DNA of 64,000 bases from an uncultured Lachnospiraceae bacterium (GTDB lineage Bacteria > Bacillota > Clostridia > Lachnospirales > Lachnospiraceae), in contig CAZNEZ010000006.1 in the NCBI GenBank assembly GCA_964572475.1, positions 6,389 to 70,388 on the forward strand, in the 5' to 3' direction. The notes under the pieces were generated by a model, which did no database searches, was not told the origin of the DNA, and saw only the letters and a program-made list of their open reading frames with translations. Each line of letters begins with the position of its first letter. Positions within the stretch are counted from its first letter, which is position 1. Below are positions 1-64,000 of the stretch, in pieces. The translations under genes and the position numbers were made by a program.

Positions 1-470
1 TGAAGGAATTAAATGAGAATCAGAGTAATTTTGCTGTTCACAATGACAAAATATACGATTTTGATTTGAATTATGGAATATATGTATATGATAGTGAATT
101 TATGAATGGTAAACCATTGGTAGAAAATAATATTAATAGAGAAGGAATAGTATATACAGATGATAATTACATATATCTACTAGTTGCTAATGATTCAGGA
201 GATAAAAATAATCCGTATTATAATAAAATAATATATATATATGATTTTAATGGTAAAAAGTTAGGTGAAAGTGAATTGTCAACAAGGGACAAGCCCATAA
301 GTGGTTTAAATATAATCAATGGTACTATATTATATGAAAAATCGGAGTACAATATAGAGAAGAGCTATAGAATGCAATATCAGTATGCAGTTAATGTTGA
401 GGATATTATTAAAGGCAATAAGATATATGAGGATAATATATTTACATATGAAGGGTCACTGATTATGTAA
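1..470 (+). CDS. hypothetical protein, C-terminal fragment (5' end outside window)
   Basis: Frame 3 is open from the window edge (KELNENQSNFAVHNDKIYDFD...) into the listed 66..470 ORF, so the TTG at 66 is probably internal. Y/N/G/D-rich strand-like repeats (GIYVYD, YIYLLV, IIYIYD). No catalytic motif recognised. Confidence 0.45.
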   Translation, partial: KELNENQSNFAVHNDKIYDFDLNYGIYVYDSEFMNGKPLVENNINREGIVYTDDNYIYLLVANDSGDKNNPYYNKIIYIYDFNGKKLGESELSTRDKPISGLNIINGTILYEKSEYNIEKSYRMQYQYAVNVEDIIKGNKIYEDNIFTYEGSLIM

Positions 471-486
471 TAAACTGAGGGAGAAG

Positions 487-1356
487 TTGACTATGGAATT
501 GGAATTTAAAGAATTATCAAAACATTATGGTAATAAAATTGCATTGACTAATTTTAGTGTTAAAATGAGGTGTGGCATCTATGGAATAATAGGACCAAAT
601 GGAGCTGGTAAAAGTACATTAATGAACCTACTTACAGATAATATATCTCGAACCTCAGGAGGTATTTTATACAATGGTACAGATATACTTTCATTAGGTA
701 GTTCTTTTCGTGAATTAATAGGATATATGCCTCAACAACAAGGACTATATGATAATTTTTCTGCAAAAAGGTTTTTATTGTATATGGCAGGACTAAAGGG
801 TATTAAAAAATCAAAAGCTAAAGAAGAGATAACATTTTTACTGAATCTTGTTGGTCTTACTAATGAGGCACATAGAAAGCTATCAGGATTTTCCGGAGGA
901 ATGAGGCAAAGGGTAATGCTTGCAGCAACATTACTAGGGAATCCTCAGATTATTATTTTGGATGAACCAACGGCAGGACTTGACCCTGAAGAAAGAATAA
1001 GAATACGCAATTTTATTTCTAAGATTGCAATGGATAGAATTGTAATCTTAGCCACTCATGTTGTCAGTGATATTGAATGCATTGCTGGTAAGGTGCTTCT
1101 CCTTAAGAATGGAAAGCTGTTGGATATGAAGACGCCAGCAGAGTTAATTGCTTCTATTGAAGGAAAAGTATACGAAAAAATCTGTAATCAAAAAGAACAG
1201 GAAGAGTTAAGCAAATGCTATAAGATAGGAAATATTAATCAAAGAAAAGATGGAGTATACGTTAGAGTTATAGGTGATATAAAGCCTGAAGGATTTGAGG
1301 AAGTTAGCAGCAATATTGATTTAGAGGATGTATATTTATATTATCTTGAAAAATGA
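487..1356 (+). CDS. ABC transporter ATP-binding protein
   Basis: Walker A GPNGAGKST, signature FSGGMRQR, Walker B IIILDEPTAGLD, H-loop ILATHV. Start is TTG 487 or ATG 493. Confidence 0.9.
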   Translation: MTMELEFKELSKHYGNKIALTNFSVKMRCGIYGIIGPNGAGKSTLMNLLTDNISRTSGGILYNGTDILSLGSSFRELIGYMPQQQGLYDNFSAKRFLLYMAGLKGIKKSKAKEEITFLLNLVGLTNEAHRKLSGFSGGMRQRVMLAATLLGNPQIIILDEPTAGLDPEERIRIRNFISKIAMDRIVILATHVVSDIECIAGKVLLLKNGKLLDMKTPAELIASIEGKVYEKICNQKEQEELSKCYKIGNINQRKDGVYVRVIGDIKPEGFEEVSSNIDLEDVYLYYLEK

Positions 1357-1377
1357 ATAATATAATTCAGTAAGTAT

Positions 1378-3645
1378 ATGAAATATATTTACTTAGGATA
1401 TTCATTTTTTAGAAAGGTACGATTATTTATGGAGACATTAAGAGTTTACAAAAGATCGGTATTAGGAATTATTATTATCCTGTTTATGATCAATTTATTT
1501 TTCTTTGTTCAACAAGAGGGCAATATTTCTGAGGAAGAGATGATATATGGAGAAAATTATGATTATACAGAGTATATAAAGAATAGTGATAACGAATATA
1601 GCAAGGCAATTAAATATTATACAGGTTGGGATAATGATAGTATTATGACAGATGTAAATGAAAAACTTAGTGTACTTTCTACAGAAAATGAAACTGATAT
1701 ATATAAAATAAATGCCTATAATAGAGTTGTTGAACAGATAGAATATTATAAAGAGTATAAAACGAAGTACCAAAATATTTGTGATAATGCCAAGCAGATG
1801 TCTAGCATAGAAATTTTTGCAGAAAACAACTCATATTCAAGATTAAATATAGAAAAAACGGTTGAGGATTTCAAAAAGGTATCAAATGTAAAAACAGAGA
1901 TTGTTAATGATAAAGTAATTGATGTATGGTCTGATTACGAGATTACAGATTATATAGTATTGTTAATTATGATTCTAATAATAATGCAGTTTTTGAGTGA
2001 AAGAAAGATTGGATTATGGAGTATAATACATAGTTTGAAAAAGGGAAGACTAAGTTTAACAATTAAAAGAACGGGAATACTTGCTATTTCATCTGTTATA
2101 ATTTCCGCTATATTTTATTTATCAACGCTTTTAATTTCAATTAATATGTATGGAGCAATAAATTGGTCTGCAAGTATACAATCTATTCAGAGCTTTGAAA
2201 ATTGTTCTATACCACTTAATATAGGAGAATATATTTTGAGCGTATACCTTATTAAGGCAGCAGGTATATTTACGATTGCTGTTTTGATATGGATTATACT
2301 ATCGGTTATATCTAAGATGAATATTGCTATTCTTATTACAGCTATTATAATGGGGGCTGAATACATATCATATGTTAAGGTTACAGATATAAGCAATATG
2401 GTTCTTTTAAAATATATTAATCCCTTTGCATTTTTAAATACAAATAATTTATTTAGAAATTATCTTAATATTTTTATATTTGGTAAGCCTGTTTTTATAT
2501 TAAACTTTTGCATAGTAGTTTTACTTTTGCTGTGCATTGTAGGGGTGGGTGTTAATATTATTGTCAATCCTAGAAAATATCCAGTAAGTTCACCTAACAT
2601 AATAGAAAAGTACACTGACAATATCAGCAGGTGGCTCAATAACTTTGTTAATGGAACTAACATATTTCTTCATGAGGGATATAAACTGTTGTGGGCGCTT
2701 AAAGGTATAATAGTAGTGATGTTTGTTATTTGTATAGCACTTTTATCACAGAACTATAAACCATTACTATATGATGGCGTTTCTACTAATCTTAATAAAT
2801 ACTATAAGGAGCTATTAAATGTAAGTATAGAAGATTCGGAGCAATATTTTGATAAGTGGCAGGAGGAAATTGATGAGTTAAGTTTAAAACCTGAAATGTT
2901 TAATCAGATAGAAGATAAGAAAAAAGCACTTGATATAATATTAAAGCATAAGGATAAGCTAAAAGAGATTAAAGAGAATACAGGAATAGAAGTAAAATTC
3001 GTTAATCCATTTGGATATAATAGTTTAATTGGAGATGCAGGAGCAAAAAGAAGAGAGAAAAATGCTATGATTGAATTGTTATGTATAGCACTTATAATAG
3101 GAGGATTTGCATCTATAGATAAGCAAAACAATTCTATGGCAATAATAAGAACAACAAAAATGGGAATAAAAAAAACGTATGGAATTAAAATGATATGGAC
3201 ATTTATTGCTTCAATAATTATAGTAGCGCCAATTTCATATGTGGAATTTGAGAATGTAATAGGAAGAATGGGGCTTTCGGATTTAACAGCGCCTGTGCAG
3301 AGCTTTGTTGCACTTGGCAAATTCCCATTAAAAATCAGCCTGATTCAGTATATATTATTAATGTATATAGTGAGACTAATAAGTGCCTATATAGTAGGAA
3401 TAATTGTACTGGAAATATCAGAGATGTGTTCAAATACCAGAATAGGACAAATGCTAAATGTCTGTATTATTGTTGTACCAGCAGTACTTTTGTACATGAA
3501 TATAGATGAAGTTAAATATTTGGCCCTAAGTAATAGTGTAGGAATATCAGATATAAGTAAAGTTATACATATTGTTGTGCCTGTAGTTATTGCTATAGTA
3601 GTATTTATGATACGACATTGTAGAGAACATAAGGATAGAATATAA
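1378..3645 (+). CDS. large polytopic membrane protein, putative permease partner of the upstream ABC ATPase
   Basis: 755-aa ORF 22 nt after the ATPase. Two blocks of multiple hydrophobic helices are separated by a K/E-rich soluble segment. No named family recognised. Alternative start ATG 1429. Confidence 0.65.
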   Translation: MKYIYLGYSFFRKVRLFMETLRVYKRSVLGIIIILFMINLFFFVQQEGNISEEEMIYGENYDYTEYIKNSDNEYSKAIKYYTGWDNDSIMTDVNEKLSVLSTENETDIYKINAYNRVVEQIEYYKEYKTKYQNICDNAKQMSSIEIFAENNSYSRLNIEKTVEDFKKVSNVKTEIVNDKVIDVWSDYEITDYIVLLIMILIIMQFLSERKIGLWSIIHSLKKGRLSLTIKRTGILAISSVIISAIFYLSTLLISINMYGAINWSASIQSIQSFENCSIPLNIGEYILSVYLIKAAGIFTIAVLIWIILSVISKMNIAILITAIIMGAEYISYVKVTDISNMVLLKYINPFAFLNTNNLFRNYLNIFIFGKPVFILNFCIVVLLLLCIVGVGVNIIVNPRKYPVSSPNIIEKYTDNISRWLNNFVNGTNIFLHEGYKLLWALKGIIVVMFVICIALLSQNYKPLLYDGVSTNLNKYYKELLNVSIEDSEQYFDKWQEEIDELSLKPEMFNQIEDKKKALDIILKHKDKLKEIKENTGIEVKFVNPFGYNSLIGDAGAKRREKNAMIELLCIALIIGGFASIDKQNNSMAIIRTTKMGIKKTYGIKMIWTFIASIIIVAPISYVEFENVIGRMGLSDLTAPVQSFVALGKFPLKISLIQYILLMYIVRLISAYIVGIIVLEISEMCSNTRIGQMLNVCIIVVPAVLLYMNIDEVKYLALSNSVGISDISKVIHIVVPVVIAIVVFMIRHCREHKDRI

Positions 3646-3773
3646 ATTAGTATAAATAGTTATTATTGCAAAAATATTATAAAAACAGTTTAAAACAATT
3701 AGAAATCGGCTCAATATAAAGGACTTTATATTTTCTATAAAGAATGGTATAATGGAACTAATCATCTGTATAG

Positions 3774-5837
3774 ATGGAAGTGGAGATTATTATGAATAGA
3801 AAATTCAAAGTTAAAGGACAGTTGAAGACATATCTTCTTTGGCCAATATTTTTAAGTATATTACTTATAGTAGCAGATATAACAATATTTTTTATAAGCA
3901 TTCCGGCAGGAGTGATAGCCAGCTCAGCAACAGTAGTGTATCTAATGGTAGCAGTAGCTTTATATATCTACAATAAGACTATAATTATGAATGAATTGGT
4001 AGGATTTGCTACTGATTATGCCCAGATTCAAAAGAAGCTGCTACAAGACCTTACGATTCCCTATGGACTTATTGATATGGATGGAAAAGTTATGTGGAAG
4101 AATAAGGAACTCTCCAAGCTAATTCATAGAGAAGATGTTAAAGTACGTTCACTTTGTACGATGTTTGATGATATTTCAGAGGACAACCTTATATTTGATG
4201 GACAGATTAAAGAATTGAATATTAGATTTGAAAACAGAGAGTACAGGGTTGAACTTAAAAAGGTTGATGTTAAAGGAATCTTTAATAATGATAGTATTGT
4301 AGTGATGTCTAATGATGAAGATTATCTTATTGCTATTTATTTCTTTGATGAGACAGAGATTAAGCGTTTAGCAAAAGACAATATTGATCAAAAGATGGTT
4401 GCAGGTCTTATATATATTGATAATTATGAGGAAGCACTTGAAAGCGTAGAAGATGTAAGACGTTCACTTCTGATAGCACTTATTGATAGAAAGATTAATA
4501 AATATATTACGGGAATTAATGGAATTGTTAAGAAGATGGAGAAGGATAAATATTTTATAGCTATTCAGCAAAGATATGTAGAAACCCTTCAGTGTAATAA
4601 ATTTTCACTATTAGATGAAGTTAAGTCAGTAAATATAGGTAATGAGATGGATGTTACCATTAGTATCGGACTTGGTGTGAATGGTGAGAATTATATGCAG
4701 AATTGTGATTACTCAAGAACTGCTATTGATTTAGCACTTGGTCGTGGTGGAGATCAGGCTGTAATTAAGGATCAGGAGAAGATATATTATTATGGTGGTA
4801 AAACAAAACAGGTAGAGAAGAATACTAGAGTTAAGGCAAGAGTTAAAGCACATGCACTTAGAGAACTTCTTGAGACAAAAGATAAGGTTATTATTATGGG
4901 ACATAAGATTGGTGATGTTGATTCATTCGGCGCATCAATTGGGTTATATAGGGCAACTAAGACACTTAATAAAAAAGCATATATTGTAATTAATGAGATA
5001 ACGACATCAGTAAGACCTATGCTAGAGAGATTTGTAGGTAATTCCGATTATGAAGATGATATATTTATTAATAGTAGTGAGGCTCAGGACCTTGTAGATT
5101 CTAACACAGCGGTTATAGTGGTGGATGTTAACAGACCAAGTTATACGGAATGTCCAGAATTGCTGGAGCTGTCAAAAGCAACGGTTGTACTTGACCATCA
5201 TAGGCAGAGCAGTGAGATTATTGAGAATGCAGTTCTTTCATATATAGAGACCTATGCGTCTTCAACTTGTGAAATGGTATCAGAAATTCTACAATATATA
5301 CATGATGAAGTTAAGTTAAGACAGCCTGAAGCAGATGCTTTATATGCAGGTGTAATGATAGATACTAATAATTTTGCAGTTAAGACAGGTGTTAGAACAT
5401 TTGAGGCAGCAGCCTTCTTAAGAAGAAATGGTGCTGATATTACAAGAGTAAGACTTCTGTTTAGAAATGATTTTAATGATTTTCAGGCTAGAGCAGAAGC
5501 TGTTCATAATGCTGAAGTATATAGAGAAGAATATGCAATTACAGAATCTTCTTCTAATAATATAGAAAGTCCAACAGTTGTTGGAGCACAGGTAGCTAAT
5601 GAACTATTGAATATTAACCACATAAAGGCATCATTTGTGGTAACTAATTACAATAATATGATATATGTAAGTGCAAGGTCAATTGATAATTTAAATGTTC
5701 AGTTGGTTATGGAAAGGCTTGGTGGTGGAGGTCACATGAATGTGGCTGGAGCCCAGCTTTTGAATTGCACTATAGATGAAGCTAAGGACACTATCAAGCG
5801 CACACTAGACGAGATGCTTGAAGAAGGCGCAATTTAA
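3774..5837 (+). CDS. gdpP: cyclic-di-AMP phosphodiesterase GdpP (DHH/DHHA1 family)
   Basis: Two N-terminal TM helices. DHH motifs GDVDSFG, VVDVN, LDHHR and MIDTNNF; DHHA1 motif GGGGH. Conserved Firmicute synteny gdpP(yybT)-rplI-dnaB. ATG 3792 has the better SD (GGAG) and may be the true start. Confidence 0.85.
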
Positions 5838-5857
5838 CAGTTATAGGAGGCAAAAAG

Positions 5858-6307
5858 ATGGAAGTTATTTTACTACAGGATGTTAAACCATTAGGGAAAA
5901 AAGGTGATAAAGTCAAAGTTAATGAAGGATATGGCAGAAATTATATAATTCCTAAAAAGTTAGGAATTGAAGCTACAACTAAGAACATAAATGACCTTAA
6001 GTTACAAAAAGCCAATGAAGAGAGGATTGCATTGCAAAGACTTGAAGAAGCTAAGGACTTTGCTAAAAAAATAGAAGAAAAACCAGTTGTATTGCAGCTT
6101 AAACTTGGTGAAGGCGGTAAGATATTTGGCTCTGTTTCAACTAAAGAGATTGCAAAAGCAGCGAACGACCAGCTTGGATATGATATTGATAAAAAGAAGA
6201 TGGTATTAGACGAACCTATTAAAACAGTTGGTACACATATAATTCAGGTTAAGATTCATAAGGAAGTAACAGCAAAGTTGACAGTTAAAGTTATAGGACA
6301 AGAATAG
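5858..6307 (+). CDS. rplI: 50S ribosomal protein L9
   Basis: 149 aa. N-terminus [36 protein letters not shown] is typical of L9. SD AGGAGG upstream. Lies between gdpP and dnaB. Confidence 0.95.
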
Positions 6308-6340
6308 ATATATATCCAGTAGGTAATGGAGGTTTATTAA

Positions 6341-7669
6341 ATGGACGAGGCTCTGATTAAACGAGTTCTACCACATAGTACAGAAGCAGAAAAGTCGGTT
6401 GTGGGCGCAATGATTATGGATAATGAAGCTGTGGTGGCGGCATCTGAACTTCTTTTATCAGATGAGTTTTATGGCAATCAGTATGGGATATTGTTTGAAG
6501 CTATGACAGAATTGAATAGAGAAGGAAAGCCGGTTGACCTAGTTACTCTACAGGAAAAACTTAAAGAAAAAGATGTACCAGCTGAACTTAGCAGCATTGA
6601 TTTTATTAGAGATATTGTTGCATCTGTTCCAACATCAGCTAATATTAAATACTATGCCAATATAGTTAAAGAAAAGGCAATGCTTCGTAAGCTTATTAAG
6701 ACTAATGAAGATATTATGAATGAATGTTATGTCGGAAAAGATAATCTTGAAGACATAATGAACGACACAGAAAAAAAGATTTTTGGACTTATGCAGAGCC
6801 GTTCTGGCGGTGATTATGTACCTATTAAACAAGTAGTAATAAATGCACTTGATAAGATTGAAGCAGCCGCTAAAACAGGAGGTAATATTACCGGTATTCC
6901 AACAGGTTTTATAGATCTTGATTACAAGATGTCAGGATTACAGCCATCAGATCTTATTCTTATAGCAGCCAGACCTTCTATGGGAAAAACGGCATTTGTG
7001 CTTAATCTTGCAGAGCATGTGGCATTCAGAAAAAATGTTACTACTGCTATTTTTTCTTTGGAAATGTCTAAGGAACAACTTGTAAATAGGCTTTTTTCAC
7101 TTGAATCAAAAGTTAATTCTCAGGCGCTTAGAACGGGTAATCTCAATGATTCTGACTGGGAAAAACTTATAGAAAGTGCTAATGTAATAGGAAATTCCAA
7201 CCTTATTATAGATGACACTCCAAGTATTTCTATTTCTGAACTTAGATCTAAGTGTAGAAAATATAAAATGGAACATAATCTAGGGGTTGTTATTATTGAT
7301 TATCTGCAGTTGATGTCTGGTTCAGGGAAGTCAGATAATAGACAACAGGAGATTTCTGATATATCAAGATCACTTAAAGCGTTGGCAAGAGAGATAAATG
7401 CTCCAGTTATAGCACTATCTCAGCTTAGCCGTGCTGTTGAACAAAGGCCAGATCATAGACCTATGCTTTCTGATTTGAGAGAATCTGGAGCTATAGAGCA
7501 GGATGCAGATGTTGTTATGTTCTTATACAGAGATGATTATTATAATAAAGAAAGTGAAGATAAAGGAATAGCAGAAGTAATAATTGCTAAGCAAAGAAAT
7601 GGTCCGATTGGTACAGTTAAGCTTTATTGGTTACCTGATTTTACAAAATTCGCCAATATGGAGAAATAA
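6341..7669 (+). CDS. dnaB: replicative DNA helicase DnaB
   Basis: 442 aa. Walker A ARPSMGKTAF, IIDYLQLM, SQLSRAVEQR, ESGAIEQDAD. SD GGAGG. Confidence 0.95.
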   Translation: MDEALIKRVLPHSTEAEKSVVGAMIMDNEAVVAASELLLSDEFYGNQYGILFEAMTELNREGKPVDLVTLQEKLKEKDVPAELSSIDFIRDIVASVPTSANIKYYANIVKEKAMLRKLIKTNEDIMNECYVGKDNLEDIMNDTEKKIFGLMQSRSGGDYVPIKQVVINALDKIEAAAKTGGNITGIPTGFIDLDYKMSGLQPSDLILIAARPSMGKTAFVLNLAEHVAFRKNVTTAIFSLEMSKEQLVNRLFSLESKVNSQALRTGNLNDSDWEKLIESANVIGNSNLIIDDTPSISISELRSKCRKYKMEHNLGVVIIDYLQLMSGSGKSDNRQQEISDISRSLKALAREINAPVIALSQLSRAVEQRPDHRPMLSDLRESGAIEQDADVVMFLYRDDYYNKESEDKGIAEVIIAKQRNGPIGTVKLYWLPDFTKFANMEK

Positions 7670-7682
7670 AAAACAAACTTTT

Positions 7683-7712
7683 AGGGATTTCGCAATTGAA
7701 ATCCCTTTTTTT
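7683..7712 (+). terminator. intrinsic terminator after dnaB
   Basis: AGGGATTT (7683-7690) pairs with AAATCCCT (7699-7706), 8-nt loop, then T6. Confidence 0.7.
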
Positions 7713-7787
7713 AATGCTATAATGTTATAAGAAAAAAGAAGCGCAAATAGCGGAAGCATTTTCCAGAATAGCAAAAAGGAGGATAAG

Positions 7788-8408
7788 ATGGGGGAGAAAC
7801 GTTACATTATTTCGGATGCATCTAGGATGGTAGATGTTGAAGCTCATGTTCTAAGATACTGGGAGGAAGAATTGGAGATAGAAATTCCCAGAAATGAAAT
7901 GGGTCATCGTTACTATACAGAGTTTCATATACAACTACTTAAATCTGTAAAAGAATTAAAAGAGCAGGGATTGCAACTTAAGGCTATTAAGATGATTATG
8001 CCTGAATTATTATCAGGTGAGGAAGTTTCAATAGATAAGGTAGTTGCTGCTCATGACATAAATTCTAATGAGATAGCTGTTAATAGTAATCAAAATATGC
8101 CAGAGATACATAAAAACATTAATGCAGGGACTAAAATTGCTCAGTTTCAACAAATTATTAATGAGGCAGTAAGTCAAGCAATGCTTAGAAATACGGAGAT
8201 TCTATCTGATAGTATTAGCGGTAAGGTAAATGAGGGAATGTCAAAGGAAATGGATTATCTTTTTAGAATGCAGGATGAAAGAGAGGATGAAAGATTTAAG
8301 AAATTTGATGAACTGGTAAGAGGATATCAAAGAGGAAGTAAGGAAGCGGCAATGACACTTGAAAAACCGAAAAAAAAGAGTAAATTTTTTAAAAAATATT
8401 CAAAATAA
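7788..8408 (+). CDS. MerR family transcriptional regulator
   Basis: N-terminal MerR-type HTH (YIISDASRMVDVEAHVLRYWEEELEIEIPRNEMGHRYYT) followed by a coiled-coil. C-terminal half is low complexity and K-rich. SD AGGAGG. Confidence 0.75.
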   Translation: MGEKRYIISDASRMVDVEAHVLRYWEEELEIEIPRNEMGHRYYTEFHIQLLKSVKELKEQGLQLKAIKMIMPELLSGEEVSIDKVVAAHDINSNEIAVNSNQNMPEIHKNINAGTKIAQFQQIINEAVSQAMLRNTEILSDSISGKVNEGMSKEMDYLFRMQDEREDERFKKFDELVRGYQRGSKEAAMTLEKPKKKSKFFKKYSK

Positions 8409-8411
8409 AAT

Positions 8412-8458
8412 AAAAAAGACTGTAGTGTAAGCCTTGCGGCATGCATAACAGTCTTTTT
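8412..8458. terminator. bidirectional terminator between the merR-like gene (+) and ferredoxin (-)
   Basis: AAAAAAGACTGT ... ACAGTCTTTTT: a hairpin with an A-run on the left and a T-run on the right, between two convergent genes. Confidence 0.55.
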
Positions 8459-8512
8459 ATAAGTATCGAAAGTTACTTTCGATTGCAAAAATCTTGCAAA
8501 TTAAATGTAATA

Positions 8513-8683
8513 TTATTCAGCTGAAATTGATTCTGTAGGACATGCAGCAGCACATGCACCGCAGTCTAAACATTCATCAGGATTGATTTCGTATTGTGAT
8601 TCTCCTTCGCTGATAGCGCCAACTGGACACTCAGCAGCACAAGCTCCACAGCTGATGCAGCCATCTGAAATTTTGTATGCCAT
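8513..8683 (-). CDS. 2x[4Fe-4S] clostridial-type ferredoxin (56 aa, absent from the ORF track)
   Basis: The reverse strand translates to MAYKISDGCISCGACAAECPVGAISEGESQYEINPDECLDCGACAAACPTESISAE. It has two CxxCxxCxxxCP cluster motifs and SD AGGAGGA 7 nt upstream (8691-8699 on the plus strand). Confidence 0.88.
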   Translation of the reverse strand: MAYKISDGCISCGACAAECPVGAISEGESQYEINPDECLDCGACAAACPTESISAE

Positions 8684-8818
8684 AATGATATCCTCCTTTG
8701 ATTGATGAACTTATTTTAATACAAAATCATATAAAATACAAGTCCTTGCATAAATTTAACATATGTAATATAATCTTATGCAAAAGGTGTGAACATTCAC
8801 GCAGAAAAGGAGATTATT

Positions 8819-9022
8819 ATGGCAACAATAAGTAAAGATATGATTATTGCTGATATCGTAGCAATAGATCCTAGTTTAATACAGGTATTAATGGCAAGCG
8901 GAATGCATTGCGTAGGCTGTCCATCAGCTCAAGGCGAGTCATTAGAAGAAGCGGCTTTAGTTCATGGAATTAATCCGGATGATTTAGTAGCTGGACTTAA
9001 TGAATTCTTAGCAACAAAATAA
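8819..9022 (+). CDS. DUF1858 / hybrid-cluster-protein-associated redox disulfide domain protein
   Basis: MATISKDMIIADIV...MHCVGCPSAQGESLEEAALVHGI: a small protein with a CxxC and the DUF1858 pattern. ATG 8819 is preferred over the listed GTG 8789 because of the SD AAGGAG. Confidence 0.7.
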   Translation: MATISKDMIIADIVAIDPSLIQVLMASGMHCVGCPSAQGESLEEAALVHGINPDDLVAGLNEFLATK

Positions 9023-9030
9023 TATATATT

Positions 9031-9078
9031 AAAAGGACTATTTATACCTTGAAATTGAGGTACAAATAGTCCTTTTTT
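9031..9078. terminator. bidirectional terminator between the DUF1858 gene (+) and mecA (-)
   Basis: AGGACTATTTATACCT pairs with AGGTACAAATAGTCCT (one mismatch), then T6. An A-run on the left flank serves the minus strand. Confidence 0.65.
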
Positions 9079-9113
9079 GAATAGAAATTACGCAAAAATC
9101 TGTTCGTCTTTTT

Positions 9114-9932
9114 CTAAAGTAGGGATAATTGCTGCATAGCATTATCTTTTAATATAGGTTTATAATGTTCTTTGTAAAATGATTCGCTGCTATATGTGGC
9201 TCTTTCAGGGACACCATATTCTGATAGAATGTTGCATACTCTATTAAAACCTTCTGGACTTTGATCTGATAGAGTAACCACAAGATAGTAGTGATTGTTC
9301 TTCAAGTTCTTGTATAGCGAATTCTTTCCTGAATATTGAGAAGTTGCTATTCGTGAAGCATTAATAATACAATTCAAATCTGAAAATCGATATATCTTAG
9401 TTAAATCAACCTTTATGATACTGTCAGGCTCTAGCGGATTCTTAACTCCATTAGAAGCTTTGGGTATTGAAGAAGACAAGCCTGATTCTGATAGTATATT
9501 CTGAAATGAAGAAGCTTTGTTATCCTTAGAAGCACTGTTAGCAATCTCTGATAGATTCTTAAACAAATCAACTACTTCATCAGCGCCAACAAACTCTTGT
9601 GATGATGGATCATCATCTAAATCAGTAAAGTCATCATCTTCCTCAGAAGGAGCAAATTTTGAGAACCTGGTATCAAGTTCTTCTGGGTCATCAACTTTAG
9701 TAATAATAAGAACGATACAATCTGTAGAAACAGGAATAGCTTCTATCATAAGAGGAATATCCTCGGCTTCAAATCCAAACTCGGCAGAAGCCTGCTGCAT
9801 CATATCTTTAAAAAGACCCTTTGCTTTTTCGGTACCGTATGCTAGTTCACTGATTTTAATCTGCCTGGAAGCCAGGTCCGATTTATTTAAAGTACACTTT
9901 ATCTGATTATCATTAATCTTTTCTATTTTCAT
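9114..9932 (-). CDS. mecA: adaptor protein MecA (ClpC adaptor)
   Basis: N-terminus MKIEKINDNQIKCTLNKSDLASRQIKISELAYGTEKAKGLFKDMMQQASAEFGFE...PLMIEAIP, an acidic linker, then a C-terminal domain. ATG 9932 with SD AGAGGTG is preferred to the ATG at 9959. Confidence 0.8.
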   Translation of the reverse strand: MKIEKINDNQIKCTLNKSDLASRQIKISELAYGTEKAKGLFKDMMQQASAEFGFEAEDIPLMIEAIPVSTDCIVLIITKVDDPEELDTRFSKFAPSEEDDDFTDLDDDPSSQEFVGADEVVDLFKNLSEIANSASKDNKASSFQNILSESGLSSSIPKASNGVKNPLEPDSIIKVDLTKIYRFSDLNCIINASRIATSQYSGKNSLYKNLKNNHYYLVVTLSDQSPEGFNRVCNILSEYGVPERATYSSESFYKEHYKPILKDNAMQQLSLL

Positions 9933-10114
9933 AAAAGACACCTCTTTTCTGTTGTCCAAGACAACGGGTAAAGAACATTAAAGTATCTTATCCTATATTA
10001 TATAGTATAAACCATTTTTAATTCATCTGTAAAGCCTATATTGATTAAAAAACTGTAAATTAATTACGGCAAAATATGTTAAAAATTTTAAAAATAATAT
10101 TATGAAAATAATGC

Positions 10115-10143
10115 TTGCATTATTATATGCATTAGGTTATAAT
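10115..10143 (+). promoter_or_regulatory. sigma-A type promoter upstream of the kinase cluster
   Basis: TTGCAT (10115-10120), 17 nt spacer, TATAAT (10138-10143). Confidence 0.5.
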
Positions 10144-10220
10144 TTTTTACATGAGATATCACATATTGTATGTATGATAACTGAAAGGAGGAAGTAATTA
10201 TACTCGAAGAAGGAACCGAG

Positions 10221-11609
10221 TTGTTTGGAAAATATAGAATAATTAAGGTTATAGGAGAAGGAAGCAGTTGCACAGTCTATCTTGTTGAGTATATGATGTT
10301 AGGGGTTAAAAGGGCCATTAAGCAGGTAAAAAGGGGGCTCATTACAGAAGAGATTTTTTATCAGGAAGTCAATATTCTTAAGCGTCTTAAACATCAATTT
10401 ATTCCAATATTATATGATATAGAAAAAGATGATGAATTCTATTATATAGTTGAGGAATATCTACCGGGCGAATCTCTTGCCCAATTATTATCACATCAAA
10501 AACAGATAAGCCAAGAGGAAATAGTAACAATAGCATTACAGTTATGCAATATACTTGAGTATCTTTTGGAAGCCACAGAGATTCCGATTTTATACCTTGA
10601 TATACAACCGAACAACATTATTTATAAAGATGGCAGCATTTATTTGATTGATTTTGGATGTGCTAGTTTTGCAACCGATTTAGAAAACAAAAAGAATTAT
10701 TATGGAACGGTTGGATTTGCGTCGCCAGAACAGTATGAAGGTTCAATTCTAAAGGAAAGTTCTGATATATATAGTCTTGGAGCACTTATGTACTATTTAT
10801 GCGTAGGAAATAGAATTTTAAATATAAAAATTTTAGATTTTTCAGTACTTACGCATATAAGTGATTCATTTAAAAGAGTTATATGTCAATGTATGAATTA
10901 TCATATACATGAACGATATGAAACTATCTCAGAAGTTAAAGAACAGCTTATGCTGATTCAAAAAAATGAATTATCTTACATAACAGATAATGAATCTCAA
11001 AAGATATTGATTATAGGCACTAAAACCAGAGTTGGTACAACTCATTTCGCAATAGCACTTACATCATACTTGTCAAAAACAGGCGTAAATGCTGTTTATA
11101 TCGAAAAAAATAATAGTGGACATGTAATGAATATGGTTAGCAAACTTAATATGAATAGAAGAAGAGAAGGCTTTTATTATTTTAAGGATTGCAATATGGT
11201 ACCATTATATAACGATACCATAGCTATAGATATGTATGGATATACACAAGTAATTGATGGAGGGGTATATAATTCCTCTATAAATGTGGATAATTGCAAA
11301 ATATTTATAGTATCTGGTGCAAAACAATGGGAAGAGGATGGGTTAGAAGTGATACTACAGGATGTGAGTATCCGGTCAAATGCTCAGGTTATATATAATA
11401 TGGCTGATGAAAAACTAGTAAGAACAGAGAATGCAAGACATAAGGTGAACGGGATAAGAATGCCATATTGTTTTGATCCTTTTGAGGAGGATTACATTTT
11501 GAATAAGTTTTTCAATAATCTATTTGACAAAGAAATAAGGGGAAATCGGGTTGGCATTAAGAAGAAAATCAGACAGAAACTCAAAGGGAAAATTAAAAGA
11601 AATTCGTAA
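10221..11609 (+). CDS. Hanks-type Ser/Thr protein kinase fused to a degenerate MinD/ParA/TadZ-like domain
   Basis: Kinase motifs: GEGSSCTVY, RAIKQV, catalytic loop YLDIQPNN, IDFGCAS, GFASPEQ. The C-terminal ~200 aa has a deviant, Lys-less Walker A (ILIIGTKTRVGTTH). Start uncertain: the strong GGAGG at 10187-10191 is spaced for ATT 10197 or ATA 10200 rather than TTG 10221. Confidence 0.75.
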   Translation: MFGKYRIIKVIGEGSSCTVYLVEYMMLGVKRAIKQVKRGLITEEIFYQEVNILKRLKHQFIPILYDIEKDDEFYYIVEEYLPGESLAQLLSHQKQISQEEIVTIALQLCNILEYLLEATEIPILYLDIQPNNIIYKDGSIYLIDFGCASFATDLENKKNYYGTVGFASPEQYEGSILKESSDIYSLGALMYYLCVGNRILNIKILDFSVLTHISDSFKRVICQCMNYHIHERYETISEVKEQLMLIQKNELSYITDNESQKILIIGTKTRVGTTHFAIALTSYLSKTGVNAVYIEKNNSGHVMNMVSKLNMNRRREGFYYFKDCNMVPLYNDTIAIDMYGYTQVIDGGVYNSSINVDNCKIFIVSGAKQWEEDGLEVILQDVSIRSNAQVIYNMADEKLVRTENARHKVNGIRMPYCFDPFEEDYILNKFFNNLFDKEIRGNRVGIKKKIRQKLKGKIKRNS

Positions 11610-12207
11610 GAGAAGTTCAAAGGGTATACCCTTGGGAGAAAATGCTACAGGAATAATAGTAGTAGGAGAATGTGCGCAGACGGAAGATAGTAAAATGGTT
11701 TCCGTTTTACTTGCTAATTATTATGCAGGTTTTGTAAAAAAGAAAACAGCATATATTTCCCTTGCAAGTGTTAATGATTACATTTGCATAAGAGACTATT
11801 ATAGGTGCAATGAAACAAAAGGTGGTTTTGTGCTATATGATGTAATGTATAGTAATGGAACAGGAAAATCAGACATTGCAGACCTGGTTAGTAAGGGATA
11901 TGACATTATAATAATTAATGTGGGAAACAAATTTTTAAAATATCAAGATGAGATAAAAAGGTGCAGTTACAGAATTGTGTGTGGAAGAATTAACCCATTT
12001 GACAATAATTCTTTGTGCGAATTTATCAAAAGCCATACGGACGAAAAATGGACATATCTAGTTGAATGCTGGGAATCCTCAAGTATTAGGGCTTTTGAAA
12101 GGGAGTATGCGCTTACAATACATAATTTTGAATATAATATTAATCCATTTAGTATTAAAGCTGACACCATAAATTTTATTGAGGATATTATGTGTTGCGT
12201 TGATTAA
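11551..12207 (+). CDS. stand-alone degenerate SIMIBI (ParA/TadZ-like) domain protein, paralogous to the kinase C-terminus
   Basis: GIIVVGECAQTEDSKMVSVLLANYYAGFVKKKTAYISL ... YDIIIINVG has the same strand/loop/helix/strand order as the kinase C-domain but no P-loop. Only TTG 11551 (SD AAGGGG) lies upstream of the conserved first strand. Overlaps the kinase stop by 59 nt. Confidence 0.5.
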   Translation: MALRRKSDRNSKGKLKEIRKRSSKGIPLGENATGIIVVGECAQTEDSKMVSVLLANYYAGFVKKKTAYISLASVNDYICIRDYYRCNETKGGFVLYDVMYSNGTGKSDIADLVSKGYDIIIINVGNKFLKYQDEIKRCSYRIVCGRINPFDNNSLCEFIKSHTDEKWTYLVECWESSSIRAFEREYALTIHNFEYNINPFSIKADTINFIEDIMCCVD

Positions 12208-12223
12208 CGTAGAGGGAGTGTAA

Positions 12224-12826
12224 ATGATAAGGAGAAAACATAAGAAAATAATTTTGATAGTAAGTTTTTCTTGTACAATTATTGTTATTGGCATAATACT
12301 GTGTTACCTTACATGGTCAAAAAAAGATGAATTACCAGAATCTAAGTTAAATAGTAATATAGAGATTGAATTACCGAGTGCAGAGGTTAAAGCTGATATC
12401 ACGAATAATTCAGATAATATTCAAAGGTACGTTAGCTATAGTGAAATAAGTGGCATAGAATATCTAACAACAGACTCAATGTTTGATGTGCGTATATTAT
12501 TTCCAAATGGAGAAGACTATATTGTACTTAAGGAAAAAGAGGCTTATGAACTTATAGAAGGCAGGATTAAGCTAAGAGTTTCTGAAGTAGAAATACAGAA
12601 GATGTCAAGTGCAATAACGGACCTAATAGTATATCAAGGTAGTAAGATATATTTGTCAGAATATACGGGAAGTATAGCTACATCAGAAGCAGATTATCCA
12701 CCAAACTTTGATGTAATAAAGAGACTGGAATGGTCTCAAAATATATCAGACAGCCTAAAATTAGAAACGGATAGAAGCAGAAGGCAAGCACTAGAAGAAA
12801 ATCTTACAGACTTTTTTGGACTATGA
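12224..12826 (+). CDS. single-pass membrane protein (faint CpaB/RcpC-like ectodomain)
   Basis: KK-rich N-terminus followed by a TM helix (IILIVSFSCTIIVIGIILCYL), then a ~165-aa external domain. SD GGAG upstream. Family assignment is inference only. Confidence 0.5.
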   Translation: MIRRKHKKIILIVSFSCTIIVIGIILCYLTWSKKDELPESKLNSNIEIELPSAEVKADITNNSDNIQRYVSYSEISGIEYLTTDSMFDVRILFPNGEDYIVLKEKEAYELIEGRIKLRVSEVEIQKMSSAITDLIVYQGSKIYLSEYTGSIATSEADYPPNFDVIKRLEWSQNISDSLKLETDRSRRQALEENLTDFFGL

Positions 12827-12935
12827 ACAAAGAAACAAAAAGACAAAATAATCTGAGGTGTATAATAATATATCACGAACATGACCATACCCCATTGGCT
12901 GCTATACATCTCAGATATTATGATTGGAGATAAAA

Positions 12936-13172
12936 ATGCTTACTAAAAATGATAGAGAAGTATTAAAAAAGTACTTTGCGATAAGAAAAGAATTAAAAGA
13001 ATATGAAAAAAATGGTATACCAATCACTTACAATGGAAAGCTAATGAGCGCAAACTGTGTTGCAAAAATATGTGCTTTTAGTTGTAATGGACTAAGTATG
13101 CATAATACTATTTACGAAAGTGATAATATTCATTTTCGAGAAATAGAATACATGAATATAGGATATTGTTAG
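12936..13172 (+). CDS. small hypothetical protein (78 aa)
   Basis: ORF with SD GGAGA 6 nt before ATG 12936 (the track starts at TTG 12924). No motif recognised. Confidence 0.35.
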   Translation: MLTKNDREVLKKYFAIRKELKEYEKNGIPITYNGKLMSANCVAKICAFSCNGLSMHNTIYESDNIHFREIEYMNIGYC

Positions 13173-13362
13173 TAAAATAGGGTAGTGGCTAATTATGATT
13201 CCCTCAAAGCCGGAATATAATAGATGGTAAGATATCAGCTGCTACAGGGAGGGCGGGAATATATTGAGTATTCTCAAGTAACTTCTTGTTTGATTCGGCA
13301 TAATATGCTAAAATAAGTGCATTAATTACAAAAAGAAATGCATTGGGTTAGGAGATTAAGAA

Positions 13363-15096
13363 GTGAAGAGAAAAAGGAAGACAGGATTATTGTTATTGTC
13401 ATTATTTATAGCTGTTTCATTGGCTGGCTGCAGTATGGATGATTCTAATAAGGACAAAGAAGACCTGAAAAGTTATTACTCTATTACACAGAACAATCAG
13501 TGTGCAATAGTTATGGGCAATACAATTACTGAAGAATTGGGAATAATAAAAGACAGTAAGGTATATTTACCAGTTGATGTGGTGAATGAATATCTGAATA
13601 AAAAGTTTTACTATGACAGCGTAGAAAATATAATGCTGTATACAAATTCTACACAGACAATGAAAGTAGTACCTGAGACAACGGTATTTACGCTTGGCGA
13701 TAGCAGTACGGATGCTGGATATACAATATCGACAGTAGTAGAGGGCCAATTATATATTAATATTGAATTTGTTCAGAAGTATACTAATATGGAATATAAT
13801 CTGGTTACTAATCCTAACAGGGTTGTGATTACATACCAGTATAACATTCCATCCCAATATGCAGAATTAAGTAAAGATGCAGCAATACGAGTTAATAAAA
13901 GCAGATATGATAATATCCTGGAAGATGGAAGCCAAGGTCAAAAAGTCATTGTAATAGGTGAGGATAATGGATGGCAAAAGGTTAGAACACAATCTGGATT
14001 AATAGGATATATTGAATCAGATTCGTTGGATGAAATCAAGACAGAGACATTGTCAAGAGAGTTTAAAGAAGAAGTCTATAAGAGTATTTCCAAGGATTAC
14101 AAGATAGCACTTGCATGGCATCAGATGATATACGAAGGTGGTAATAGTTCATTTGAAGAGAAGACAGCTAATGCGAAGATTAATACGATATCTCCAACAT
14201 GGTTTACTTTAGATGGAAATAATGGAGAAATCAAGTCTATTGCAGATGCTTCGTATGTTAAAAAAGCGCATAATAAAGGTTGGGAAGTATGGGCACTTAT
14301 TGATGACTTTTCAAAGGATGAAGCAGGGAACCTTTATGTTTCTAGTGTATTATCCTCAACAACCACAAGGCAAAAGTTAGTATCTAACATTATGTCTGAA
14401 ATTTTAGATAATGATATTGATGGTATTAATATTGATTTTGAGAAGATTTCTAAGGCAAATGTCAAGAATTATCTTCAGTTTCTTAGAGAATTATCAGTTG
14501 AATGCAGAAAGAATGAGATAGTATTATCTGTAGATAATTATGTTCCGACTGCGTCTAACTCATATTATGACAGGGAAGAACAAGGTCAAATTGCTGATTA
14601 TGTAATAGTTATGGGATATGATGAACATTGGGCAGGATGCGGCTCGGCAGGTTCTAATGCTTCATTGCCATTTGTAACAAGTGGAGTAAAGGATACGGTT
14701 GCAGAGGTTGATTCTAAAAAGGTTATTAATGCCATGCCGTTTTATACAAGAGTGTGGATTGAGACACCAGAAGCTATGGCGGAAGAAGGCTCAACTATTA
14801 TAGAGGATTCTGTATATGGCAATTATGCATTGAGTAGTAAAACCGTTGGAATGACAGCGGCATCTGAAATGCTTAGTAGTCACGGAGTAACACCGACATG
14901 GGATCAGAGCATAGGACAGTACTACGGACAGTATGAAAGTGAAGGAAAAACATATAGAGTATGGGTTGAAGACACGAAATCTATTGGAGAAAAGATGAAA
15001 TTAGTATCAGAATATAACCTCGGTGGAATTGCAGCATGGAAGTTAGGACTTCAAGATGATGCTGTATGGAATGTAATATCTGAAGGATTGAAATAA
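13363..15096 (+). CDS. glycoside hydrolase family 18 lipoprotein with SH3b domain (YaaH/YdhD-type peptidoglycan hydrolase)
   Basis: Lipobox SLAGC. SH3b-like segment GQKVIVIGEDNGWQKVRTQSGLIGYIESD. GH18 catalytic motif DGINIDFE. GTG start with SD AGGAGA. Confidence 0.8.
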   Translation: MKRKRKTGLLLLSLFIAVSLAGCSMDDSNKDKEDLKSYYSITQNNQCAIVMGNTITEELGIIKDSKVYLPVDVVNEYLNKKFYYDSVENIMLYTNSTQTMKVVPETTVFTLGDSSTDAGYTISTVVEGQLYINIEFVQKYTNMEYNLVTNPNRVVITYQYNIPSQYAELSKDAAIRVNKSRYDNILEDGSQGQKVIVIGEDNGWQKVRTQSGLIGYIESDSLDEIKTETLSREFKEEVYKSISKDYKIALAWHQMIYEGGNSSFEEKTANAKINTISPTWFTLDGNNGEIKSIADASYVKKAHNKGWEVWALIDDFSKDEAGNLYVSSVLSSTTTRQKLVSNIMSEILDNDIDGINIDFEKISKANVKNYLQFLRELSVECRKNEIVLSVDNYVPTASNSYYDREEQGQIADYVIVMGYDEHWAGCGSAGSNASLPFVTSGVKDTVAEVDSKKVINAMPFYTRVWIETPEAMAEEGSTIIEDSVYGNYALSSKTVGMTAASEMLSSHGVTPTWDQSIGQYYGQYESEGKTYRVWVEDTKSIGEKMKLVSEYNLGGIAAWKLGLQDDAVWNVISEGLK

Positions 15097-15219
15097 AAAT
15101 AAGCGTCATGGCATGAATAAGATTGTCGTGGCGCTTATATGTATATTGAAAGAATTGTAGTACATAATCCGATTTGTTTGGCATAATATATAATGAATAT
15201 CTCTATATAAAGGTGCACA

Positions 15220-15945
15220 ATGATTAAAAATAAAATAGGAGAGATTATTAAGTTTACTACAGGAAGTAAAAGAAGAATTCTAGAGTTTGTAATGGGGATT
15301 TTGATGTTATCAGTGATATATGCATGTGCAATGCAGGCTAAAGATATTGCTACTATGAATGAGGAAAAAATACCCAAGATAGTGGTTATAGATGCTGGTC
15401 ATGGTGGGAATGATCCTGGTAAAGTTGGGATTAATGGTGCATTGGAAAAAGACATAAATCTTCAAATATCATTAAAAGTAAAAGATATACTGGAAAAACA
15501 AGATATTAGTGTTGTACTGACAAGGGAAGGCGATGAAGGGTTATATGATGAAAGTGATTCTAACAAAAAAATAGCAGATATGGTTAAAAGATGTGATATT
15601 ATAAATGGATCAGGAGCAGTAATAGCAGTTAGTATACATCAAAATAGTTATCATTCTGAAGGGGTTTCAGGTGCACAGGTATTTTATCATTCAAGTTCAA
15701 CGGAGGCAAAAAAACTGGCAGAAGGTATTCAATTAAGCCTAAAGGATAATGTTGATGAAGGAAATCAAAGACTGGCAAAAAGTAATAGTAGCTATTATTT
15801 ATTAATTCATTCACAATGTCCTATGGTTATTGTAGAATGCGGGTTTTTATCGAATTCTTCAGAGGCAGATATGCTGACTACAGATGAATATCAGAATAAA
15901 TTAGCTTACGCCATCAGTATGGGAATCATTTCATATGTAAATTAA
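15220..15945 (+). CDS. N-acetylmuramoyl-L-alanine amidase (Amidase_3), CwlD-like
   Basis: N-terminal TM helix, VVIDAGHGGNDPGKVG, SIHQNS, ECGFLSNSSEA. Its ~240-aa size and position next to the GH18 gene fit a CwlD-type cortex amidase. Confidence 0.8.
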   Translation: MIKNKIGEIIKFTTGSKRRILEFVMGILMLSVIYACAMQAKDIATMNEEKIPKIVVIDAGHGGNDPGKVGINGALEKDINLQISLKVKDILEKQDISVVLTREGDEGLYDESDSNKKIADMVKRCDIINGSGAVIAVSIHQNSYHSEGVSGAQVFYHSSSTEAKKLAEGIQLSLKDNVDEGNQRLAKSNSSYYLLIHSQCPMVIVECGFLSNSSEADMLTTDEYQNKLAYAISMGIISYVN

Positions 15946-15998
15946 TGTTTATATATACATAGTATTGTGGTATAATTATAGCTAATAAACTAAAAAAG

Positions 15999-17066
15999 AT
16001 GGTGTTAAAAGTGAAGACTATTATTAGTAAAATAAATCCAGAAAACATGGATATGGAACAGATGAAAAAAGCAGGTGAAATTATTAGGCAAGGCGGACTG
16101 GTTGGGTTTCCAACAGAGACTGTATATGGTCTTGGAGCTGATGGCCTTAATGATGAAGCAGCGGCTAAGATATATGCCGCAAAAGGAAGACCATCAGACA
16201 ATCCTCTAATTATCCATATAGCAGACAGAGATATGCTTAATGATCTGGTTGAAGGGGTTTCTGAAAAAGCAGAAATTCTCATGAAGACATTTTGGCCTGG
16301 ACCTATGACTTTGATTTTTGATAAAAGTAAAAAAGTTCCATATGGAACGACCGGTGGACTTGATACAGTTGCAATACGAATGCCTGTTCATCCAATTGCT
16401 CTTGAACTTATAAGACAGTCAGGAGTTGGAATTGCAGCTCCAAGTGCTAATATTTCAGGTAGACCAAGTCCTACAGAGGCACAGCACGTTATAGATGATA
16501 TGGATGGTAAAATAGAGATGATTATTGATGGAGGTAGTGTTTCAATAGGAGTCGAGTCAACGATTATTGATACTACCTGTGAACCTCCGATGATATTAAG
16601 ACCTGGCTATATAACGAGAGAGATGTTAGAGGAGGTTATTGGAGAAATAGAAGTTGACAAAGCGACAGTTGAGCCTCTTAGCGAATCTGTCAGGCCAAAG
16701 GCACCAGGTATGAAATATAGGCACTATGCTCCTAAGGCAGATCTTACAATGTATGAAGGCAAGACAGAATTAGTTGTTAAAATGATTAACAGCCATATTA
16801 TGAAGAGCCTTTCAGAAGGTAAAAAAGTTGGAGTTATCGCAACAGAGGAAACCAAAACGAGATATATAGGTGGTGAAGTTTTATCAATTGGCAGCAGAGA
16901 TGATGAAGAAAGTATTGCACGACATTTATATCATGTGTTAAGAGAATTTGATGACTTGAAAGTTGATGTAATATATAGTGAAGCATTTAACAGGCATGAC
17001 CTTGGACAGGCAATAATGAATCGTCTTGTTAAGGCAGCAGGATACAAAATAGTAAAATGTAATTAA
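15999..17066 (+). CDS. tsaC: L-threonylcarbamoyladenylate synthase (TsaC/Sua5, long form)
   Basis: YrdC-domain motif GGLVGFPTETVYGLGADG, SANISGRPSPT, plus a Sua5 C-terminal domain. Synteny matches B. subtilis ywlC-ywlE-ywlF. Confidence 0.9.
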   Translation: MVLKVKTIISKINPENMDMEQMKKAGEIIRQGGLVGFPTETVYGLGADGLNDEAAAKIYAAKGRPSDNPLIIHIADRDMLNDLVEGVSEKAEILMKTFWPGPMTLIFDKSKKVPYGTTGGLDTVAIRMPVHPIALELIRQSGVGIAAPSANISGRPSPTEAQHVIDDMDGKIEMIIDGGSVSIGVESTIIDTTCEPPMILRPGYITREMLEEVIGEIEVDKATVEPLSESVRPKAPGMKYRHYAPKADLTMYEGKTELVVKMINSHIMKSLSEGKKVGVIATEETKTRYIGGEVLSIGSRDDEESIARHLYHVLREFDDLKVDVIYSEAFNRHDLGQAIMNRLVKAAGYKIVKCN

Positions 17067-17114
17067 GCTAATGATTATAATGTTGCCGTAGTTAATACGG
17101 AGAATGGAGTTTTT

Positions 17115-17558
17115 ATGCTAAAGTTCGAGAAAGTAATATTTGTCAGCTTGAGTGACACGTGCAGAGGACCATTGGCAGCAACTATCATGAAAAGCTTGAT
17201 AGATGGAAGCGTTACGATTGATTCAAAAGGAATTGTGGTTCTGTTTCCTGAACCAGTTAATCCCAAAGCAGTAGCAATAGCAAGAAGTAAAGGACTATAT
17301 CTTGATGATCATACAGCAGAGGCATTAGTAGAAGAAGATTTTGATGATCATACATTGGTGTTGGTGATGGCTGAACAGCAGAAGAAAAAGATATATGATG
17401 ATTTTGCTACTGCTGTAAATGTATATACAATCAGAGAATTTGTAGGTGAAGCTGGTGATGTTGAGGCTCCTTATGGCAAAGAATTACCAGACTATGGAGT
17501 TGTATGTGAAGAACTAGAGAGATTGGTTGAAAAAGTCAGAGATAAGATAAATAATTGA
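17115..17558 (+). CDS. low-molecular-weight phosphatase (YwlE) homologue with degenerate active site
   Basis: Aligns with the LMW-PTP fold and synteny, but the CX5R loop reads VIFVSLSDTCRGP (nucleophile Cys replaced by Ser) and the DP general-acid loop reads GDVEAPYG (Asp replaced by Ala). Confidence 0.8.
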   Translation: MLKFEKVIFVSLSDTCRGPLAATIMKSLIDGSVTIDSKGIVVLFPEPVNPKAVAIARSKGLYLDDHTAEALVEEDFDDHTLVLVMAEQQKKKIYDDFATAVNVYTIREFVGEAGDVEAPYGKELPDYGVVCEELERLVEKVRDKINN

Positions 17559-17685
17559 TATATTGTGATAAAATGTTATATGTGATAGGTATATTATATG
17601 TATAATAAAAGTACTACAAGAATAATCATATGGTAAGATATACCATAGAGATTAGACATAAATTACATTTCAAGGAGGCAACATT

Positions 17686-18114
17686 ATGATAGCATTAGGG
17701 AGCGATCAGGGTGGATACGAATTAAAACAGGTTATAATAGGTTATTTGGAAAAAAAAGGATTAGAATTTAAGGATTATGGCAGCTATAATGAGGATTCTG
17801 TAGATTATCCAATATATGCGAAAAAAGTTGCGCATGCCGTGGCTGATGGTGAATGTGAAAAAGGAATTCTTATATGTGGAACAGGTATAGGAATATCAAT
17901 TACAGCTAATAAGATAAAAGGAATCAGGGCCGCTAACTGTACAGATGAATTTATGGCAGAAGCTACAAGATTACACAATGATGCTAATATTCTTGCACTT
18001 GGTGGAAGAGTAGTAGGAGATGGTCTTGCACTTAAGATTGTTGATACATTTTTGAATACAGAGTTCTCCAATGAAGAAAGACATATTAGGAGAATAAATG
18101 CAATAGAAGATTAG
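17686..18114 (+). CDS. rpiB: ribose-5-phosphate isomerase B
   Basis: MIALGSDQGGYELK, ICGTGIGISITANK, 142 aa. SD AGGAGG. Confidence 0.9.
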   Translation: MIALGSDQGGYELKQVIIGYLEKKGLEFKDYGSYNEDSVDYPIYAKKVAHAVADGECEKGILICGTGIGISITANKIKGIRAANCTDEFMAEATRLHNDANILALGGRVVGDGLALKIVDTFLNTEFSNEERHIRRINAIED

Positions 18115-18128
18115 GAGACATAAGAATT

Positions 18129-18614
18129 ATGACGACTAAAAGAAAAGATTACATTTCATGGGATGAATATTTTATGGGAGTTGCAACACTTGCCTCTATG
18201 AGATCAAAAGATCCTAATACTCAGGTGGGCGCATGCATTGTAAGTCAGGACAATAAGATATTATCAATGGGTTATAATGGATTTCCCAATGGCTGTTCGG
18301 ATGACGAATTTCCGTGGGCAAGAGAAGGAGAACCATTAGAGAACAAGTACTTTTATTCAACACATAGTGAATTGAATGCTATTCTCAATTATAGAGGTGG
18401 AAGTCTCGAAGGTTCTAAGATTTATGTTACTCTGTTTCCATGTAATGAGTGTGCGAAAGCAATAATTCAATCAGGAATTAAGAAAATAGTGTATAACTGT
18501 GACAAATATGGTGAATCTGATATGGTGAGGGCTTCTAAGAAGATGTTAGAGTCGGCTGGAGTAGAATACGCTAAGTATTTACCTACCAATCGGGAAATAA
18601 AGATTAATTTATAA
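18129..18614 (+). CDS. deoxycytidylate (dCMP) deaminase
   Basis: Zinc motifs HSELNAI and PCNECAK. N-terminus SWDEYFMGVA is typical of dCMP deaminase/ComEB. Confidence 0.9.
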   Translation: MTTKRKDYISWDEYFMGVATLASMRSKDPNTQVGACIVSQDNKILSMGYNGFPNGCSDDEFPWAREGEPLENKYFYSTHSELNAILNYRGGSLEGSKIYVTLFPCNECAKAIIQSGIKKIVYNCDKYGESDMVRASKKMLESAGVEYAKYLPTNREIKINL

Positions 18615-18639
18615 AATATTTACTAGAAAAAGGAGCAGA

Positions 18640-18882
18640 ATGAAGTATAATAGAGACGTGTATAAAAGTCTTATGATGATTACGCAATTAGGAATAAGTA
18701 TGATGACCCCCATTTTTTTGTGTGTATTGCTGGGAATTTTTCTAGATAAGAAATTTGGCACATCACTTACTGTAATACTGCTGTTTATAGGAATGCTTGC
18801 AGGCGGAAGGAATACTTATATGCTTGCAATGAAGTTTGTCGATAAGACGGAAAAGGAGAGCGAAGATGAAAAACACAAATAA
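18640..18882 (+). CDS. AtpZ/AtpI family protein (F0F1 operon leader membrane protein)
   Basis: 80 aa with two TM helices (ITQLGISMMTPIFLCVLLGIFLDKKFGT...). First gene of the atp operon. SD AGGAG. Confidence 0.7.
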   Translation: MKYNRDVYKSLMMITQLGISMMTPIFLCVLLGIFLDKKFGTSLTVILLFIGMLAGGRNTYMLAMKFVDKTEKESEDEKHK

Positions 18883-19264
18883 ACCAATGCTTTTTGACTT
18901 AATAATTGGAATAGGTCTCTATTGTATAGTTGGTATAGTGTTTATTCTCGCATTACCTATTCCAAAACTATATAACATGATAGGATTTGTTGTAGGTGTT
19001 ATTATGGCGATACTGATGATTGTTCATATGGCATCAGGCATTGAGACAACACTATCGCTTAATGAAGAAGATGCACTTAAGCACTCTAAGAAGTCATACC
19101 TGTTTAGAATTGTAATATTTTTAGCAGTATTTATTATAATGGGATTATTCTTTAGAGAGAGCCTTGTTGCAGCTCTTTTTGGCATTATGTCATTGAAGAT
19201 TTCGGCTTATATTCAGCCGTTAATCCATAAAGTTTCAAACAAAATCTATAGCAAAGGAAGGTGA
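18866..19264 (+). CDS. atpI: ATP synthase protein I
   Basis: 132-aa protein with four hydrophobic helices immediately upstream of atpB. ATG 18866 with SD AAGGAGAG is preferred to the listed upstream start at 18836. Confidence 0.6.
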   Translation: MKNTNKPMLFDLIIGIGLYCIVGIVFILALPIPKLYNMIGFVVGVIMAILMIVHMASGIETTLSLNEEDALKHSKKSYLFRIVIFLAVFIIMGLFFRESLVAALFGIMSLKISAYIQPLIHKVSNKIYSKGR

Positions 19265-19268
19265 TAAT

Positions 19269-19994
19269 GTGAGAAATGGATTTGAACTTCTGGCGGGTTC
19301 AGGCGAAGCGGATTTTAGCATTCACTATCTGAAAGAAATTAATTTTTTTGGACATACGGTATGTATAACAACAACGCATGTAAGTTTACTAATAATATCT
19401 ATAGTTATAGTAGTGCTGGCAGTAGTAGCCAATAAAAAGTTAAAAAAAGTCAGCGAAGCTGATGCGCCAAGTGGATTTATGAATATGATCGAACTTATAG
19501 TCGAGATGATTCAGAATCTTGTCAGAAGTGTTATGGGTGAAACCGGTAAAAAGTTCATGAACTACATAGGTACGGTATTTATTTTTATCCTGCTATGTAA
19601 CATTTCAGGACTGCTGGGATTAAGAGCACCAACAGCCGATTATGGTGTAACATTGCCATTAGGTCTCATTACATTTTTCTTAATACATTATAATGGAGTT
19701 AAGAAGAATAAAATCGGACATTTCACAGCACTTTTCAAACCAAGTTTTATTTTATTTCCGATTAACCTTATAGGTGAAATCGCAGTACCGCTATCTCTTT
19801 CACTGCGTTTGTTTGGTAATGTTCTTTCGGGAACGGTTATGATGGGACTTATCTATGGTTTGCTCCCAGTTCCTGTAACTACAGGAATACCAGCAGTCTT
19901 GCATATTTATTTTGATATTTTCTCAGGCTGCATACAGGCATATGTTTTCTGTATGTTAACAATGGTTTATATCAACGATAAGATAGCAGATTAG
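19269..19994 (+). CDS. atpB: F0F1 ATP synthase subunit a
   Basis: Conserved LSLRLFGN stator arginine motif, polytopic, correct operon position. GTG start. Confidence 0.9.
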   Translation: MRNGFELLAGSGEADFSIHYLKEINFFGHTVCITTTHVSLLIISIVIVVLAVVANKKLKKVSEADAPSGFMNMIELIVEMIQNLVRSVMGETGKKFMNYIGTVFIFILLCNISGLLGLRAPTADYGVTLPLGLITFFLIHYNGVKKNKIGHFTALFKPSFILFPINLIGEIAVPLSLSLRLFGNVLSGTVMMGLIYGLLPVPVTTGIPAVLHIYFDIFSGCIQAYVFCMLTMVYINDKIAD

Positions 19995-20041
19995 TTATCG
20001 ATAAACCATAGGTTTATATTAACGATAAGATAGCAGATTAG
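19964..20041 (+). repeat. direct duplication of the last 31 nt of atpB
   Basis: GGTTTATATCAACGATAAGATAGCAGATTAG (19964-19994, includes the stop) recurs as GGTTTATATTAACGATAAGATAGCAGATTAG at 20011-20041 (1 mismatch). A third partial copy AATAAGATAGCAGA is at 20045-20058. Confidence 0.85.
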
Positions 20042-20083
20042 CGAAATAAGATAGCAGAAACACAATTATTACTTTAATTTTAG

Positions 20084-20347
<264 letters not shown>

Positions 20348-20387
20348 TATTATAAGAAAGTAGATTACTCAGAAAGGAGGCAGGACC

Positions 20388-20960
20388 TTGGTAAATCAAA
20401 TACAGATGCTTCTTAGTTCAGTTCCTCCAATAGAAGAGGAAACTGGTGGAAGAATCTTCGGACTTGACCCTCAGTTGATATTCGATGCAGTAGTTTTAGC
20501 ATTTAATATATTTCTATTATTCATATTACTGTCTTATCTTTTGTTTAACCCAGTTAAACAAATGCTTCAAAAGAGACATGAGAAGATAGCTGGAGATATT
20601 GAAACAGCTAACTTGAATAAAGAAGAGGCTATTGCTCTTAAGGAGCAGTATGAAGTGAAACTTAAAAAGGCGGATAAAGAAGTAGAAGCCATTATGAGTG
20701 AAGCACGGAAGAAAGCACTGAAGAATGAAGAAAGAATTGTTGCTGAGGCAAAAGAGGAAGCTTCAAGAATTATTAAACAGGCTCAAAAAGAAGCAGAATT
20801 AGAAAAGAAGAAGGCTGCCGATGATATTAAGAATCAGATTATTATGGTTTCAACGATGATGGCAAGTAAAATAGTTGCATCATCTATTGACGCAGCAGCG
20901 CAAGACGAGCTTATTGAGGATACCTTGAAAGAGATAGGTGATAAGACATGGCTAAGCTAA
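20388..20960 (+). CDS. atpF: F0F1 ATP synthase subunit b
   Basis: N-terminal TM helix followed by a long charged coiled-coil. TTG start with SD AAGGAGG. Correct operon position. Confidence 0.85.
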   Translation: MVNQIQMLLSSVPPIEEETGGRIFGLDPQLIFDAVVLAFNIFLLFILLSYLLFNPVKQMLQKRHEKIAGDIETANLNKEEAIALKEQYEVKLKKADKEVEAIMSEARKKALKNEERIVAEAKEEASRIIKQAQKEAELEKKKAADDIKNQIIMVSTMMASKIVASSIDAAAQDELIEDTLKEIGDKTWLS

Positions 20961-21496
20961 TATCAAAGACATATGGAGATGCTTTATTCGATATAGGAAT
21001 AGAAAATGGAAATATGGATGAATTATTTGATGAGGCCTATGCAGTCATTGACATTGTTAGAGACAATGAGGAATTAACAAGGTTTCTCAAACATCCAAAG
21101 ATAGACAAAGAAGAAAAAACAAAGGTCATAGAGAATATTTTTAAGAATAGAGTAACTAAGGATATGGTTGGATTTCTGATTTTACTGGTCAGAAAAGACA
21201 GACAGAGTGAGGTTACTGACATATTAGAATATTTTATTACTAGAGTTTTGGAATATAAAAAGATAGGAATAGCATATGTAAGTTCTGCTGTTGAGCTTAG
21301 TGATAAGCAAAGAGAAGCAGTACTTAATAAGCTGTTGACTACAACATCATATAAGGAATTTCAAATGCATTATTCAATTGATGAAAGTCTTATAGGTGGA
21401 ATGGTCATTAGAATAGGCGATAGAGTTGTAGATAGTAGTGTTAAGACAAAACTTGACCAGATGTCAAAAGATTTGTTTAAGATACAACTTGCCTAG
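20948..21496 (+). CDS. atpH: F0F1 ATP synthase subunit delta
   Basis: 182 aa. OSCP-like, ending GGMVIRIGDRVVDSSVKTKL. Overlaps the end of atpF. Confidence 0.9.
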   Translation: MAKLISKTYGDALFDIGIENGNMDELFDEAYAVIDIVRDNEELTRFLKHPKIDKEEKTKVIENIFKNRVTKDMVGFLILLVRKDRQSEVTDILEYFITRVLEYKKIGIAYVSSAVELSDKQREAVLNKLLTTTSYKEFQMHYSIDESLIGGMVIRIGDRVVDSSVKTKLDQMSKDLFKIQLA

Positions 21497-21512
21497 AAAT
21501 TCTAAATCATGA

Positions 21513-23054
<1,542 letters not shown>

Positions 23055-23075
23055 TAGAAGAGAAAGGGTGATATC

Positions 23076-23936
23076 ATGGCGTCAATGAGAGACATTCAGC
23101 GACGAAAAACCAGTATTCAGAGTACCGGGCAGATTACAAAGGCCATGAAACTCGTTTCTACCGTTAAGCTTCAAAAAGCGAGAGGACGTGCAGAGAATAC
23201 AAAACCATATTTTGATTTAATGTACAAGACCATATCTTCTATATTAGCTCGTTCAGAGAACGTCAGCCACAAATATCTGATAGGTGACGCTGCAAAGAAG
23301 AAAGCAGTTATAGCAATTACTTCTAACAGAGGGCTTGCCGGTGGATATAACAATAATATTGTTAAGTTAATTGCTGGTGATACAACATTTGATAAAGACA
23401 GCACGGTTATCTATGCTATTGGTAGAAAAGGTAAGGACAGCCTTGTTAGAAAAGGATATGAGATTAAAGCTGATTTTTCTGATGTGATTAATAATCCTAT
23501 TTATTCAGATGCGATGCAGATATGTGATAAAGTATTAGAAGCATTTACGGTAGGAGAAATAGGTGAGATTTATCTAGCTTATACATGCTTTAAAAATACG
23601 GTTAGTCAGACACCTATGATGATTAAATTATTGCCAGTATTGGCTGATAGTGAAGAAAGTTCAGAAGAAGATATGATAACTCCTATGAATTATGAACCAT
23701 CAGAGGAAGAAGTGCTTGATTTAATTATACCTAAATATATTTCCAGTCTTATCTTTGGCGCATTAGTAGAGGCAGTTGCCAGTGAAAATGGAGCTAGAAT
23801 GACAGCAATGGATTCAGCGACAAGTAATGCAGAAGATATGATTGCAGATTTATCGCTCAAGTATAACAGAGCCAGACAGAGTGTAATTACTCAGGAACTT
23901 ACCGAGATAATCGGTGGTGCCAATGCTATTAGTTAG
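23076..23936 (+). CDS. atpG: F0F1 ATP synthase subunit gamma
   Basis: MASMRDIQRRKTSIQSTGQITKAMKLVS ... ITQELTEIIGGANA: the conserved gamma termini. Confidence 0.95.
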   Translation: MASMRDIQRRKTSIQSTGQITKAMKLVSTVKLQKARGRAENTKPYFDLMYKTISSILARSENVSHKYLIGDAAKKKAVIAITSNRGLAGGYNNNIVKLIAGDTTFDKDSTVIYAIGRKGKDSLVRKGYEIKADFSDVINNPIYSDAMQICDKVLEAFTVGEIGEIYLAYTCFKNTVSQTPMMIKLLPVLADSEESSEEDMITPMNYEPSEEEVLDLIIPKYISSLIFGALVEAVASENGARMTAMDSATSNAEDMIADLSLKYNRARQSVITQELTEIIGGANAIS

Positions 23937-23960
23937 CATTAGGCATAATTAACGGAATGA

Positions 23961-25373
<1,413 letters not shown>

Positions 25374-25386
25374 AAAGAGGTTTTGT

Positions 25387-25794
25387 ATGGCTGATGAAAG
25401 ATTATTCACATTACAGATAATTTCACCAGAGAGAGTATTCTATGAAGGTCAGGTTACTTTCGTAGAGATGAGTACTTCGGAAGGTGAGATTGGTGTATAT
25501 AAGGAACATATTCCTATGACTAATGTTCTTGTACCCGGAGTTGTTACTATTTATGAAGAGAATGATACAAAGAAGGCAGCAGTTCATGCAGGATTTATAG
25601 AGATTCTTAAAGAAAGAGTAACTATTATGGCTGAGGTGGCAGAATGGCCTAATGAAATCGACTTAAACCGAGCAGAAGAAGCAAAGATTAGAGCAGAGAG
25701 AAGACTTAAAGAAGGCGGAGAGGGAATAAATCTTGTGAGAGCAGATGCAGCACTTAAGCGTTCACTTGCCAGAATTAACGCAGTTAAGGAATAA
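25387..25794 (+). CDS. atpC: F0F1 ATP synthase subunit epsilon
   Basis: 135 aa, beta-sandwich followed by a helical hairpin. Last gene of the operon. Confidence 0.9.
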   Translation: MADERLFTLQIISPERVFYEGQVTFVEMSTSEGEIGVYKEHIPMTNVLVPGVVTIYEENDTKKAAVHAGFIEILKERVTIMAEVAEWPNEIDLNRAEEAKIRAERRLKEGGEGINLVRADAALKRSLARINAVKE

Positions 25795-25801
25795 AGAAAA
25801 A

Positions 25802-25838
25802 AACGGATATTGGAATTATATTTCAATATTCGTTTTTT
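25802..25838 (+). terminator. intrinsic terminator of the atp operon
   Basis: ACGGATATTGGAA pairs with TTCAATATTCGT (two G-U pairs), then T6. Confidence 0.7.
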
Positions 25839-25969
25839 AATATAAAGCCTAAAAAATTATCTTACATTTTCAAACATTATCAAACTATTACATATTTTTT
25901 TATACAGTAGATATGTGGTAAAATATATCCATAACATCAGTGAATTAGCACTTGAAAAGGAGATAACAA

Positions 25970-28900
25970 ATGATTGAAAAACTATTTAGAAAAACTAAAA
26001 AAGTTGTAGCTTGGTCGCTTGTAATAGTTATGTTACTATCACTTGCCGCCTGCGGCTCAAAGGAAGATAATAAAGGCGAGGATGAAACAAAAGAAACAAC
26101 ACAAGATGGTGGTGTGGCTGAAATGACTGGGAATACTCAGCGCGATGATGCCAAAGATACATACATTGCAGGGCTTGAATCTTTTGAACTTGGAGATGTT
26201 GATGTAACGGAAGATTATTTTGCAAATGCATTTAATAATGATGTAAAATACCTTCTTTCACTTGATAGCGATAAAATGCTTGCTGGATTTAGAGAGACGG
26301 CTGGTCTAGATATGAAGAGTGCAACAAGATATGGTGGATGGGAGAATTCACTTATTGGTGGACATACAATGGGACATTATTTAACTGCATGTGCACAGGC
26401 ATATGCTTCATTAGATGAAGGAGCAGATAAAAAAGCAGTTAAAGAAAAGCTTGATTATATTGTTGGAGCATTAAAGGAATGTCAGACAGCTACAGGTACT
26501 GGATATATTTTTGGTTCAACAATTCTTGATAAAGCTAATATAGAAAAGCAGTTTGATAATGTAGAGAGCGGACTTACTAATATTACCACTCAGGCTTGGG
26601 TTCCTTGGTACACAATGCACAAGATTCTTGCAGGACTTGTAGAAGTATATGAATTAACGGGTAGTGAAACTTCACTTGAAGTAGCTAAATCACTTGGAAC
26701 CTGGGTATACAATAGAACAGATAAATGGACAGACGCTGTTAGAAATAGAGTGCTTGGTATAGAGTATGGTGGTATGAATGATTGTCTGTACGAGTTATAT
26801 GCGGTAACAGGCGATGAAAAGTTTGCAGTTGCAGCACACAAATTTGATGAAGATGCTTTATATGCTTCAGTTGCAGCAGGTGCTGAGAATGCACTTAATG
26901 AAAAACATGCTAATACGACAATTCCCAAATTCTTAGGAGCATTAAACAGATATATTACTGCTGAAGGAAAAACTATTAATGGAGAAAAAGTAGATTCCTC
27001 AAAATACCTTTCTTACGCAGAAGCATTTTGGGATATGGTAGTTAACAAGCATTCATATATTACCGGTGGCAATAGTGAATGGGAGCATTTTGGCAAGGAT
27101 AATATTCTTGATGCTGAAAGAACAAACTGTAACTGTGAGACATGTAATGCCTACAATATGCTTAAGTTATCTAGAAAACTGTATATGATAACAGGTAAGG
27201 CAAAATATCTCGATTATTATGAGAATACATTGCTTAATTCAATAATGTCATCACAGAATCCTGAAACAGGTATGACGACATATTTCCAGCCAATGGCTAC
27301 AGGATATTTTAAGGTATATGGAAGTGAAACAGGACATTTTTGGTGTTGTACAGGAAGTGGAATGGAGAATTTTACGAAGCTTGGCGACAGCATCTACTAT
27401 AAAAAAGATAATATGCTTGTTGTAAGCCAGTATATCAGCTCGGTATTGACTTGGTCAGATAAGAATCTTACACTTACACAGAATTCAGATATTCCAGATT
27501 CAGATAAAGCAGAATTTGAGGTTAAAGCTATAAAAGATGGTTCTATTGACGCAGAGATAGCTTTTAGAATTCCAGATTGGGCTGCTGAAGATGTAGTTAT
27601 TAAAGTAAATGGAGAAAAAGCAGATACAGATTGTAAGTCAGGTTATTTGATTCTTAAGAACTTGAAAGATGGAGATAAGATTACAGTAACAATTCCTATG
27701 CAGATTAAGGCTTATAATCTTGCAGATAATGAAAATTGTTATGCATTCAAATATGGACCTATAGTATTAAGTGCAGAACTTGGCAGCAAGGATATGACTA
27801 CTACAACTACTGGAGTAAATGTTACAGTCCCAGCTACTAAGCTTATTGAGACAACTTACACGAGTGCTGGTACAGAAAAGGTTTCAGTCACTAATGGAAG
27901 CCTTGAGGATTTCTTTAAGAATATTAACAGTAATCTGGTAAAAACAGAAGGAAAGCTTGAATGGAAGCTTAAGAATACTAATGCCAATCTTATATTTACG
28001 CCTCACTACAGTAAATATACGCAGAGATATGGAATATACTGGCAGTTTAATAGTGACAGTTCTGCTGTAAACGCTACAGAACTTATTAATGAAAGAAATG
28101 AGTCAAGATTCCAAAAAGCATTGATTGATACTGTTCAGCCAGGTTATGGTCAGTATGAAAATGATGAGCTACATGATATGCAAGAGCTTAAGACCGGTTC
28201 TACAGGAGATACTTCCGATGGAACAAGCAGATATGCAAATGCTGGAGGTGCGTTCTCGTATAGAATGAAGGTTGCCAAGGATGAAGATAATTATCTTCAG
28301 TTAACATTTAAAAAAGATGATAATGGAAAGTCAATTAAAGTTACAATTGATGGAACAAGCATTTACGAAGAAAAACTTAATTATACAGGCAGTGACAGTA
28401 CTTATGATGTATTGATTAAAATGCCAAAAGATGTTGTAAATGATAAGGCTGAAACAGTTACACTTTCAGATGGAAGTAAAGTATCAGCTGTAAAGGTTAT
28501 CTTTGAGAGCGTTAACAATGAAGCTTCTGCAAGAATTTATGGATTTGCATATACTCTTCATGCATATGATACGCAAGTAAGTCTGGAAGTATCGGCTGAT
28601 AATGGAGATATTAGTACAGATGGTAAGAAATCTACAATTACTATTGAAAAAGATTGTAAAGAGGTAAATGTAAATGTTGATATTGCTAATAAAAATGGAT
28701 ACATTACAATTAATGGTATAGTTGCAGATGACACTAAAGCATACAAGGTTGATATGGAAAGCAGTAATTTTGCATCACTTGAATATGTAGTGTATGCGGA
28801 GGACCATACGACTAAAGAAACCTATACAATTGATATCAAAAAAGATGGAGCAACAGAGCTTCGCGAAAATGTGGATAATAATCTTGCATATTTTGTTGAT

Positions 28901-29629
28901 TGTGGAGATCATGTAACTTCTACTCTGTCAGAAGGCGATAAATTTGGAACTAACAACAGTGTGACAGACCAGGCCTATGGTATGGATGCTGTAACTGGTT
29001 TTAAATGGGGAATTATTGATGATGCAACTGATAAACAGGGAGGCTCATCACTAAGTTCAGCTGTATATACAGCAAATACATGGGCTTACGAATTTGCAAC
29101 TGAGGATAATCAGAATAAAACCGTAACTAATAGATATACCAAGAATCAGTTTGAAAATGGAATTACACCAAGATATATTGATTATGGCTTTGAACTTAAG
29201 AATGGAACTTATGAAGTGGAAGTTGGCTTTACAGATCCTTGGGGATGTTCAAACAATCCAGCTGTATATGCAAACTATGATAAGGATAATCAGGTTGTAA
29301 TTGCAGATAAGGTAAACATTAATAGTAATCCAGTAGCAACTGGTACGGTAAAGGTTACGAATGGCGAACTTACAATTAATATGAGATCAGTTGAAAATTC
29401 AACACTTGCTATAAATGTAACCTACATTAAAATTAAAATAGTTGAACTTGATGACAAATCTGATAATTCAGACAAGTCAGATGCTTCAGATAAAAATGAC
29501 AATGGCTCTGATACAAAAGCAGATTCAGAGACTAACAGTATTATTCCAATTATTATTGGAGTAGTGGTGGCAATAGTTATAGTAGCAGCAATAGTTTTAG
29601 TAGTACTTAAAAAGAAAAAACGTAAATAG
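25970..29629 (+). CDS. cell-surface glycoside hydrolase, GH127/DUF1680-type (beta-L-arabinofuranosidase-like) with C-terminal carbohydrate-binding/malectin-like modules and a TM anchor
   Basis: Lipoprotein signal LSLAACGS. DUF1680-type motifs GGHTMGHYLTA, CNCETCNAYNMLKL, FWCCTGSGMENF (Cys cluster as in HypBA1-type enzymes). SD-rich linker DKSDNSDKSDASDKNDNGSD followed by a hydrophobic helix and KKKKRK at the C-terminus. Confidence 0.75.
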   Translation: MIEKLFRKTKKVVAWSLVIVMLLSLAACGSKEDNKGEDETKETTQDGGVAEMTGNTQRDDAKDTYIAGLESFELGDVDVTEDYFANAFNNDVKYLLSLDSDKMLAGFRETAGLDMKSATRYGGWENSLIGGHTMGHYLTACAQAYASLDEGADKKAVKEKLDYIVGALKECQTATGTGYIFGSTILDKANIEKQFDNVESGLTNITTQAWVPWYTMHKILAGLVEVYELTGSETSLEVAKSLGTWVYNRTDKWTDAVRNRVLGIEYGGMNDCLYELYAVTGDEKFAVAAHKFDEDALYASVAAGAENALNEKHANTTIPKFLGALNRYITAEGKTINGEKVDSSKYLSYAEAFWDMVVNKHSYITGGNSEWEHFGKDNILDAERTNCNCETCNAYNMLKLSRKLYMITGKAKYLDYYENTLLNSIMSSQNPETGMTTYFQPMATGYFKVYGSETGHFWCCTGSGMENFTKLGDSIYYKKDNMLVVSQYISSVLTWSDKNLTLTQNSDIPDSDKAEFEVKAIKDGSIDAEIAFRIPDWAAEDVVIKVNGEKADTDCKSGYLILKNLKDGDKITVTIPMQIKAYNLADNENCYAFKYGPIVLSAELGSKDMTTTTTGVNVTVPATKLIETTYTSAGTEKVSVTNGSLEDFFKNINSNLVKTEGKLEWKLKNTNANLIFTPHYSKYTQRYGIYWQFNSDSSAVNATELINERNESRFQKALIDTVQPGYGQYENDELHDMQELKTGSTGDTSDGTSRYANAGGAFSYRMKVAKDEDNYLQLTFKKDDNGKSIKVTIDGTSIYEEKLNYTGSDSTYDVLIKMPKDVVNDKAETVTLSDGSKVSAVKVIFESVNNEASARIYGFAYTLHAYDTQVSLEVSADNGDISTDGKKSTITIEKDCKEVNVNVDIANKNGYITINGIVADDTKAYKVDMESSNFASLEYVVYAEDHTTKETYTIDIKKDGATELRENVDNNLAYFVDCGDHVTSTLSEGDKFGTNNSVTDQAYGMDAVTGFKWGIIDDATDKQGGSSLSSAVYTANTWAYEFATEDNQNKTVTNRYTKNQFENGITPRYIDYGFELKNGTYEVEVGFTDPWGCSNNPAVYANYDKDNQVVIADKVNINSNPVATGTVKVTNGELTINMRSVENSTLAINVTYIKIKIVELDDKSDNSDKSDASDKNDNGSDTKADSETNSIIPIIIGVVVAIVIVAAIVLVVLKKKKRK

Positions 29630-29657
29630 TTTTGCTTTATAAAAAACACTAAAAATG

Positions 29658-29708
29658 AAATACCCCTTATACCTTGATTTTAACAAATGGGTATAGAGGG
29701 GTATTTTT
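29658..29708 (+). terminator. intrinsic terminator after the GH127 gene
   Basis: AAATACCCCTTATAC pairs with GTATAGAGGGGTATTT (one bulge), then a T-run. Confidence 0.7.
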
Positions 29709-29861
29709 ATAGTTGACATGTTACAACAATACCAAGAGGTATGCATTATTGCAAATGATATTATGACATATGTAACTTGTTATGAATATGAATATTTAGT
29801 AGTATATGAGTATAGACAATAAAAAAATTAAACATACAGAATTTGAAAGGAGATTTTTATT

Positions 29862-30551
29862 ATGAAGCATAGAGCATCAAATCTTATCTGGGGGTTAGCG
29901 TTTATAGCGTTAGGCGTAATATTTCTAGGTAATACATTTTGGAATTTTCAAATTAGTGTCTGGTCAATTATCGGTTGCTGGTGGCCTTTACTTATCCTTA
30001 TTCCATCATTAGCAGGAATATTCGATAGAGGGTTTAGGTTTGGGAATATGTTAGGTATTGTTATAGGCGGTATCCTGCTGTTATTTACTAATAATCTTGT
30101 AAGCTTTTCGCAGATTAGAGGATTGATAGTTCCAATAATACTTATACTTATAGGACTTAGTATATTATTTAAAGATATATTGGTAAAAAAACCTTCGCAA
30201 GAAGCATATCAAAAGATGACAAATTCAGCATCAGCAGAGTATTCTGCAATATTTAGTTCTAATAATGTTATATATCCACATGATGTATTCAATGGAACAA
30301 GTATTAATTCAGTATTTGGCAGTGTTGTTCTTAATTTAAGAGATGCAATTGTAACAGAGGATGTAGTAATTAATGCTACGGTTATATTTGCGGGAGCTGA
30401 TATATATGTTCCGGGAAATGTTAATGTTAAGGTATCAAGTGTACCTATATTTGGTGGCGTAAGTAACAAGGTGCAGAATTTGAACGGAGCAGATGCACCA
30501 ACAATCTATATTAACGCTACATGTATGTTTGGAGGTGTTGATATAAAATGA
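29862..30551 (+). CDS. LiaF-like membrane protein (DUF2154 C-terminal domain)
   Basis: Four N-terminal TM helices, then the C-terminal pattern VFGSVVLNLRDA...VIFAGADIYVPGNVNVKVSSVPIFGGVSNK typical of the LiaF/cell-wall-active antibiotic response family. Confidence 0.65.
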   Translation: MKHRASNLIWGLAFIALGVIFLGNTFWNFQISVWSIIGCWWPLLILIPSLAGIFDRGFRFGNMLGIVIGGILLLFTNNLVSFSQIRGLIVPIILILIGLSILFKDILVKKPSQEAYQKMTNSASAEYSAIFSSNNVIYPHDVFNGTSINSVFGSVVLNLRDAIVTEDVVINATVIFAGADIYVPGNVNVKVSSVPIFGGVSNKVQNLNGADAPTIYINATCMFGGVDIK

Positions 30552-31312
30552 CAACATTTCAAAAAGTAATCAAGTATTGTGCAATGGGTTTTGCAATTCT
30601 TCTTACTGTTGGAATAATATCAACCATTTTAAATGTAGGGCTTGGAATAGTTGGTGCATTTTCAAATGCAGATAAGAATGAAACGTACAACACAGTAGAT
30701 GATTTTACAAATAAGATAGAAAGTATCAATAGTATTGTTGTAGATATTTCGGCTGGAGCTGTTGAATTTACAGAGGGAACAAAATTTACGGTTGAAGCCA
30801 CAGAGGTTGGAGGATATAGTTGTACTTTAGATGGAGATACTATTAAAGTTGATGCATCAGCAAGTGGATTCTTTAACAACTTTTCTTCAGGAAATACTAA
30901 GATAAAAATAACGCTTCCTAAGGAAATGGAACTGGATTATACAAAAGTCGATCTTGGAGCAGGAAAGGTTGATGTATCATATTTAGTATCAAAAGAGGTT
31001 AGGTTAGATATTGGCGTTGGAGAAATATGCGGAGATAACATTGATATTAAGGATGCAAATATTGACCTTGGAATTGGAAGCGTTAAGCTTTCGGGATTAA
31101 TCTCAGGCAATTCAATTATGGATAATGGAATTGGTGACATTAAAGTTAATTTGTATAATGCTTCAAATGACTATTATATCAAGGATAGTGCAGGAATTGG
31201 CGACTCTAAGATAACAGGTAATAAGAATAGTGTAAGTGATTCAGAGGCAAATAATTCGTTAAAACTTGAATGTGGAATAGGTTCAATAAAAGCAATATTT
31301 AACGAAGAATAA
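30548..31312 (+). CDS. DUF4097 (LiaG-like) beta-helix repeat protein, membrane anchored
   Basis: N-terminal TM helix. Repeated D(I/L)xxGxGxV(K/D) strands (VDISAGAVEF, VDLGAGKVDV, IDLGIGSVKL, NGIGDIKV). ATGA overlap with the upstream gene. Confidence 0.65.
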   Translation: MTTFQKVIKYCAMGFAILLTVGIISTILNVGLGIVGAFSNADKNETYNTVDDFTNKIESINSIVVDISAGAVEFTEGTKFTVEATEVGGYSCTLDGDTIKVDASASGFFNNFSSGNTKIKITLPKEMELDYTKVDLGAGKVDVSYLVSKEVRLDIGVGEICGDNIDIKDANIDLGIGSVKLSGLISGNSIMDNGIGDIKVNLYNASNDYYIKDSAGIGDSKITGNKNSVSDSEANNSLKLECGIGSIKAIFNEE

Positions 31313-31352
31313 TATCTAATAAAAGAAAATGTTTAATAAATAGTAACGCACA

Positions 31353-31404
31353 CAATCAAACAAACTCGTCAAAATCACCAATTGATTTGACGAGTTTGTT
31401 TGAT
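31353..31404. other. perfect 20-bp hairpin without a U-tail
   Basis: AATCAAACAAACTCGTCAAA (31353-31372), 12-nt loop, TTTGACGAGTTTGTTTGATT (31385-31404). No T-run on either side. Confidence 0.8.
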
Positions 31405-31436
31405 TATAGAACCTTATTGTGAAAATAATATCATTT

Positions 31437-31465
31437 ATTGACAAAATAGTATGCAACAAATACAA
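31437..31465 (+). promoter_or_regulatory. sigma-A type promoter of the GH43 gene
   Basis: TTGACA (31437-31442), 17 nt spacer, TACAAT (31460-31465). Confidence 0.5.
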
Positions 31466-31569
31466 TGTGTGTGAGTAATGAAACGTGATTAACACGAATA
31501 TTACAAAAAGGAGGATAGTTATGTATTCAATGTTTTGGGTAATATTATAATACTCGGAGGATTTATGAA

Positions 31570-34134
31570 ATGAAAAGAACAAAGCGCAAACTGGGAGCAC
31601 TTATTCTTACGGTATGTATGCTGGCAAGTTATCTTGTAGGTTCAATTGACACAGCACAGGCCGCAGCAAGTTCATCAACAACAAGTACAACAACTAGGGT
31701 TTCTGTACATGATCCATCAATTTATTATGATTCATCAACTGGGAAGTATTTCATATACGGTTCACATATGGGTCAGGCAACAAGTACAGATCTCAGAAAC
31801 TGGTCAGTATTAGGTACACAGGGTTACACTAACACAAGCATTTACAAGGCATCAAGTTTTGAAGGATATTATTATATAAAGAATGCATACAGCAATCTTT
31901 ATCTTGATGTAGCCGATGGCTCGTCAGCGGACGGAACAAATATTCAACAGTGGTCATACAACGGTAGTTCAGCACAGATGTTTAAGATTGTATCATATGG
32001 TAGTGGATACTATTATATTCTTACAGGAGCATCAAATTATGCAAGTTGTATTGATATTACAGATGGCTCAGCAAGTGACGGTGCTAATGTTATTCAGTGG
32101 ACTTATTGGGGTGGAACACCACAGCTATACAAGATTCAGCAAAATGATGATGGTACGGTAGCAATTTTAACAAAAGCATCATCATGTGCATCTGGACTTG
32201 ACGTATATGGCTGGAGTACAGCAAATGGAGGAAACATCAACCAATGGAATTATTGGGGCGGCGAGTGCCAGAAATGGAAACTTGTTAAAGCTGGTGGAAC
32301 AGGAAGCAGCAGTAACAAAGCTACAGGAGATTCATTATATTCAGCACTTAAAGGCTCATTTGCATGGGCTGGTTACAACGATCAGGATTCATCAGGTGGA
32401 ACATCAGTATGGGCTCCAGATATTATTTACAACTCTTCATATGTATGGGCAGATGGAAGTAAAGGTGCTTATATGATGTATTACTGCACATCATCAACAT
32501 ATATTCGTTCATGTATAGGATATGCAGTATCTAAGTCAGCATCGGGACCTTTTGAATATGTAGATACTATTATGTATTCAGGATTCAAAAGTTCAAGTAG
32601 TACTGTTACAACGACCTCTAGCCTTGGAACTAAGACAGTAGATATTAGTTATGAGAATACAAATATTCCAGAATTGATAGATAAAGGGACATTGAGCGGT
32701 ACAAGGAGCGGATGGTGGAGTAGTGGAAACTATAACAATACATTATTCCCAAATGCTATTGATCCAACTGTATCATATGATGCTAGTGGAAATATGTGGA
32801 TGGTTTATGGTTCATGGTCTGGCGGAATTTATATTCTTCAGATTGATAAAGCAACTGGTACACCTAAATATCCTGGAACAAGTAGCGGTAATACAGATGC
32901 GTACTTTGGAACAAAGATAGCTGGTGGATATACAAAATCAGGTGAGGCACCATATATTCAGTACGATTCAACATCTGGTTATTATTATCTATATGTAACA
33001 TATGGAGGTCTTACGGCTTCAGGTGGTTATCAGATTAGGCTTTATCGCTCAAAAACAATTAACGGAACATATACCGATGCAGCTGGTAATTCAGCAATTT
33101 ATACATCTTCATCTGTAAACCAAGCATCAAGAGGTATAAAGCTTTTTGGAAATTATGATTTTTCTTCTCTTAGTACAGGATATAAATCAGGTGGACATAA
33201 TTCGGCATTTATCGATACGGATGGACAGAGATACCTTGTATATCATACAAGATTTGAAAATAGTTCTGAATACCATGAAGTCAGAGTACATCAGCAGTTC
33301 CTTAATCAAGATAACTGGCCTGTAACAGCAGTTTACGAATATCTTGGAAGCGGTATAAGTTCTACAGGATATTCATCAAGTGATATGTGTGGAACATATG
33401 ATTTTGTTAATCATGGTACAGATGCATCAACAGCAAATGTTGGAATGCTTACAACTCAGACGGTTAAGCTTAATTCAAATGGAACTATTACAGGTGATGT
33501 AACAGGAACATGGACTTATACATCAGGAACTTACTATTGTACTATGGTAATTAATAGTGTTACATATAAAGGTGTGTTCTTTAAACAAAAAGATGAATCA
33601 AGTTCACATAATAATGTCATGACATTTTCGTTGATTGGAAGCAATAATGAAAGCATCTGGGGTTCTAAGACAAGCTCAACTTCAAGTTCAACAACATTGG
33701 CTGGAACATATTATATTAAGAATGTGTTTAGTGGTTTGTATTTAGATGTTGCAGATGGTTCATCAGCTAATAGTACTAATATTCAGCAATGGTCATATAA
33801 TGGAAGTGACGCTCAGAAATTCCAACTAGTATCAGATGGCAGTGGATATTATTATATTAAAACTGGAGCATCCAGTTATGCAAGCTGCATCGACGTTAAT
33901 GGAAAAAAGACGGCAGATGGAACTAATATTATTCAATACAAATATTCTGGAGCTAACAATCAGAAGTTTGAGGTAGTGGAAGTTTCTTCTGGCCAGTATG
34001 CTATCAAGACGAGAGTAACAAGCAGTGCATCTTGCCTTGATGTATACAACTGGAGTACAGCAAATGGAGGAAACATTAACCAGTGGAATTACTGGGGTGG
34101 TACCTGCCAGTTGTGGTATCTAGAAGCAGCATAG
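31570..34134 (+). CDS. secreted GH43 family glycoside hydrolase (arabinanase/arabinofuranosidase-type) with two ricin-type (CBM13) lectin modules
   Basis: Signal peptide. GH43 blades: VHDPSIYYD, VWAPDIIYN, GEAPYIQYD, GGHNSAFID...YLVYHTR. Beta-trefoil modules carry Q-x-W repeats (NIQQWSY, VIQWTYW, INQWNYW). Confidence 0.8.
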   Translation: MKRTKRKLGALILTVCMLASYLVGSIDTAQAAASSSTTSTTTRVSVHDPSIYYDSSTGKYFIYGSHMGQATSTDLRNWSVLGTQGYTNTSIYKASSFEGYYYIKNAYSNLYLDVADGSSADGTNIQQWSYNGSSAQMFKIVSYGSGYYYILTGASNYASCIDITDGSASDGANVIQWTYWGGTPQLYKIQQNDDGTVAILTKASSCASGLDVYGWSTANGGNINQWNYWGGECQKWKLVKAGGTGSSSNKATGDSLYSALKGSFAWAGYNDQDSSGGTSVWAPDIIYNSSYVWADGSKGAYMMYYCTSSTYIRSCIGYAVSKSASGPFEYVDTIMYSGFKSSSSTVTTTSSLGTKTVDISYENTNIPELIDKGTLSGTRSGWWSSGNYNNTLFPNAIDPTVSYDASGNMWMVYGSWSGGIYILQIDKATGTPKYPGTSSGNTDAYFGTKIAGGYTKSGEAPYIQYDSTSGYYYLYVTYGGLTASGGYQIRLYRSKTINGTYTDAAGNSAIYTSSSVNQASRGIKLFGNYDFSSLSTGYKSGGHNSAFIDTDGQRYLVYHTRFENSSEYHEVRVHQQFLNQDNWPVTAVYEYLGSGISSTGYSSSDMCGTYDFVNHGTDASTANVGMLTTQTVKLNSNGTITGDVTGTWTYTSGTYYCTMVINSVTYKGVFFKQKDESSSHNNVMTFSLIGSNNESIWGSKTSSTSSSTTLAGTYYIKNVFSGLYLDVADGSSANSTNIQQWSYNGSDAQKFQLVSDGSGYYYIKTGASSYASCIDVNGKKTADGTNIIQYKYSGANNQKFEVVEVSSGQYAIKTRVTSSASCLDVYNWSTANGGNINQWNYWGGTCQLWYLEAA
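31864..32286 (+). repeat. CBM13 module copy 1 (inserted inside the GH43 propeller)
   Basis: aa 99-239. DNA and protein are clearly similar to 33703-34131 (e.g. TGGAGTACAGCAAATGGAGGAAACAT[C/T]AACCA[A/G]TGGAATTA in both). Confidence 0.8.
33703..34131 (+). repeat. CBM13 module copy 2 (C-terminal)
   Basis: GTYYIKNVFSGLYLDVADGSSANSTNIQQWSYNGSDAQKF... is paralogous to copy 1. Confidence 0.8.
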
Positions 34135-34168
34135 TTAGAGTGTAACAAATAGACAATATTTTATTATG

Positions 34169-34249
34169 AGGTGCTTGCATTTGAACGAATCTCCAAAGTT
34201 AGATTTTTGGTCTAACTTTTGTGGGAAGTTCAATTTGTAAGCACCTTTT
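34169..34249 (+). terminator. compound hairpin terminator after the GH43 gene
   Basis: Outer arms AGGTGCTTGCATTTGAAC / GTTCAATTTGTAAGCACCT (imperfect) enclose a perfect inner stem CAAAGTTAGA / TCTAACTTTG, followed by TTTT. Confidence 0.55.
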
Positions 34250-34349
34250 AAAATAATAAATAATAGAATATTTATGTATATATATTATGAAAATAGTGCA
34301 AAAGGGCCACGTAACTTATAAAAATTAGACAAAATATGTCAAAAAAGTA

Positions 34350-34378
34350 TTGACAATATTATGTAATAAGACTATACT
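34350..34378 (+). promoter_or_regulatory. near-consensus sigma-A promoter with no ORF directly downstream
   Basis: TTGACA (34350-34355), 17 nt spacer, TATACT (34373-34378). The next annotated ORF starts 390 nt downstream. Confidence 0.55.
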
Positions 34379-34415
34379 TAGCCATAGAAAGACAGCAACG
34401 AGAAACATTAATGGA

Positions 34416-34443
34416 ATTAACTATTAACTATTAACTATTAACT
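34416..34443 (+). repeat. 4 perfect tandem copies of the heptamer ATTAACT
   Basis: ATTAACT x4 read directly, about 40-70 nt downstream of the -10 element. Confidence 0.95.
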
Positions 34444-34528
34444 GTGATTACCTTTCATTTGGGCATTAGTATATAATTAAAGAGGAACGAAGAGTAAGGG
34501 TAACTCTTTTTATATATTATATAATCAG

Positions 34529-34559
34529 GCTGTAGGAAGATTCTTATAGCTATTTTTTT
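34529..34559 (+). terminator. candidate intrinsic terminator/attenuator in the long leader
   Basis: GCTGTAGG pairs with CTTATAGC (two G-U pairs), then TATTTTTTT. A weaker hairpin AAGAGT/ACTCTT followed by TTT lies at 34490-34511. Confidence 0.45.
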
Positions 34560-34646
34560 GCCATATATAAGTAGTTAATGATGTTTTTGGAGTGTCGAAT
34601 ATAGAAAGAAGGAATAGTATGAAGATACCTATACAATTATGGTACT

Positions 34647-34698
34647 AGCCTGCAAGTAAGTACCTTGGTAAATTAACCAAACACTAAAAATGTGATCC
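34647..34698 (+). repeat. left copy of the ~50-bp direct repeat flanking the secreted-protein/ABC cassette
   Basis: AGCCTGCAAGTAAGTACCTTGGTAAA (26/26 identical to 38243-38268), then ..CAAACACTAAAAATGTGAT. Confidence 0.9.
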
Positions 34699-34770
34699 CC
34701 CATATTACTTTAAGTTAAATATAATATGGAAGCTACAAAGATAATATGAAGAGGGAAGAAAGAGGTTTAT

Positions 34771-35157
34771 ATGTTAGAAAAGAAGAGGAATTCAAAGATT
34801 AAAGCAACAATTGCTGTTTTTATGGCATGCATTATGCTGTTTGGAATGTCTGCATTTGCAACTGTAATTAGGGACAGTAATAAAGGATTGATATATGTAT
34901 GGACAGGTACATATAGAGATGGGGTATTATTTGGCAGTACTGAATCAAATTGTAATACTAGTATGTTGGATAGTTATAGTTTAGTAGAGCTTACCGATCA
35001 TAATGGTACAAAATACACAGTTAGAAAAAGATCACATTCTGTTTCTCGCTCTATATATGTAGGAACAGGTCAACCGAATCTAAAAGTATATCATTCAGTT
35101 GGCTCTCAGTATACAGGAAGTTCATATGTAGGAGCAGGTGGATATACTATATACTAA
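34771..35157 (+). CDS. small Sec-secreted protein (128-aa precursor), candidate bacteriocin-like or secreted effector
   Basis: Signal peptide KKRNSKIKATIAVFMACIMLFGMSAFA|TV. The mature ~97 aa is G/S/T/Y-rich. SD AGAGG. No family motif recognised. Confidence 0.6.
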   Translation: MLEKKRNSKIKATIAVFMACIMLFGMSAFATVIRDSNKGLIYVWTGTYRDGVLFGSTESNCNTSMLDSYSLVELTDHNGTKYTVRKRSHSVSRSIYVGTGQPNLKVYHSVGSQYTGSSYVGAGGYTIY

Positions 35158-35177
35158 GGTATAAGTTATTATTTAGG

Positions 35178-35201
35178 AAATGCGTGCATTTGCACGCATT
35201 T
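35178..35201 (+). promoter_or_regulatory. intercistronic hairpin (partial terminator/processing site)
   Basis: AAATGCGTGCA-TT-TGCACGCATTT: a perfect 11-bp palindrome followed by CTATT, between the small gene and the first permease. Confidence 0.6.
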
Positions 35202-35218
35202 CTATTAAAGGAGGGAAT

Positions 35219-36268
35219 ATGCTTAAATTTATAATAAAGTTCATAAGAAGTATGCAAAAGGAACAAAAGGCACTGCTACTTTTTGTTATAATAAGTATGA
35301 TAGTCTGTAATGTATTGGTTATAAATATTACGAATCAGTATTATTATAACAAATCGGCTGTATCAAGTATAGAATTGCTGGACAGAAAAGTAACAGTATA
35401 TTATTCGGACATTACGGATATAGACAAAATTATTAATGAGTTAAATGAAAACGATAAAATATTAAAAATTACTCTATGGGCAATGGTTAACTCAAAAACT
35501 GTTATATCAGAAATAAAAGGCTACGACTATGAATCACAGCCGCTTTTATTTGGAAAACATTTTGAGGGGAAAGATGGTACTATTCAACTGCATGAATATG
35601 AAACAAACGGAAAAATTGACCTTTTCAATGAAGAGGTTCAAGTAAAATTGGGAAGTATTCAATTTAAAACCACAGGTGATGTTATGCTGCAAACAACGGA
35701 TTATACAATAAGTAATAATGATTTTATAGAGTTGGGAAAAGAAAAGGTATTTGACGGTGATTTTTCGATAAATTACCAGTATGACAGCTCGTGTGATAAA
35801 CAGGATACAGATAAGATAAACAGTAACTTAGACAGTATAAAGCAGTCGTCAGATATCTTTTATACCATGAATGATTATGATATTGATATGTCAAAGTTCA
35901 TAGAAAGCTCTCAGACAATTATTTTGGGATTGGTTATGGCGATAATAAACTACATGTTTGTATATTTATTTTTAATTAAAAACAGAATGAAAAACTATAA
36001 TATTCTTAAGCTATTAGGATTTGGTAACTTAAAGATTTTATTAACCATGCTGTCAGAGATGTTTATATTATTTGTAATATCATTTGGTATAAGCACAGTG
36101 GGCTATATAGTGTATTTAAAACTGACTACAGGATATAATGCATATATTATGTCAGTATCCAAATATTCATTTGTATTAATGCTAATACTTAATATAGTGA
36201 TATATATAATAACAGTAAGAAAGATGATAAAGCAGTCTCCATTTGAATTTTATAAGCAGGTAGACTAA
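35219..36268 (+). CDS. FtsX/MacB-type ABC permease subunit 1
   Basis: One TM helix, a ~220-aa external domain, then three C-terminal TM helices. ATG 35219 with SD AAGGAGGG is preferred to the listed 35180, which reads through the hairpin. Confidence 0.7.
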   Translation: MLKFIIKFIRSMQKEQKALLLFVIISMIVCNVLVINITNQYYYNKSAVSSIELLDRKVTVYYSDITDIDKIINELNENDKILKITLWAMVNSKTVISEIKGYDYESQPLLFGKHFEGKDGTIQLHEYETNGKIDLFNEEVQVKLGSIQFKTTGDVMLQTTDYTISNNDFIELGKEKVFDGDFSINYQYDSSCDKQDTDKINSNLDSIKQSSDIFYTMNDYDIDMSKFIESSQTIILGLVMAIINYMFVYLFLIKNRMKNYNILKLLGFGNLKILLTMLSEMFILFVISFGISTVGYIVYLKLTTGYNAYIMSVSKYSFVLMLILNIVIYIITVRKMIKQSPFEFYKQVD

Positions 36269-36362
36269 ATATTATTGTAAAAGAAGCTTCATATGCATAT
36301 TTGAACAGGTAATTTATTAAAAAGAATAGAAACAAATATGAAGAATAGGAAATGAGGTAAAT

Positions 36363-37511
36363 ATGAAATTATTGCTCAATGATTATAAAAGAAATAAATG
36401 GTTACATATATTTGTATTGGTTCAATTTGCGGTGATTATATCTATGCTTAACCTTAGTGTATCAAAAATAGTGTACTATATTAAAGACTTAACATATATT
36501 ACAGATTATGAAGAGAGAACATACTTATATGAAGGTATAATGGATACTACATCAGGAGGAAAAGAAACCATTGACAGGGTTGAAAATCTTAAAGGTGTAC
36601 AAGATGTAGGCTACGAAATAACAGACACTGTTACCTGCGACAGTATAATGGCATCTGATTACACATATGAGCTATATATGGAATATTTAAGCCCATTTGC
36701 CACATCTATAGAGCATAAGGTGGATCAGGGAAGCTGGTTTGATGGTGGAGAAAAGGAGATAGTGCTGTGTGGTGAGGGATTTGATGGAGCTAATGTTGGC
36801 GATACAGTAAGTGTAACGAATTCATCTGGAACTCCTGTCAAATGTAAAATAATAGGAATAATAGATGAGCCAGGCAGGACACTTTCATATGATACGCTAG
36901 TATCTAATGATAATGACCTTTCTTGTTTTTTGTATAAGGAACAAGGTACAATTTTTACTAATGATATCTCCTTGCTTAAGGGTATTGAACCAGAACAGTA
37001 TCAATATAGTTTTTATAATCTGTTAGTTAGATTAACTCCCGACTGTGATACTGAGCAGCTTGAGAGATGTGGACATTTGGTTTCTATAGATAAGCTTGTA
37101 AAAGGAATGGAGAATACAGCAACAGATTATATAGCCAATCAGGCTGCAACTAATGGATTGTGGATATTTGTACTGATTATAGGTTCTGTAGCAATAACAT
37201 ATTTGATGACATATAAAACAATGTCATCATCAGCAGTGTATTATCTGCTGGGAATGAGCCGCAGAAGAATAGTAGGCAACATGGTTTTGTCTAACTGTTT
37301 TACATATATATTAAGTGGAATAGTAACATATTTTGCGTATCCTATAGTCAGAGAAGATCTGATGTTTACAGGTAAGTGGGATATCGCAAATTATATAGCT
37401 ACAGCCATACTTGTAGGTATAACAATAGTAATTACAATTATAACAAGCTGCTTAGTGTACACAAAGACACCAACTGAGATGCTAAAGGTTGCACAGACAA
37501 AAGGAAATTAG
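36363..37511 (+). CDS. FtsX/MacB-type ABC permease subunit 2
   Basis: Same 1+3 TM topology with a large external domain; a distant paralogue of the previous ORF. SD GAGG. Confidence 0.7.
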   Translation: MKLLLNDYKRNKWLHIFVLVQFAVIISMLNLSVSKIVYYIKDLTYITDYEERTYLYEGIMDTTSGGKETIDRVENLKGVQDVGYEITDTVTCDSIMASDYTYELYMEYLSPFATSIEHKVDQGSWFDGGEKEIVLCGEGFDGANVGDTVSVTNSSGTPVKCKIIGIIDEPGRTLSYDTLVSNDNDLSCFLYKEQGTIFTNDISLLKGIEPEQYQYSFYNLLVRLTPDCDTEQLERCGHLVSIDKLVKGMENTATDYIANQAATNGLWIFVLIIGSVAITYLMTYKTMSSSAVYYLLGMSRRRIVGNMVLSNCFTYILSGIVTYFAYPIVREDLMFTGKWDIANYIATAILVGITIVITIITSCLVYTKTPTEMLKVAQTKGN

Positions 37512-37547
37512 TTTAGTACTGATATAATTCAGGGATTGGAGATAAGT

Positions 37548-38222
37548 ATGTCATTAATAGAATTAAAAGAAATAAGTAAGATATATTTAAAGGGTAAGAA
37601 TAACTCAACAAGAGCTCTTGATGGTGTTAATTTGTCCATAGATAAGGGCGAGTTTATAGCTGTTGTAGGTAAGTCTGGGTCTGGTAAATCTACACTGCTT
37701 CACATTTTAGGATTAGCTGATACATATACTACAGGGAATTATATATTAGATGGAAAGTCTCTGGACAAAGTAGGCAGCGGCAAGTTAGCAAAGATTAGAA
37801 ATGATAAAATAGGATTTGTTCTTCAGGATTTTGCATTAATTAATCAGATGACAGTATTTGATAATATTGCAACACCATTATATATAAATGGAGTATCAGA
37901 AAAAAAGATTAAAGCGCAAGTCTTAGAAGTAGCATCGGAACTTGGAATAAACGATATATTGAATAAAAAGGCTAATCAGATATCTGGAGGACAGTGCCAA
38001 AGAGTGGCAATAGCACGAGCTATAATCAATAAACCAGAGATAATTCTTGCAGATGAGCCAACCGGAGCACTTGATAGTGGGACAGCATTTGAAGTAGTGG
38101 ATATATTAAAAAAGATAAATGCTAATGGAACAACCGTCATAGTAGTAACACACGATATGGATGTAGCAAACAGATGTAATAAGATAATAACCATCAAAGA
38201 TGGTAAGATAGAAGAATCATAA
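37548..38222 (+). CDS. ABC transporter ATP-binding protein (MacB/LolD/FtsE-like)
   Basis: Walker A GKSGSGKST, Q-loop VLQDF, signature ISGGQCQRVAIARA, Walker B ILADEPTGALD, H-loop VTHD. ATG 37548 with SD GGAGA. Confidence 0.9.
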   Translation: MSLIELKEISKIYLKGKNNSTRALDGVNLSIDKGEFIAVVGKSGSGKSTLLHILGLADTYTTGNYILDGKSLDKVGSGKLAKIRNDKIGFVLQDFALINQMTVFDNIATPLYINGVSEKKIKAQVLEVASELGINDILNKKANQISGGQCQRVAIARAIINKPEIILADEPTGALDSGTAFEVVDILKKINANGTTVIVVTHDMDVANRCNKIITIKDGKIEES

Positions 38223-38242
38223 AATTAGAATACCAAGGTACA

Positions 38243-38295
38243 AGCCTGCAAGTAAGTACCTTGGTAAAAGAATCAAACACTAAAAAATGTGATTC
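38243..38295 (+). repeat. right copy of the ~50-bp direct repeat flanking the cassette
   Basis: Same 26-mer followed by CAAACACTAAAAAATGTGAT. In this copy the 26-mer forms the right arm of a perfect 11-bp hairpin, TACCAAGGTAC (38231-38241) / GTACCTTGGTA. Confidence 0.9.
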
Positions 38296-38311
38296 ACCTA
38301 ATTATAACACA

Positions 38312-38357
38312 AAAGATGTATAAACCACAATAGTTTTGTAAATATACATCTTTTTTT
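38312..38357. terminator. bidirectional terminator between the ABC cassette (+) and the RDD gene (-)
   Basis: AAAGATGTATA / TATACATCTTT (11 bp) followed by T7. The left flank ACACAAAA supplies a T-run on the minus strand. Confidence 0.7.
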
Positions 38358-38417
38358 GATGGGAAATACTTCTATAGAATAAATATTCTTAGCATACATT
38401 TGATGGAAGTATGAAAA

Positions 38418-39044
38418 CTAGTCTTCTACTACCATTGTCTGTCCAATCATGTCATGTACGGCCAAGTGTTTTTTTGTGAATAAAATAGTAAATACAGATA
38501 TAATAACTGGTACAACAAGAGAGTTGAGAAGTATCTTGCAGACAATCTCTCGGAGTAGCATAAATTTAGTTCTATTCTGTGCATCTGTGTATATTACCTT
38601 GATATGCATTATTCTCTTACCTACGGTGGCCCCGTCATTCATCACAGTACACACAGTGGAATAAAACAAGTAGAAAGCTATTACGAATACAGATGCCATT
38701 CTTGCTGCTGTAGCTGTTGGAGCAACATTATAATCAGTATAAGTATCACCGTTATCATTCGTCATAGCGTTGAGTGAGGTATTAACTTGGCTAGGAAGAG
38801 TACTTAATGATACTACACCGAAGATTGGTGCAGGATATAGGGCAGGTGAATAATTGACAAATGTCTGGGTAAAAAACAAAAACATCACTAGTGCAGGTAA
38901 ATATGCAACTATGGCATCAATAACAAGGGCAAGTGCTCTTTTAACTACGGATGCCTTATAATATACGATTGGTTCACCGCTTAAAGGAGCATGGTCTGTA
39001 AATGTATTATTGTTCTGAATTTGAGCGTCAATATTAGTATTCAT
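38418..39044 (-). CDS. RDD family membrane protein
   Basis: VVKRALALVIDAIVAYLP...GKRIMHIKV...HDMIGQTMVV with three hydrophobic helices. ATG 39044 with SD GGAGA is preferred to the long listed extension. Confidence 0.7.
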   Translation of the reverse strand: MNTNIDAQIQNNNTFTDHAPLSGEPIVYYKASVVKRALALVIDAIVAYLPALVMFLFFTQTFVNYSPALYPAPIFGVVSLSTLPSQVNTSLNAMTNDNGDTYTDYNVAPTATAARMASVFVIAFYLFYSTVCTVMNDGATVGKRIMHIKVIYTDAQNRTKFMLLREIVCKILLNSLVVPVIISVFTILFTKKHLAVHDMIGQTMVVED

Positions 39045-39256
39045 TGTATCTCCAATCTGTTTATTCTTGTTTAAAAAAATTATACAAAATATTGTAACAT
39101 AATTAGGACAGTATAACAAATAAATATCAGCATTTTCATAAAGTTTTAACATATTTTTTAAAATTAAAAAGAAATTGAAAAAACAAGCGAAATAAGTAAA
39201 AAAACAACTTGTAGATATATGCATACAAGTTGTATAATAAGAGAGTGGAGGCAGCT

Positions 39257-40357
39257 ATGACAAATGAAAGAAATATGCCTAAATATTTTGCCCTAATGGA
39301 AGAACTGAGAAGAAGCATGATATCTGGTAGAATTAAGCCAGGACAGAAGCTCCCATCGGAGAATGAACTCTCAGAATCATATGGAATTAGCAGACATACA
39401 GTACGCAAGGCACTATCAATTCTTATTAATGATGGCTACATAGTGGCTGAACATGGAAGAGGAACATATTGTTCTGAAAGATTTAAGAACAATGCAACTT
39501 CTAAGAACATTGCAGTTATTACAACTTATATATCCGATTACATCTTTCCAAGGCTTATTCAGGGAATAGATAAAGTACTTACGAACAAAGGGTACAGTAT
39601 TATTCTTAAGAATACGATGAATAGTCAGAGAAATGAAGCAAGATGTTTAGAAGATATTATGACAAAGAATATTGATGGATTGATTATTGAACCAAGTAAA
39701 AGTGAAGTTTACAGCAAGAATCTTAGCTATTATGAGAATTTGGACAAGCTGGGAATACCTTATGTGTTTATACAAGGTACATATATGGGACTCAAGAAGA
39801 AACCGAATATTACAATGGATGATGCTAAAGGTGGATTTATACTTACGGAATATCTGCTAAAGCTTGGACATAAGAATATAGTAGGAATCTTTAAGATTGA
39901 TGATGTTCAGGGAAGAAACCGACATAAAGGCTATGTACAGGCATTACAGCAATACAATATTCAATATGATGCAGACAAAGTAATCTGGTTTCATACAGAA
40001 GACAGAGATAAGAAGCCTGCAGCGGCAGTTGAAGAGCTTGTTGAAAGTGGTATGGATATTGATGCAGTAGTGAGTTATAATGATCAGATAGCACTAGAAG
40101 TTATTGAACTTCTTAACAAAAAGGGTATCAAAGTTCCACAGGACATATCCATAACGGGATATGATAATTCATTTATTTCAGAAACTGGACCAGTAAAACT
40201 TACAACTATTGGTCATCCCAAAGAGAAGATGGGAGAGATGGCGGCTGAATTGTTGCTAGAAAAGTTAGATGGCATATCTGATGAGGACAGCAAGGTGCAA
40301 AGAGTTATTGAACCTGAGATGATTATCAGGAATTCATGCATCGATAGAAAAAAGTAA
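39257..40357 (+). CDS. araR: arabinose repressor AraR (GntR-type HTH + LacI/PBP1 sugar-binding domain)
   Basis: GntR HTH LPSENELSESYGISRHTVRKAL fused to a periplasmic-binding-protein-like domain. Immediately upstream of araA-araD. ATG 39257 with SD GGAGG. Confidence 0.8.
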   Translation: MTNERNMPKYFALMEELRRSMISGRIKPGQKLPSENELSESYGISRHTVRKALSILINDGYIVAEHGRGTYCSERFKNNATSKNIAVITTYISDYIFPRLIQGIDKVLTNKGYSIILKNTMNSQRNEARCLEDIMTKNIDGLIIEPSKSEVYSKNLSYYENLDKLGIPYVFIQGTYMGLKKKPNITMDDAKGGFILTEYLLKLGHKNIVGIFKIDDVQGRNRHKGYVQALQQYNIQYDADKVIWFHTEDRDKKPAAAVEELVESGMDIDAVVSYNDQIALEVIELLNKKGIKVPQDISITGYDNSFISETGPVKLTTIGHPKEKMGEMAAELLLEKLDGISDEDSKVQRVIEPEMIIRNSCIDRKK

Positions 40358-40415
40358 ATATGTAGAAGACGAGTTCTTTTACTTATTATATAACACATTT
40401 TAAGGAGGATTTTAT

Positions 40416-41912
40416 ATGTTAACAACTAAGAATTACAAGTTTTGGTTCTGCACAGGCTCACAAGATTTATATGGTGATGAGTGTCTTAGAAAAGTAGCAG
40501 ATCATTCAAAGAAAATTGTTGAGGCATTAAATGCATCAGGAAAGCTTCCATATGAAGTTGTTTGGAGACCAACATTACTTTCACAGTCATTAATCAGAAA
40601 AGAGTTTAATGCTGCTAATGCAGATGAGGAGTGCGCAGGCGTTATTACTTGGATGCATACATTCTCACCAGCTAAGATGTGGATTTTAGGATTAAAGGAA
40701 TTCAAAAAACCTTTATGCCATTTACACACACAGTTTAATGAAGAGTTACCATATGACACAATTGATATGGACTTCATGAATGAGAACCAGTCAGCTCATG
40801 GTGACAGAGAATATGGTCATATTGTTAGCCGTATGGGAATCGAAAGAAAGATTATCGTTGGACATTGGTCAAGCGAATCAGTTCAGAATAGACTTGCAAG
40901 CTGGATGACAACTGCTATTGGTGTTGTAGAATCAAGCCATATCAGAGTTTGCCGTTTTGGCGATAACATGAATAATGTTGCAGTTACAGAAGGCGATAAA
41001 GTTGAAGCACAGATCAAATTTGGTTGGGAAATCGATCATTACTGTGTAAATGATGTTGTTGATTATGTAAATGCTGTTTCAAAGGGCGATGTTGATGCTT
41101 TAGTTGAAGAATACTACAAGTTATACAAAGTAATTGATGATGGCAGAGATGCTGCTGAATTTAGAAAACATGTTGCAGTACAGGCTCAGCAGGAGATTGG
41201 AATTGAAAAATTCCTCGTTGACAATAACTATCAGGCAGTTGTTACTCACTTCGGTATGCTTGGAGGATTACAGCAGTTACCAGGACTTGCTATTCAGAGA
41301 TTAATGGCTAAAGGCTATGGTTTTGGAGCTGAAGGTGACTGGAAAGTTGCTGCTATGGTTCGTTTAATGAAATTAATGACAGCTAACATGAAAGATGCTA
41401 AGGGTTCTTCATTAATGGAAGATTACACATACAACTTAGTAGCTGGTAAAGAAGGAATTCTTCAGGCTCATATGTTAGAAGTTTGCCCTACAGTAGCTGA
41501 TGGCGATATAGGAATGAGAGTTTGCCCATTATCAATGGGTAACAGAGAAGATCCAGCACGTCTTGTATTTACAGCTAAAGAAGGACCAGCAGTTGCTACA
41601 TCATTAATTGATCTTGGCGATAGATTCAGACTTATTATCAACGCTGTTGATTGTAAGAAGACTGAAAAGCCTATGCCTAAGTTACCAGTTGGTACAGCTT
41701 ACTGGACACCACAGCCTAACTTAGAGGTTGGTGCTGAAGCTTGGATTCTTGCAGGTGGTGCTCACCATACAGCATTCTCATATGATTTATCAGTTGAGCA
41801 GATGGTTGATTGGGCAGAAGCAATGGGTATCGAAGCTGTAGTTATTGATAACAATACAGATATCAGAACATTTAAGAATGAATTAAAATGGAATTCAATT
41901 GCCTACAAATAA
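40416..41912 (+). CDS. araA: L-arabinose isomerase
   Basis: 498 aa. N-terminus FWFCTGSQDLYGDE, then HGDREYG and EGDWK motifs. SD AGGAGG. Confidence 0.93.
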   Translation: MLTTKNYKFWFCTGSQDLYGDECLRKVADHSKKIVEALNASGKLPYEVVWRPTLLSQSLIRKEFNAANADEECAGVITWMHTFSPAKMWILGLKEFKKPLCHLHTQFNEELPYDTIDMDFMNENQSAHGDREYGHIVSRMGIERKIIVGHWSSESVQNRLASWMTTAIGVVESSHIRVCRFGDNMNNVAVTEGDKVEAQIKFGWEIDHYCVNDVVDYVNAVSKGDVDALVEEYYKLYKVIDDGRDAAEFRKHVAVQAQQEIGIEKFLVDNNYQAVVTHFGMLGGLQQLPGLAIQRLMAKGYGFGAEGDWKVAAMVRLMKLMTANMKDAKGSSLMEDYTYNLVAGKEGILQAHMLEVCPTVADGDIGMRVCPLSMGNREDPARLVFTAKEGPAVATSLIDLGDRFRLIINAVDCKKTEKPMPKLPVGTAYWTPQPNLEVGAEAWILAGGAHHTAFSYDLSVEQMVDWAEAMGIEAVVIDNNTDIRTFKNELKWNSIAYK

Positions 41913-41945
41913 GACATTGAATTAAAAACAGAGAATAAACTTTTT

Positions 41946-41980
41946 GAGACATGCTGCCAGCTTTGCTTGCGGCATGTCTC
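41946..41980 (+). other. intercistronic hairpin between araA and araD
   Basis: GAGACATGC / GCATGTCTC (9 bp) with a 17-nt loop and no T-run. Possible stabiliser or processing site. Confidence 0.4.
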
Positions 41981-42001
41981 TGATAAAGGAAAGGAAATGA
42001 A

Positions 42002-42703
42002 ATGTTAGAACAGTTAAAAAAAGATGTATACGAAGCTAATATGGACCTTGTAGATAAAGGAATGGTTATTTACACATGGGGAAATGTTAGTGGAATTGAT
42101 CGCGAAAAAGGACTTGTAGTAATTAAACCAAGTGGTGTTGATTATTCAGTTATGACAGCTGATGATATGGTAGTTGTTGACCTTGAAGGTAATGTAGTAG
42201 AGGGAAAATGGAAACCATCTTCAGATACAGCAACACATTTAGTTATGTATAAGACATATCCAGCCATTGGTGGTGTAGTTCATACACATTCTACTAATGC
42301 AGTTACATTTGCACAGGCTGGAATGAGTATTCCTGCATTTGGAACAACACATGCAGATTATTTCTTTGGAGACGTTCCTTGTACAAGAGACCTTACTAAG
42401 GAAGAGATAGAAGAAGCTTATGAATTAAATACAGGAAAAGTTATCGTAGAGACAATAGGTGATAATGATCCTATGGCTATTCCAGGAATAGTTGTTAAGA
42501 ATCATGGACCATTTGCATGGGGAAAGACTCCAGCAGGTTCTGTATATAATGCAGTAGTTCTTGATAAAGTAGCAGAGATTGCTTATAAGACAATGACACT
42601 TAACCCAAGAGTTAAGAGAGTTCCACAGCATTTATTAGATAAGCATTACTATAGAAAACATGGTGCAAATGCATATTATGGTCAGGGATCAGAAGATCAC
42701 TAA
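42002..42703 (+). CDS. araD: L-ribulose-5-phosphate 4-epimerase
   Basis: Class II aldolase/epimerase. [26 protein letters not shown]. 233 aa. Confidence 0.9.
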
Positions 42704-42756
42704 ACCCGGACTTATATAATAGACTAAATAATGTATTTATTAAAGGAGGAAACAAA

Positions 42757-43410
42757 ATGAAATTTTTTATTGACACAGCTAATGTAGAAGACATTAAGAA
42801 AGCAAATGATATGGGTGTGATTTGTGGTGTTACAACTAATCCATCTCTTATTGCAAAAGAAGGTAGAGACTTTAAGCAGGTAATAGCTGAGATAGCTTCA
42901 ATCGTAGATGGACCAATTAGCGGAGAAGTTAAAGCTACAACAGTAGATGCAGCTGGAATGATTGCTGAAGGTAGAGAAATAGCTAAGATTCATAAGAATA
43001 TGGTGGTTAAGATTCCTATGACAGTTGAAGGATTAAAAGCTTGTAAAGCTCTTACAGCTGAAGGAATTAAGACTAATGTTACACTTATCTTTTCTGCAAA
43101 TCAGGCATTACTTGCAGCTAGAGCAGGTGCTACATATGTATCACCATTCTTAGGACGACTTGATGATATTTCACAGCCAGGTATGGACCTTGTTAGAACT
43201 ATCGCAGATATCTTTGATGTTCATTGCATTGATACAGAGATTATTGCAGCATCAGTTAGAAACCCAATTCATGTTACAGATTGTGCATTAGCAGGCGCAG
43301 ACATCGCAACAGTACCTTATAAGGTAATAGAGCAGATGACAAAACATCCATTAACAGATCAGGGTATTGAAAAATTCCAAGCAGATTATAAAGCTGTATT
43401 TGGCGAGTAA
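42757..43410 (+). CDS. tal: transaldolase, short form (Tal/FSA family)
   Basis: [15 protein letters not shown]...GVTTNPSL, Schiff-base Lys context VVKIP. 217 aa. Confidence 0.88.
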
Positions 43411-43459
43411 ATTTAATGCATAATTGCAGATATCTAGATAATGTAAAGGAGAATGTAGC

Positions 43460-44299
43460 ATGAATAAAGTAGAATTACAAAAAGCTGCAAACGAAGTGCG
43501 TAAAGGCATTGTTACAGCTGTTCATAGCGCTAAAGCTGGCCATCCGGGTGGGTCTTTATCAGCAGCAGACGTGTTCACATATTTGTATTTTGAGGAAATG
43601 AATATAGATCCTAAGTATCCTAAGAAGGCAGACAGAGATAGGTTTGTATTATCAAAAGGTCATACAGCACCAGGTTTATATTCAACTCTTGCACAGAGAG
43701 GATATTTCCCAGTAGAAGACCTTAAAACTCTTCGCCAGATAGGTTCATATCTTCAGGGACATCCTGATATGAAACATATCCCAGGTGTTGATATGTCTTC
43801 TGGTTCACTTGGACAGGGAATCTCAGCAGCAGTTGGAATGGCTCTCTCAGCCAAATTAAGTGATGACACTTACAGAGTATATACATTACTTGGTGATGGC
43901 GAGCTTCAGGAAGGTCAAGTATGGGAAGCATCAATGTTTGCAGGAGCAAAAAAGCTTGATAATCTGGTAGTTATTGTTGATAATAATGGACTTCAGATTG
44001 ATGGTAAGATAGATGATGTTTGTTCACCATATCCTATTGGAGATAAATTTAAGGCATTTAATTTCAATGTAATTGAAAATGTTGATGCACATGATTTTGA
44101 TGCTTTGAAAGCAGCATTTGATGAAGCTAAAGCAACAAAAGGTATGCCAACAGCCATTATCGTTAAGAGTACTAAAGGTAAAGGCATTTCATTCATGGAG
44201 AATAACGCGGGATGGCATGGCAAGGCTCCTAATGATGAAGAGTATGCTATTGCTATGTCAGACTTAGAGAAGGTAGGTGAAGCAATATGTCAGAAGTAA
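43460..44299 (+). CDS. transketolase, N-terminal (TPP-binding) subunit
   Basis: GHPGGSLS, LSKGH, GDGELQEGQVWEA. Split transketolase arrangement. Confidence 0.9.
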   Translation: MNKVELQKAANEVRKGIVTAVHSAKAGHPGGSLSAADVFTYLYFEEMNIDPKYPKKADRDRFVLSKGHTAPGLYSTLAQRGYFPVEDLKTLRQIGSYLQGHPDMKHIPGVDMSSGSLGQGISAAVGMALSAKLSDDTYRVYTLLGDGELQEGQVWEASMFAGAKKLDNLVVIVDNNGLQIDGKIDDVCSPYPIGDKFKAFNFNVIENVDAHDFDALKAAFDEAKATKGMPTAIIVKSTKGKGISFMENNAGWHGKAPNDEEYAIAMSDLEKVGEAICQK

Positions 44300-45225
44300 A
44301 GAAAGTAGCAACTAGAGAAAGTTATGGTAACGCACTTGTTGAGTGTGGTGCAATATATGATAATTTAGTAGTTCTTGATGCTGACTTAGCTGAAGCTACT
44401 AAGACAGGAATCTTCAAAAAGGCATATCCTGAGCGTCATATTGACTGTGGTATTGCAGAATGTAATATGGTTGGTATTGCAGCAGGACTTGCAGCAACAG
44501 GCAAGGTTCCATTTGTAAGTTCATTTGCAATGTTTGCAGCAGGACGTGCATTTGAGCAAGTTCGTAACTCGGTTGGATATCCACATCTTAATGTTAAAAT
44601 TGGAGCTACACATGCTGGAATTTCAGTAGGTGAAGATGGAGCTACACATCAGTGCAACGAAGATATAGCGCTTATGAGAACTATACCTGGTATGGTTGTA
44701 ATCAATCCATCAGATGATATTGAAGCAAGAGCAGCCGTTAAGGCGGCAATTGAGCATGATGGTCCTGTTTATCTTAGGTTTGGACGTCTTGCAACACCTA
44801 TTATTAACGACAATACAGATTACAAATTTGAAATTGGCAAAGGTGTTAAATTAAGGGAAGGTAAGGATCTTACAATCATAGCAACAGGACTTTGTGTGGC
44901 AGAGAGTCTTGCAGCAGCAGAAAAACTTGCAGCAGAGGGTATTGAAGCTGAGGTAATCAATATTCATACAATTAAGCCTCTTGATGAGAAGCTTGTTGTT
45001 GAATCAGCTAAGAAGACAGGTAAAGTTGTTACTGTTGAAGAACATTCAGTAATTGGTGGTCTTGGAAGTGCAGTATGTGATTGCTTAAGTGAGAATTGCC
45101 CAACAAAAGTATTAAAGATTGGAGTAAATGATGTATTTGGTGAATCAGGACCAGCAGTAAAGCTTATTGCAAAATATGGACTTGATGCAGATGGCATTTA
45201 TTCTAAGATTAAAGAATTTATTTAG
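44287..45225 (+). CDS. transketolase, C-terminal (pyrimidine-binding) subunit
   Basis: DCGIAECNMVGIAAGLA, GATHQ, EEHSVIGGLGSAV. Overlaps the N-terminal subunit gene by 13 nt. Confidence 0.9.
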   Translation: MSEVKKVATRESYGNALVECGAIYDNLVVLDADLAEATKTGIFKKAYPERHIDCGIAECNMVGIAAGLAATGKVPFVSSFAMFAAGRAFEQVRNSVGYPHLNVKIGATHAGISVGEDGATHQCNEDIALMRTIPGMVVINPSDDIEARAAVKAAIEHDGPVYLRFGRLATPIINDNTDYKFEIGKGVKLREGKDLTIIATGLCVAESLAAAEKLAAEGIEAEVINIHTIKPLDEKLVVESAKKTGKVVTVEEHSVIGGLGSAVCDCLSENCPTKVLKIGVNDVFGESGPAVKLIAKYGLDADGIYSKIKEFI

Positions 45226-45242
45226 TGAATATGTAGACAAAG

Positions 45243-45269
45243 GAAAGGGGATTATCCCCTTTTCTTTTA
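45243..45269 (+). terminator. intrinsic terminator of the ara/tkt operon
   Basis: GAAAGGGGA-TTA-TCCCCTTTTC followed by TTTT. Confidence 0.65.
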
Positions 45270-45394
45270 TATCATAGGATTAGGGGAGTTTTATGGTATA
45301 ATACAAATTGTAGAATGTAAAAATGATGAATGAAAAATGATAAAGAAAAGTGAATGGAGGAAAGTGAAAGAAAATATTTTTTCACAGATACTAA

Positions 45395-46102
45395 ATGGAT
45401 CAAGATACAAGAAACATAGTAATGAATAGTATAGCAAAGACACCAGTACCTGAAGGGCTTGTGGAACAGGCAGAACAGTTTGAAAGATTAATGGTGCTTA
45501 ACAGATGTGCAATTAAAGAAGTAAGAACAAAACTTGAAATTCTCAATGAGGAATTGTCACTTAAAGCAAGTCATAATCCCATCGAGATTATTAAATCCAG
45601 AGTTAAGAATCCTGTAAGTATTATTGATAAGATGAGAAGAAATAATTGGGAAGTATCGGTTGAATCTATTATGGAACATCTTAATGATGTTGCTGGTATA
45701 AGGGTGATTTGTTCATTTGTTAATGATATATATGATGTGGCAGAGATGCTTACAAACCAAAAAGATGTAACACTCCTTAATTATAAGGATTATATTGAGA
45801 CACCAAAGGAAAATGGTTATAGATCACTACATTTGATAGTGGAGATACCAGTATTCCTATCAGATAGAATGGTTCCTATGAAGGTTGAAGTTCAAATTCG
45901 TACAATGGCTATGGATTTTTGGGCAAGTATAGAACATCAGCTAAAATATAAAAAAGGCGTGCCTGATGAAGATAACATTGTAGCTAAGCTTAAAGATTGC
46001 GCAGAAGTTATTAATCAGACAGATATTAAGATGCAGGACATTTATCATGATATTCTAAGACGTGAAGAAAAAGAAGAATTAACAGGTTATGAAAATCTAT
46101 AA
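45395..46102 (+). CDS. small alarmone synthetase (RelQ/RelP-type GTP pyrophosphokinase)
   Basis: RelA_SpoT synthetase motifs DVAGIRVICSF, YRSLHLIV, VEVQIRTMAMDFWASIEHQLKYK. 235 aa, no hydrolase domain. An extended -10 TGGTATAAT lies at 45294-45302. Start uncertain (weak SD). Confidence 0.85.
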   Translation: MDQDTRNIVMNSIAKTPVPEGLVEQAEQFERLMVLNRCAIKEVRTKLEILNEELSLKASHNPIEIIKSRVKNPVSIIDKMRRNNWEVSVESIMEHLNDVAGIRVICSFVNDIYDVAEMLTNQKDVTLLNYKDYIETPKENGYRSLHLIVEIPVFLSDRMVPMKVEVQIRTMAMDFWASIEHQLKYKKGVPDEDNIVAKLKDCAEVINQTDIKMQDIYHDILRREEKEELTGYENL

Positions 46103-46250
46103 AAATTAATTTAATTAATTAGATAATAATCCTTCTATTCAGATATTATTTTGTGGTATAATATGAATAGTTATTACGAAACCTATTGTATTGCAAAGCA
46201 AAGTGAGTTGGAGACGTTTTAAGTCAAAGCGTAGAGGAGGCGTTATTTTT

Positions 46251-46892
46251 ATGGAAGACAGAGTAATCAAGATTAATGCACCAATGAATAATAAAATTGT
46301 ATTAAAAGTTGTACCTGGACATTTTGCTACTAATAATTCACATCTTAACTATTATTTGGATATGACGACAATAAAGTCCAGACAGAGTGAGGCTAAAGAA
46401 GTTGCTAAAGCATTAAAACTAGAATACGTATGTAATACTATAGTTGACACTATAGTGTGTATGGATGGCTGTGAAGTTATTGGAGCTTATCTGGCGGAAG
46501 AGTTATCAGAAGCTGGATTTATGTGTAGGAATGCGCATAAAACTATCTATATTGTTACACCAGAATATAATGCATCTGGTCAGATGATATTTAGAGATAA
46601 TCTTCAGATTGCAATTAAAGATAAGCATATTATTCTGTTGGTGGCATCGGCTACCACGGGTGGAACAGTGAAGAAAAGTATTGAGTGTATTAATTACTAT
46701 GGTGGTAATATTCAAGGAGTATCTGCTGTGTTTAGTGCGGTAGACCAGGTAGAAGGAATACATGTGGATTCAGTATTTAAGAAATCAGATGTACCAAATT
46801 ATGAGACATATGAAGCTCATGAATGTCCATATTGTAAAAAGGGACATAGGATAGAGGCAATTGTTAATAGCTTTGGATATTCAAAACTATAA
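46251..46892 (+). CDS. type I phosphoribosyltransferase-fold protein with degenerate PRPP motif
   Basis: The PRPP-loop region reads HIILLVASATTGGT, with Ala-Ser replacing the acidic pair. C-terminal CPYCKKGH. ATG 46251 with SD AGAGGAGG is preferred to TTG 46191. Extended -10 TGGTATAAT at 46154-46162. Confidence 0.6.
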   Translation: MEDRVIKINAPMNNKIVLKVVPGHFATNNSHLNYYLDMTTIKSRQSEAKEVAKALKLEYVCNTIVDTIVCMDGCEVIGAYLAEELSEAGFMCRNAHKTIYIVTPEYNASGQMIFRDNLQIAIKDKHIILLVASATTGGTVKKSIECINYYGGNIQGVSAVFSAVDQVEGIHVDSVFKKSDVPNYETYEAHECPYCKKGHRIEAIVNSFGYSKL

Positions 46893-46903
46893 AAATCACG
46901 AAA

Positions 46904-46969
46904 CAACATAGAACATTTAAGAAGAATGCTTCGCATTCTTCCAAGCACTTGCGCAGGCAAGTGCTTTTT
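46904..46969 (+). repeat. twin-hairpin intergenic element, copy 1
   Basis: CAACATAGAACATTTAA + GAAGAATGC-TTC-GCATTCTTC + CC + AAGCACTTGC-GCAG-GCAAGTGCTT + T-run. Confidence 0.9.
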
Positions 46970-46990
46970 AGATAATAGGAAATCATGCAG

Positions 46991-47057
46991 CAACATAGAA
47001 CATTTAAGAAGAATGCTTCGCATTCTTCCAAGCACTTGCGCAGGCAAGTGCTTTTTT
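46991..47057 (+). repeat. twin-hairpin intergenic element, copy 2 (tandem, 87-nt period)
   Basis: Identical core to copy 1, followed by ATAGGAAATTACGCAG (47058-47073). Confidence 0.9.
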
Positions 47058-47077
47058 ATAGGAAATTACGCAGACTA

Positions 47078-47881
47078 TTATAATTTAGGTTCATTATGAC
47101 TAGGCTTAAGATTAGGAGCTTCAGGAGCTTCTGAATTAAGAACATCTAAAGAAATCTTCATTATATTCTTAACTTCTTCCTCTGATAGAGACATATATTC
47201 ACAAAGCTCTTCTATGGTTGCCTCACGTCCTAATTTTTCTGCAAGTGTAGTTGAAGCATCACTTAATGCGTTTGCACGATCAGCGAGATGATTAGCTATT
47301 CGTTCAGAACCTGTTTGTTCTGCTATAGCATTTTCAAGAGACTGACATATAGATTCCCTAATATGAGAAGTAAAATCAGAATCTCCAGAGTAGGTTTTGA
47401 TTCCCTGAACTAGTCCCAGATTACCTTCCTGAATAAGGTCTCCCATGCCTACTCCATTTCCTTTGTAATTTTCAGCTAAATCTAAGACATATTGTAGCTT
47501 TAATTCAATTAATCTTTCAGAAGCTCCGGTATCACCAGACAAATATTCCTCGATAAGAAGCCTTTCTTCATCAGGTCCAGCAGGAACAATGGCATCCAGT
47601 TCTTCCAGATACATATTAACAAAATTAATCTCCATAGGGTCTTCTTTAACAACGTCATTTGTTACATTAGAGGAAAATTCGTTGTTAAGAGGGGCCTGAT
47701 AATGTTCGATAGAGATTTTGTTAGCAACTAAATATTCATATATATGTTCATACATATCTTTATTATCTATAATATCTTTAAATGTATCCTGTATCTGAGT
47801 GAGCTTTAACTTGTTGTTCTGAACACTAGCAAGTTCAACTAATGAGGCTAATGCTTGATTAAATTCAAATTTCTTATCCAT
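47078..47881 (-). CDS. primary-sigma-like protein with regions 1.1-3.1 but no region 3.2/4
   Basis: Region 1.2/2 (FVNMYLEEL..., LIELKLQYVLDLAENYKGNGVGMGDLIQEGNLGLVQGIKTY) and region 3.0/3.1 (LAEKLGREATIEELCEYMSLSEEEV) align with RpoD. The protein ends about 25 aa later. ATG 47881 with SD GGAG. Confidence 0.65.
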   Translation of the reverse strand: MDKKFEFNQALASLVELASVQNNKLKLTQIQDTFKDIIDNKDMYEHIYEYLVANKISIEHYQAPLNNEFSSNVTNDVVKEDPMEINFVNMYLEELDAIVPAGPDEERLLIEEYLSGDTGASERLIELKLQYVLDLAENYKGNGVGMGDLIQEGNLGLVQGIKTYSGDSDFTSHIRESICQSLENAIAEQTGSERIANHLADRANALSDASTTLAEKLGREATIEELCEYMSLSEEEVKNIMKISLDVLNSEAPEAPNLKPSHNEPKL

Positions 47882-48099
47882 AAAAACTCCATTCTTTATA
47901 ATTAAAAGGTTAATGAGTAACACTTAAATTGTACAAGGAATGTGTAAAAAATGCAAGAACCATCTAATCTTGGTAAGCTAGATAAGTTAAAGAAAGAGAA
48001 TAAGATGTAAATATAGATAATTCTGGTAAATAGTCAGGATTGAATACAAAAGAGTTTTGTTGTATAATAATTTCAATTGTATTTGAATAGGAGAAGAAT

Positions 48100-49272
48100 A
48101 TGAAAGCAATTAAAAAAACTATTGAATGGATTAAAAATAAAACAAAAAATAAAAAAGTAAAGATAGTACTTAAGATAGTTGGAGCATTACTGGCGATGTT
48201 AATTGCAGGTGGAATAGGAATAGGCTTAGCATTTGGTGAAAAAGCTGGAGATCCTCTTACATTTGCAAAAAAGTATTTTGACAGCTATGCAACTCAGAAT
48301 TGGAAGACAATGTATGATATGATAGATGTTAAAGAAAGCGCTTTTGTTAATTATAAGTCCTTTGAGCAGAAGATGGTATCTGAAAAAGTATATGGGGGAT
48401 ATTCAGATTATGAGTTTGGAGAAACAAAAGAGATAGATGGTAAAACCCATATTGTTGTAACATATGTAAGAGCTTCTAATCAAGAACAAGGAGAACTGGA
48501 TATAGTCCTTGAGAAGCAATCAAAGAAGACATTTTTATTTTTCTCTACTTGGAAGGTAAACATTGACGACTGGATTATTGATGAATCAAAAGTAACTGTA
48601 CCAAGTGGTATAACCATTGAATTTGATAGTAATGATATCAGTGGATATGATAAACAAGAGAATGAAAATACAGAAACATATAGTTTGGGTAGAGTATTTG
48701 TGGGTGAACACAATTATACAATTAAGTCTGCATATATTGATTCAACAACAACAGCCGTAGATATTTCAAAAGACAGCCCAGATTATGAAATCAAACCAGA
48801 AGATCTTAGCATGAAAGCAGACCAGCTTGAGGATATAAAGAATAGAGGATTAGATATTATTGTAAGTATGTATGCTTCTGCAATGGAGGAGAGTGGAACG
48901 GATAATATTCTTTCTAAGGTAGATACAGGTGATGAAACTAAGACTAAGATGAATGAGTGCTATCAGACATTAGTAAATGCAGTTAACCAAGAGGATGGGG
49001 CAACGCTTCTTAGTATGAATATAGATAAATATACATCATATCTATTTAGATATGGATATCCACTAGAAGCTGAGATAAAGGTAGACTTTGAATGTAGCTT
49101 TACAGCGAGAACAGGTAATAATTTTAATAAACTTAATTATTATCAGACAGTAAGAAAGAAATACGAAGGAACAGCAAGTGGAACAGCAAGTGTAGTGTTT
49201 AGACTTAATGGAGATACGTGGACTGCTACAGATATTAACCTTGAATGTTTTGATTATAGCTATCAAGGATAA
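48100..49272 (+). CDS. membrane-anchored hypothetical protein
   Basis: K-rich N-terminus and a TM helix (IVGALLAMLIAGGIGIGLAF), then a ~330-aa external region. No motif recognised. SD GGAGAAG. Confidence 0.55.
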   Translation: MKAIKKTIEWIKNKTKNKKVKIVLKIVGALLAMLIAGGIGIGLAFGEKAGDPLTFAKKYFDSYATQNWKTMYDMIDVKESAFVNYKSFEQKMVSEKVYGGYSDYEFGETKEIDGKTHIVVTYVRASNQEQGELDIVLEKQSKKTFLFFSTWKVNIDDWIIDESKVTVPSGITIEFDSNDISGYDKQENENTETYSLGRVFVGEHNYTIKSAYIDSTTTAVDISKDSPDYEIKPEDLSMKADQLEDIKNRGLDIIVSMYASAMEESGTDNILSKVDTGDETKTKMNECYQTLVNAVNQEDGATLLSMNIDKYTSYLFRYGYPLEAEIKVDFECSFTARTGNNFNKLNYYQTVRKKYEGTASGTASVVFRLNGDTWTATDINLECFDYSYQG

Positions 49273-49289
49273 GAGCAAAGGAGAAATCT

Positions 49290-49853
49290 ATGGGAACATT
49301 TTCAGATGTATTTAAGAGAAATGAGATTGTTAGAAAAGCAAGTTCTCTTAGAAAAGCAGAACCTGTTGAAAGGAAAAACTTGGTTCAAGAAGAAAGAATT
49401 ACAGAAGAACGAAAGATTTTATTAGCGATTAATAATAAGATTGAGATGCTTCAGAACCAGAATAGCGAGAATTCTAAGTGCCTTAAAGAGCTATCAGAGA
49501 AGATAGGTAACGATCTTGGTAACTTGATGAAAGCTGAGAGTGAAAAAACGATTGAAGTTGTAGATATGAGTGAAGTTCTTACGGATATTGATAAAGTATA
49601 CCAGACGTCTGTTAAGACTTCGGAAGACATTAATGATAATATTTCTTCTATGAGTGAAGATATAGAAGCTCTTAAGAATTCAATATATTCAGAGAGTGAA
49701 AGAACAAAGGTCAAACTAGATGAGTTTACAGAGATTATTGCAGAATCACAAAGAAGAAAGCTAATTGGTGTAAAGGCATTAATTGTTATTAATATTTGGC
49801 TTTCTTTATTGTCAGCAGCAGTTCTTATTTTAAATATATTAGATATAATTTAA
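49290..49853 (+). CDS. coiled-coil, C-terminally anchored hypothetical protein
   Basis: E/K/S-rich heptad-like sequence with a single C-terminal TM helix (ALIVINIWLSLLSAAVLILNIL). SD AAGGAGA. Confidence 0.5.
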   Translation: MGTFSDVFKRNEIVRKASSLRKAEPVERKNLVQEERITEERKILLAINNKIEMLQNQNSENSKCLKELSEKIGNDLGNLMKAESEKTIEVVDMSEVLTDIDKVYQTSVKTSEDINDNISSMSEDIEALKNSIYSESERTKVKLDEFTEIIAESQRRKLIGVKALIVINIWLSLLSAAVLILNILDII

Positions 49854-49895
49854 GGCGTAGCATATTTGAAGAAGTGCGCAGGAATGGAGAAGAAT

Positions 49896-50588
49896 ATGTC
49901 ATCATTTGTGAAAGATATCGAACCATACCTTGGAACAGGAGAAGTGAATGAGGAAGGTCTTACTCTAAAAGAGTTTCTTGACGCTTATGATCCAAGAAGG
50001 TATGAAACACCATCAAATACAGTTGATATGCTTGTATTTTCTTTTAATGAGGAAACAAGAGCATTTAGATTACTTATGATTAAGAGAAAAAATCATCCAT
50101 CTATAGGATATTGGGCACTTCCAGGAGGTTTTGCAAATATGGATGAAGATTTGGATGTATCTGCAGCAAGAGAATTATTGGAAGAAACCGGAGTAAGTGG
50201 GATTGAATTTGAACAGTTAAAAACATATGGAGAAGCATATAGAGATCCAAGAACAAGAGTTATTACTACAGCATTTGTGGCAATAGTAGATGAAGCTCTC
50301 ATTAGAGTTGAACATAGTGATGATGCAGCGGATGCAGCTTGGTTTGACATTTCTATAGATAACCTGCAGGCAGCAGTAAAAGATGAGTTAAAAGAGATGC
50401 ACTATAGGATTACACTTGAGAACAAAGAAAGAGAATTATTTTTGGAAGCAGAAGTAGTTGAGACATTTAATAGAAGAGGATATTTAAAGAATAAAAAATA
50501 TAAAGTTATTAATGCAAATGGCATAGCTGCAGATCATCCTGCAATCATTACAGAAGGATATTTAAAAGTATTGGAGGCTGTAGAGTAA
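49896..50588 (+). CDS. NUDIX hydrolase
   Basis: Nudix box GGFANMDEDLDVSAARELLEETGV. Start uncertain: TTG 49866, ATG 49884 or ATG 49896 (the last has the best SD spacing). Confidence 0.8.
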   Translation: MSSFVKDIEPYLGTGEVNEEGLTLKEFLDAYDPRRYETPSNTVDMLVFSFNEETRAFRLLMIKRKNHPSIGYWALPGGFANMDEDLDVSAARELLEETGVSGIEFEQLKTYGEAYRDPRTRVITTAFVAIVDEALIRVEHSDDAADAAWFDISIDNLQAAVKDELKEMHYRITLENKERELFLEAEVVETFNRRGYLKNKKYKVINANGIAADHPAIITEGYLKVLEAVE

Positions 50589-51151
50589 TGTCAAAACAAA
50601 TATGGAAACCAGGGAATATGATTTACCCGCTTCCGGCTGTAATGGTAAGCGTTACAGATGGTAAAGGTAATGATAATATTTTGACAGTAGCATGGACAGG
50701 GACCGTATGTACTAATCCACCAATGGCATATATTTCAGTAAGACCAGAAAGATATTCATATAAGATGATTAAGGAAACGGGAGAATTTGTAATTAATCTT
50801 ACAACTAAAGAGCTAGTTAAGGCGACCGATTATTGCGGTGTTAAATCCGGTAAGGATGTAGATAAGTTTAAAATGATGAAACTTACTAAGGAAGCTGCTG
50901 ATTACATACAGGCTCCAATGATAGCGGAAAGTCCAGTGAATATTGAGTGCAGGGTAAGGGATATAAAAAGTTATGGTTCACATGATATGTTTATATCAGA
51001 TGTGCTTGCAGTACACGCCGACGACAGATATATGAACGAGTCAGGCAGGTTTGATCTTTCAATGGCAGAGCCAATAATATATTCTCACGGTGAGTATTAT
51101 GTTACAGGTGAAAAACTTGGAACATTTGGATATAGTATAAAAAAGCATTAA
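50588..51151 (+). CDS. flavin reductase-like (FMN-binding split-barrel) protein
   Basis: PLPAVMVSV...NILTVAWTGTV...PPMAYISVRP pattern of the flavin reductase domain family. TAATG overlap with the Nudix gene. Confidence 0.75.
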   Translation: MSKQIWKPGNMIYPLPAVMVSVTDGKGNDNILTVAWTGTVCTNPPMAYISVRPERYSYKMIKETGEFVINLTTKELVKATDYCGVKSGKDVDKFKMMKLTKEAADYIQAPMIAESPVNIECRVRDIKSYGSHDMFISDVLAVHADDRYMNESGRFDLSMAEPIIYSHGEYYVTGEKLGTFGYSIKKH

Positions 51152-51167
51152 CAGATATGGAGTTAAA

Positions 51168-52415
51168 ATGAATAGAATAATATTTCATATTGATGTAAAT
51201 TCAGCATTTCTAAGCTGGACAGCAATAAAATTGCTAGAGGAAGGCAAAGATAATGCTGTTAATACAGACATTAGAGAAATAGCCAGCATTATCGGTGGAG
51301 ATCAACAGATACGCCATGGAGTGGTGCTGGCAAAGTCAACTTCTGCTAAAAAGTACGGAATAGTTACAGGAGAGCCTATTGTAAATGCACTTAAAAAATG
51401 TCCTAATCTAAGAATTGTTAATCCAGATATGGAATATTATAAAGAGCAGAGTCATAAATTTATAAAGTTGTTACTAGAATACACACCTGAAATAGAACAA
51501 GTTAGCATAGATGAATGTTATATGGATTTTACATCTATAAAAAAGAAATTTAATTCACCTATGGAAGCAGCTGTTATTATTAAGGACAGAATATACAAAG
51601 AACTTGGATTTACTGTTAATATTGGCATTTCAGATTGTAAACTATTGGCTAAAATGGCATCTGATTTTCAAAAGCCTAACAAAGTTCATACATTATATAG
51701 AAACGAAATACAAAAGAAAATGTGGCCTTTACCGATTGAAGAATTATTGATGGTAGGAAAGTCAAGCGCAAAAACCCTTAGGAATCTTGGTATAAAAACA
51801 ATAGGTGAGCTTGCAGGGACACCTCAGGATATAATAATATCAAATATGAAGAGTCATGGTAAGATGATATGGGAATATGCAAATGGAATAGATGATTCTA
51901 AGGTAGAAACAGAGCAAATTGCGAATAAAGGTGTTGGAAATTCTACGACTATGCCTGAAGATACAGATAATCCAGAGATTATTTCAAGAGTATTAATGCA
52001 GCTATCAGATAGTGTGTCAGAAAGACTCAGAAAGATGGATATGAAAGCAGGAATGGTTAGCGTTGAGGTGAAATACAATAACTTTGCTAGGAAATCACAT
52101 CAGGAAATATTACAGAAACCTACAAATATCCCAGATATTATTCATGAGAGTGCATATAGACTTTTTTTAGAGATGTGGGATAAAACACCTATAAGACTTC
52201 TTGGAATAAGGACATCTAAGTTAGTTGAACAGACTGAACCTATGCAGTTAAATATATTTGATGTAATTGAAAACATTGATAATTTAGAAAAAAATGGTAA
52301 AATATCAGAAGAGAAATTAATTAAAGCCCATAAAGCTGTAGATATTATTAATTCAAAGTATGGAAAAAATACTTTAGTCAGAGGAAGCAGTTTAGAAAAT
52401 CACAAAGATAGTTGA
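51168..52415 (+). CDS. dinB: DNA polymerase IV (Y-family)
   Basis: IFHIDVNSAFLSW, SIDECYMD, SDCKLLAKMASD, LPIEELLMVGKSSAKTLRNLGIKTIGEL. Confidence 0.88.
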   Translation: MNRIIFHIDVNSAFLSWTAIKLLEEGKDNAVNTDIREIASIIGGDQQIRHGVVLAKSTSAKKYGIVTGEPIVNALKKCPNLRIVNPDMEYYKEQSHKFIKLLLEYTPEIEQVSIDECYMDFTSIKKKFNSPMEAAVIIKDRIYKELGFTVNIGISDCKLLAKMASDFQKPNKVHTLYRNEIQKKMWPLPIEELLMVGKSSAKTLRNLGIKTIGELAGTPQDIIISNMKSHGKMIWEYANGIDDSKVETEQIANKGVGNSTTMPEDTDNPEIISRVLMQLSDSVSERLRKMDMKAGMVSVEVKYNNFARKSHQEILQKPTNIPDIIHESAYRLFLEMWDKTPIRLLGIRTSKLVEQTEPMQLNIFDVIENIDNLEKNGKISEEKLIKAHKAVDIINSKYGKNTLVRGSSLENHKDS

Positions 52416-52463
52416 AAAATTTTAAGTGATAAAATATACATTATAAGAAAAGGATAGTAAAAA

Positions 52464-52955
52464 ATGGATAATTTAGTTTTAATAGGAATGCCAGGAGTTG
52501 GAAAGAGTACAATAGGCGTCGTTCTGGCAAAAATTCTAGGATATAGATTCATTGACGCGGACATACTAATTCAAGAACAGGAAAACAGATTATTAAAGGA
52601 CATAATTAACGAAGATGGCATTGATGGTTTTATTAAAATCGAGAATAGAGTTAATAGTCAGATTAATGTAGATAAGGCTATTATTGCTACAGGTGGAAGT
52701 GTAGTATATGGTGAAGAAGCAATGAAGCACTTAAAAAGTATAGGCAGGATTATCTATTTAAAACTTGATTACGATAGCATAAATGGAAGACTAGATAATA
52801 TAAAAGGAAGAGGAGTTGTCTTAAGAGAAGGACAAAGTCTGAAGGACATATATGATGAGCGAATTTCACTATATGAGAGCTATGCAGACATTGTTATAGA
52901 AGAAAAAGGACTTAATGTCGAAGAAACAATTGAACAAATCATTAAAAATATATAA
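52464..52955 (+). CDS. aroK: shikimate kinase
   Basis: Walker A GMPGVGKSTIG, DAD, ATGGSVV. 163 aa. Confidence 0.85.
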   Translation: MDNLVLIGMPGVGKSTIGVVLAKILGYRFIDADILIQEQENRLLKDIINEDGIDGFIKIENRVNSQINVDKAIIATGGSVVYGEEAMKHLKSIGRIIYLKLDYDSINGRLDNIKGRGVVLREGQSLKDIYDERISLYESYADIVIEEKGLNVEETIEQIIKNI

Positions 52956-53041
52956 AAAAACCTTTACAAATGGACAGATTCTTGTTAAAATAACTTTGTT
53001 ACAAAATTATTACAAAATCATTACGCCAATATTAGGCGAAT

Positions 53042-54583
53042 GTGAAGGTTGGATTGGGCATGCATTTATTTACGAAGTATTATAAAAAGATGACACTTGT
53101 ATATATAGCCTCGGCAATGGTTATATGTTTAGCAATGTTATTTGTATTTCCGTGGTTTAGAACAATTGATAGTAAGACAGGCTATTATCTTGTAGTTATC
53201 AATGATGTTGAGATTGGAGCAGCTAAAACTGCTGGAGAAGCAGAGGATGCATATCTTAACGCAAGATTAAGACTTGAAACAGAAGAAGGAACTCTATTAT
53301 ATTTAGATACAGATTTCTCAATATATGAGCAGAGCAAATTAGTAGGAACTAGAATAGAAGCATCAGAACTAGAAGATAAAATCTATGATGTAATTAAAGA
53401 ATCAGAGGTGCAGGCTGAACAGCCAGCATATATGATTGATATTGATGGATATTCAATAACTCTTGCAAGCAAGGATGATGTAATTAAGCTACTTGAAGCG
53501 GCAAAGAGTAAATATGATGTTGATAATGTTTTTCATGCAGACCTTATTGAAAGTGATAACAGTGAATTTACATCAATATCATATAATATGGTTAAAGGTG
53601 GAACTGAAGCAAAAGAAGGCAATATTGTTCTTGCATCAGGACAAACCGAAGATTCAGTGGCAGCAGCAAAAGTAAATATCAACGATGAATCGGACAAGCT
53701 GGAAGGTCTGGCGTTTGGAGAGAATATTTCAATTGTTGAATCATACGTTTCATCAGACAAAATAATGTCAGTAGAAGATGCTATTGCAGAAGTTACAAAA
53801 GAAAAAGAAACAAATCAAGTATATGAAGTGCAGATTGGAGATTCTTTATATAAGATAGCAAAGAATCATAACCTTACACTTGATGAACTTTTAGCTATGA
53901 ATACTAGCCTTTCGGAAACAGATACAATAACTCCGGGAGATGAACTGATTGTAACAGTTCCAGAGCCTGAATTATCAGTAATAACAACCGAGAGTAAGAC
54001 ATATGAAGAAAACTATACATTGCCAGTACAGACGGTTTATGATGACAGTAAGTTTACAACTTATTCAAAAGTTATTACACAAGGAAGTGAAGGTTATAGA
54101 AAGGTAACTGCAAATGTTAGTTACAAGAATGGAACAGAGATAGCAAGAGATATAACCAATGAAGTAGTTATTACAGAAGCGGTTGCACAGGTAGTCATGG
54201 TAGGAACACAGACACCTCCAACGTATATTAAACCATTATCTGGTGGAAGAATTTCCTCATATTATGGACAGAGATGGGGAAGACTTCACGGTGGAGTAGA
54301 CTGGGCAACACCAATAGGTACAGCTATTAAAGCGTCATGTGGTGGAACAGTAATAAATGCAGGATGGTCAGGAAGCTATGGGTATTCAATACTTATTCAG
54401 CACCCAGATGGCAAACAGACAAGATATGCACACCTTAGTAAGATACTTGTAAAAGTTGGTCAGAAAGTTACACAGGGAGAGAAAATTGGTCTTAGTGGTA
54501 ACACTGGTAACAGTACAGGACCTCATTTACACTTTGAGATTATAGTTAATGGAAATAGAGTTAATCCATTAAAATATTTATAA
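53042..54583 (+). CDS. M23 family metallopeptidase with LysM and G5 domains
   Basis: N-terminal TM helix. LysM YEVQIGDSLYKIAKNHNLTLDELLAMN. G5-like segment (ITQGSEGYRKV...). M23 motifs HGGVDWA and GPHLHFEI. Start is GTG 53042 or ATG 53060. Confidence 0.85.
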   Translation: MKVGLGMHLFTKYYKKMTLVYIASAMVICLAMLFVFPWFRTIDSKTGYYLVVINDVEIGAAKTAGEAEDAYLNARLRLETEEGTLLYLDTDFSIYEQSKLVGTRIEASELEDKIYDVIKESEVQAEQPAYMIDIDGYSITLASKDDVIKLLEAAKSKYDVDNVFHADLIESDNSEFTSISYNMVKGGTEAKEGNIVLASGQTEDSVAAAKVNINDESDKLEGLAFGENISIVESYVSSDKIMSVEDAIAEVTKEKETNQVYEVQIGDSLYKIAKNHNLTLDELLAMNTSLSETDTITPGDELIVTVPEPELSVITTESKTYEENYTLPVQTVYDDSKFTTYSKVITQGSEGYRKVTANVSYKNGTEIARDITNEVVITEAVAQVVMVGTQTPPTYIKPLSGGRISSYYGQRWGRLHGGVDWATPIGTAIKASCGGTVINAGWSGSYGYSILIQHPDGKQTRYAHLSKILVKVGQKVTQGEKIGLSGNTGNSTGPHLHFEIIVNGNRVNPLKYL

Positions 54584-54587
54584 TAAT

Positions 54588-54637
54588 ATCAGCAAATATA
54601 TAATTCTGTCGAAATGTATATTTGCTGATTTATATTT
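54588..54637 (+). terminator. intrinsic terminator after the M23 peptidase gene
   Basis: ATCAGCAAATATA (54588-54600) / TATATTTGCTGAT (54617-54629): a perfect 13-bp stem followed by a T-rich tail. Confidence 0.65.
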
Positions 54638-54768
54638 ACAAATGAAAAGTTTGTGATATAATCTGTATATACTTGTTTAAGTTACATGATGATTTTACGT
54701 ATATTCAGAATAATTTTTGAATCTACCTGATACTATATATATAATACAATTGCATATCGAGGTGTATA

Positions 54769-56061
54769 ATGGAGAGATACATTATCAAAGGCGGCGCCCC
54801 TCTTTCAGGAGAGGTAAGCATTAGTGGTGCAAAAAATGCAGCACTTGCCATACTAGCAGCTTCAATTATGGCTGATGAAACAGTAACTATTGAGAATTTA
54901 CCGGACGTTAAGGATGTTAACGTACTTATTCAGGCTATAGAGGAGATTGGAGCACAGGTTAACAGAGTTGATAGACACTGTGTTAAGATTAATGGAAGTA
55001 CTATCAGATCAACAACAGCTGATGGAGAATTTATAAAGAAGATACGCGCATCATATTATCTTTTAGGAGCGCTTTTGGGCAAGTTTAAAAAAGCTGAAGT
55101 TACATTACCAGGAGGCTGCAATATTGGAAGCAGACCAATTGATCAGCATATAAAGGGATTTAAAGCTCTTGGAGCAAGCGTATGCATAGAACATGGCATG
55201 ATTATGACAGAAGCTAAGGAACTTAGTGGAAATCATATTTATTTTGATGTTGTTTCTGTTGGAGCAACAATTAACGTAATGCTTGCAGCTACATTGGCTG
55301 ATGGTAATACAACAATAGAGAACGCAGCAAAAGAACCTCATGTAGTAGATGTTGCCAATATGCTTAATAGTATGGGAGCCAACATAAAAGGTGCAGGAAC
55401 TGACGTTATTAGAATTGCTGGAGTTGAGAAGTTCCATGGATGTGAATATTCTGTTATTCCGGATCAAATTGAAGCAGGAACATTTATGTTTGTAGCAGCA
55501 GCAACCAAGGGTAATATTTTAGTTAAGAATGTAATACCCAAGCATCTTGAAGCCATAACATCAAAGCTTCTTGAGATGGGATGTACTATAGAAGAATATG
55601 ATGATGCTTTAAGAGTTATTGGAGCAGAAACAACAAAAAGTACCCATGTAAAAACACTTCCTTATCCAGGATTTCCTACAGATATGCAACCACAGATTAC
55701 AGTAGCATTAGCATTATCATCAGGAATGAGTGTTGTAACAGAGAGCATTTTTGAAAATAGATTTAAATATGTTGATGAGCTTGTAAGTATGGGTGCTAAT
55801 ATAAAAGTAGAAGGTAATAGCGCAATAGTAGAAGGTGTAAAAAAGTTTACAGGAGCGCAGGTTAGTGCGCTTGATCTTAGAGCTGGAGCAGCACTTGTGA
55901 TTGCAGGACTTGTGGCAGACGGATATACAATTATTGAAGATATAGAGTATATTCAAAGAGGTTATGAGAAGTTTGAAGATAAGCTCACTCCACTTGGTGC
56001 AAAGATAGAGATTGTATCTGATGAAAGAGATATTCAAAAGTTTAAACTTAAAGTAGGCTGA
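54769..56061 (+). CDS. murA: UDP-N-acetylglucosamine 1-carboxyvinyltransferase
   Basis: [15 protein letters not shown], active-site loop [15 protein letters not shown], 430 aa. Confidence 0.95.
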
Positions 56062-56126
56062 TTGAAGCATTAATTCAAAATATAAAAACTGATATATAAA
56101 TAGTTTAAAATACCAAAATATTCTAC

Positions 56127-56155
56127 TTGACATATTGTCTGTCAAGATATATTAT
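56127..56155 (+). promoter_or_regulatory. sigma-A type promoter of the SAM riboswitch-metK unit
   Basis: TTGACA (56127-56132), 17 nt spacer, TATTAT (56150-56155). The spacer is spanned by the inverted repeat CTTGACA/TGTCAAG. Confidence 0.5.
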
Positions 56156-56204
56156 ATCACGTATAAAAGTTCATATTAGTGAAAGATTTATCTTTTACGT
56201 TTTT

Positions 56205-56345
56205 CTCTTATTCAGAGTGGTGGAGATACAAGGATCTGTGAAGCCCGGCAACCCCATATGGAAGGTGCCAACCTGAGCGAGTAATCGAGCAATAAGAGGA
56301 TTTGATTACCTTGATATCGAGTCCGCATTTGTGTGGACTTTTTTT
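56205..56345 (+). promoter_or_regulatory. SAM-I (S-box) riboswitch with terminator
   Basis: P1 CTCTTATT / AATAAGAG. Core AGAGTGGTGGAGATACAAGGATCTGTGAAGCCCGGCAACC...GGTGCCAACCTGAGC matches the S-box consensus. Terminator AGTCCGCA-TTTG-TGTGGACT followed by T7 (56320-56345). Upstream of metK. Confidence 0.88.
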
Positions 56346-56366
56346 ACTTTATAGGAAGCTACGCAG

Positions 56367-56433
56367 CAACATAGAACATTTAAGAAGAATACGAAGTATT
56401 CTTCCAAGTGTTCACGCTGGTGAACACTTTTTT
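56367..56433 (+). repeat. twin-hairpin intergenic element, copy 3 (inside the metK leader)
   Basis: CAACATAGAACATTTAA + GAAGAATAC-GAA-GTATTCTTC + CA + AAGTGTTCAC-GCTG-GTGAACACTT + T6. Flanked by a perfect 29-nt direct repeat (56340-56368 and 56428-56456). Confidence 0.9.
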
Positions 56434-56500
56434 ACTTTATAGGAAGCTACGCAGCAGCGTAATGTCACATATTTGTGATAAAACAGAAATGGAGGAAACA

Positions 56501-57688
56501 ATGGAAAAATTATTATTTACATCAGAATCAGTTACAGAAGGACATCCAGATAAAATGTGTGATGCTATTTCAGATGCAGTGCTTGATGCGCTTATGGAGC
56601 AGGATCCAATGAGCCGTGTTGCATGCGAGACTTGTACAACAACAGGTTTAGTTATGGTTATGGGAGAGATTACATCAAAAGCTAATATTAATATTCCAGA
56701 GATAGTAAGAAATACAGTAGCAGAGATTGGCTATACCAAGGCAGAATATGGATTTGATGCAAAAACTTGTGCAGTTATGGTTACACTTGATGAGCAGTCA
56801 GCAGATATTGCAATGGGAGTTGACAAGGCACTTGAGGCTAAAGAGAGCACAATGACAGATACAGAGCTTGATACTATTGGCGCTGGAGATCAGGGAATGA
56901 TGTTTGGATTTGCTTCAAATGAAACAGATGAATACATGCCATATCCTATAGCTCTTGCTCATAAGCTTGCTTTACAGCTTACAAAAGTTAGAAAAGATGG
57001 AACATTAAGATACTTAAGACCAGATGGTAAGACACAGGTAACAGTAGAATATGATGAAGCAGGTAAGCCAATTCACCTTAATGCAGTTGTATTATCAACA
57101 CAGCATGATGAAGATGTTACACAGGAGCAGATTCATAAAGACATTAAAAAGTATGTATTTGACCCAATTCTTCCTAAAGAGTTAGTTGATGATGATACTA
57201 ATTTCTTTATAAATCCAACAGGAAGATTTGTAGTTGGTGGACCACATGGAGACAGTGGACTTACAGGAAGAAAGATTATCGTTGATACTTATGGTGGATA
57301 TGCAAGACATGGCGGTGGAGCTTTTTCAGGTAAGGATTGCACAAAGGTTGATCGTTCAGCAGCTTATGCGGCAAGATATGTTGCTAAGAATATTGTTGCT
57401 GCTGGGTTAGCTGACAAATGTGAAATTCAGCTTTCATATGCTATCGGAGTTGCACATCCAACTTCAGTTATGGTTGATACATTTGGAACAGGCAAATTAT
57501 CAGATGATAAGGTTGTTGAGATTATTAGAGAGAACTTTGACTTAAGACCAGCTGGAATTATTAAGATGCTTGACCTCAGAAGACCAATATATAAACAAAC
57601 ATCTGCCTATGGACATTTTGGAAGAAATGATTTAAACTTACCATGGGAACAATTAAACAAAGTTGAAGCATTAAAAAAATATTTATAG
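56501..57688 (+). CDS. metK: S-adenosylmethionine synthetase
   Basis: [43 protein letters not shown] 56501 with SD GGAGGA. The listed 56408 start reads through the repeat element and is rejected. Confidence 0.95.
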
Positions 57689-57750
57689 AGAATTAGCAGA
57701 GATTGACCACCTAAGAGATGCTTCAGGGAAATGTATTGCGTGGGGTAAGC

Positions 57751-60297
57751 ATGAGAAAACTTAAATCAAGAAAAAAAGATTTTATATACTTAGCTATATT
57801 AGTAATATTTACGTTAGTAATAATTAGTTTATTCAATAAGTCGGGCTACTATTTTGGCTCGGCTATTGATTGGATTAATCAACATATTTCAATTCCAGAC
57901 TATTTTAGAAAGGAATTCTATGCAACAGGTAATTTGATTCCCGATTTTGCAGGACAAATCGGAGGCGGTCAGAATATATTCAATTTTTCATATTACGGAT
58001 TACTGAGTCCAATTATTCTGTTTTCATATCTATTACCAATGGTTCCAATGTATGATTACCTCATTATGGTATCTATATTATCAGTGGTAATTTCAGCTGT
58101 ACTTATGTACATCTGGTTAAGAAAGAATAATCTAAAAGAGAGTGAATCATTTGTATCCACTCTATTTTTCGTACTAGCAACACCGCTAATATATCATAGT
58201 CATAGACATATGATGTTTGTTAACTATATGCCATTTTTAATATTAGCATTAATAGGTATTGATTCGTATTTTAAGAAAAAGAAACGTATACTAATGGTTT
58301 TAGGTATATTTCTTATGATTATGACAAGCTATTATTATAGTGTCTCTGGAATATGTGCCGCATCTGCCTATGCAGTATATAAGTATCTAATTACAAATAA
58401 AGATACTAAGTTTAAAATCAAAGATTTTTTGATAGAGGGTGCAAAATATGCAGGACATGTTGTGGTTGCTGTTTTAATGGCAGGAGTACTTATTTTACCA
58501 ACACTTTCTGCACTTATGGATAGAATGAGCATAGACACAGAATCAAGTGGTGGAAAATCATTTATCTCATTAGTTCTTCCGAATGGTGATTTTTCAAATG
58601 TATTATATTCTAGTTATGGAATGGGACTCACAGCCTTCTTTATACTTGTAATAATTGGGCTTTTAACAATAAAAGATAGACATACAAGATTTCTAGGTGT
58701 TGTTTTGGGAATTATAGTTGTTTTGCCAGTATTTACTTATATTTTGAATGGTACGTTATATTCCAGATCTAAAGTTTTGATACCATTTTTAACACTGGCA
58801 GGACTTGGAATTGGTATTGTAATAAGAGATATCAGAAAAATACTAATGAGATTTAAGCCGTTTATTGTAACACTAAGTGTTATAGTTATTATAGGAATTA
58901 TTAAGACTTCTGGAGATAGCAAGGCCGTATTTTTTGTTGATATGACTTTTGTTTTGTTATCTCTGTGGGCTTTTGTAAGATGGAAGAAGAAAGTTTTATT
59001 GTATGCAACATCACTTATTATTGCACTAATTAGCTGCATTGTTTCTAATCAAAGCGAAAGTTTTGTAGCAGCAGATGTAATTAATGATATATACAATAGT
59101 GATAAGCAGCAGGTTATTGATGATGTGCTTGATAAGGAGCTATATGGTACTTTTAGAAGTGACGACCTTACCAGAACTAAACAGACAGGAAATAATATTT
59201 ACAATGCTAATTTCTTTAGGACATCTATCTATTCATCTGCATATGTAGGAAGTTATAATAAGCTATTTCATGATACTTTTAGCAATCCCAATCCAGCATG
59301 CAACAGATTGAATTCTACAAGTAGCAATAATATTATATTTGAAACTTTAATGGGTGTTAAATATGCTGTATCAAAGAGTGAAGCACCTATTGGTTATGAG
59401 TTTGTAGAGCAATGTGGAGATTATAAGATATATAGGAATGATCATGTATTTTCACTTGGTTATGCAGCATCAGACATTATGAGTCTTAAGGAATATGATA
59501 AACTTGATACTTGTGACCAGATGATTGCATTATTAAAATATGTTATTGTAGATAAGGATATAAGCGAAGTATATTCAGATTTAACAACAGAAGAGAAAGA
59601 TATTGAATTACCAATCAGTAAGTCTGAAGAAGAAGGATATTTATATCACTACAAGTCTAATACTACAACCAAGTTTACAGTTAATACACCTGAAAATTAT
59701 AATGATAAGATATATATAATTGACATTATTTTTGATAAAGAACTTGCAAATGATGATATTCGTATTAATATTAATGGAATTAAACAGGTTCTTAGTGCAG
59801 CAAATGCACCATATCCTAATAAGAACTATACATTTAGATATGTAATATCCTCAAATGAAGCTAAGAATACACTTAAATTTGAATTAAATGAAGGGGATTA
59901 CTACATTAAAGATGTTAAAGTAAGAAGCATTGATTATGATGATGTTAAAGGGTATAAGGCTGAAAAAGATGAATTTGTAATGAATGAGAGAAAAACTGAT
60001 AATATTATTACAGGTTCAGTTGATGTAACAAAAGATGGATATTTTGCACTAACTATTCCAAATGCCGATGGATTTACAGCTTATGTTGATGGAAAAGTTA
60101 CAGATATAGAAACAGTGGATACTTCATTTATAGGATTTGAAATTACTAAAGGGCATCACGATATTAAAATAGTATATAATGCTCCAAAGTTAAAAGCAGG
60201 AAAGATGCTGTCTATAACAGGTGTTATACTATTTACATGTCTGATAGTTATACAAGTGGTTGATTTCAAAAAGAAGAATAAGAAGGAAAAAGAATGA
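57751..60297 (+). CDS. YfhO family membrane protein (putative cell-envelope glycopolymer glycosyltransferase)
   Basis: ~850 aa. Many N-terminal TM helices, a large extracytoplasmic C-terminal half and a terminal TM helix, as in YfhO. Start is ATG 57751 or ATG 57718. Confidence 0.6.
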   Translation: MRKLKSRKKDFIYLAILVIFTLVIISLFNKSGYYFGSAIDWINQHISIPDYFRKEFYATGNLIPDFAGQIGGGQNIFNFSYYGLLSPIILFSYLLPMVPMYDYLIMVSILSVVISAVLMYIWLRKNNLKESESFVSTLFFVLATPLIYHSHRHMMFVNYMPFLILALIGIDSYFKKKKRILMVLGIFLMIMTSYYYSVSGICAASAYAVYKYLITNKDTKFKIKDFLIEGAKYAGHVVVAVLMAGVLILPTLSALMDRMSIDTESSGGKSFISLVLPNGDFSNVLYSSYGMGLTAFFILVIIGLLTIKDRHTRFLGVVLGIIVVLPVFTYILNGTLYSRSKVLIPFLTLAGLGIGIVIRDIRKILMRFKPFIVTLSVIVIIGIIKTSGDSKAVFFVDMTFVLLSLWAFVRWKKKVLLYATSLIIALISCIVSNQSESFVAADVINDIYNSDKQQVIDDVLDKELYGTFRSDDLTRTKQTGNNIYNANFFRTSIYSSAYVGSYNKLFHDTFSNPNPACNRLNSTSSNNIIFETLMGVKYAVSKSEAPIGYEFVEQCGDYKIYRNDHVFSLGYAASDIMSLKEYDKLDTCDQMIALLKYVIVDKDISEVYSDLTTEEKDIELPISKSEEEGYLYHYKSNTTTKFTVNTPENYNDKIYIIDIIFDKELANDDIRININGIKQVLSAANAPYPNKNYTFRYVISSNEAKNTLKFELNEGDYYIKDVKVRSIDYDDVKGYKAEKDEFVMNERKTDNIITGSVDVTKDGYFALTIPNADGFTAYVDGKVTDIETVDTSFIGFEITKGHHDIKIVYNAPKLKAGKMLSITGVILFTCLIVIQVVDFKKKNKKEKE

Positions 60298-62189
60298 AGT
60301 TTAATAAATTCATTACATCAAAGAAAACAGTAACATATCTTTATATACCATTGATATTTACTATGGCGATAGAAGTGTTTTATAGACTATGTAATCTAAA
60401 ATTTGCTACGTGGGTTTATATTCCTGCACTAATTTTAGAATTTGCAATTATTGAAGCATTAATGATTATTTTTATATCTATTAGCAATAGCTCTAAGGTT
60501 GCGACAATAATAATTGCTATATTGCTTCTAATATTGTCTATTGCCAATCAGATTAAGATTCAATATTCAGATAACCCGATATTTATATCAGATTTGATGT
60601 TTGTTGATTCGGGAGATACATTTATAGATATTCTAAAAGATACAATCTATGATATGATATCAAATTTTATTCAACCTATAAAAATATTAGTATTTTTACT
60701 AGGTTCAGCGGTTGCCGTTGGATGTTTAAACAATATAAATTCTTACGCTATAAAGAAAAGACTGATTATGGGAGGCGCTTCGTGTGCAGGAATAATTTTT
60801 ATTTTGCTACCAATCACTCCTGTTAACAATGTGATTTTACATGTATTCTATAGCCTTGGTACAAGGAATATGGAATATTCAACTAATAACATAGTATATT
60901 ACAATAAATATGGTGTTATATCCGGAATGTGTGGACAACTCGTAGAAAATTATTTGGTTAAGCCAGATAGCTATACAGATGAAAGTCTGGATAGTATTTT
61001 ATCTAAATATGATGATAGAGAAACTGTTGGCGATTGGAATAAACCTAATATTATTATGGTATTTTCGGAATCGTTTTGGGATATTGAAAAAATTAGTAAT
61101 CAGGTGGAGTTTGATACAGATATAACCTCTAATTTTAATTCTCTAAAGAAGAAAGGTATATCATTTAACATGATTTCGCCTTCATTTGGGGGAATTTCCG
61201 CTAATCCAGAGTTAGAGATGCTTACAGGCTGCAGTCTTAAGTTTTTTAATAATGGATATATTCCATATATGCAGCTGATTAGAGGCGATAAATACTATAT
61301 GATGCCATCTGTTGTAAAGGAGCTTAATAATAATGACTATTATACAAAGATAGTATCAACATGGGGAAATAAGCTATTCAATTGTGAAGGAGTATATGAA
61401 TACTATCAGGTTGATGATGTAGAATATAAGAGTAATCTGAAAAATGCTAAGAAAAAGGGTGATAGAGTCTCAGATGAGTATATTACTGATAAAATAATTG
61501 ATGAATTTTCAAGAAAGCCAGTTGGGGAACAATGGTTTTATATGGTTTTGACAGCCCAGGCACATATGCCATATCTGGCAGACAAATATTCTGAAGATGA
61601 ATATGATATTTCCATTACAAATAGTAATCTTCCAGATGATATGAATGAAACACTTAGGTCATATGCACAAGGAATATATGATGCGGATAAGCAGTTGGGA
61701 AGACTGAATGAATATATACAGACTCTTGATGAGGATACAATAATTATATTCTATGGAGACCATCTTCCATATCTTAAAACGGAAGAGAGTCAGGATATAT
61801 ATGAATATTTGGATTATTTTAATACAGATGATGAGTTAACAAATACATATAGAAAGTATAATACAGAATGCTTAATATTGGCTAATTTTGATTTGAAAGA
61901 TGATGTGGATTATTTAGGTTCAGATCTTGTTATGTCATATGTGTTTAATCATATGAATATTAAGGTATCCAGCTATTATAAATGGCTAAATGCTACTAAA
62001 GATAAGCTGCCAGTGGGTAATCTAGAGGTATGTGCAGACTCAGAAGGAAATTTATATAAGACAACGGAGTTACCAACAAAGATGAAACGTCAGTTTGACA
62101 TTCGAGAACAGATGAACTGGAAATTCTTTGTGGAAGTGGTACCAGACGGTGTTGAAATAGAAACACCATCGAGTGAAGATAAAGATTAA
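60294..62189 (+). CDS. LTA synthase family (sulfatase/alkaline-phosphatase superfamily) membrane protein
   Basis: Five N-terminal TM helices followed by the external domain NIIMVFSESFW ... GGISANPELEMLTG ... TAQAHMPY ... FYGDHLP. ATGA overlap with the YfhO gene. Confidence 0.75.
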   Translation: MKFNKFITSKKTVTYLYIPLIFTMAIEVFYRLCNLKFATWVYIPALILEFAIIEALMIIFISISNSSKVATIIIAILLLILSIANQIKIQYSDNPIFISDLMFVDSGDTFIDILKDTIYDMISNFIQPIKILVFLLGSAVAVGCLNNINSYAIKKRLIMGGASCAGIIFILLPITPVNNVILHVFYSLGTRNMEYSTNNIVYYNKYGVISGMCGQLVENYLVKPDSYTDESLDSILSKYDDRETVGDWNKPNIIMVFSESFWDIEKISNQVEFDTDITSNFNSLKKKGISFNMISPSFGGISANPELEMLTGCSLKFFNNGYIPYMQLIRGDKYYMMPSVVKELNNNDYYTKIVSTWGNKLFNCEGVYEYYQVDDVEYKSNLKNAKKKGDRVSDEYITDKIIDEFSRKPVGEQWFYMVLTAQAHMPYLADKYSEDEYDISITNSNLPDDMNETLRSYAQGIYDADKQLGRLNEYIQTLDEDTIIIFYGDHLPYLKTEESQDIYEYLDYFNTDDELTNTYRKYNTECLILANFDLKDDVDYLGSDLVMSYVFNHMNIKVSSYYKWLNATKDKLPVGNLEVCADSEGNLYKTTELPTKMKRQFDIREQMNWKFFVEVVPDGVEIETPSSEDKD

Positions 62190-62713
62190 AATAAAAAAAT
62201 TAAAAAAAATGCAAAAAGGGTGTTGTAAATCACCCCTTAATCTCGTTTATATATATAGGAGAACAAAATAATAGCATTTTATTGGGTAAATAGAAACTGT
62301 TAAATCACAAGGTAGTGCAAAATGAGGAATATTATGATTAATATAGGAGTTATTATGTATGAAAAAACACTAATTATATTTAATAAAGTATTATAAATTA
62401 ATATGTGAGATTACTATGATTAATATACGAATGTATCGAGGGGGTTAAAATAAAAAAGAGTTAAGATAATTTATATAAGAAATTAGTATTAAAAGTAGAG
62501 TGTGTAGAAATATACACCCTGCTTTTTTGAAAAATAGGAAACTAAGCAGAAGAGTAAAATATTTAAGAAGGACTGCAAAAGTACATATTTGAAAAGCTAA
62601 TAATATGTGTTAATTAATAATAATACTTAATGTATACAAATGATATATAGTATTATATAATTAAAAAAATAAATTTGTATGCGTACAATAAATACGCGGA
62701 AATGAGGAATATT

Positions 62714-62974
62714 ATGACTGACTATGATGATTCATCAACTTATTCAACTGCCTCTGGAAACAGCCAATTACGTTATGTTGTTTTGCAGGTAACCCTGAAA
62801 GAGAAATTTATAGGAACTGGATCAGGTAACTTAACAGCATTAGAGAATGTAATTAATGAGCAGGCTTCAAAAGGCTATAGGTTACATACTATTACTACTG
62901 CATCAGCTAGCAGTGGTGGATTTCTCGGCGGTGACAGAATTCAGGCAACAATGGTATTTGAAAAGCTAGTATAA
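62714..62974 (+). CDS. small DUF4177-like protein
   Basis: 86 aa. YVVLQV...LENVINEQASKGYRLHTI...MVFEK pattern. ATG 62714 with SD GAGGAA is preferred to the listed TTG 62675. Confidence 0.5.
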   Translation: MTDYDDSSTYSTASGNSQLRYVVLQVTLKEKFIGTGSGNLTALENVINEQASKGYRLHTITTASASSGGFLGGDRIQATMVFEKLV

Positions 62975-63029
62975 TTGTAAAAGGTTAAATATTTTTTAGA
63001 GAATAGTTTATGTAATGAAGAATGCGTAG

Positions 63030-63097
63030 CAACATAGAACATTTAAGAAGAATGCTCCGCATTCTTCCAAGCGCTTGTGCCGACAAGCGCTTTTTTT
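63030..63097 (+). repeat. twin-hairpin intergenic element, copy 4
   Basis: CAACATAGAACATTTAA + GAAGAATGC-TCC-GCATTCTTC + CC + AAGCGCTTGT-GCCG-ACAAGCGCTT + T7. Confidence 0.9.
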
Positions 63098-63169
63098 AAG
63101 AGAAAGTTTATATCCCTCTTTTTATCTATGTGTTATAATAAATAAAACACATAGAAAGGTAGTTTTTGC

Positions 63170-64000
63170 ATGAAACTAAGCGCAAAGATTAAATTATCAT
63201 TTGTAATTATTACAGTAGTGCCTATGATGATGGTAGCAATTGTAGTATTAGGTCTTGGCAGATATCAGATTAGTGTTATAGAAAAGTATTATAATGTAGA
63301 CATCAGTGATTATGAAACTTTGTATAATCCCATTAAGTTTGCAGATATTATGACTGAGAATGTAGAGAATAATATACTTTCGGAGTTGGAGTCTAACAGT
63401 GGCAAATTAGAAGATAGAGAGTACTTAGAGCAGATTAATAGTAAACTTATCAGCAAATATTCATATGTAATTTTAAGATGTGGTAATGATATTCTTTATT
63501 CGGGAAGTGATGAGGATAAAGATATTGTGGATTTACTTCCTAAGTATCAAAGTAATACTTATAGTAATAGTATGTGCACATATTATGGTGGTGACAGGCA
63601 ATGTATTATTAAACAAAATGATTTTATTGCACAAGATGGAACAGAATCGAGCATATTTGTAGTATCAAAGGTTGGAACAATAATACCTAGAATGAAATTT
63701 ATGATAATAGAAGTGCTAATAGCAGGTATCGCAATTACCTTGTTAACAGGAATGTTCCTTACTATATGGATATATAGAAGCGTTGTTAGACCAGTTAAAA
63801 AACTTCAGAAAGCAACAAAGAACATTGCTTCAGGTAATCTTGATTTTACTATAGTTGCAGCCGAAAAAGATGAATTTGGTGAATTGTGCGAAGACTTTGA
63901 AGAGATGAGGAAGCAGCTTAAGAATTCAGTAGAAGAGAATCTTCAATATGATCAGGAAAGCAAAGAGCTCATTAGTAACATTTCGCATGATTTAAAGACA
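63170..64000 (+). CDS. sensor histidine kinase, N-terminal part (3' end outside window; absent from the ORF track)
   Basis: The frame is open from ATG 63170 to the window edge. TM1 (FVIITVVPMMMVAIVVLGL), a ~150-aa external domain, TM2, a HAMP domain (RPVKKLQKATKNIASGNLDF...DEFGELCEDFEEMRKQL) and the H-box ELISNISHDLKT at the very end. Confidence 0.85.
   Translation, partial: MKLSAKIKLSFVIITVVPMMMVAIVVLGLGRYQISVIEKYYNVDISDYETLYNPIKFADIMTENVENNILSELESNSGKLEDREYLEQINSKLISKYSYVILRCGNDILYSGSDEDKDIVDLLPKYQSNTYSNSMCTYYGGDRQCIIKQNDFIAQDGTESSIFVVSKVGTIIPRMKFMIIEVLIAGIAITLLTGMFLTIWIYRSVVRPVKKLQKATKNIASGNLDFTIVAAEKDEFGELCEDFEEMRKQLKNSVEENLQYDQESKELISNISHDLKT

Follow-up and report, generated by a model that had tools for sequence, protein, structure and literature searches.

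A four-gene Lachnospiraceae module encoding a Hanks-type kinase fused to a TadZ/MinD-like domain, with distant relatives in CpaF-type loci

Gene content and genomic setting

The window analysed here is a 64,000-nucleotide stretch of DNA from an uncultured Lachnospiraceae bacterium (GCA_964572475.1 CAZNEZ010000006.1:6389-70388). It carries four same-strand open reading frames (ORFs) that form an operon-like module, in which the kinase gene and ORF2 overlap by 59 nt and a 16-nt gap separates ORF2 from ORF3. ORF reading recovered all four at the coordinates given in an initial annotation of this DNA, and every motif quoted there was found in its place. The features of the module and its neighbours are as follows:

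9114..9959, minus strand: mecA (Pfam MecA E 1.5e-71), divergent from the module; context, module membership not implied
10221..11609, plus strand: fusion-protein gene, 462 aa, N-terminal Hanks-type kinase and C-terminal ParA/MinD/TadZ-like domain
10221..10961, plus strand: kinase domain, aa 1-247, with G-loop GEGSSCTVY, VAIK Lys K34, alpha-C Glu E49, DFG Asp D144 and GT...SPE
10593..10616, plus strand: catalytic loop YLDIQPNN, aa 125-132, by direct sequence reading
10962..11609, plus strand: SIMIBI ParA/MinD/TadZ-like domain, aa 248-462
11016..11045, plus strand: P-loop remnant GTKTRVGTTH, aa 266-275, with Thr for the GK[ST] lysine
11551..12207, plus strand: ORF2, 218 aa, stand-alone ParA/TadZ-like domain paralogue
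12224..12826, plus strand: ORF3, 200 aa, single-pass membrane protein of a CpaB-like family, SAF-less
12924..13172, plus strand: ORF4, 82 aa from TTG; public gene calls start at the ATG at 12936, giving 78 aa
13363-15096, plus strand: GH18 hydrolase with SH3 domain (Pfam), context
15220-15945, plus strand: CwlD-like Amidase_3 (Pfam), context; GH18 and CwlD together span 13363..15945

The sequence ILIIGTKTRVGTTH lies in the C-terminal half of the fusion protein, ORF2 contains GIIVVGECAQTEDSKM and YDIIIINVG, and ORF3 contains DVRILFPNGEDYIVL and IKLRVSEVEIQKMSSAI. The fusion protein is identical on 5 public contigs, and none of the strain contigs has a disrupted copy of any of the four ORFs.

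Searches recovered about 100 full-length relatives of the fusion protein (450–520 aa), and a relative is encoded in at least 320 Lachnospiraceae-type species genomes. The module is an orphan: it sits between mecA and the GH18/CwlD pair with no motor or pilin gene within about 7 kb, and this placement between mecA and GH18 is kept across the loci retrieved from these species genomes and in independent contigs. A divergent mecA lies upstream in 76 of 90 loci, GH18 lies downstream in 88 and CwlD in 59, while gene order in the region as a whole (gdpP, rplI, dnaB ... sua5, ATP synthase) is conserved throughout the family. Relatives also have SpoIIT and SipL genes close to the module. Two loci (L104 and L134) carry the module in inverted orientation between mecA and GH18, and in another (L145) a mobile element lies between the module and mecA.

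The initial annotation had remarked that no motor, pilin, FHA or PP2C gene lies nearby, and this is borne out. In the 64-kb window, 45 ORFs, among them most of the larger ones, were scanned with Pfam without revealing a CpaF-type ATPase, pilin, FHA protein or PP2C phosphatase, and tblastn of the same window with divergent CpaF-like, platform-like and ParA-like proteins gave no match. No CpaF/TadA ATPase, platform protein or pilin was seen in the 90 genome-type loci either. No family in Pfam, NCBIfam or PADLOC covers the C-terminal domain of the kinase protein, ORF2, ORF3 or ORF4, and no description of a kinase-TadZ fusion was found in the literature.

Protein families of the module

The N-terminal part of the fusion protein belongs to the Hanks-type kinase fold, with a Pfam Pkinase (PF00069) match over aa 5-238 well above the curated threshold (E 9.7e-38, 130.5 bits against a cut-off of 31.7). 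The AIK, DFG and SPE motifs are legible alongside GEGSSCTVY and YLDIQPNN. An alignment of 35 family sequences shows K34, E49, D127 and D144 without exception, and the window kinase retains N132, the catalytic-loop Asn. Its catalytic loop departs from HRDxKxxN: it retains the Asp and Asn but has neither the His-Arg of HRD nor the catalytic-loop Lys, and no Lys at D+4 compensates. The position of the missing Lys is occupied by Gln in 57 of 98 family members and by Lys in 39, and the Arg of HRD is absent in 96 of the 98. Many Q-form relatives read LDLQPKN, with a Lys at D+4, the layout of the HRDLAARN tyrosine-kinase motif; the window kinase has a Lys at neither D+2 nor D+4. The G-loop is degenerate in many family members. 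The initial annotation's description of a Hanks kinase with an atypical catalytic loop holds, and because this loop lacks the Arg of HRD and the Lys, kinase activity is uncertain: the domain could be an atypical kinase or a pseudokinase.

For the C-terminal domain (aa 248-462), an AlphaFold model was obtained with a pLDDT of 89.4 and a pTM of 0.84. The initial annotation had proposed a SIMIBI fold of MinD/ParA/TadZ type without the Walker A Lys, and had suggested a structure search of aa 250-462. Foldseek against the PDB returned SIMIBI proteins, the best being MinD 4v02 (E 9.5e-6), followed by FleN, FlhG, ParA 3ea0, Soj and BcsQ. The top matches were exclusively of the MinD/FleN/FlhG/ParA/Soj/HypB-ATPase/DTBS type (E 1e-5 to 1e-3, TM 0.45–0.58), and all of the top 50 were SIMIBI-class and mostly MinD/ParA-type; TadZ 3fkq was not among these 50. 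Two independent profiles also matched ParA/Soj/FleN in the PDB over the P-loop region, with subthreshold E values (0.03; Soj 0.033). The domain presents beta1, P-loop, alpha1, a Walker-B-like D346-x-G348 and then a GxK(P)WE strand motif. At the level of the predicted structure, a MinD/ParA-type SIMIBI NTPase fold is confirmed.

The P-loop itself deviates throughout the family. The hallmark of ParA/MinD proteins is KGGxxK[ST] (PMC11407121), and GTKTRVGTTH in the window does not have this deviant Walker A with both lysines. The position of the GK[ST] Lys is never a lysine (0/92 members, 0/84 loci), and a Lys-less G-x-G-[TVA]-T-H motif is found family-wide, GVGtTH standing opposite GVGKTT of Soj in the HMMER alignment. 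K268 occupies the position of the ParA signature lysine, where only about half of the 84 loci have K or R, and some family members keep KGGVGTTH or KGGIGTTH (P0068, P0048). The Walker A of Liberibacter CpaE is KGGVGSS, also without the GK[ST] lysine (PMC8513845), and the VGTT of the window conforms to the Lys-less KGGxG[ST][ST] P-loop of TadZ/CpaE type. The term "nucleotide-dead" used in the initial annotation is therefore overstated, since the GVG[TS][TS] P-loop matches a Walker A that CpaE/TadZ proteins carry natively. Judged by its motifs, the fused domain is a fold member and not a canonical ATPase, and it may at most bind nucleotide; binding without turnover seems as likely as no binding. 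The protein ends in a basic tail with a net charge of +10 over the last 32 aa, and many family members have a basic amphipathic tail at this end.

ORF2 had been read as a stand-alone second copy of the fused domain, and profile comparison agrees: the two families align in hhalign at 99.6% (E 9e-24, 182 columns), and an ORF2-family HMM built without the window recovers the window ORF2 at 2e-26 and the kinase protein at 1e-12. The window ORF2 reads GECAQTEDSKM where the family has GxGRxxGxTH, and is the only copy in which the conserved motif G, T and H are all lost.

ORF3 is predicted to be N-in, with a transmembrane segment at about aa 8-30 after a basic N-terminus, that is, an N-terminal membrane anchor as in CpaB/RcpC, and has a conserved C-terminal domain at about aa 85-200 (12476-12823). 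At E<=1e-3, 1157 representative clusters belong to its family. The CpaB-like flavour noted in the initial annotation is supported by the relatives, of which 21 of 35 contain SAF and 13 of 35 ChapFlgA, and by the family profile, which matches FlgA 3frn (5e-5) and RcpC 9gzr (0.039) in the PDB. No SAF domain was found in the window ORF3 and no Pfam RcpC match in its 35 relatives; its structural model is poor (pLDDT 50), and the conserved C-terminal domain (FPNGEDYIV...SSA...YP.N...) gave no match to Pfam RcpC or to PDB sequences. Among the 90 genome-type loci, ORF3 occurs only in the contigs of the window's own strain and in one other organism.

ORF3 is more dispensable than ORF4, for which a positional orthologue is present in 71 of 84 loci. 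The 78-aa ORF had been regarded as merely ending the run, a view that does not stand: it belongs, in diverged form, to a conserved family of cytoplasmic proteins of about 75 aa, found in most loci, with the consensus GLxRYxxxGIPIxIDG...EDGSFYMGDY...LxEIRFDRVY. The window ORF4 lacks the EDGSFYMGDY motif, yet it ranks first of the 520 window ORFs with an ORF4-family HMM built without the window (E 0.0013). No Pfam or PDB relative of ORF4 was found.

Relatives beside a CpaF-type ATPase and competing explanations

Metagenomic contigs were found in which the kinase-fusion, ORF2-like and ORF3-like families lie beside a CpaF-type ATPase. The order in L096, L106, L126, L128, L129 and L131 is kinase fusion, ORF3 homologue, an ORF2-like protein ('239'), a further protein ('276') and the CpaF-like ATPase. 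In L106, L126 and L128 there follow a polytopic membrane protein of about 670 aa and small proteins that have a hydrophobic segment at the N-terminus, while the contig end cuts off L096, L129 and L131. In L095, the kinase C-terminal domain, ORF2, an ORF3 homologue, 239, 276 and the ATPase occur together. A neighbouring CpaF/TadA gene, as at TadZ/CpaE loci, was seen only for these distant members, and the kinase-bearing motor loci represent essentially one lineage plus L095. The locus ATPase matches only CpaF among PDB sequences (E 6e-10), and Pfam barely recognizes this divergent Tad-like locus.

The ORF2 family aligns with the 239 family over 181 columns (hhalign E 2e-6), and ORF2 is the best match of a 239-family HMM among the 520 window ORFs (E 0.0031). 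The 276 protein has weak matches only, to AAA_31 and ParA 3ea0, and aligns with 239 at E 2.6e-5. ORF3 homologues are present in both kinase modules and CpaF-type loci. The kinase C-terminal domain shows weak HMM-to-sequence links (E 0.009–0.07) to families 239 and 276. In a neighbour-joining tree of kinase domains, the motor-locus kinases stand apart from the orphan type, grouping with conventional kinases at 81% bootstrap. Because the tree separates the two sets, the fusions in the two contexts may have arisen independently, or the orphan type may have diverged very fast.

The initial annotation could not match the module to a described system, a statement superseded by these distant members of three of its families in CpaF-type loci. 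It had also considered that homologues might turn out to be routine parts of an annotated Tad/Flp locus; the families do occur in CpaF-type loci, but in other organisms and in loci not annotated as Tad, and the module is an orphan here. Since the same three families recur beside a CpaF-type ATPase, we consider it somewhat probable (roughly 0.55) that the accessory layer of a divergent Tad-like (type IVc filament) system is the source of the module or shares it.

That recurrence also weighs against the reading of the initial annotation, in which the module would be a self-contained, undescribed positioning or localization switch unrelated to Tad. The dominance of the orphan arrangement among the sampled genomes speaks for such a switch, as do the lack of a Pfam, NCBIfam or PADLOC family for the four parts named above and of literature on the module. 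With three of the four gene families found together beside a CpaF-type ATPase, a P-loop of CpaE/TadZ type and ORF3 relatives carrying the SAF of CpaB/RcpC/FlgA, we regard it as improbable. The neighbourhood suggests a further explanation with no pilus link left, namely a sporulation or cortex regulator that controls or localizes GH18 and CwlD, or MecA/ClpC proteolysis. The frequencies of GH18, CwlD and divergent mecA in the 90 loci and the nearby SpoIIT and SipL genes would fit this, and in B. subtilis, too, an Mrp/MinD-type gene, salA, adjoins cwlD. The adjacency may, however, be only an inherited position, because the whole region is syntenic; moreover, the module is inverted in two loci and parted from mecA by a mobile element in a third, some related fusions follow rpsB-tsf-pyrH-frr beside a CpaF-type locus without GH18, and a promoter search gave no sporulation promoter. 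This regulator is unlikely.

Erosion of the module in the window lineage raises the question of a decaying, functionless remnant of an ancestral system. The kinase has neither the D+2 nor the D+4 Lys, ORF2 alone has lost all of the motif G, T and H, ORF3 lacks SAF and ORF4 lacks EDGSFYMGDY; in addition, 7 strain contigs differ by 2 synonymous and 6 non-synonymous polymorphisms within the module and by 9 and 3, respectively, in the flanks (p = 0.065), a tiny and non-significant count. Function in the window genome may be weakened, because motifs are eroded in all four genes and the polymorphisms are skewed. Complete loss of function is quite unlikely, given that the reading frames are intact in every strain contig, that K34, E49, D127, N132 and D144 are retained and that the kinase has diverged to an ordinary degree by comparison with GH18 (ratio 0.86; other lineages 0.72–1.00). 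A kinase-based anti-phage defence system is highly improbable. The kinase domain does match the PADLOC models PD-T4-6 and mad6 (E down to 8.6e-42) and the NCBIfam MADS6 and PglW kinases, all of these matches falling far below the cut-offs of the models, but they are limited to the generic kinase domain (aa 3-267), PADLOC finds nothing in ORF2, ORF3 or ORF4, and the fixed core-genome position across a bacterial family is atypical of a variable defence island.

Proposed role and comparison with known systems

Under the reading of a Tad-like accessory layer, the fusion protein would be a cytoplasmic Ser/Thr-type Hanks kinase tethered to a TadZ/CpaE-like domain, ORF2 a free paralogue of that domain, ORF3 a membrane-anchored CpaB/RcpC-like relative that has lost its SAF domain and ORF4 a small conserved cytoplasmic partner. 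ParA/MinD proteins form sandwich dimers as a family-level property (PMC11407121), and we infer from this that the fused domain would pair with ORF2 as a pseudo-heterodimer, or that homodimers would arise. Such dimers would provide a non-hydrolysing scaffold for assembly or localization, anchored to the membrane through the basic amphipathic C-terminal tail, ORF3 or both; membrane association is suggested by the tails. The kinase domain would phosphorylate partners recruited to the scaffold or, where eroded, serve as a pseudokinase adaptor. In organisms with a complete locus, where the kinase would replace the receiver-like N-domain of TadZ, the fusion may couple phosphorylation to the assembly or positioning of the CpaF-driven machine. 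In the window lineage and the hundreds of gut Lachnospiraceae species with a motorless locus, the module might act in trans on a machine encoded elsewhere, or might have been re-used for another envelope-associated process.

A bolder version, which we put forward as speculation with low odds, is that the Lachnospiraceae module is the layer of TadZ-like, CpaB-like and kinase proteins from an ancestral Tad-like machine, freed from its motor and exapted as an autonomous, phosphorylation-controlled ParA-like scaffold for another envelope process. One candidate target would be the adjacent peptidoglycan-remodelling GH18 and CwlD, in sporulation or division. If true, a pilus-positioning module would have become a general cell-biological organizer in dominant gut commensals.

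With the PknB/PrkC/Stk1 group, the kinase shares the Pkinase fold, the VAIK Lys, the alpha-C Glu, the catalytic Asp, the Asn, the DFG Asp and the GT...[AS]PE P+1 motif. It differs in having no transmembrane segment or PASTA domains, in being a non-RD kinase (Y-L-D) and in the Gln that takes the place of the catalytic-loop Lys in 57 of the 98 members, frequently accompanied by a D+4 Lys. The relatives of ORF3 resemble CpaB/RcpC/FlgA in combining an N-terminal transmembrane segment with SAF (21/35) and in their profile matches to FlgA and RcpC, and they hold the cpaB position upstream of TadZ-like and CpaF-like genes, whereas the window ORF3 has no SAF. MinD, ParA, FlhG and FleN are the best structural matches of the fused domain and share its Walker-B-like Asp and PE-type strand motif, and the basic amphipathic C-terminal tails of many members recall the membrane-targeting sequence of MinD; the P-loop Lys, however, is absent in all members, and TM-scores reach only about 0.5–0.58.

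The N-domain of TadZ is an atypical receiver domain (bioRxiv 10.64898/2026.07.08.737194), whereas the fusion protein has a Pkinase domain in this place and ORF2 lacks an N-domain altogether. Members of the kinase-fusion family often lack the signature Lys as well, up to four ParA-like proteins occur per locus instead of one, and no Tad machine is adjacent in the window. Shared with TadZ/CpaE are the MinD/ParA SIMIBI fold, the Walker A without the GK[ST] lysine (GVGTT here), the two-domain layout of a regulatory N-domain followed by a ParA-like C-domain and, for distant relatives of the fusion, a neighbouring CpaB-like gene and a CpaF-type ATPase encoded downstream.

Organisation and genomic setting of the kinase–TadZ-like module

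The module studied here consists of four genes transcribed in the same direction in the window:

10221-11609, plus strand: kinase fusion, a Hanks-type kinase with a ParA/MinD/TadZ-like C-terminal domain (462 aa ORF)
11551-12207, plus strand: ORF2, a stand-alone paralogue of the fused domain (218 aa ORF)
12224-12826, plus strand: ORF3, a CpaB-like single-pass membrane protein (200 aa ORF)
12924-13172, plus strand: ORF4, a small conserved protein (82 aa from TTG, or 78 aa from the ATG at 12936)

The kinase fusion and ORF2 overlap by 59 nt, and 16 nt separate ORF2 from ORF3. Upstream lie gdpP, rplI, dnaB and the genes for a MerR regulator, a ferredoxin and a DUF1858 protein, followed by the divergently transcribed mecA. 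Downstream, genes encoding a GH18 + SH3 hydrolase and a CwlD-like Amidase_3 are followed by sua5, a low-molecular-weight phosphatase gene, rpiB, a dCMP deaminase gene and the ATP synthase operon. Every motif quoted in the initial annotation was found in the window ORFs. No Tad, pilin, FHA or PP2C gene was found in the entire 64-kb window, where Pfam searches of 45 ORFs (most of the larger ones included) and tblastn searches with divergent queries (CpaF-like, platform-like and ParA-like) were negative. No Rfam element was found near the module, a sigma-70 promoter scan gave no enrichment over shuffles, and a terminator scan returned 6 sites where shuffles would give 2.6, with no site at the module boundaries.

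The GH18 hydrolase encoded in the region 13363-15945 has SH3 and Cu_amine_oxidN1-like domains, and the CwlD-like Amidase_3 comes after it. In relatives, SpoIIT and SipL genes are also found near the module, whose neighbourhood has a spore-cortex flavour. Elsewhere in the window, the gene for S-adenosylmethionine synthetase (56408-57688) is preceded by a SAM riboswitch at 56205-56298 (Rfam RF00162, 68 bits). A 755-aa ORF directly after an ABC-transporter ATPase gene (1378-3645) and a 390-aa ORF (48100-49272) are both without a Pfam match at E<=1e-5. The genes of the window are almost all on the plus strand; a minus-strand exception at 47078-47923 codes for a 281-aa protein of the sigma-70 family with regions 2 and 3.

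We refer to the arrangement between mecA and GH18 as the orphan type. Among 90 such loci, GH18 is downstream in 88, mecA upstream in 76 and CwlD present in 59, and the arrangement was also seen in independent contigs. Two fetched loci, L104 and L134, have these neighbours on either side of a module in inverted orientation. Relatives of the kinase fusion were detected in 320 species genomes; the genome sample, which came from a tighter alignment, is biased in favour of kinases of the LD[LI]QP type, and the metagenome sample, from a back-translated FPNGEDY[IV]V DNA pattern, in favour of that ORF3 motif. Almost all of 80 fetched loci were titled Lachnospiraceae, Clostridium or other Clostridia, with cultured strains among them. 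Abundant, cultured human-gut carriers include Hungatella hathewayi, [Clostridium] symbiosum, Enterocloster species and C. asparagiforme. A mobile element of ~9 kb (L145:1-9700) lies immediately upstream of the kinase in a strain of one very common gut organism, the carrier of P0094; its sister strain L144 has mecA at this place. Encoded on the element are ParA/ParB, SSB, DNA methylases (Dam and others), REP_ORF2-G2P and HTH_38.

Protein families of the module

The Pfam Pkinase domain covers aa 5-238 of the kinase fusion (E 9.7e-38). A 35-member family alignment shows no variation at K34 (VAIK), E49 (alpha-C), D127 (catalytic) or D144 (DFG), and little or none at G162-T163 and P169-E170 in the P+1/APE segment. 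The catalytic loop of the family is unusual ([YH][LQ]D[LI][QK]P.[NH]), with the Arg of HRD missing in 96 of 98 members and the Lys position occupied by Gln in 57 and by Lys in 39 of them. Many of the Gln-form kinases read LDLQPKN, which places a Lys at D+4. The window loop, YLDIQPNN, has neither Lys, and by its residues the protein would be either an atypical kinase or a pseudokinase. A defence-system reading was also considered and rejected, the matches behind it being generic kinase-domain ones only.

For the fused C-terminal domain (74 sequences) and the ORF2 orthologues (72 sequences), the best PDB sequence matches of the profiles were ParA-type proteins (Soj 1wcv, 0.033; PF-32, FleN and Soj, 0.027 and above), with GVGtTH aligned to GVGKTT. 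An AlphaFold model of the fused domain built from 45 sequences (pLDDT 89.4, pTM 0.84) matched MinD, FleN, FlhG, ParA 3ea0, a HypB-type ATPase, Soj, BcsQ and dethiobiotin synthetase in Foldseek searches of the PDB (E 1e-5 to 1e-3, TM 0.45-0.58). The fold assignments of the initial annotation were correct. The proposed paralogy of ORF2 and the fused domain was likewise confirmed by hhalign (99.6% probability, E 9e-24, 182 columns), and an ORF2-family HMM built with the window left out gave E 2e-26 for the window ORF2 and 1e-12 for the kinase fusion. Most ORF2 orthologues keep GxGRxxGxTH; the window ORF2 reads GECAQTEDSKM, with all three conserved residues lost. Since word-indexed searches with ORF2 and ORF3 returned only near-identical proteins and one relative, orthologues were gathered by position in the fetched loci and by an exhaustive representative search.

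The C-terminal tails of the fusion family are basic and amphipathic, with a mean net charge of +4.6 over the last 32 aa and of +10 in the window protein, and may represent a MinD-like matrix-binding tail. The helix-predicted, strongly basic tail of the window fusion (11514-11609) is VGIKKKIRQKLKGKIKRNS. In relatives, the C-termini are often amphipathic tails of the GG(I/A)(L/I)RK(L/I)(F/W)GKIK(R/K)F type, resembling the MinD membrane-targeting sequence.

Gene order over 84 fetched loci is kinase fusion, ORF2 and then a small ORF with a conserved core of ~75 aa (GLxRYxxxGIPIxIDG...EDGSFYMGDY...LxEIRFDRVY). ORF4 is a diverged positional orthologue of this small ORF, ranking first of 520 window ORFs (E 0.0013) with an HMM built without the window; its profile gave no credible match in the PDB. 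Among 90 genome-type loci, ORF3 was found only in contigs of the window's own strain and in one other organism, and a separate search added a further relative (P0123). In an exhaustive profile search, the ORF3 family grew to 1157 clusters at E<=1e-3 (828 at E<=1e-10), most of the proteins being 250-350 aa long. A SAF domain was detected in 21 of the 35 relatives scanned and a ChapFlgA match in 13, and the family profile matched FlgA (3frn, 5e-5) and RcpC (9gzr, 0.039) in the PDB. The window ORF3 retains the TM anchor and the conserved C-terminal domain, and the SAF domain is absent. Its structure model, from two sequences (pLDDT 50), was unusable and the Foldseek matches meaningless.

CpaF-linked Tad-like loci and the origin of the fusion

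In six fetched loci (L096, L106, L126, L128, L129 and L131), which we call the complete type, a kinase fusion is encoded together with a CpaF-like ATPase. They are placed after rpsB-tsf-pyrH-frr (upstream end checked in L096, L126, L129 and L131) in the order kinase fusion, ORF3 homologue, '239'-family protein, '276'-family protein and 620-aa ATPase. The only PDB sequence match of the ATPase was CpaF (6e-10). ORF2 and the '239' family are homologues (hhalign E 2e-6, 181 columns, with agreeing reciprocal HMM matches), and the '276' family gave only weak AAA_31 and ParA 3ea0 matches. In L128, the sole locus tested in this respect, the ORF3 homologue had no SAF domain by Pfam. In L106, L126 and L128, these genes are followed by one for a polytopic membrane protein of ~670 aa and at least one for a small protein with an N-terminal hydrophobic segment; the contigs of L096, L129 and L131 end before this position. 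The polytopic protein had no PDB sequence relative and no Pfam match; from its position, it may be the platform. A further locus (L095) combines the kinase C-terminal domain, ORF2, an ORF3 homologue, '239', '276' and the ATPase, and ~16 others carry the same Tad-like set without a kinase. The module had been considered unassignable, a view we revise because three of its families recur beside a CpaF-type ATPase in Tad-like loci.

Complete CpaF-type Tad-like loci (L128:166-11782; also L110, L117, L122 and L126) are barely visible to Pfam, which recognises only SAF and a weak T2SSE match in them. They encode two or three Lys-less ParA-like proteins and a polytopic membrane protein of ~670-700 aa, along with three or four small proteins that have a hydrophobic helix at the N-terminus; the protein that comes next in L128 has putative SLH (S-layer homology)-like repeats, read by eye. 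The loci appear to represent a so far uncharacterised branch within the type IV filament superfamily.

The complete-locus kinases have canonical motifs (IYRDLKPSN and GTGGSGKVY), and their ParA-like domain is nonetheless Lys-less (GVQTGVGVTH). In a neighbour-joining tree of the kinase domain, they group with conventional kinases (81% bootstrap) and not with the orphan-type kinases. Both a single fusion followed by rapid divergence and two independent fusions are possible, and the tree does not separate them. Two tests addressed a possible decay of the module in the window lineage. Divergence of the window-lineage kinase relative to GH18 is ordinary. Strain polymorphisms comprised 2 synonymous and 6 non-synonymous changes in the module and 9 and 3 in the flanks (p = 0.065, not significant), a skew that at most hints at relaxed constraint in the module.

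Relation to known systems

The module is conserved as three or four genes near the replication origin, and its annotation stops at "serine/threonine kinase". Taken singly, its parts are of known kinds, namely a Hanks kinase, a ParA fold like that of TadZ/CpaE and a CpaB-like family of SAF proteins. In the literature searched, we found no kinase–TadZ-like fusion, no multiplied Lys-less ParA-like proteins within one locus and no widespread motor-less version fixed at one Lachnospiraceae chromosomal site. The Tad-like link offers a functional frame for four "hypothetical" families, in which Ser/Thr phosphorylation would govern adhesion, a pilus or the organisation of the envelope, and exposes a CpaF-driven filament locus with several Lys-less ParA-like proteins that current domain libraries largely miss. 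The module is also a natural example of a positioning-ATPase fold kept as a putative non-hydrolysing scaffold and joined to a kinase, with a bearing on how new roles evolve in ParA/MinD proteins and pseudokinases.

The structure of E. rectale TadZ reportedly has ATP bound. The hallmark of ParA/MinD proteins is KGGxxK[ST] (PMC11407121), and Liberibacter CpaE carries KGGVGSS, without the second lysine (PMC8513845). The motif of the fused-domain family is G-x-x-x-G-x-G-[TVA]-T-H, and the GK[ST] lysine is present in no member; P0068 carries KGGVGTTH and P0048 KGGIGTTH, and the window residues K268-T-R-V-G-T-T fall in the same register as the CpaE motif. The P-loop of the fused domain is of the TadZ/CpaE type. 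The domains had been described as nucleotide-dead; because CpaE and the family members share a Lys-less P-loop, lysine loss is a subfamily trait, which is not in itself evidence of a dead domain. TadZ is already known as a fusion with TadA and in variants without the receiver, and its modularity therefore has precedent (bioRxiv 10.64898/2026.07.08.737194).

Follow-up and report, generated by a model that had tools for sequence, protein, structure and literature searches.

The window, that is, the whole 64,000-nt stretch of DNA that was analysed, has a G+C content of ~33% and a GC skew of +0.20 to +0.28, and nearly all of its genes lie on the plus strand. Based on the positive skew and the gene orientation, the plus strand is the leading strand. 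The exact 17-mer CAACATAGAACATTTAA was found four times in the window, on the plus strand only, at 46904, 46991, 56367 and 63030, each time as the start of a twin-hairpin module, here termed E; the chance figures of this search apply to matches with up to three mismatches, and all four E matches are exact. Copies 1 and 2 are placed between the stop codons of two convergent genes, one encoding an unannotated protein of 233 aa and the other a sigma-70-like protein. Copy 3 is located in the metK 5′ leader, where a SAM riboswitch (56205–56340, plus strand; aptamer 56205–56298, terminator 56319–56340) lies upstream of a short sequence box (M, described below), E and metK, so that the copy sits between the riboswitch terminator and the metK ATG at 56501. 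Copy 4 is flanked by a DUF4177 gene on one side and by the extended −10 promoter of a HAMP histidine kinase gene on the other. Among the 10 neighbouring proteins scanned, under an annotation that is partial, the window showed no transposase or recombinase.

Architecture of the E module

Each E copy comprises an unpaired 17-nt leader, a palindromic first hairpin (HP1; 9 bp with a 3-nt loop), a single C, a second hairpin (HP2; 10 bp with a 4-nt loop) and a T-tract. The module measures 66–70 nt and the whole unit 87–88 nt. Predicted folding energies range from −22.9 to −27 kcal/mol, with z-scores of −6.3 to −7.2 against shuffles for the four copies. In copy 1 (46904–46971), the leader occupies 46904–46920, HP1 46921–46941 and HP2 46943–46966, and the T-tract extends to 46971 (covariance model score, 107.4 bits). 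Copy 2 (46991–47057; 110.9 bits) is identical to copy 1, with the leader at 46991–47007, HP1 at 47008–47028 and HP2 at 47030–47053 ahead of its T-tract. Copy 3 (56367–56433) consists of a leader at 56367–56383, an HP1 at 56384–56404 that has A:T at pair 8 and the loop GAA, an HP2 at 56406–56429 with five pairs changed, and a T-tract. Copy 4 (63030–63097) has its leader at 63030–63046, an HP1 at 63047–63067 with the loop TCC, an HP2 at 63069–63092 with two pairs changed, and likewise a T-tract. All four are on the plus strand. An initial annotation of this DNA had reported four plus-strand copies with the same 17-mer start and an 87-nt tandem period, which the exact-match search and the repeat comparison confirmed; the two-base spacer that it placed between the hairpins is in fact one base, the C.

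Across the aligned copies, the sequence is invariant from the 17-mer through the outer part of HP1 and then again at ATTCTTCCAAG, and the 41-nt 5′ part of E is the same in all four copies, at three loci spaced 6–10 kb. The tandem pair (copies 1 and 2) forms a 77-nt direct repeat of 96% identity with a period of 87 nt, and its three differences all fall in the 11 nt left of E, with none in the 66 nt of E. Since copies 1 and 2 are identical over these 66 nt but their left flanks differ, E is constrained or homogenised independently of its flanks. Being identical over 66+ nt, the two count as one, which leaves three independent E sequences among the four.

HP2 has the features of an intrinsic terminator, namely a G+C-containing stem of at least 5 bp, a loop of 3–8 nt and a T-tract directly after it. 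In copies 2, 3 and 4, it was predicted as a terminator by both a terminator scan and a stricter scan, and copy 1 carries the same hairpin followed by TTTTT. According to the terminator scans, HP2 is the sole terminator-like hairpin for the upstream gene at copies 1/2 and at copy 4.

The M box and the flanking repeats

The M box has the form T-tract-(A)CTTTATA-(CAA)-GGAAATTACGCAG and is commoner than E, with ~10 copies in ~78 kb. When up to two mismatches were allowed, its 13-nt core was found six times in the window against 1.16 expected, and none of 100 shuffles reached six. Three further M boxes were located in ~14 kb of same-species contigs flanking the window. One is found past the terminator of an ABC-like gene, another immediately behind a T-box leader (116.8 bits with the Rfam model), 42 nt before the start codon, and the third, in the rpsF–ssb spacer of contig L015, is inverted and adjoins no terminator. 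Five M boxes are found 0–8 nt past the T-tract of resident, non-element terminators (9081, 56346, 62534, L015:5131 and L020:5590), and the terminators directly followed by M include those of the SAM riboswitch and the T-box. M is present behind three of the ~10 strictly predicted resident terminators and behind two more with imperfect stems; since most other resident terminators are without it, M is optional and no general termination signal.

That the motif also occurs alone, as had been proposed, was borne out, and M is a genuine separate unit. The solo box ATAGAAATTACGCAA (9081–9095, plus strand) starts 2 nt past the T-tract of a resident terminator between the convergent DUF1858 gene and mecA. 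M boxes without E precede A/T-rich stretches that are weakly leader-like: at 62534–62571 (plus strand; 14.7 bits), the solo box ATAGGAAACTAAGCAG, itself past a hairpin and T-tract, is followed by the decayed leader-like stretch AAGAGTAAAATATTTAAGAAGG (62550–62571).

Each E, starting with CAACATAG, begins exactly past an M-like box, the junction being ...GCAG/C at copies 2 and 3, ...GAAA/C at copy 1 and ...GTAG/C at copy 4, and an M box is found again past the HP2 T-tract at copies 1–3. At the tandem pair, a degenerate M-like box left of copy 1 (TATAAAAATCACGAAA, 46888–46903; AAATCACGAAA versus AAATCATGCAG) overlaps the stop codon of the upstream gene, a second box lies between the copies (ATAGGAAATCATGCAG, 46975–46990), and a third lies past copy 2 (ATAGGAAATTACGCAG, 47058–47073), where the stop codon of the convergent sigma-like gene is 4 nt away; all three are on the plus strand. 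These boxes are not identical, a difference for which simple target duplication and simple tandem duplication both fail to account. Around copy 3, a T-tract, ACTTT and M box past the SAM-riboswitch terminator (56340–56366, plus strand) and the same series past the copy (56428–56454, plus strand, 47 nt before the metK ATG) are the left and right halves of a direct repeat that is exact over 27 nt and 94% identical over 34 nt, with the locus-specific M variant GGAAGCTACGCAG. The direct repeat around copy 4 is imperfect (20 nt at 75% identity, T-tract included); its left copy, a T-tract with AGAGAATAGTTTAT, is followed by AATGAAGAATGCGTAG (together 62992–63029, plus strand), and its right copy is TTTTTTAAGAGAAAGTTTAT (63092–63111, plus strand). 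AATGAAGAATGCGTAG is a partial duplicate of the HP1 5′ arm and pairs with the HP1 3′ arm. The motif ATAGGAA-N3-ACGCAG, thought at first to bracket every copy, does so at copies 1–3 but not at copy 4, where the left flank is the partial HP1 5′ arm (GAAGAATGCG) and the right flank is a degenerate relative only.

E could be a substrate of a single-strand DNA transposase (IS200/IS605 TnpA or a RAYT-like HUH enzyme), with HP1 as its left and HP2 as its right subterminal hairpin. Insertion would then take place in the lagging-strand template, on the 3′ side of a short target (YGNAR, e.g. CGCAG); since E would end in the same sequence, newcomers would be inserted beside existing right ends, giving rise to arrays, and solo M boxes would be right-end remnants after slippage between T-tracts. 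In line with such an origin, E has two subterminal hairpins, no terminal inverted repeats and a 17-nt linker from the left boundary to HP1; it is always inserted right past ...GCAG, GTAG or GAAA and occurs in a tandem array; its stems are strictly Watson–Crick; and the hairpin-forming strand is the plus strand in all copies, a leading-strand sequence and hence the lagging-strand template. However, one enzyme normally recognises both hairpins, whereas HP1 and HP2 are unrelated in sequence and HP2 is variable. The 4 nt 5′ of the hairpin feet (TTAA, TTCC) show no complementarity to the cleavage sites that this reading requires and do not match GCAG, and the IS200/IS605 family makes no target duplication, yet copy 3 has the 27-nt exact flanking repeat. 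These same features argue against E being derived from an IS200/IS605 element. Additionally, no Y1/HUH gene was seen in the partially annotated 64 kb, and copy 4 is without the right-end motif. We consider mobilisation by such an enzyme decidedly unlikely. Integron attC, dif/Xer and CRISPR readings were also rejected, as their defining sequence features are missing.

Covariation of the stems

In the four-copy alignment, 76 of 76 pair cells (19 pairs) are Watson–Crick, with no G:U. The original observation that the stems differ yet remain fully Watson–Crick was accurate, as were the stem sequences and the numbers of changed pairs given with it (five at 56.4 kb and two at 63.0 kb). Seven of the 19 pairs, HP1 pair 8 and six in HP2, are changed on both sides. 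None of 500 shuffles attained the observed values, and slid partners pair only 38–49%. All seven double changes are transition/transition and are concentrated in the apical halves of the stems, which form perfect palindromes. The HP1 loop is TTC in copies 1 and 2, and copy 3 has its reverse complement, GAA. HP2 is divergent at up to five of its seven inner pairs, whereas the leader and HP1 are invariant.

Transition-only covariation fits RNA-level compensation via G:U intermediates, and it fits equally well with replication template switching, by which perfect hairpins are made and mended in a single step without selection (PMC8794818). With three independent sequences only, the two are not separable. 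The covarying stems had been read as a selected RNA or ssDNA structure rather than unrelated terminators; the copies are indeed one homologous family whose stems are kept paired by double changes, but selection is not established by three sequences and a pattern that template switching also gives. The contrast of an invariant leader and HP1 with a diverged HP2 and drifting flanks argues for a sequence-specific constraint or for concerted evolution of the 5′ module. It also counts against a recent burst of transposition and suits purifying selection on a functional RNA.

Such an RNA could belong to a family of sibling sRNAs of ~70 nt, derived from 3′ UTRs or leaders or independently transcribed, with the 17-mer and HP1 as the seed or protein-binding part and HP2 as terminator only. 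M would be a processing site (cleavage past ...GCAG) or a promoter element, and the 5′ end would be expected at or near the C of CAACAUAG. An invariant 5′ region followed by a freely covarying terminator stem is the pattern of multicopy sRNAs, and the seven double changes, all transition pairs, have a route via G:U intermediates. Every copy points the same way as the genes upstream of it, on the leading strand; E has stayed conserved as its flanks drifted; and tandem duplication, as in the pair at copies 1 and 2, is frequent for sibling sRNAs such as OmrA/B and LhrC1–4. However, no consistent sigma-70-type promoter lies upstream, the best candidates having a −10 element without the invariant T and variable spacing, and it is difficult to see why an sRNA gene with a strong terminator should sit between a riboswitch and the start codon of metK. 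Despite 100% conservation among the paralogues, no orthologue was found in the other species searched; nor is there any G:U among the 76 pair cells or any relative in Rfam. An sRNA family is an alternative that we take seriously but think unlikely.

Other functional elements were sought in the same sequence. No consistent match to a promoter of the sigma-70, sigma-54, ECF or sporulation (E, K and G) types was found in M plus leader by eye and by scan; the best candidate, a sigmaE-like ATA-N16-CATAGAAC with 6/8 positions in the −10 element, is absent in copy 4. A conserved small ORF in E was also rejected, as an ATG is present only in copies 1, 2 and 4 and the ORFs are not conserved.

An alternative pairing in the metK leader

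A terminator that acts constitutively between a riboswitch and an essential gene would be expected to do harm. When the whole metK leader was folded, the leader segment GAACAUUU of copy 3 (56374–56381) paired with the HP2 5′ arm AAGUGUUC (56406–56413) over 8 bp, with HP1 on top. The description of the 17-mer as an invariant single-stranded segment is thus right as to its invariance, but in copy 3 the segment can pair. In a transcription-order prefix that does not yet contain the 3′ arm, the helix between the leader and the HP2 5′ arm is the minimum-energy fold, at −18.6 kcal/mol. In the full sequence, the alternative structure has −16.9 kcal/mol versus −22.9 kcal/mol for the terminator form, i.e. 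the antiterminator is thermodynamically the weaker of the two. The same pairing has −6.4 kcal/mol in copies 1 and 2 and −11.9 kcal/mol in copy 4. In the arm of copy 3, four of the five changed positions moved to the base required for pairing with the leader; this arm is among the top 2.1% of the 16,384 possible inner 7-mers, and among the 128 transition variants it comes 7th (p ~0.02–0.05).

Based on these folding predictions, the leader:HP2-5′ pairing of copy 3 is a plausible and modestly supported candidate antiterminator that would permit metK expression. The five compensated changes in HP2 would let its 5′ arm pair with the leader, and this pairing, forming first in the course of transcription, would favour read-through.

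E also has an effect on gene calling, in that it yields spurious N-terminal extensions of downstream genes, e.g. metK calls of 408 aa and 426 aa.

Distribution in the species, its relatives and databases

In two relatives whose MetK is 90% identical, the metK leader retains the SAM riboswitch together with a terminator that is nearly identical, but in both of them M and E are absent from this leader and from the region upstream of the orthologous kinase gene. Their absence at these orthologous sites indicates that M and E were gained in the lineage studied here. A more distant relative (L003) has an unrelated 125-nt hairpin element at the same place in the metK leader, so the spot past the riboswitch terminator seems to be insertion-prone.

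Two local origins were also considered. The similarity AATTTACGCGCAG in L004, which could have made M ancestral in the metK leader, comes from a genome with ~86% MetK identity and from an assembly duplication, and the 90%-identity relatives are without M. For a derivation of the E leader and HP1 arm from the metK ribosome-binding region, the best match, at the metK SD/start of L013, had a score of 16 versus 15 and 14 and was not significant. Both origins were rejected.

The same species, with the same three loci, is present in the Logan assemblies of at least six SRA runs from two groups of run numbers, among them SRR33579945, SRR33579946, SRR33579976, SRR33579977, SRR8925797 and SRR8925798. 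At all three loci, the k=31 contigs break off at ...CAACATAGAACATTTAAGAAGAAT or begin at (T)CCAAG, with HP2 coming next. These breaks inside E confirm independently that it is a repeat and that the insertions are common to several samples. In practical terms, E breaks short-read assemblies.

The initial annotation could not assign E to a named family, and the Rfam scan agreed: in Rfam 15, no family reached the gathering threshold for E, only the SAM riboswitch passing in the window, and at E ≤ 10 the best scores on 46850–47110 were 10–20 bits versus thresholds of 40–141. An exact 19-mer scan of 185,579 GTDB species representatives gave two chance matches only (a cyanobacterium and a member of the Bdellovibrionota), and a 20-mer scan of JGI metagenomes gave three, also by chance and within coding sequence. 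There were no E matches in IMG/VR viral contigs, and neither PLSDB nor phage records gave anything in a blastn search (word 11) with the tandem pair. When the four reading frames that are open through E were searched at the protein level for spurious ORFs with other copies, none was found. Run with filters off on the window and 17 related loci, a covariance model of M plus E retrieved nothing beyond the four copies and, at the edges of contigs, their truncated ends, its weak matches (up to 23 bits) being ordinary terminators. The M core had 44 matches in viral contigs, all coding or by chance and none with the T-tract/CTTTATA context. The initial annotation had proposed a search for more copies elsewhere, but no further full copy turned up in ~78 kb of the species or in any collection searched. 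E is a real, previously unnamed repeat family, found at three loci in one under-sampled species, which its MetK assigns to the Lachnospiraceae-like Clostridia.

The full copies all lie within 17 kb, with none in the other ~60 kb examined, and tandem plus partial duplications are seen at every locus. They could have arisen as ordinary terminators multiplied by local duplication and gene conversion, in a few segmental or slippage events within one 17-kb region, with no mobility and with termination as the sole function; template switching can create and maintain perfect hairpins (PMC8794818). However, the three loci share only M and E and no co-duplicated flank, and at each of them E is inserted at the identical point with respect to M. 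M boxes extend over at least 78 kb, one of them inverted, and the copies are missing at the orthologous sites of relatives. We regard purely local multiplication as very unlikely.

Proposed origin and spread of the M and E units

The reading that we prefer, and to which we give about an even chance of being correct, is that M and E together form a lineage-restricted, non-coding and non-autonomous small interspersed repeat of the SPRITE/bcr1/REP kind, which spreads duplicatively and supplies sense-strand intrinsic terminators. The M box lies just downstream of the T-tracts of resident intrinsic terminators, riboswitch and T-box terminators included. E is always planted exactly past the last base of an M-like box and brings a canonical terminator, after which a T-tract and M recur. 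It would spread duplicatively into M-bearing post-terminator sites, either through a trans-acting enzyme or through template switching at terminator hairpins and T-tracts, and its putative mobility would yield the 20–34-nt locus-specific flanking direct repeats and the tandem arrays. The chief consequence for the cell would be sense-strand transcription termination together with a 3′-end hairpin. The boundaries of insertion are putative ones, read from the three independent copies themselves.

A more specific proposal is that M plus E is a terminator-homing module that integrates 3′ of a terminator T-tract/M box and duplicates 20–34 nt of the target, the imported terminator then being tuned by the host, as the HP2 antiterminator of copy 3 would exemplify. 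The mechanism would be a staggered integration similar to that of the Cas1 type, or template-switch copying primed by the hairpin or T-tract. To our knowledge, neither staggered Cas1-like integration nor template-switch copying has been described for bacterial small repeats, and we view terminator homing as rather improbable.

If the duplicatively spreading terminator repeat proposed above is the right reading, E provides a compact example, from the Lachnospiraceae, an abundant and poorly studied group of the gut and rumen, of repeats that distribute ready-made terminators. Two of its features would stand out: a separate landing-pad box, M, right past resident terminators, including those of two riboswitch-type leaders, and a copy in the leader of the essential metK gene whose terminator has apparently been neutralised by compensated changes, as the predicted folds suggest.

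Comparison with known systems

MITEs are by definition elements with inverted repeats at their termini and with short target duplications, and E falls outside them. E is similar to those of the RUP and Correia/nemis types in being small, non-autonomous, structured, intergenic and multi-copy and in that such elements can carry regulatory signals. However, its ends (CAACATAG... and ...CTTTTTT or ...ACGCAG; for MITE membership, CAACATAGAAC... and ...GTGCTTTTTT or ...ACGCAG) are not inverted repeats, the only inverted repeats being its two internal hairpins, and its flanking repeats measure 27–34 nt at copy 3 and ~20 nt at copy 4 as against target-site duplications of 2–10 bp. Class C group II introns insert by preference just downstream of intrinsic terminator hairpins. 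The likeness is one of target choice only, since E is far too small, is not built like an intron, does not begin with GUGYG and lacks a reverse transcriptase.

REP/BIME sequences, like E, are short, species-specific extragenic palindromes downstream of genes or between convergent genes; a role in termination or mRNA stabilisation, and mobilisation in trans, have been proposed for them (PMC3733652). REPs are single imperfect palindromes of 20–40 bp with a GTAG/CGTC tag at the stem foot, often in inverted pairs, G+C rich, mostly proteobacterial and RAYT-associated (PMC3733652). In contrast, E forms no inverted dimers; its two hairpins are perfect, differ from each other and follow in direct order, and 17 nt of leader precede the first stem. 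With GCAG/GTAG located 17 nt upstream of HP1 instead of at the stem foot, and with two distinct hairpins, it does not belong to the REPs.

E does not represent a new kind of system and joins the well-known small structured intergenic repeats that carry terminators, with a reach that appears to be one lineage. As summarised in PMC3184786, bcr1 of the Bacillus cereus group (Okstad 2004, Klevan 2007) is a Firmicute interspersed repeat of ~155 bp with two independent stem-loops, whose stems are kept by compensatory changes; it is transcribed, its genomic distribution is non-conserved, and it is regarded as a special class of mobile sequence. By that description, bcr1 is flanked by 5-bp direct repeats, whereas the flanks of E are 20–34 nt with a T-tract and M box, and E is half the size and has a canonical terminator as its 3′ hairpin. 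SPRITE (2011), summarised in the same paper, is a small interspersed non-coding repeat of a Firmicute with a predicted structure that includes a Rho-independent-terminator-like hairpin, as in E. E differs from it, again by description, in being shorter (core of ~70 nt, unit of 87–88 nt), in its second, palindromic hairpin, its invariant 17-nt leader and its separate M box, and in its host, an unrelated member of the Lachnospiraceae-like Clostridia. Multi-copy, structured and absent at the orthologous sites of relatives, E at its three loci has, by behaviour, its nearest analogues in SPRITE and bcr1, as far as the descriptions in PMC3184786 allow the comparison.

The metK leader and the position behind its terminator

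Upstream of metK, a SAM (S-box) riboswitch with its terminator occupies positions 56205-56340 (68 bits), and the same leader carries copy 3 of the element. Gene callers run the metK ORF too far upstream, through the element or through the M box, the short separate motif that flanks copies 1-3, and the resulting N-termini, as in a 408-aa database entry (P0002) and a 426-aa ORF from 56408, are spurious. In another Lachnospiraceae species, a long-hairpin insertion of about 125 nt lies directly 3' of the metK SAM-riboswitch terminator (ENA contig L003, 1815-1945), and there too the metK gene call is overlong (495 aa). This insertion folds very stably (region: -83 kcal/mol, z-score -8.9) and is unrelated to the element of the window. 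The position after the metK riboswitch terminator is taken in that species by a structured element of another kind.

M boxes outside the window

A T-box leader (116.8 bits) is found about 5 kb to the right of the window, at 5378-5618 of L020, a Logan contig from the same species. An M box, CTTTATACAAGGAAATTACGCAG, stands immediately 3' of the T-tract of its terminator, with the start codon 42 nt further on, and this is a second riboswitch-type leader with an M box. To the left of the window, a contig of the same species (L015) bears an inverted M box, CTTTATAGGTAATTACGCAT, on the minus strand at 6335-6354. This box lies in the rpsF-ssb spacer, overlapping the stop codon of rpsF, and has no adjoining terminator. 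The plus strand of this spacer shows a short direct repeat, ATGCGTAAG...ATGCGTAAT.

Surroundings of copy 4 and of the tandem copies

In two relatives with 90% identical MetK (L010 and L013), metK is followed immediately by a paired HAMP histidine kinase and response regulator. Compared with these loci, the window shows an inserted block at 57718-62974, in which YfhO, a sulfatase/LtaS-like gene and DUF4177 separate metK from the kinase; the right edge of this block is the site of copy 4. An exact 18-nt repeat, AAATGAGGAATATTATGA, comprising a ribosome-binding site and start codon, occurs at 62320-62337 and 62700-62717, 380 nt apart, and the DUF4177 gene begins at the second occurrence. At the first starts a short ORF that looks dead, within an A/T-rich spacer of 490 nt; a solo M box is also found in this spacer.

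The left flank of copy 4 contains AATGAAGAATGCGTAG (63014-63029), a duplicate of the 5' arm of its first hairpin (HP1). Since 10 bp can form between this duplicate and the 3' arm of HP1 (fold -33.4 versus -26.4 kcal/mol), copy 4 has an alternative structure of its own. The duplicated arm suggests a truncated earlier copy upstream.

Beside the tandem copies, a minus-strand gene (47078-47923) encodes a sigma-70-like protein of 281 aa, in which only regions 2 and 3 were detected and region 4 gave no match. Its stop codon lies 4 nt from an M box, and the gene has no own-strand terminator except the reverse side of the element.

Relatives and chromosomal setting

The MetK of one relative (L004/P0003, GCA_029782595.1) has an internal 47-aa tandem duplication, with a repeated segment that includes DENHRPI; the duplication is probably an assembly artefact; its bit score exceeded those of closer relatives because the duplication inflated it. 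Positions 1-17000 of the window, together with contigs L014 and L015, carry rpsF-ssb-rpsR, a GdpP-like protein, L9 and dnaB. The GC skew here is strongly positive, and the region looks like leading-strand DNA close to the replication origin of a Firmicute chromosome.

Follow-up and report, generated by a model that had tools for sequence, protein, structure and literature searches.

A dispersed terminator-type repeat lies between the SAM-I riboswitch and metK in an uncultured Lachnospiraceae genome

The insert in the metK leader of an uncultured Lachnospiraceae bacterium is a copy of a selfish or domesticated repeat of terminator type rather than a device specific to metK. The insert is very probably an array of a dispersed, head-to-tail family that settles 3' of terminators composed of a hairpin and a T-run, and it would place two terminators in series ahead of metK. 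No name exists for the family: Rfam has no entry that matches it, and its motifs had no match in the literature searched. Throughout, the window denotes the whole 64,000-nt stretch of DNA that was analysed, which belongs to a 2.3 Mb draft genome of 106 contigs (95% complete).

Results

The metK leader carries one complete repeat unit and the start of a second

All features of the metK leader lie on the plus strand. A promoter scan of 55950-56600 returned a single promoter-like site 5' of metK, TTGACA-17-TATTAT at 56127-56155 (11 of 12 matches). Downstream of it is the SAM-I (S-box) riboswitch aptamer at 56205-56298 (RF00162, 68 bits, gathering score 44.4), which the Rfam search identified as the single SAM riboswitch in the genome and the only Rfam family in the window. 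The native S-box terminator occupies 56319-56346, with a hairpin at 56319-56340 followed by a T-run (terminator scan; predicted fold of -11.9 kcal/mol), and relatives have a homologous expression platform (GATTTGATTAyC...TCGAGTCCGC). The first repeat unit begins directly behind it with a conserved single-stranded 'leader' (ACTTTATAGGAAGCTACGCAGCAACATAGAACATTTAA) at 56346-56383, as delimited by an alignment of 45 family units. Folding and the same alignment define hairpin 1 (GAAGAATAC-GAA-GTATTCTTC) at 56384-56404, with 9 bp and a GAA loop. Hairpin 2 (AAGTGTTCAC-GCTG-GTGAACACTT) and its T-run, at 56406-56433, have the shape of an intrinsic terminator, a structure also supported by covariation; the repeat finder and the terminator scan place its 10-bp arms at 56406-56415 and 56420-56429, ahead of the T-run, and at a predicted -14.0 kcal/mol it is more stable than the S-box terminator.

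A 3'-truncated second unit follows at 56434-56462, consisting of the first 29 nt of the leader without hairpins, and was recognized from the repeat finder and from partial terminal units elsewhere. The metK array therefore amounts to one complete 88-nt unit plus 29 nt of the next (1.33 units, head-to-tail), a number of complete units that short-read assembly could have reduced by collapsing copies. Between the array and the gene, 56463-56500 is presumably a remnant of the native 5'UTR, judging from its sequence and from the spacing in relatives, and contains a small hairpin and the ribosome-binding site GGAGG (56491-56495). The metK gene itself (56501-57688) translates into a full MetK (SAM synthetase) and is present in single copy in the genome. 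In an independent Logan assembly, the junction between riboswitch and element is base-for-base identical, on a contig that stops inside hairpin 1; a second Logan contig ends within metK. The sequencing runs SRR33579945 and SRR8925797 contain this species. When the whole leader was folded, the S-box terminator and the two element hairpins stayed separate structures.

The direct repeat at metK is family sequence

The preliminary description had reported a perfect 29-nt direct repeat between the SAM-I terminator and the metK ATG at 56501, and on rereading the sequence we found all of its coordinates to be correct. Sequence and repeat finder agree that TTTTTTACTTTATAGGAAGCTACGCAGCA is present identically at 56340-56368 and 56428-56456. 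The repeat finder gives the direct repeat as 56340-56373 and 56428-56461, with a spacing of 88, 29 identical nucleotides and 2 mismatches over 34 nt, and its 23-mer core has exactly two occurrences in the window, where 100 shuffles predict none. The second copy of the 29-mer corresponds to the truncated second unit together with the T-run that precedes it.

This perfect repeat at a spacing of 88 nt had suggested a unique and recent 88-nt insertion or duplication at metK, bracketed by a 29-nt target duplication, a reading to which we now give practically no credence. Instead of bracketing a unique insertion, the 29-mer is the family-conserved first third of the next unit, as it is at many loci, and it occurs as family sequence at dozens of them. 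Since it is family sequence and not locus sequence, it is no target-site duplication. In single-unit copies, too, target-site duplication was rejected, as their 5' and 3' junctions have nothing in common beyond the T-run. Nor does the perfect match point to a recent event, as had been proposed. The nearest paralogues of the metK unit, on contigs C26 and C77, match it at no more than 91% and 89% identity, respectively, while units within other arrays range from 100% identity (C3:78536 and C30:16831) down to 78-81% (C7:34797 and C30:27849), and mean unit identity between arrays is 76%. Given this wide range within and between arrays, a perfect 29-mer does not date the insertion. Beyond the 29-mer, the first unit continues ...GCAACATAGAAC and the stub continues ...GCAGCGTAA, which are two different family variants.

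That an 88-nt unit was inserted at metK nevertheless stands. The comparison of metK leaders that the preliminary description had proposed gave element-free leaders in 14 same-family genomes and 20 metagenome contigs, all of which keep the S-box and its terminator. The distance from T-run to ATG in these relatives is 20-100 nt, and it is 22 nt in the closest of them, whose MetK is 85% identical; no MetK relatives above 90% identity were found outside this genome. As the element is missing from the metK leaders of relatives, the insertion is lineage-specific. What did not hold is that it is local or unique, since the family forms 83 arrays across the genome.

The repeat family is dispersed in head-to-tail arrays

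A BLAST search of 56340-56460 against its own genome returned 54 matches, and iterated nhmmer profile searches recovered 63 and then 105 units or fragments, which merge into the 83 arrays and total 7.6 kb. The profile search located two further plus-strand occurrences in the window, an array at 46893-47057 (contig C6:53281-53445) and a copy at 63014-63096 (contig C6:69402-69484). Because 21 contig ends carry the repeat, it breaks short-read assembly. Arrays contain one to three units, strictly head-to-tail and with an 88-nt period. About a third of them end in a partial next unit (23 of 71 scored by script, a count that includes arrays cut inside a unit), and by eye we identified next-unit stubs of 12-34 nt in approximately 16 arrays that finish with a complete T-run. 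Some copies depart from this plan: at C8:31704-31764 and C56:10722-10782, 60-nt variants lack hairpin 1 and have the leader fused directly to hairpin 2 and its T-run, and at C3:3784-3971 a long native hairpin (GATGCCGCG...CTTGGA // TCCAAG...GCGGCATC, then T7) holds a two-unit array in its loop.

Each unit follows the order of a conserved leader of about 40 nt, hairpin 1, hairpin 2 and a T-run, with the consensus TT-ATATAATAGGAAATTACGCAGCAGCGTGAAACATTTAA / GAAGAATGC-GAA-GCATTCTTC / CAA / GCGCTTGT-GCCG-ACAAGCGC / TTTTTT. Covariation was assessed in an alignment of 45 near-complete units, where 98.4% of cells in both hairpins are standard pairs, compared with 40-53% for slid pairing controls. Hairpin 2 shows changes on both sides at 7 of its 10 pairs, and its covariation score was reached by none of 500 shuffles. 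Hairpin 1 is mostly invariant in sequence: 99% of its cells are paired, a single pair covaries, and there is a C:G insertion that is itself paired. The stem variants of both hairpins combine in many ways, and nearly all units in this genome keep a G+C-rich stem of 8-10 bp followed by T5-7. G-T wobbles outnumber A-C wobbles 14 to 5, a weak hint of selection on the sense-strand RNA or on that DNA strand; the bias is weak, so selection may act on DNA hairpins instead of RNA. No terminal inverted repeats were found between the unit ends, which start ..ATAGGAAA and finish with the hairpin and TTTTTT.

Arrays often abut terminator-like hairpins and are also found in the leaders of attenuated genes

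Under strict automatic criteria, 24 of 47 5'-complete arrays lie directly behind a terminator-like hairpin and T-run, compared with 8.4% of control intergenic T-runs; judged by eye, the proportion of arrays abutting such a structure is nearer two thirds. Of 52 arrays, 13 lie between convergent genes, an enrichment over the 8.5% that such spacers make up of all spacers, and only 1 lies between divergent genes. In spacers between tandem genes, 26 arrays are co-oriented with the genes and 12 opposed, a moderate bias (p=0.03).

The terminators of attenuators receive the element as other terminators do. The genome has nine T-box leaders and one SAM riboswitch, and the element is present in three of these ten. 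Behind the pheS T-box (C23:5708-5931) lies an intact unit (5948-6037), and in the trpE leader (T-box region, contig C42) the unit is truncated ahead of hairpin 2. Two units whose T-runs read TTTGTT are found in the metG leader (contig C4), and units also lie directly upstream of radA and dnaX. Partial-ended arrays are found more often than others at a short distance upstream of a co-oriented gene (13 of 23 versus 14 of 46), a trend that is not significant (p=0.066); stub-ended arrays at such positions would fit selection that trims terminators in leaders.

Other sequences accompany some of these copies. A TwoAYGGAY RNA (RF01731, 122.7 bits) is located on the minus strand at C19:163-330, just upstream of a repeat copy, and a sequence near-identical to the one upstream of that copy precedes the truncated trpE-leader copy at C42 ~15120-15460. 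The order in the trp leader would then be T-box, TwoAYGGAY-like stretch, repeat stub and trpE. Outside the window, the region C4:36518-37662 contains, directly upstream of dnaX, an open reading frame of 322 aa resembling Abi (abortive-infection-type) proteins, which is bracketed by repeat fragments at C4:36539-36597 and 37549-37613. The junction between hairpin 2 and the next unit at dnaX reads TTGCGC-17-TATAAT, a possible promoter 35 nt before the ribosome-binding site.

A wider superfamily is present in other Lachnospiraceae genera

Sequence-level searches did not reach beyond this genome. Exact and degenerate pattern scans gave no matches in species genomes, JGI metagenomes or viral contigs, and blastn with the repeat gave none in plasmids. 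BLAST against 40 related genomes, 24 of them of the same family, produced nothing significant, only three short matches at chance level. No Rfam family matched the element at its gathering score, the best weak score being 25 bits against 141.

Relatives were found by a covariance model alone, which we built from the 45-unit alignment. In 150 family genomes, this model gave full-length matches in two other genera, in one of which the repeat is present in 12 of 19 species. One species of that genus, with the genome G174, holds at least 123 full-length copies, many of them in tandem with an 89-nt period, an expansion far larger than that in the genome of the window. Copies from other genera have in common the leader motif ATAGGAAATTrCG...GTAAAnCATT and hairpin 1 (GAGAATGC-GAA-GCATTCTC), and their hairpin 2 has an unrelated stem, a GCyG loop and a T-run. 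They too are often behind terminator-like hairpins and include partial terminal units. At one site where G174 was compared with G173, the latter lacks both units and also the preceding "native" hairpin, which leaves the insertion boundaries ambiguous.

A subfamily in the genome G100 (loci L091-L108) has a period of about 92 nt, the leader ATATCATATTCTCAGAAGCGAAAGAAGTAAAACATTTAAG, a hairpin 1 of AAAGAATTGC-GCA-GCAATTCTTT and a hairpin 2 of TCGCAGGAT-GCyG-ATCCTGCGA without a T-run; the 4-nt junctions between its units are locus-specific. Given this subfamily without T-run, termination is not universal in the superfamily.

Hairpin 2 probably acts as a leaky terminator at metK

We took as an intrinsic (Rho-independent) terminator a G+C-containing stem of at least 5 bp with a loop of 3-8 nt and five or more T among the 8 nt that follow. 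Hairpin 2 and T6 at metK, with 10 pairs, 4 of them G-C, and a loop of 4, form such a structure, in agreement with the earlier suggestion that a 10-bp terminator of canonical shape stands between riboswitch and gene. From this it had been argued that the element is leaky, that it is conditionally unfolded as a second regulatory layer on SAM synthesis, or that metK has another promoter. Leakiness is what survives. The metK gene is essential in bacteria where tested, and here it is single-copy and has no other visible promoter; hairpin 2 and T6 must therefore be leaky. We infer that all metK transcripts pass this structure, so that termination there is incomplete, and that part of them would end at it. 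Under S-box feedback, less MetK gives less SAM and hence more read-through at the first terminator, and this negative feedback of the riboswitch could partly offset a lower maximal metK output.

The additional promoter was not found, as 56346-56500 contains no promoter-like site. A related idea is that the element is a terminator-promoter cassette, in which the junction of hairpin 2, T-run and next unit would restart metK transcription independently of the riboswitch. Some junctions, such as those ahead of dnaX and radA, do read TTGTGC/TTGCGC-17-TATAAT, which fits such a cassette. However, of 79 junctions no more than 8 pass standard promoter criteria, conservation at the -10 positions is among the lowest in the unit, and at metK the junction (…GTGAACACTTTTTTACTTTATAGG) lacks a -10 hexamer in which A2 and T6 are present, which makes this extremely unlikely.

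The proposal of a second regulatory layer is not supported, because the same element sits at about 80 unrelated loci. In its general form, a protein or RNA acting in trans would bind the leader or hairpin 1 and control hairpin 2, giving metK and other loci an extra input. The conservation between genera of the roughly 40-nt leader and of the hairpin 1 sequence, next to a hairpin 2 stem that varies freely, is consistent with a bound factor, as is the presence of several copies within 5' leaders. Against this, the loci are functionally incoherent, with about a quarter between convergent genes and 12 copies antisense to flanking genes; copies vary in phase and truncation as selfish repeats do; and a search for a conserved alternative (antiterminator) pairing found none. 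We consider a conditional terminator very unlikely.

It is also unlikely that the hairpins act purely as DNA, being recognized by a copying machinery while RNA polymerase reads through them almost fully, with the insert near-neutral for metK. The G100 subfamily without T-run would fit this, the cross-genus conservation of leader and hairpin 1 suggests a recognition module, and intact sense copies lie immediately ahead of pheS and metK, which are essential, and of radA as well. The canonical terminator shape kept by nearly all units here argues for a role in RNA instead, as does the excess of G-T over A-C wobbles (14:5), and both the shared orientation with the gene upstream and the excess at convergent gene ends fit use, or tolerance, of the repeat as a terminator.

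Origin and spread of the family

As we read the metK insert, namely as part of a dispersed family with terminator-shaped units, the family settles immediately 3' of hairpin and T-run terminators, and the S-box attenuator of metK is one such site. Each unit itself closes with a hairpin and T-run and so recreates a site of the preferred kind, in keeping with arrays that grow. The metK leader would thus have a SAM-controlled terminator first and a constitutive one second.

More tentatively, the repeat could be a terminator-homing mobile element with an undescribed mechanism. A copying machinery would then recognize the conserved leader and hairpin 1 as a module, and hairpin 2 with its T-run would regenerate the target, so that arrays lengthen head-to-tail. 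5' leaders such as those of metK, pheS and trpE would gain a constitutive attenuation step, which hosts may relieve by deleting the hairpin part and leaving 'solo-leader' stubs such as the 29-mer.

We looked for a gene that could mobilize the repeat. IS605-like tnpA/tnpB was rejected: the ends of both genomic copies are unrelated to the element, and there is no profile match in or beside them. A RAYT-like gene (C92:2-451) was likewise rejected, as its contig carries no element. RAYT homologues are present in 32 of the 150 family genomes, none of which has a match to the repeat model, and G100 has the repeat and no homologue at E<=1e-10. A reverse transcriptase was sought as RVT_1 in this 95% complete genome, with no match. 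In the region C92:2-1246, this RAYT-like Y1 transposase gene is cut by the contig end and lies beside a small toxin-antitoxin-like pair (94 and 104 aa); the same contig has a 79-nt internal repeat (557-633 and 1329-1407) unrelated to the twin-hairpin family.

Discussion

What looked like a second layer of control at metK is a generic repeat and no purpose-built regulator. The family reaches at least 80 arrays in this genome and 123 or more copies in a second Lachnospiraceae species from the gut, and its units place canonical terminators inside the riboswitch and T-box leaders of essential genes. These leader insertions offer a natural experiment on the degree of constitutive attenuation that feedback-controlled leaders tolerate. 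They also call for caution in predicting operons, terminators and riboswitch expression platforms in these genomes.

Several classes of small mobile repeat resemble this family in part. It differs from classical MITEs in that its units have neither terminal inverted repeats nor a locus-specific target-site duplication. In this it is like the IS200/IS605-derived PATEs, for which hairpins are also key and which insert in a single orientation, 3' of a short target; here that target would be the T-run. Unlike PATEs, however, the unit has both hairpins in its 3' half rather than one at each end, and the ends of the resident IS605-like elements share nothing with it.

REP and BIME elements, with their RAYT transposases, are known from Enterobacteria and Pseudomonas. 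Like the repeat described here, they are extragenic hairpin repeats at gene 3' ends, mosaic and clustered, which combine stem variants modularly and can terminate or stabilize mRNA. BIMEs alternate in orientation, whereas the arrays here are strictly head-to-tail, and the RAYT-like gene of this genome is not flanked by the repeat and does not co-occur with it across genomes.

The closest described analogue is SPRITE of S. pneumoniae (2011, PMC3049150), which has one 18-bp duplex, a long U-rich tract and AAAA/TTTT termini (PMC3049150). Both are small (about 100 nt), AT-rich, non-coding interspersed repeats that finish in a stem and U-rich tract, and both are enriched between convergent genes, near gene 3' ends (here 13 of 52 against 8.5%). 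Both also lack a matching IS element or a demonstrable target duplication and are lineage-restricted, with bursts. The comparison is one of description, no relationship in sequence being expected, and it also brings out differences: the present element has a 40-nt leader, two hairpins of about 10 bp and no 5' A-run, which sets it outside the structural definition of SPRITE, and it forms head-to-tail arrays of exact 88-nt period that abut pre-existing terminators. For the position at metK, a parallel may be seen in the BOX repeat, which is found inside T-box leaders of S. pneumoniae and co-transcribed with them (PMC3049150). BOX belongs to a separate repeat family with another architecture, but it provides a precedent for an interspersed repeat lodged in a riboswitch-type leader.
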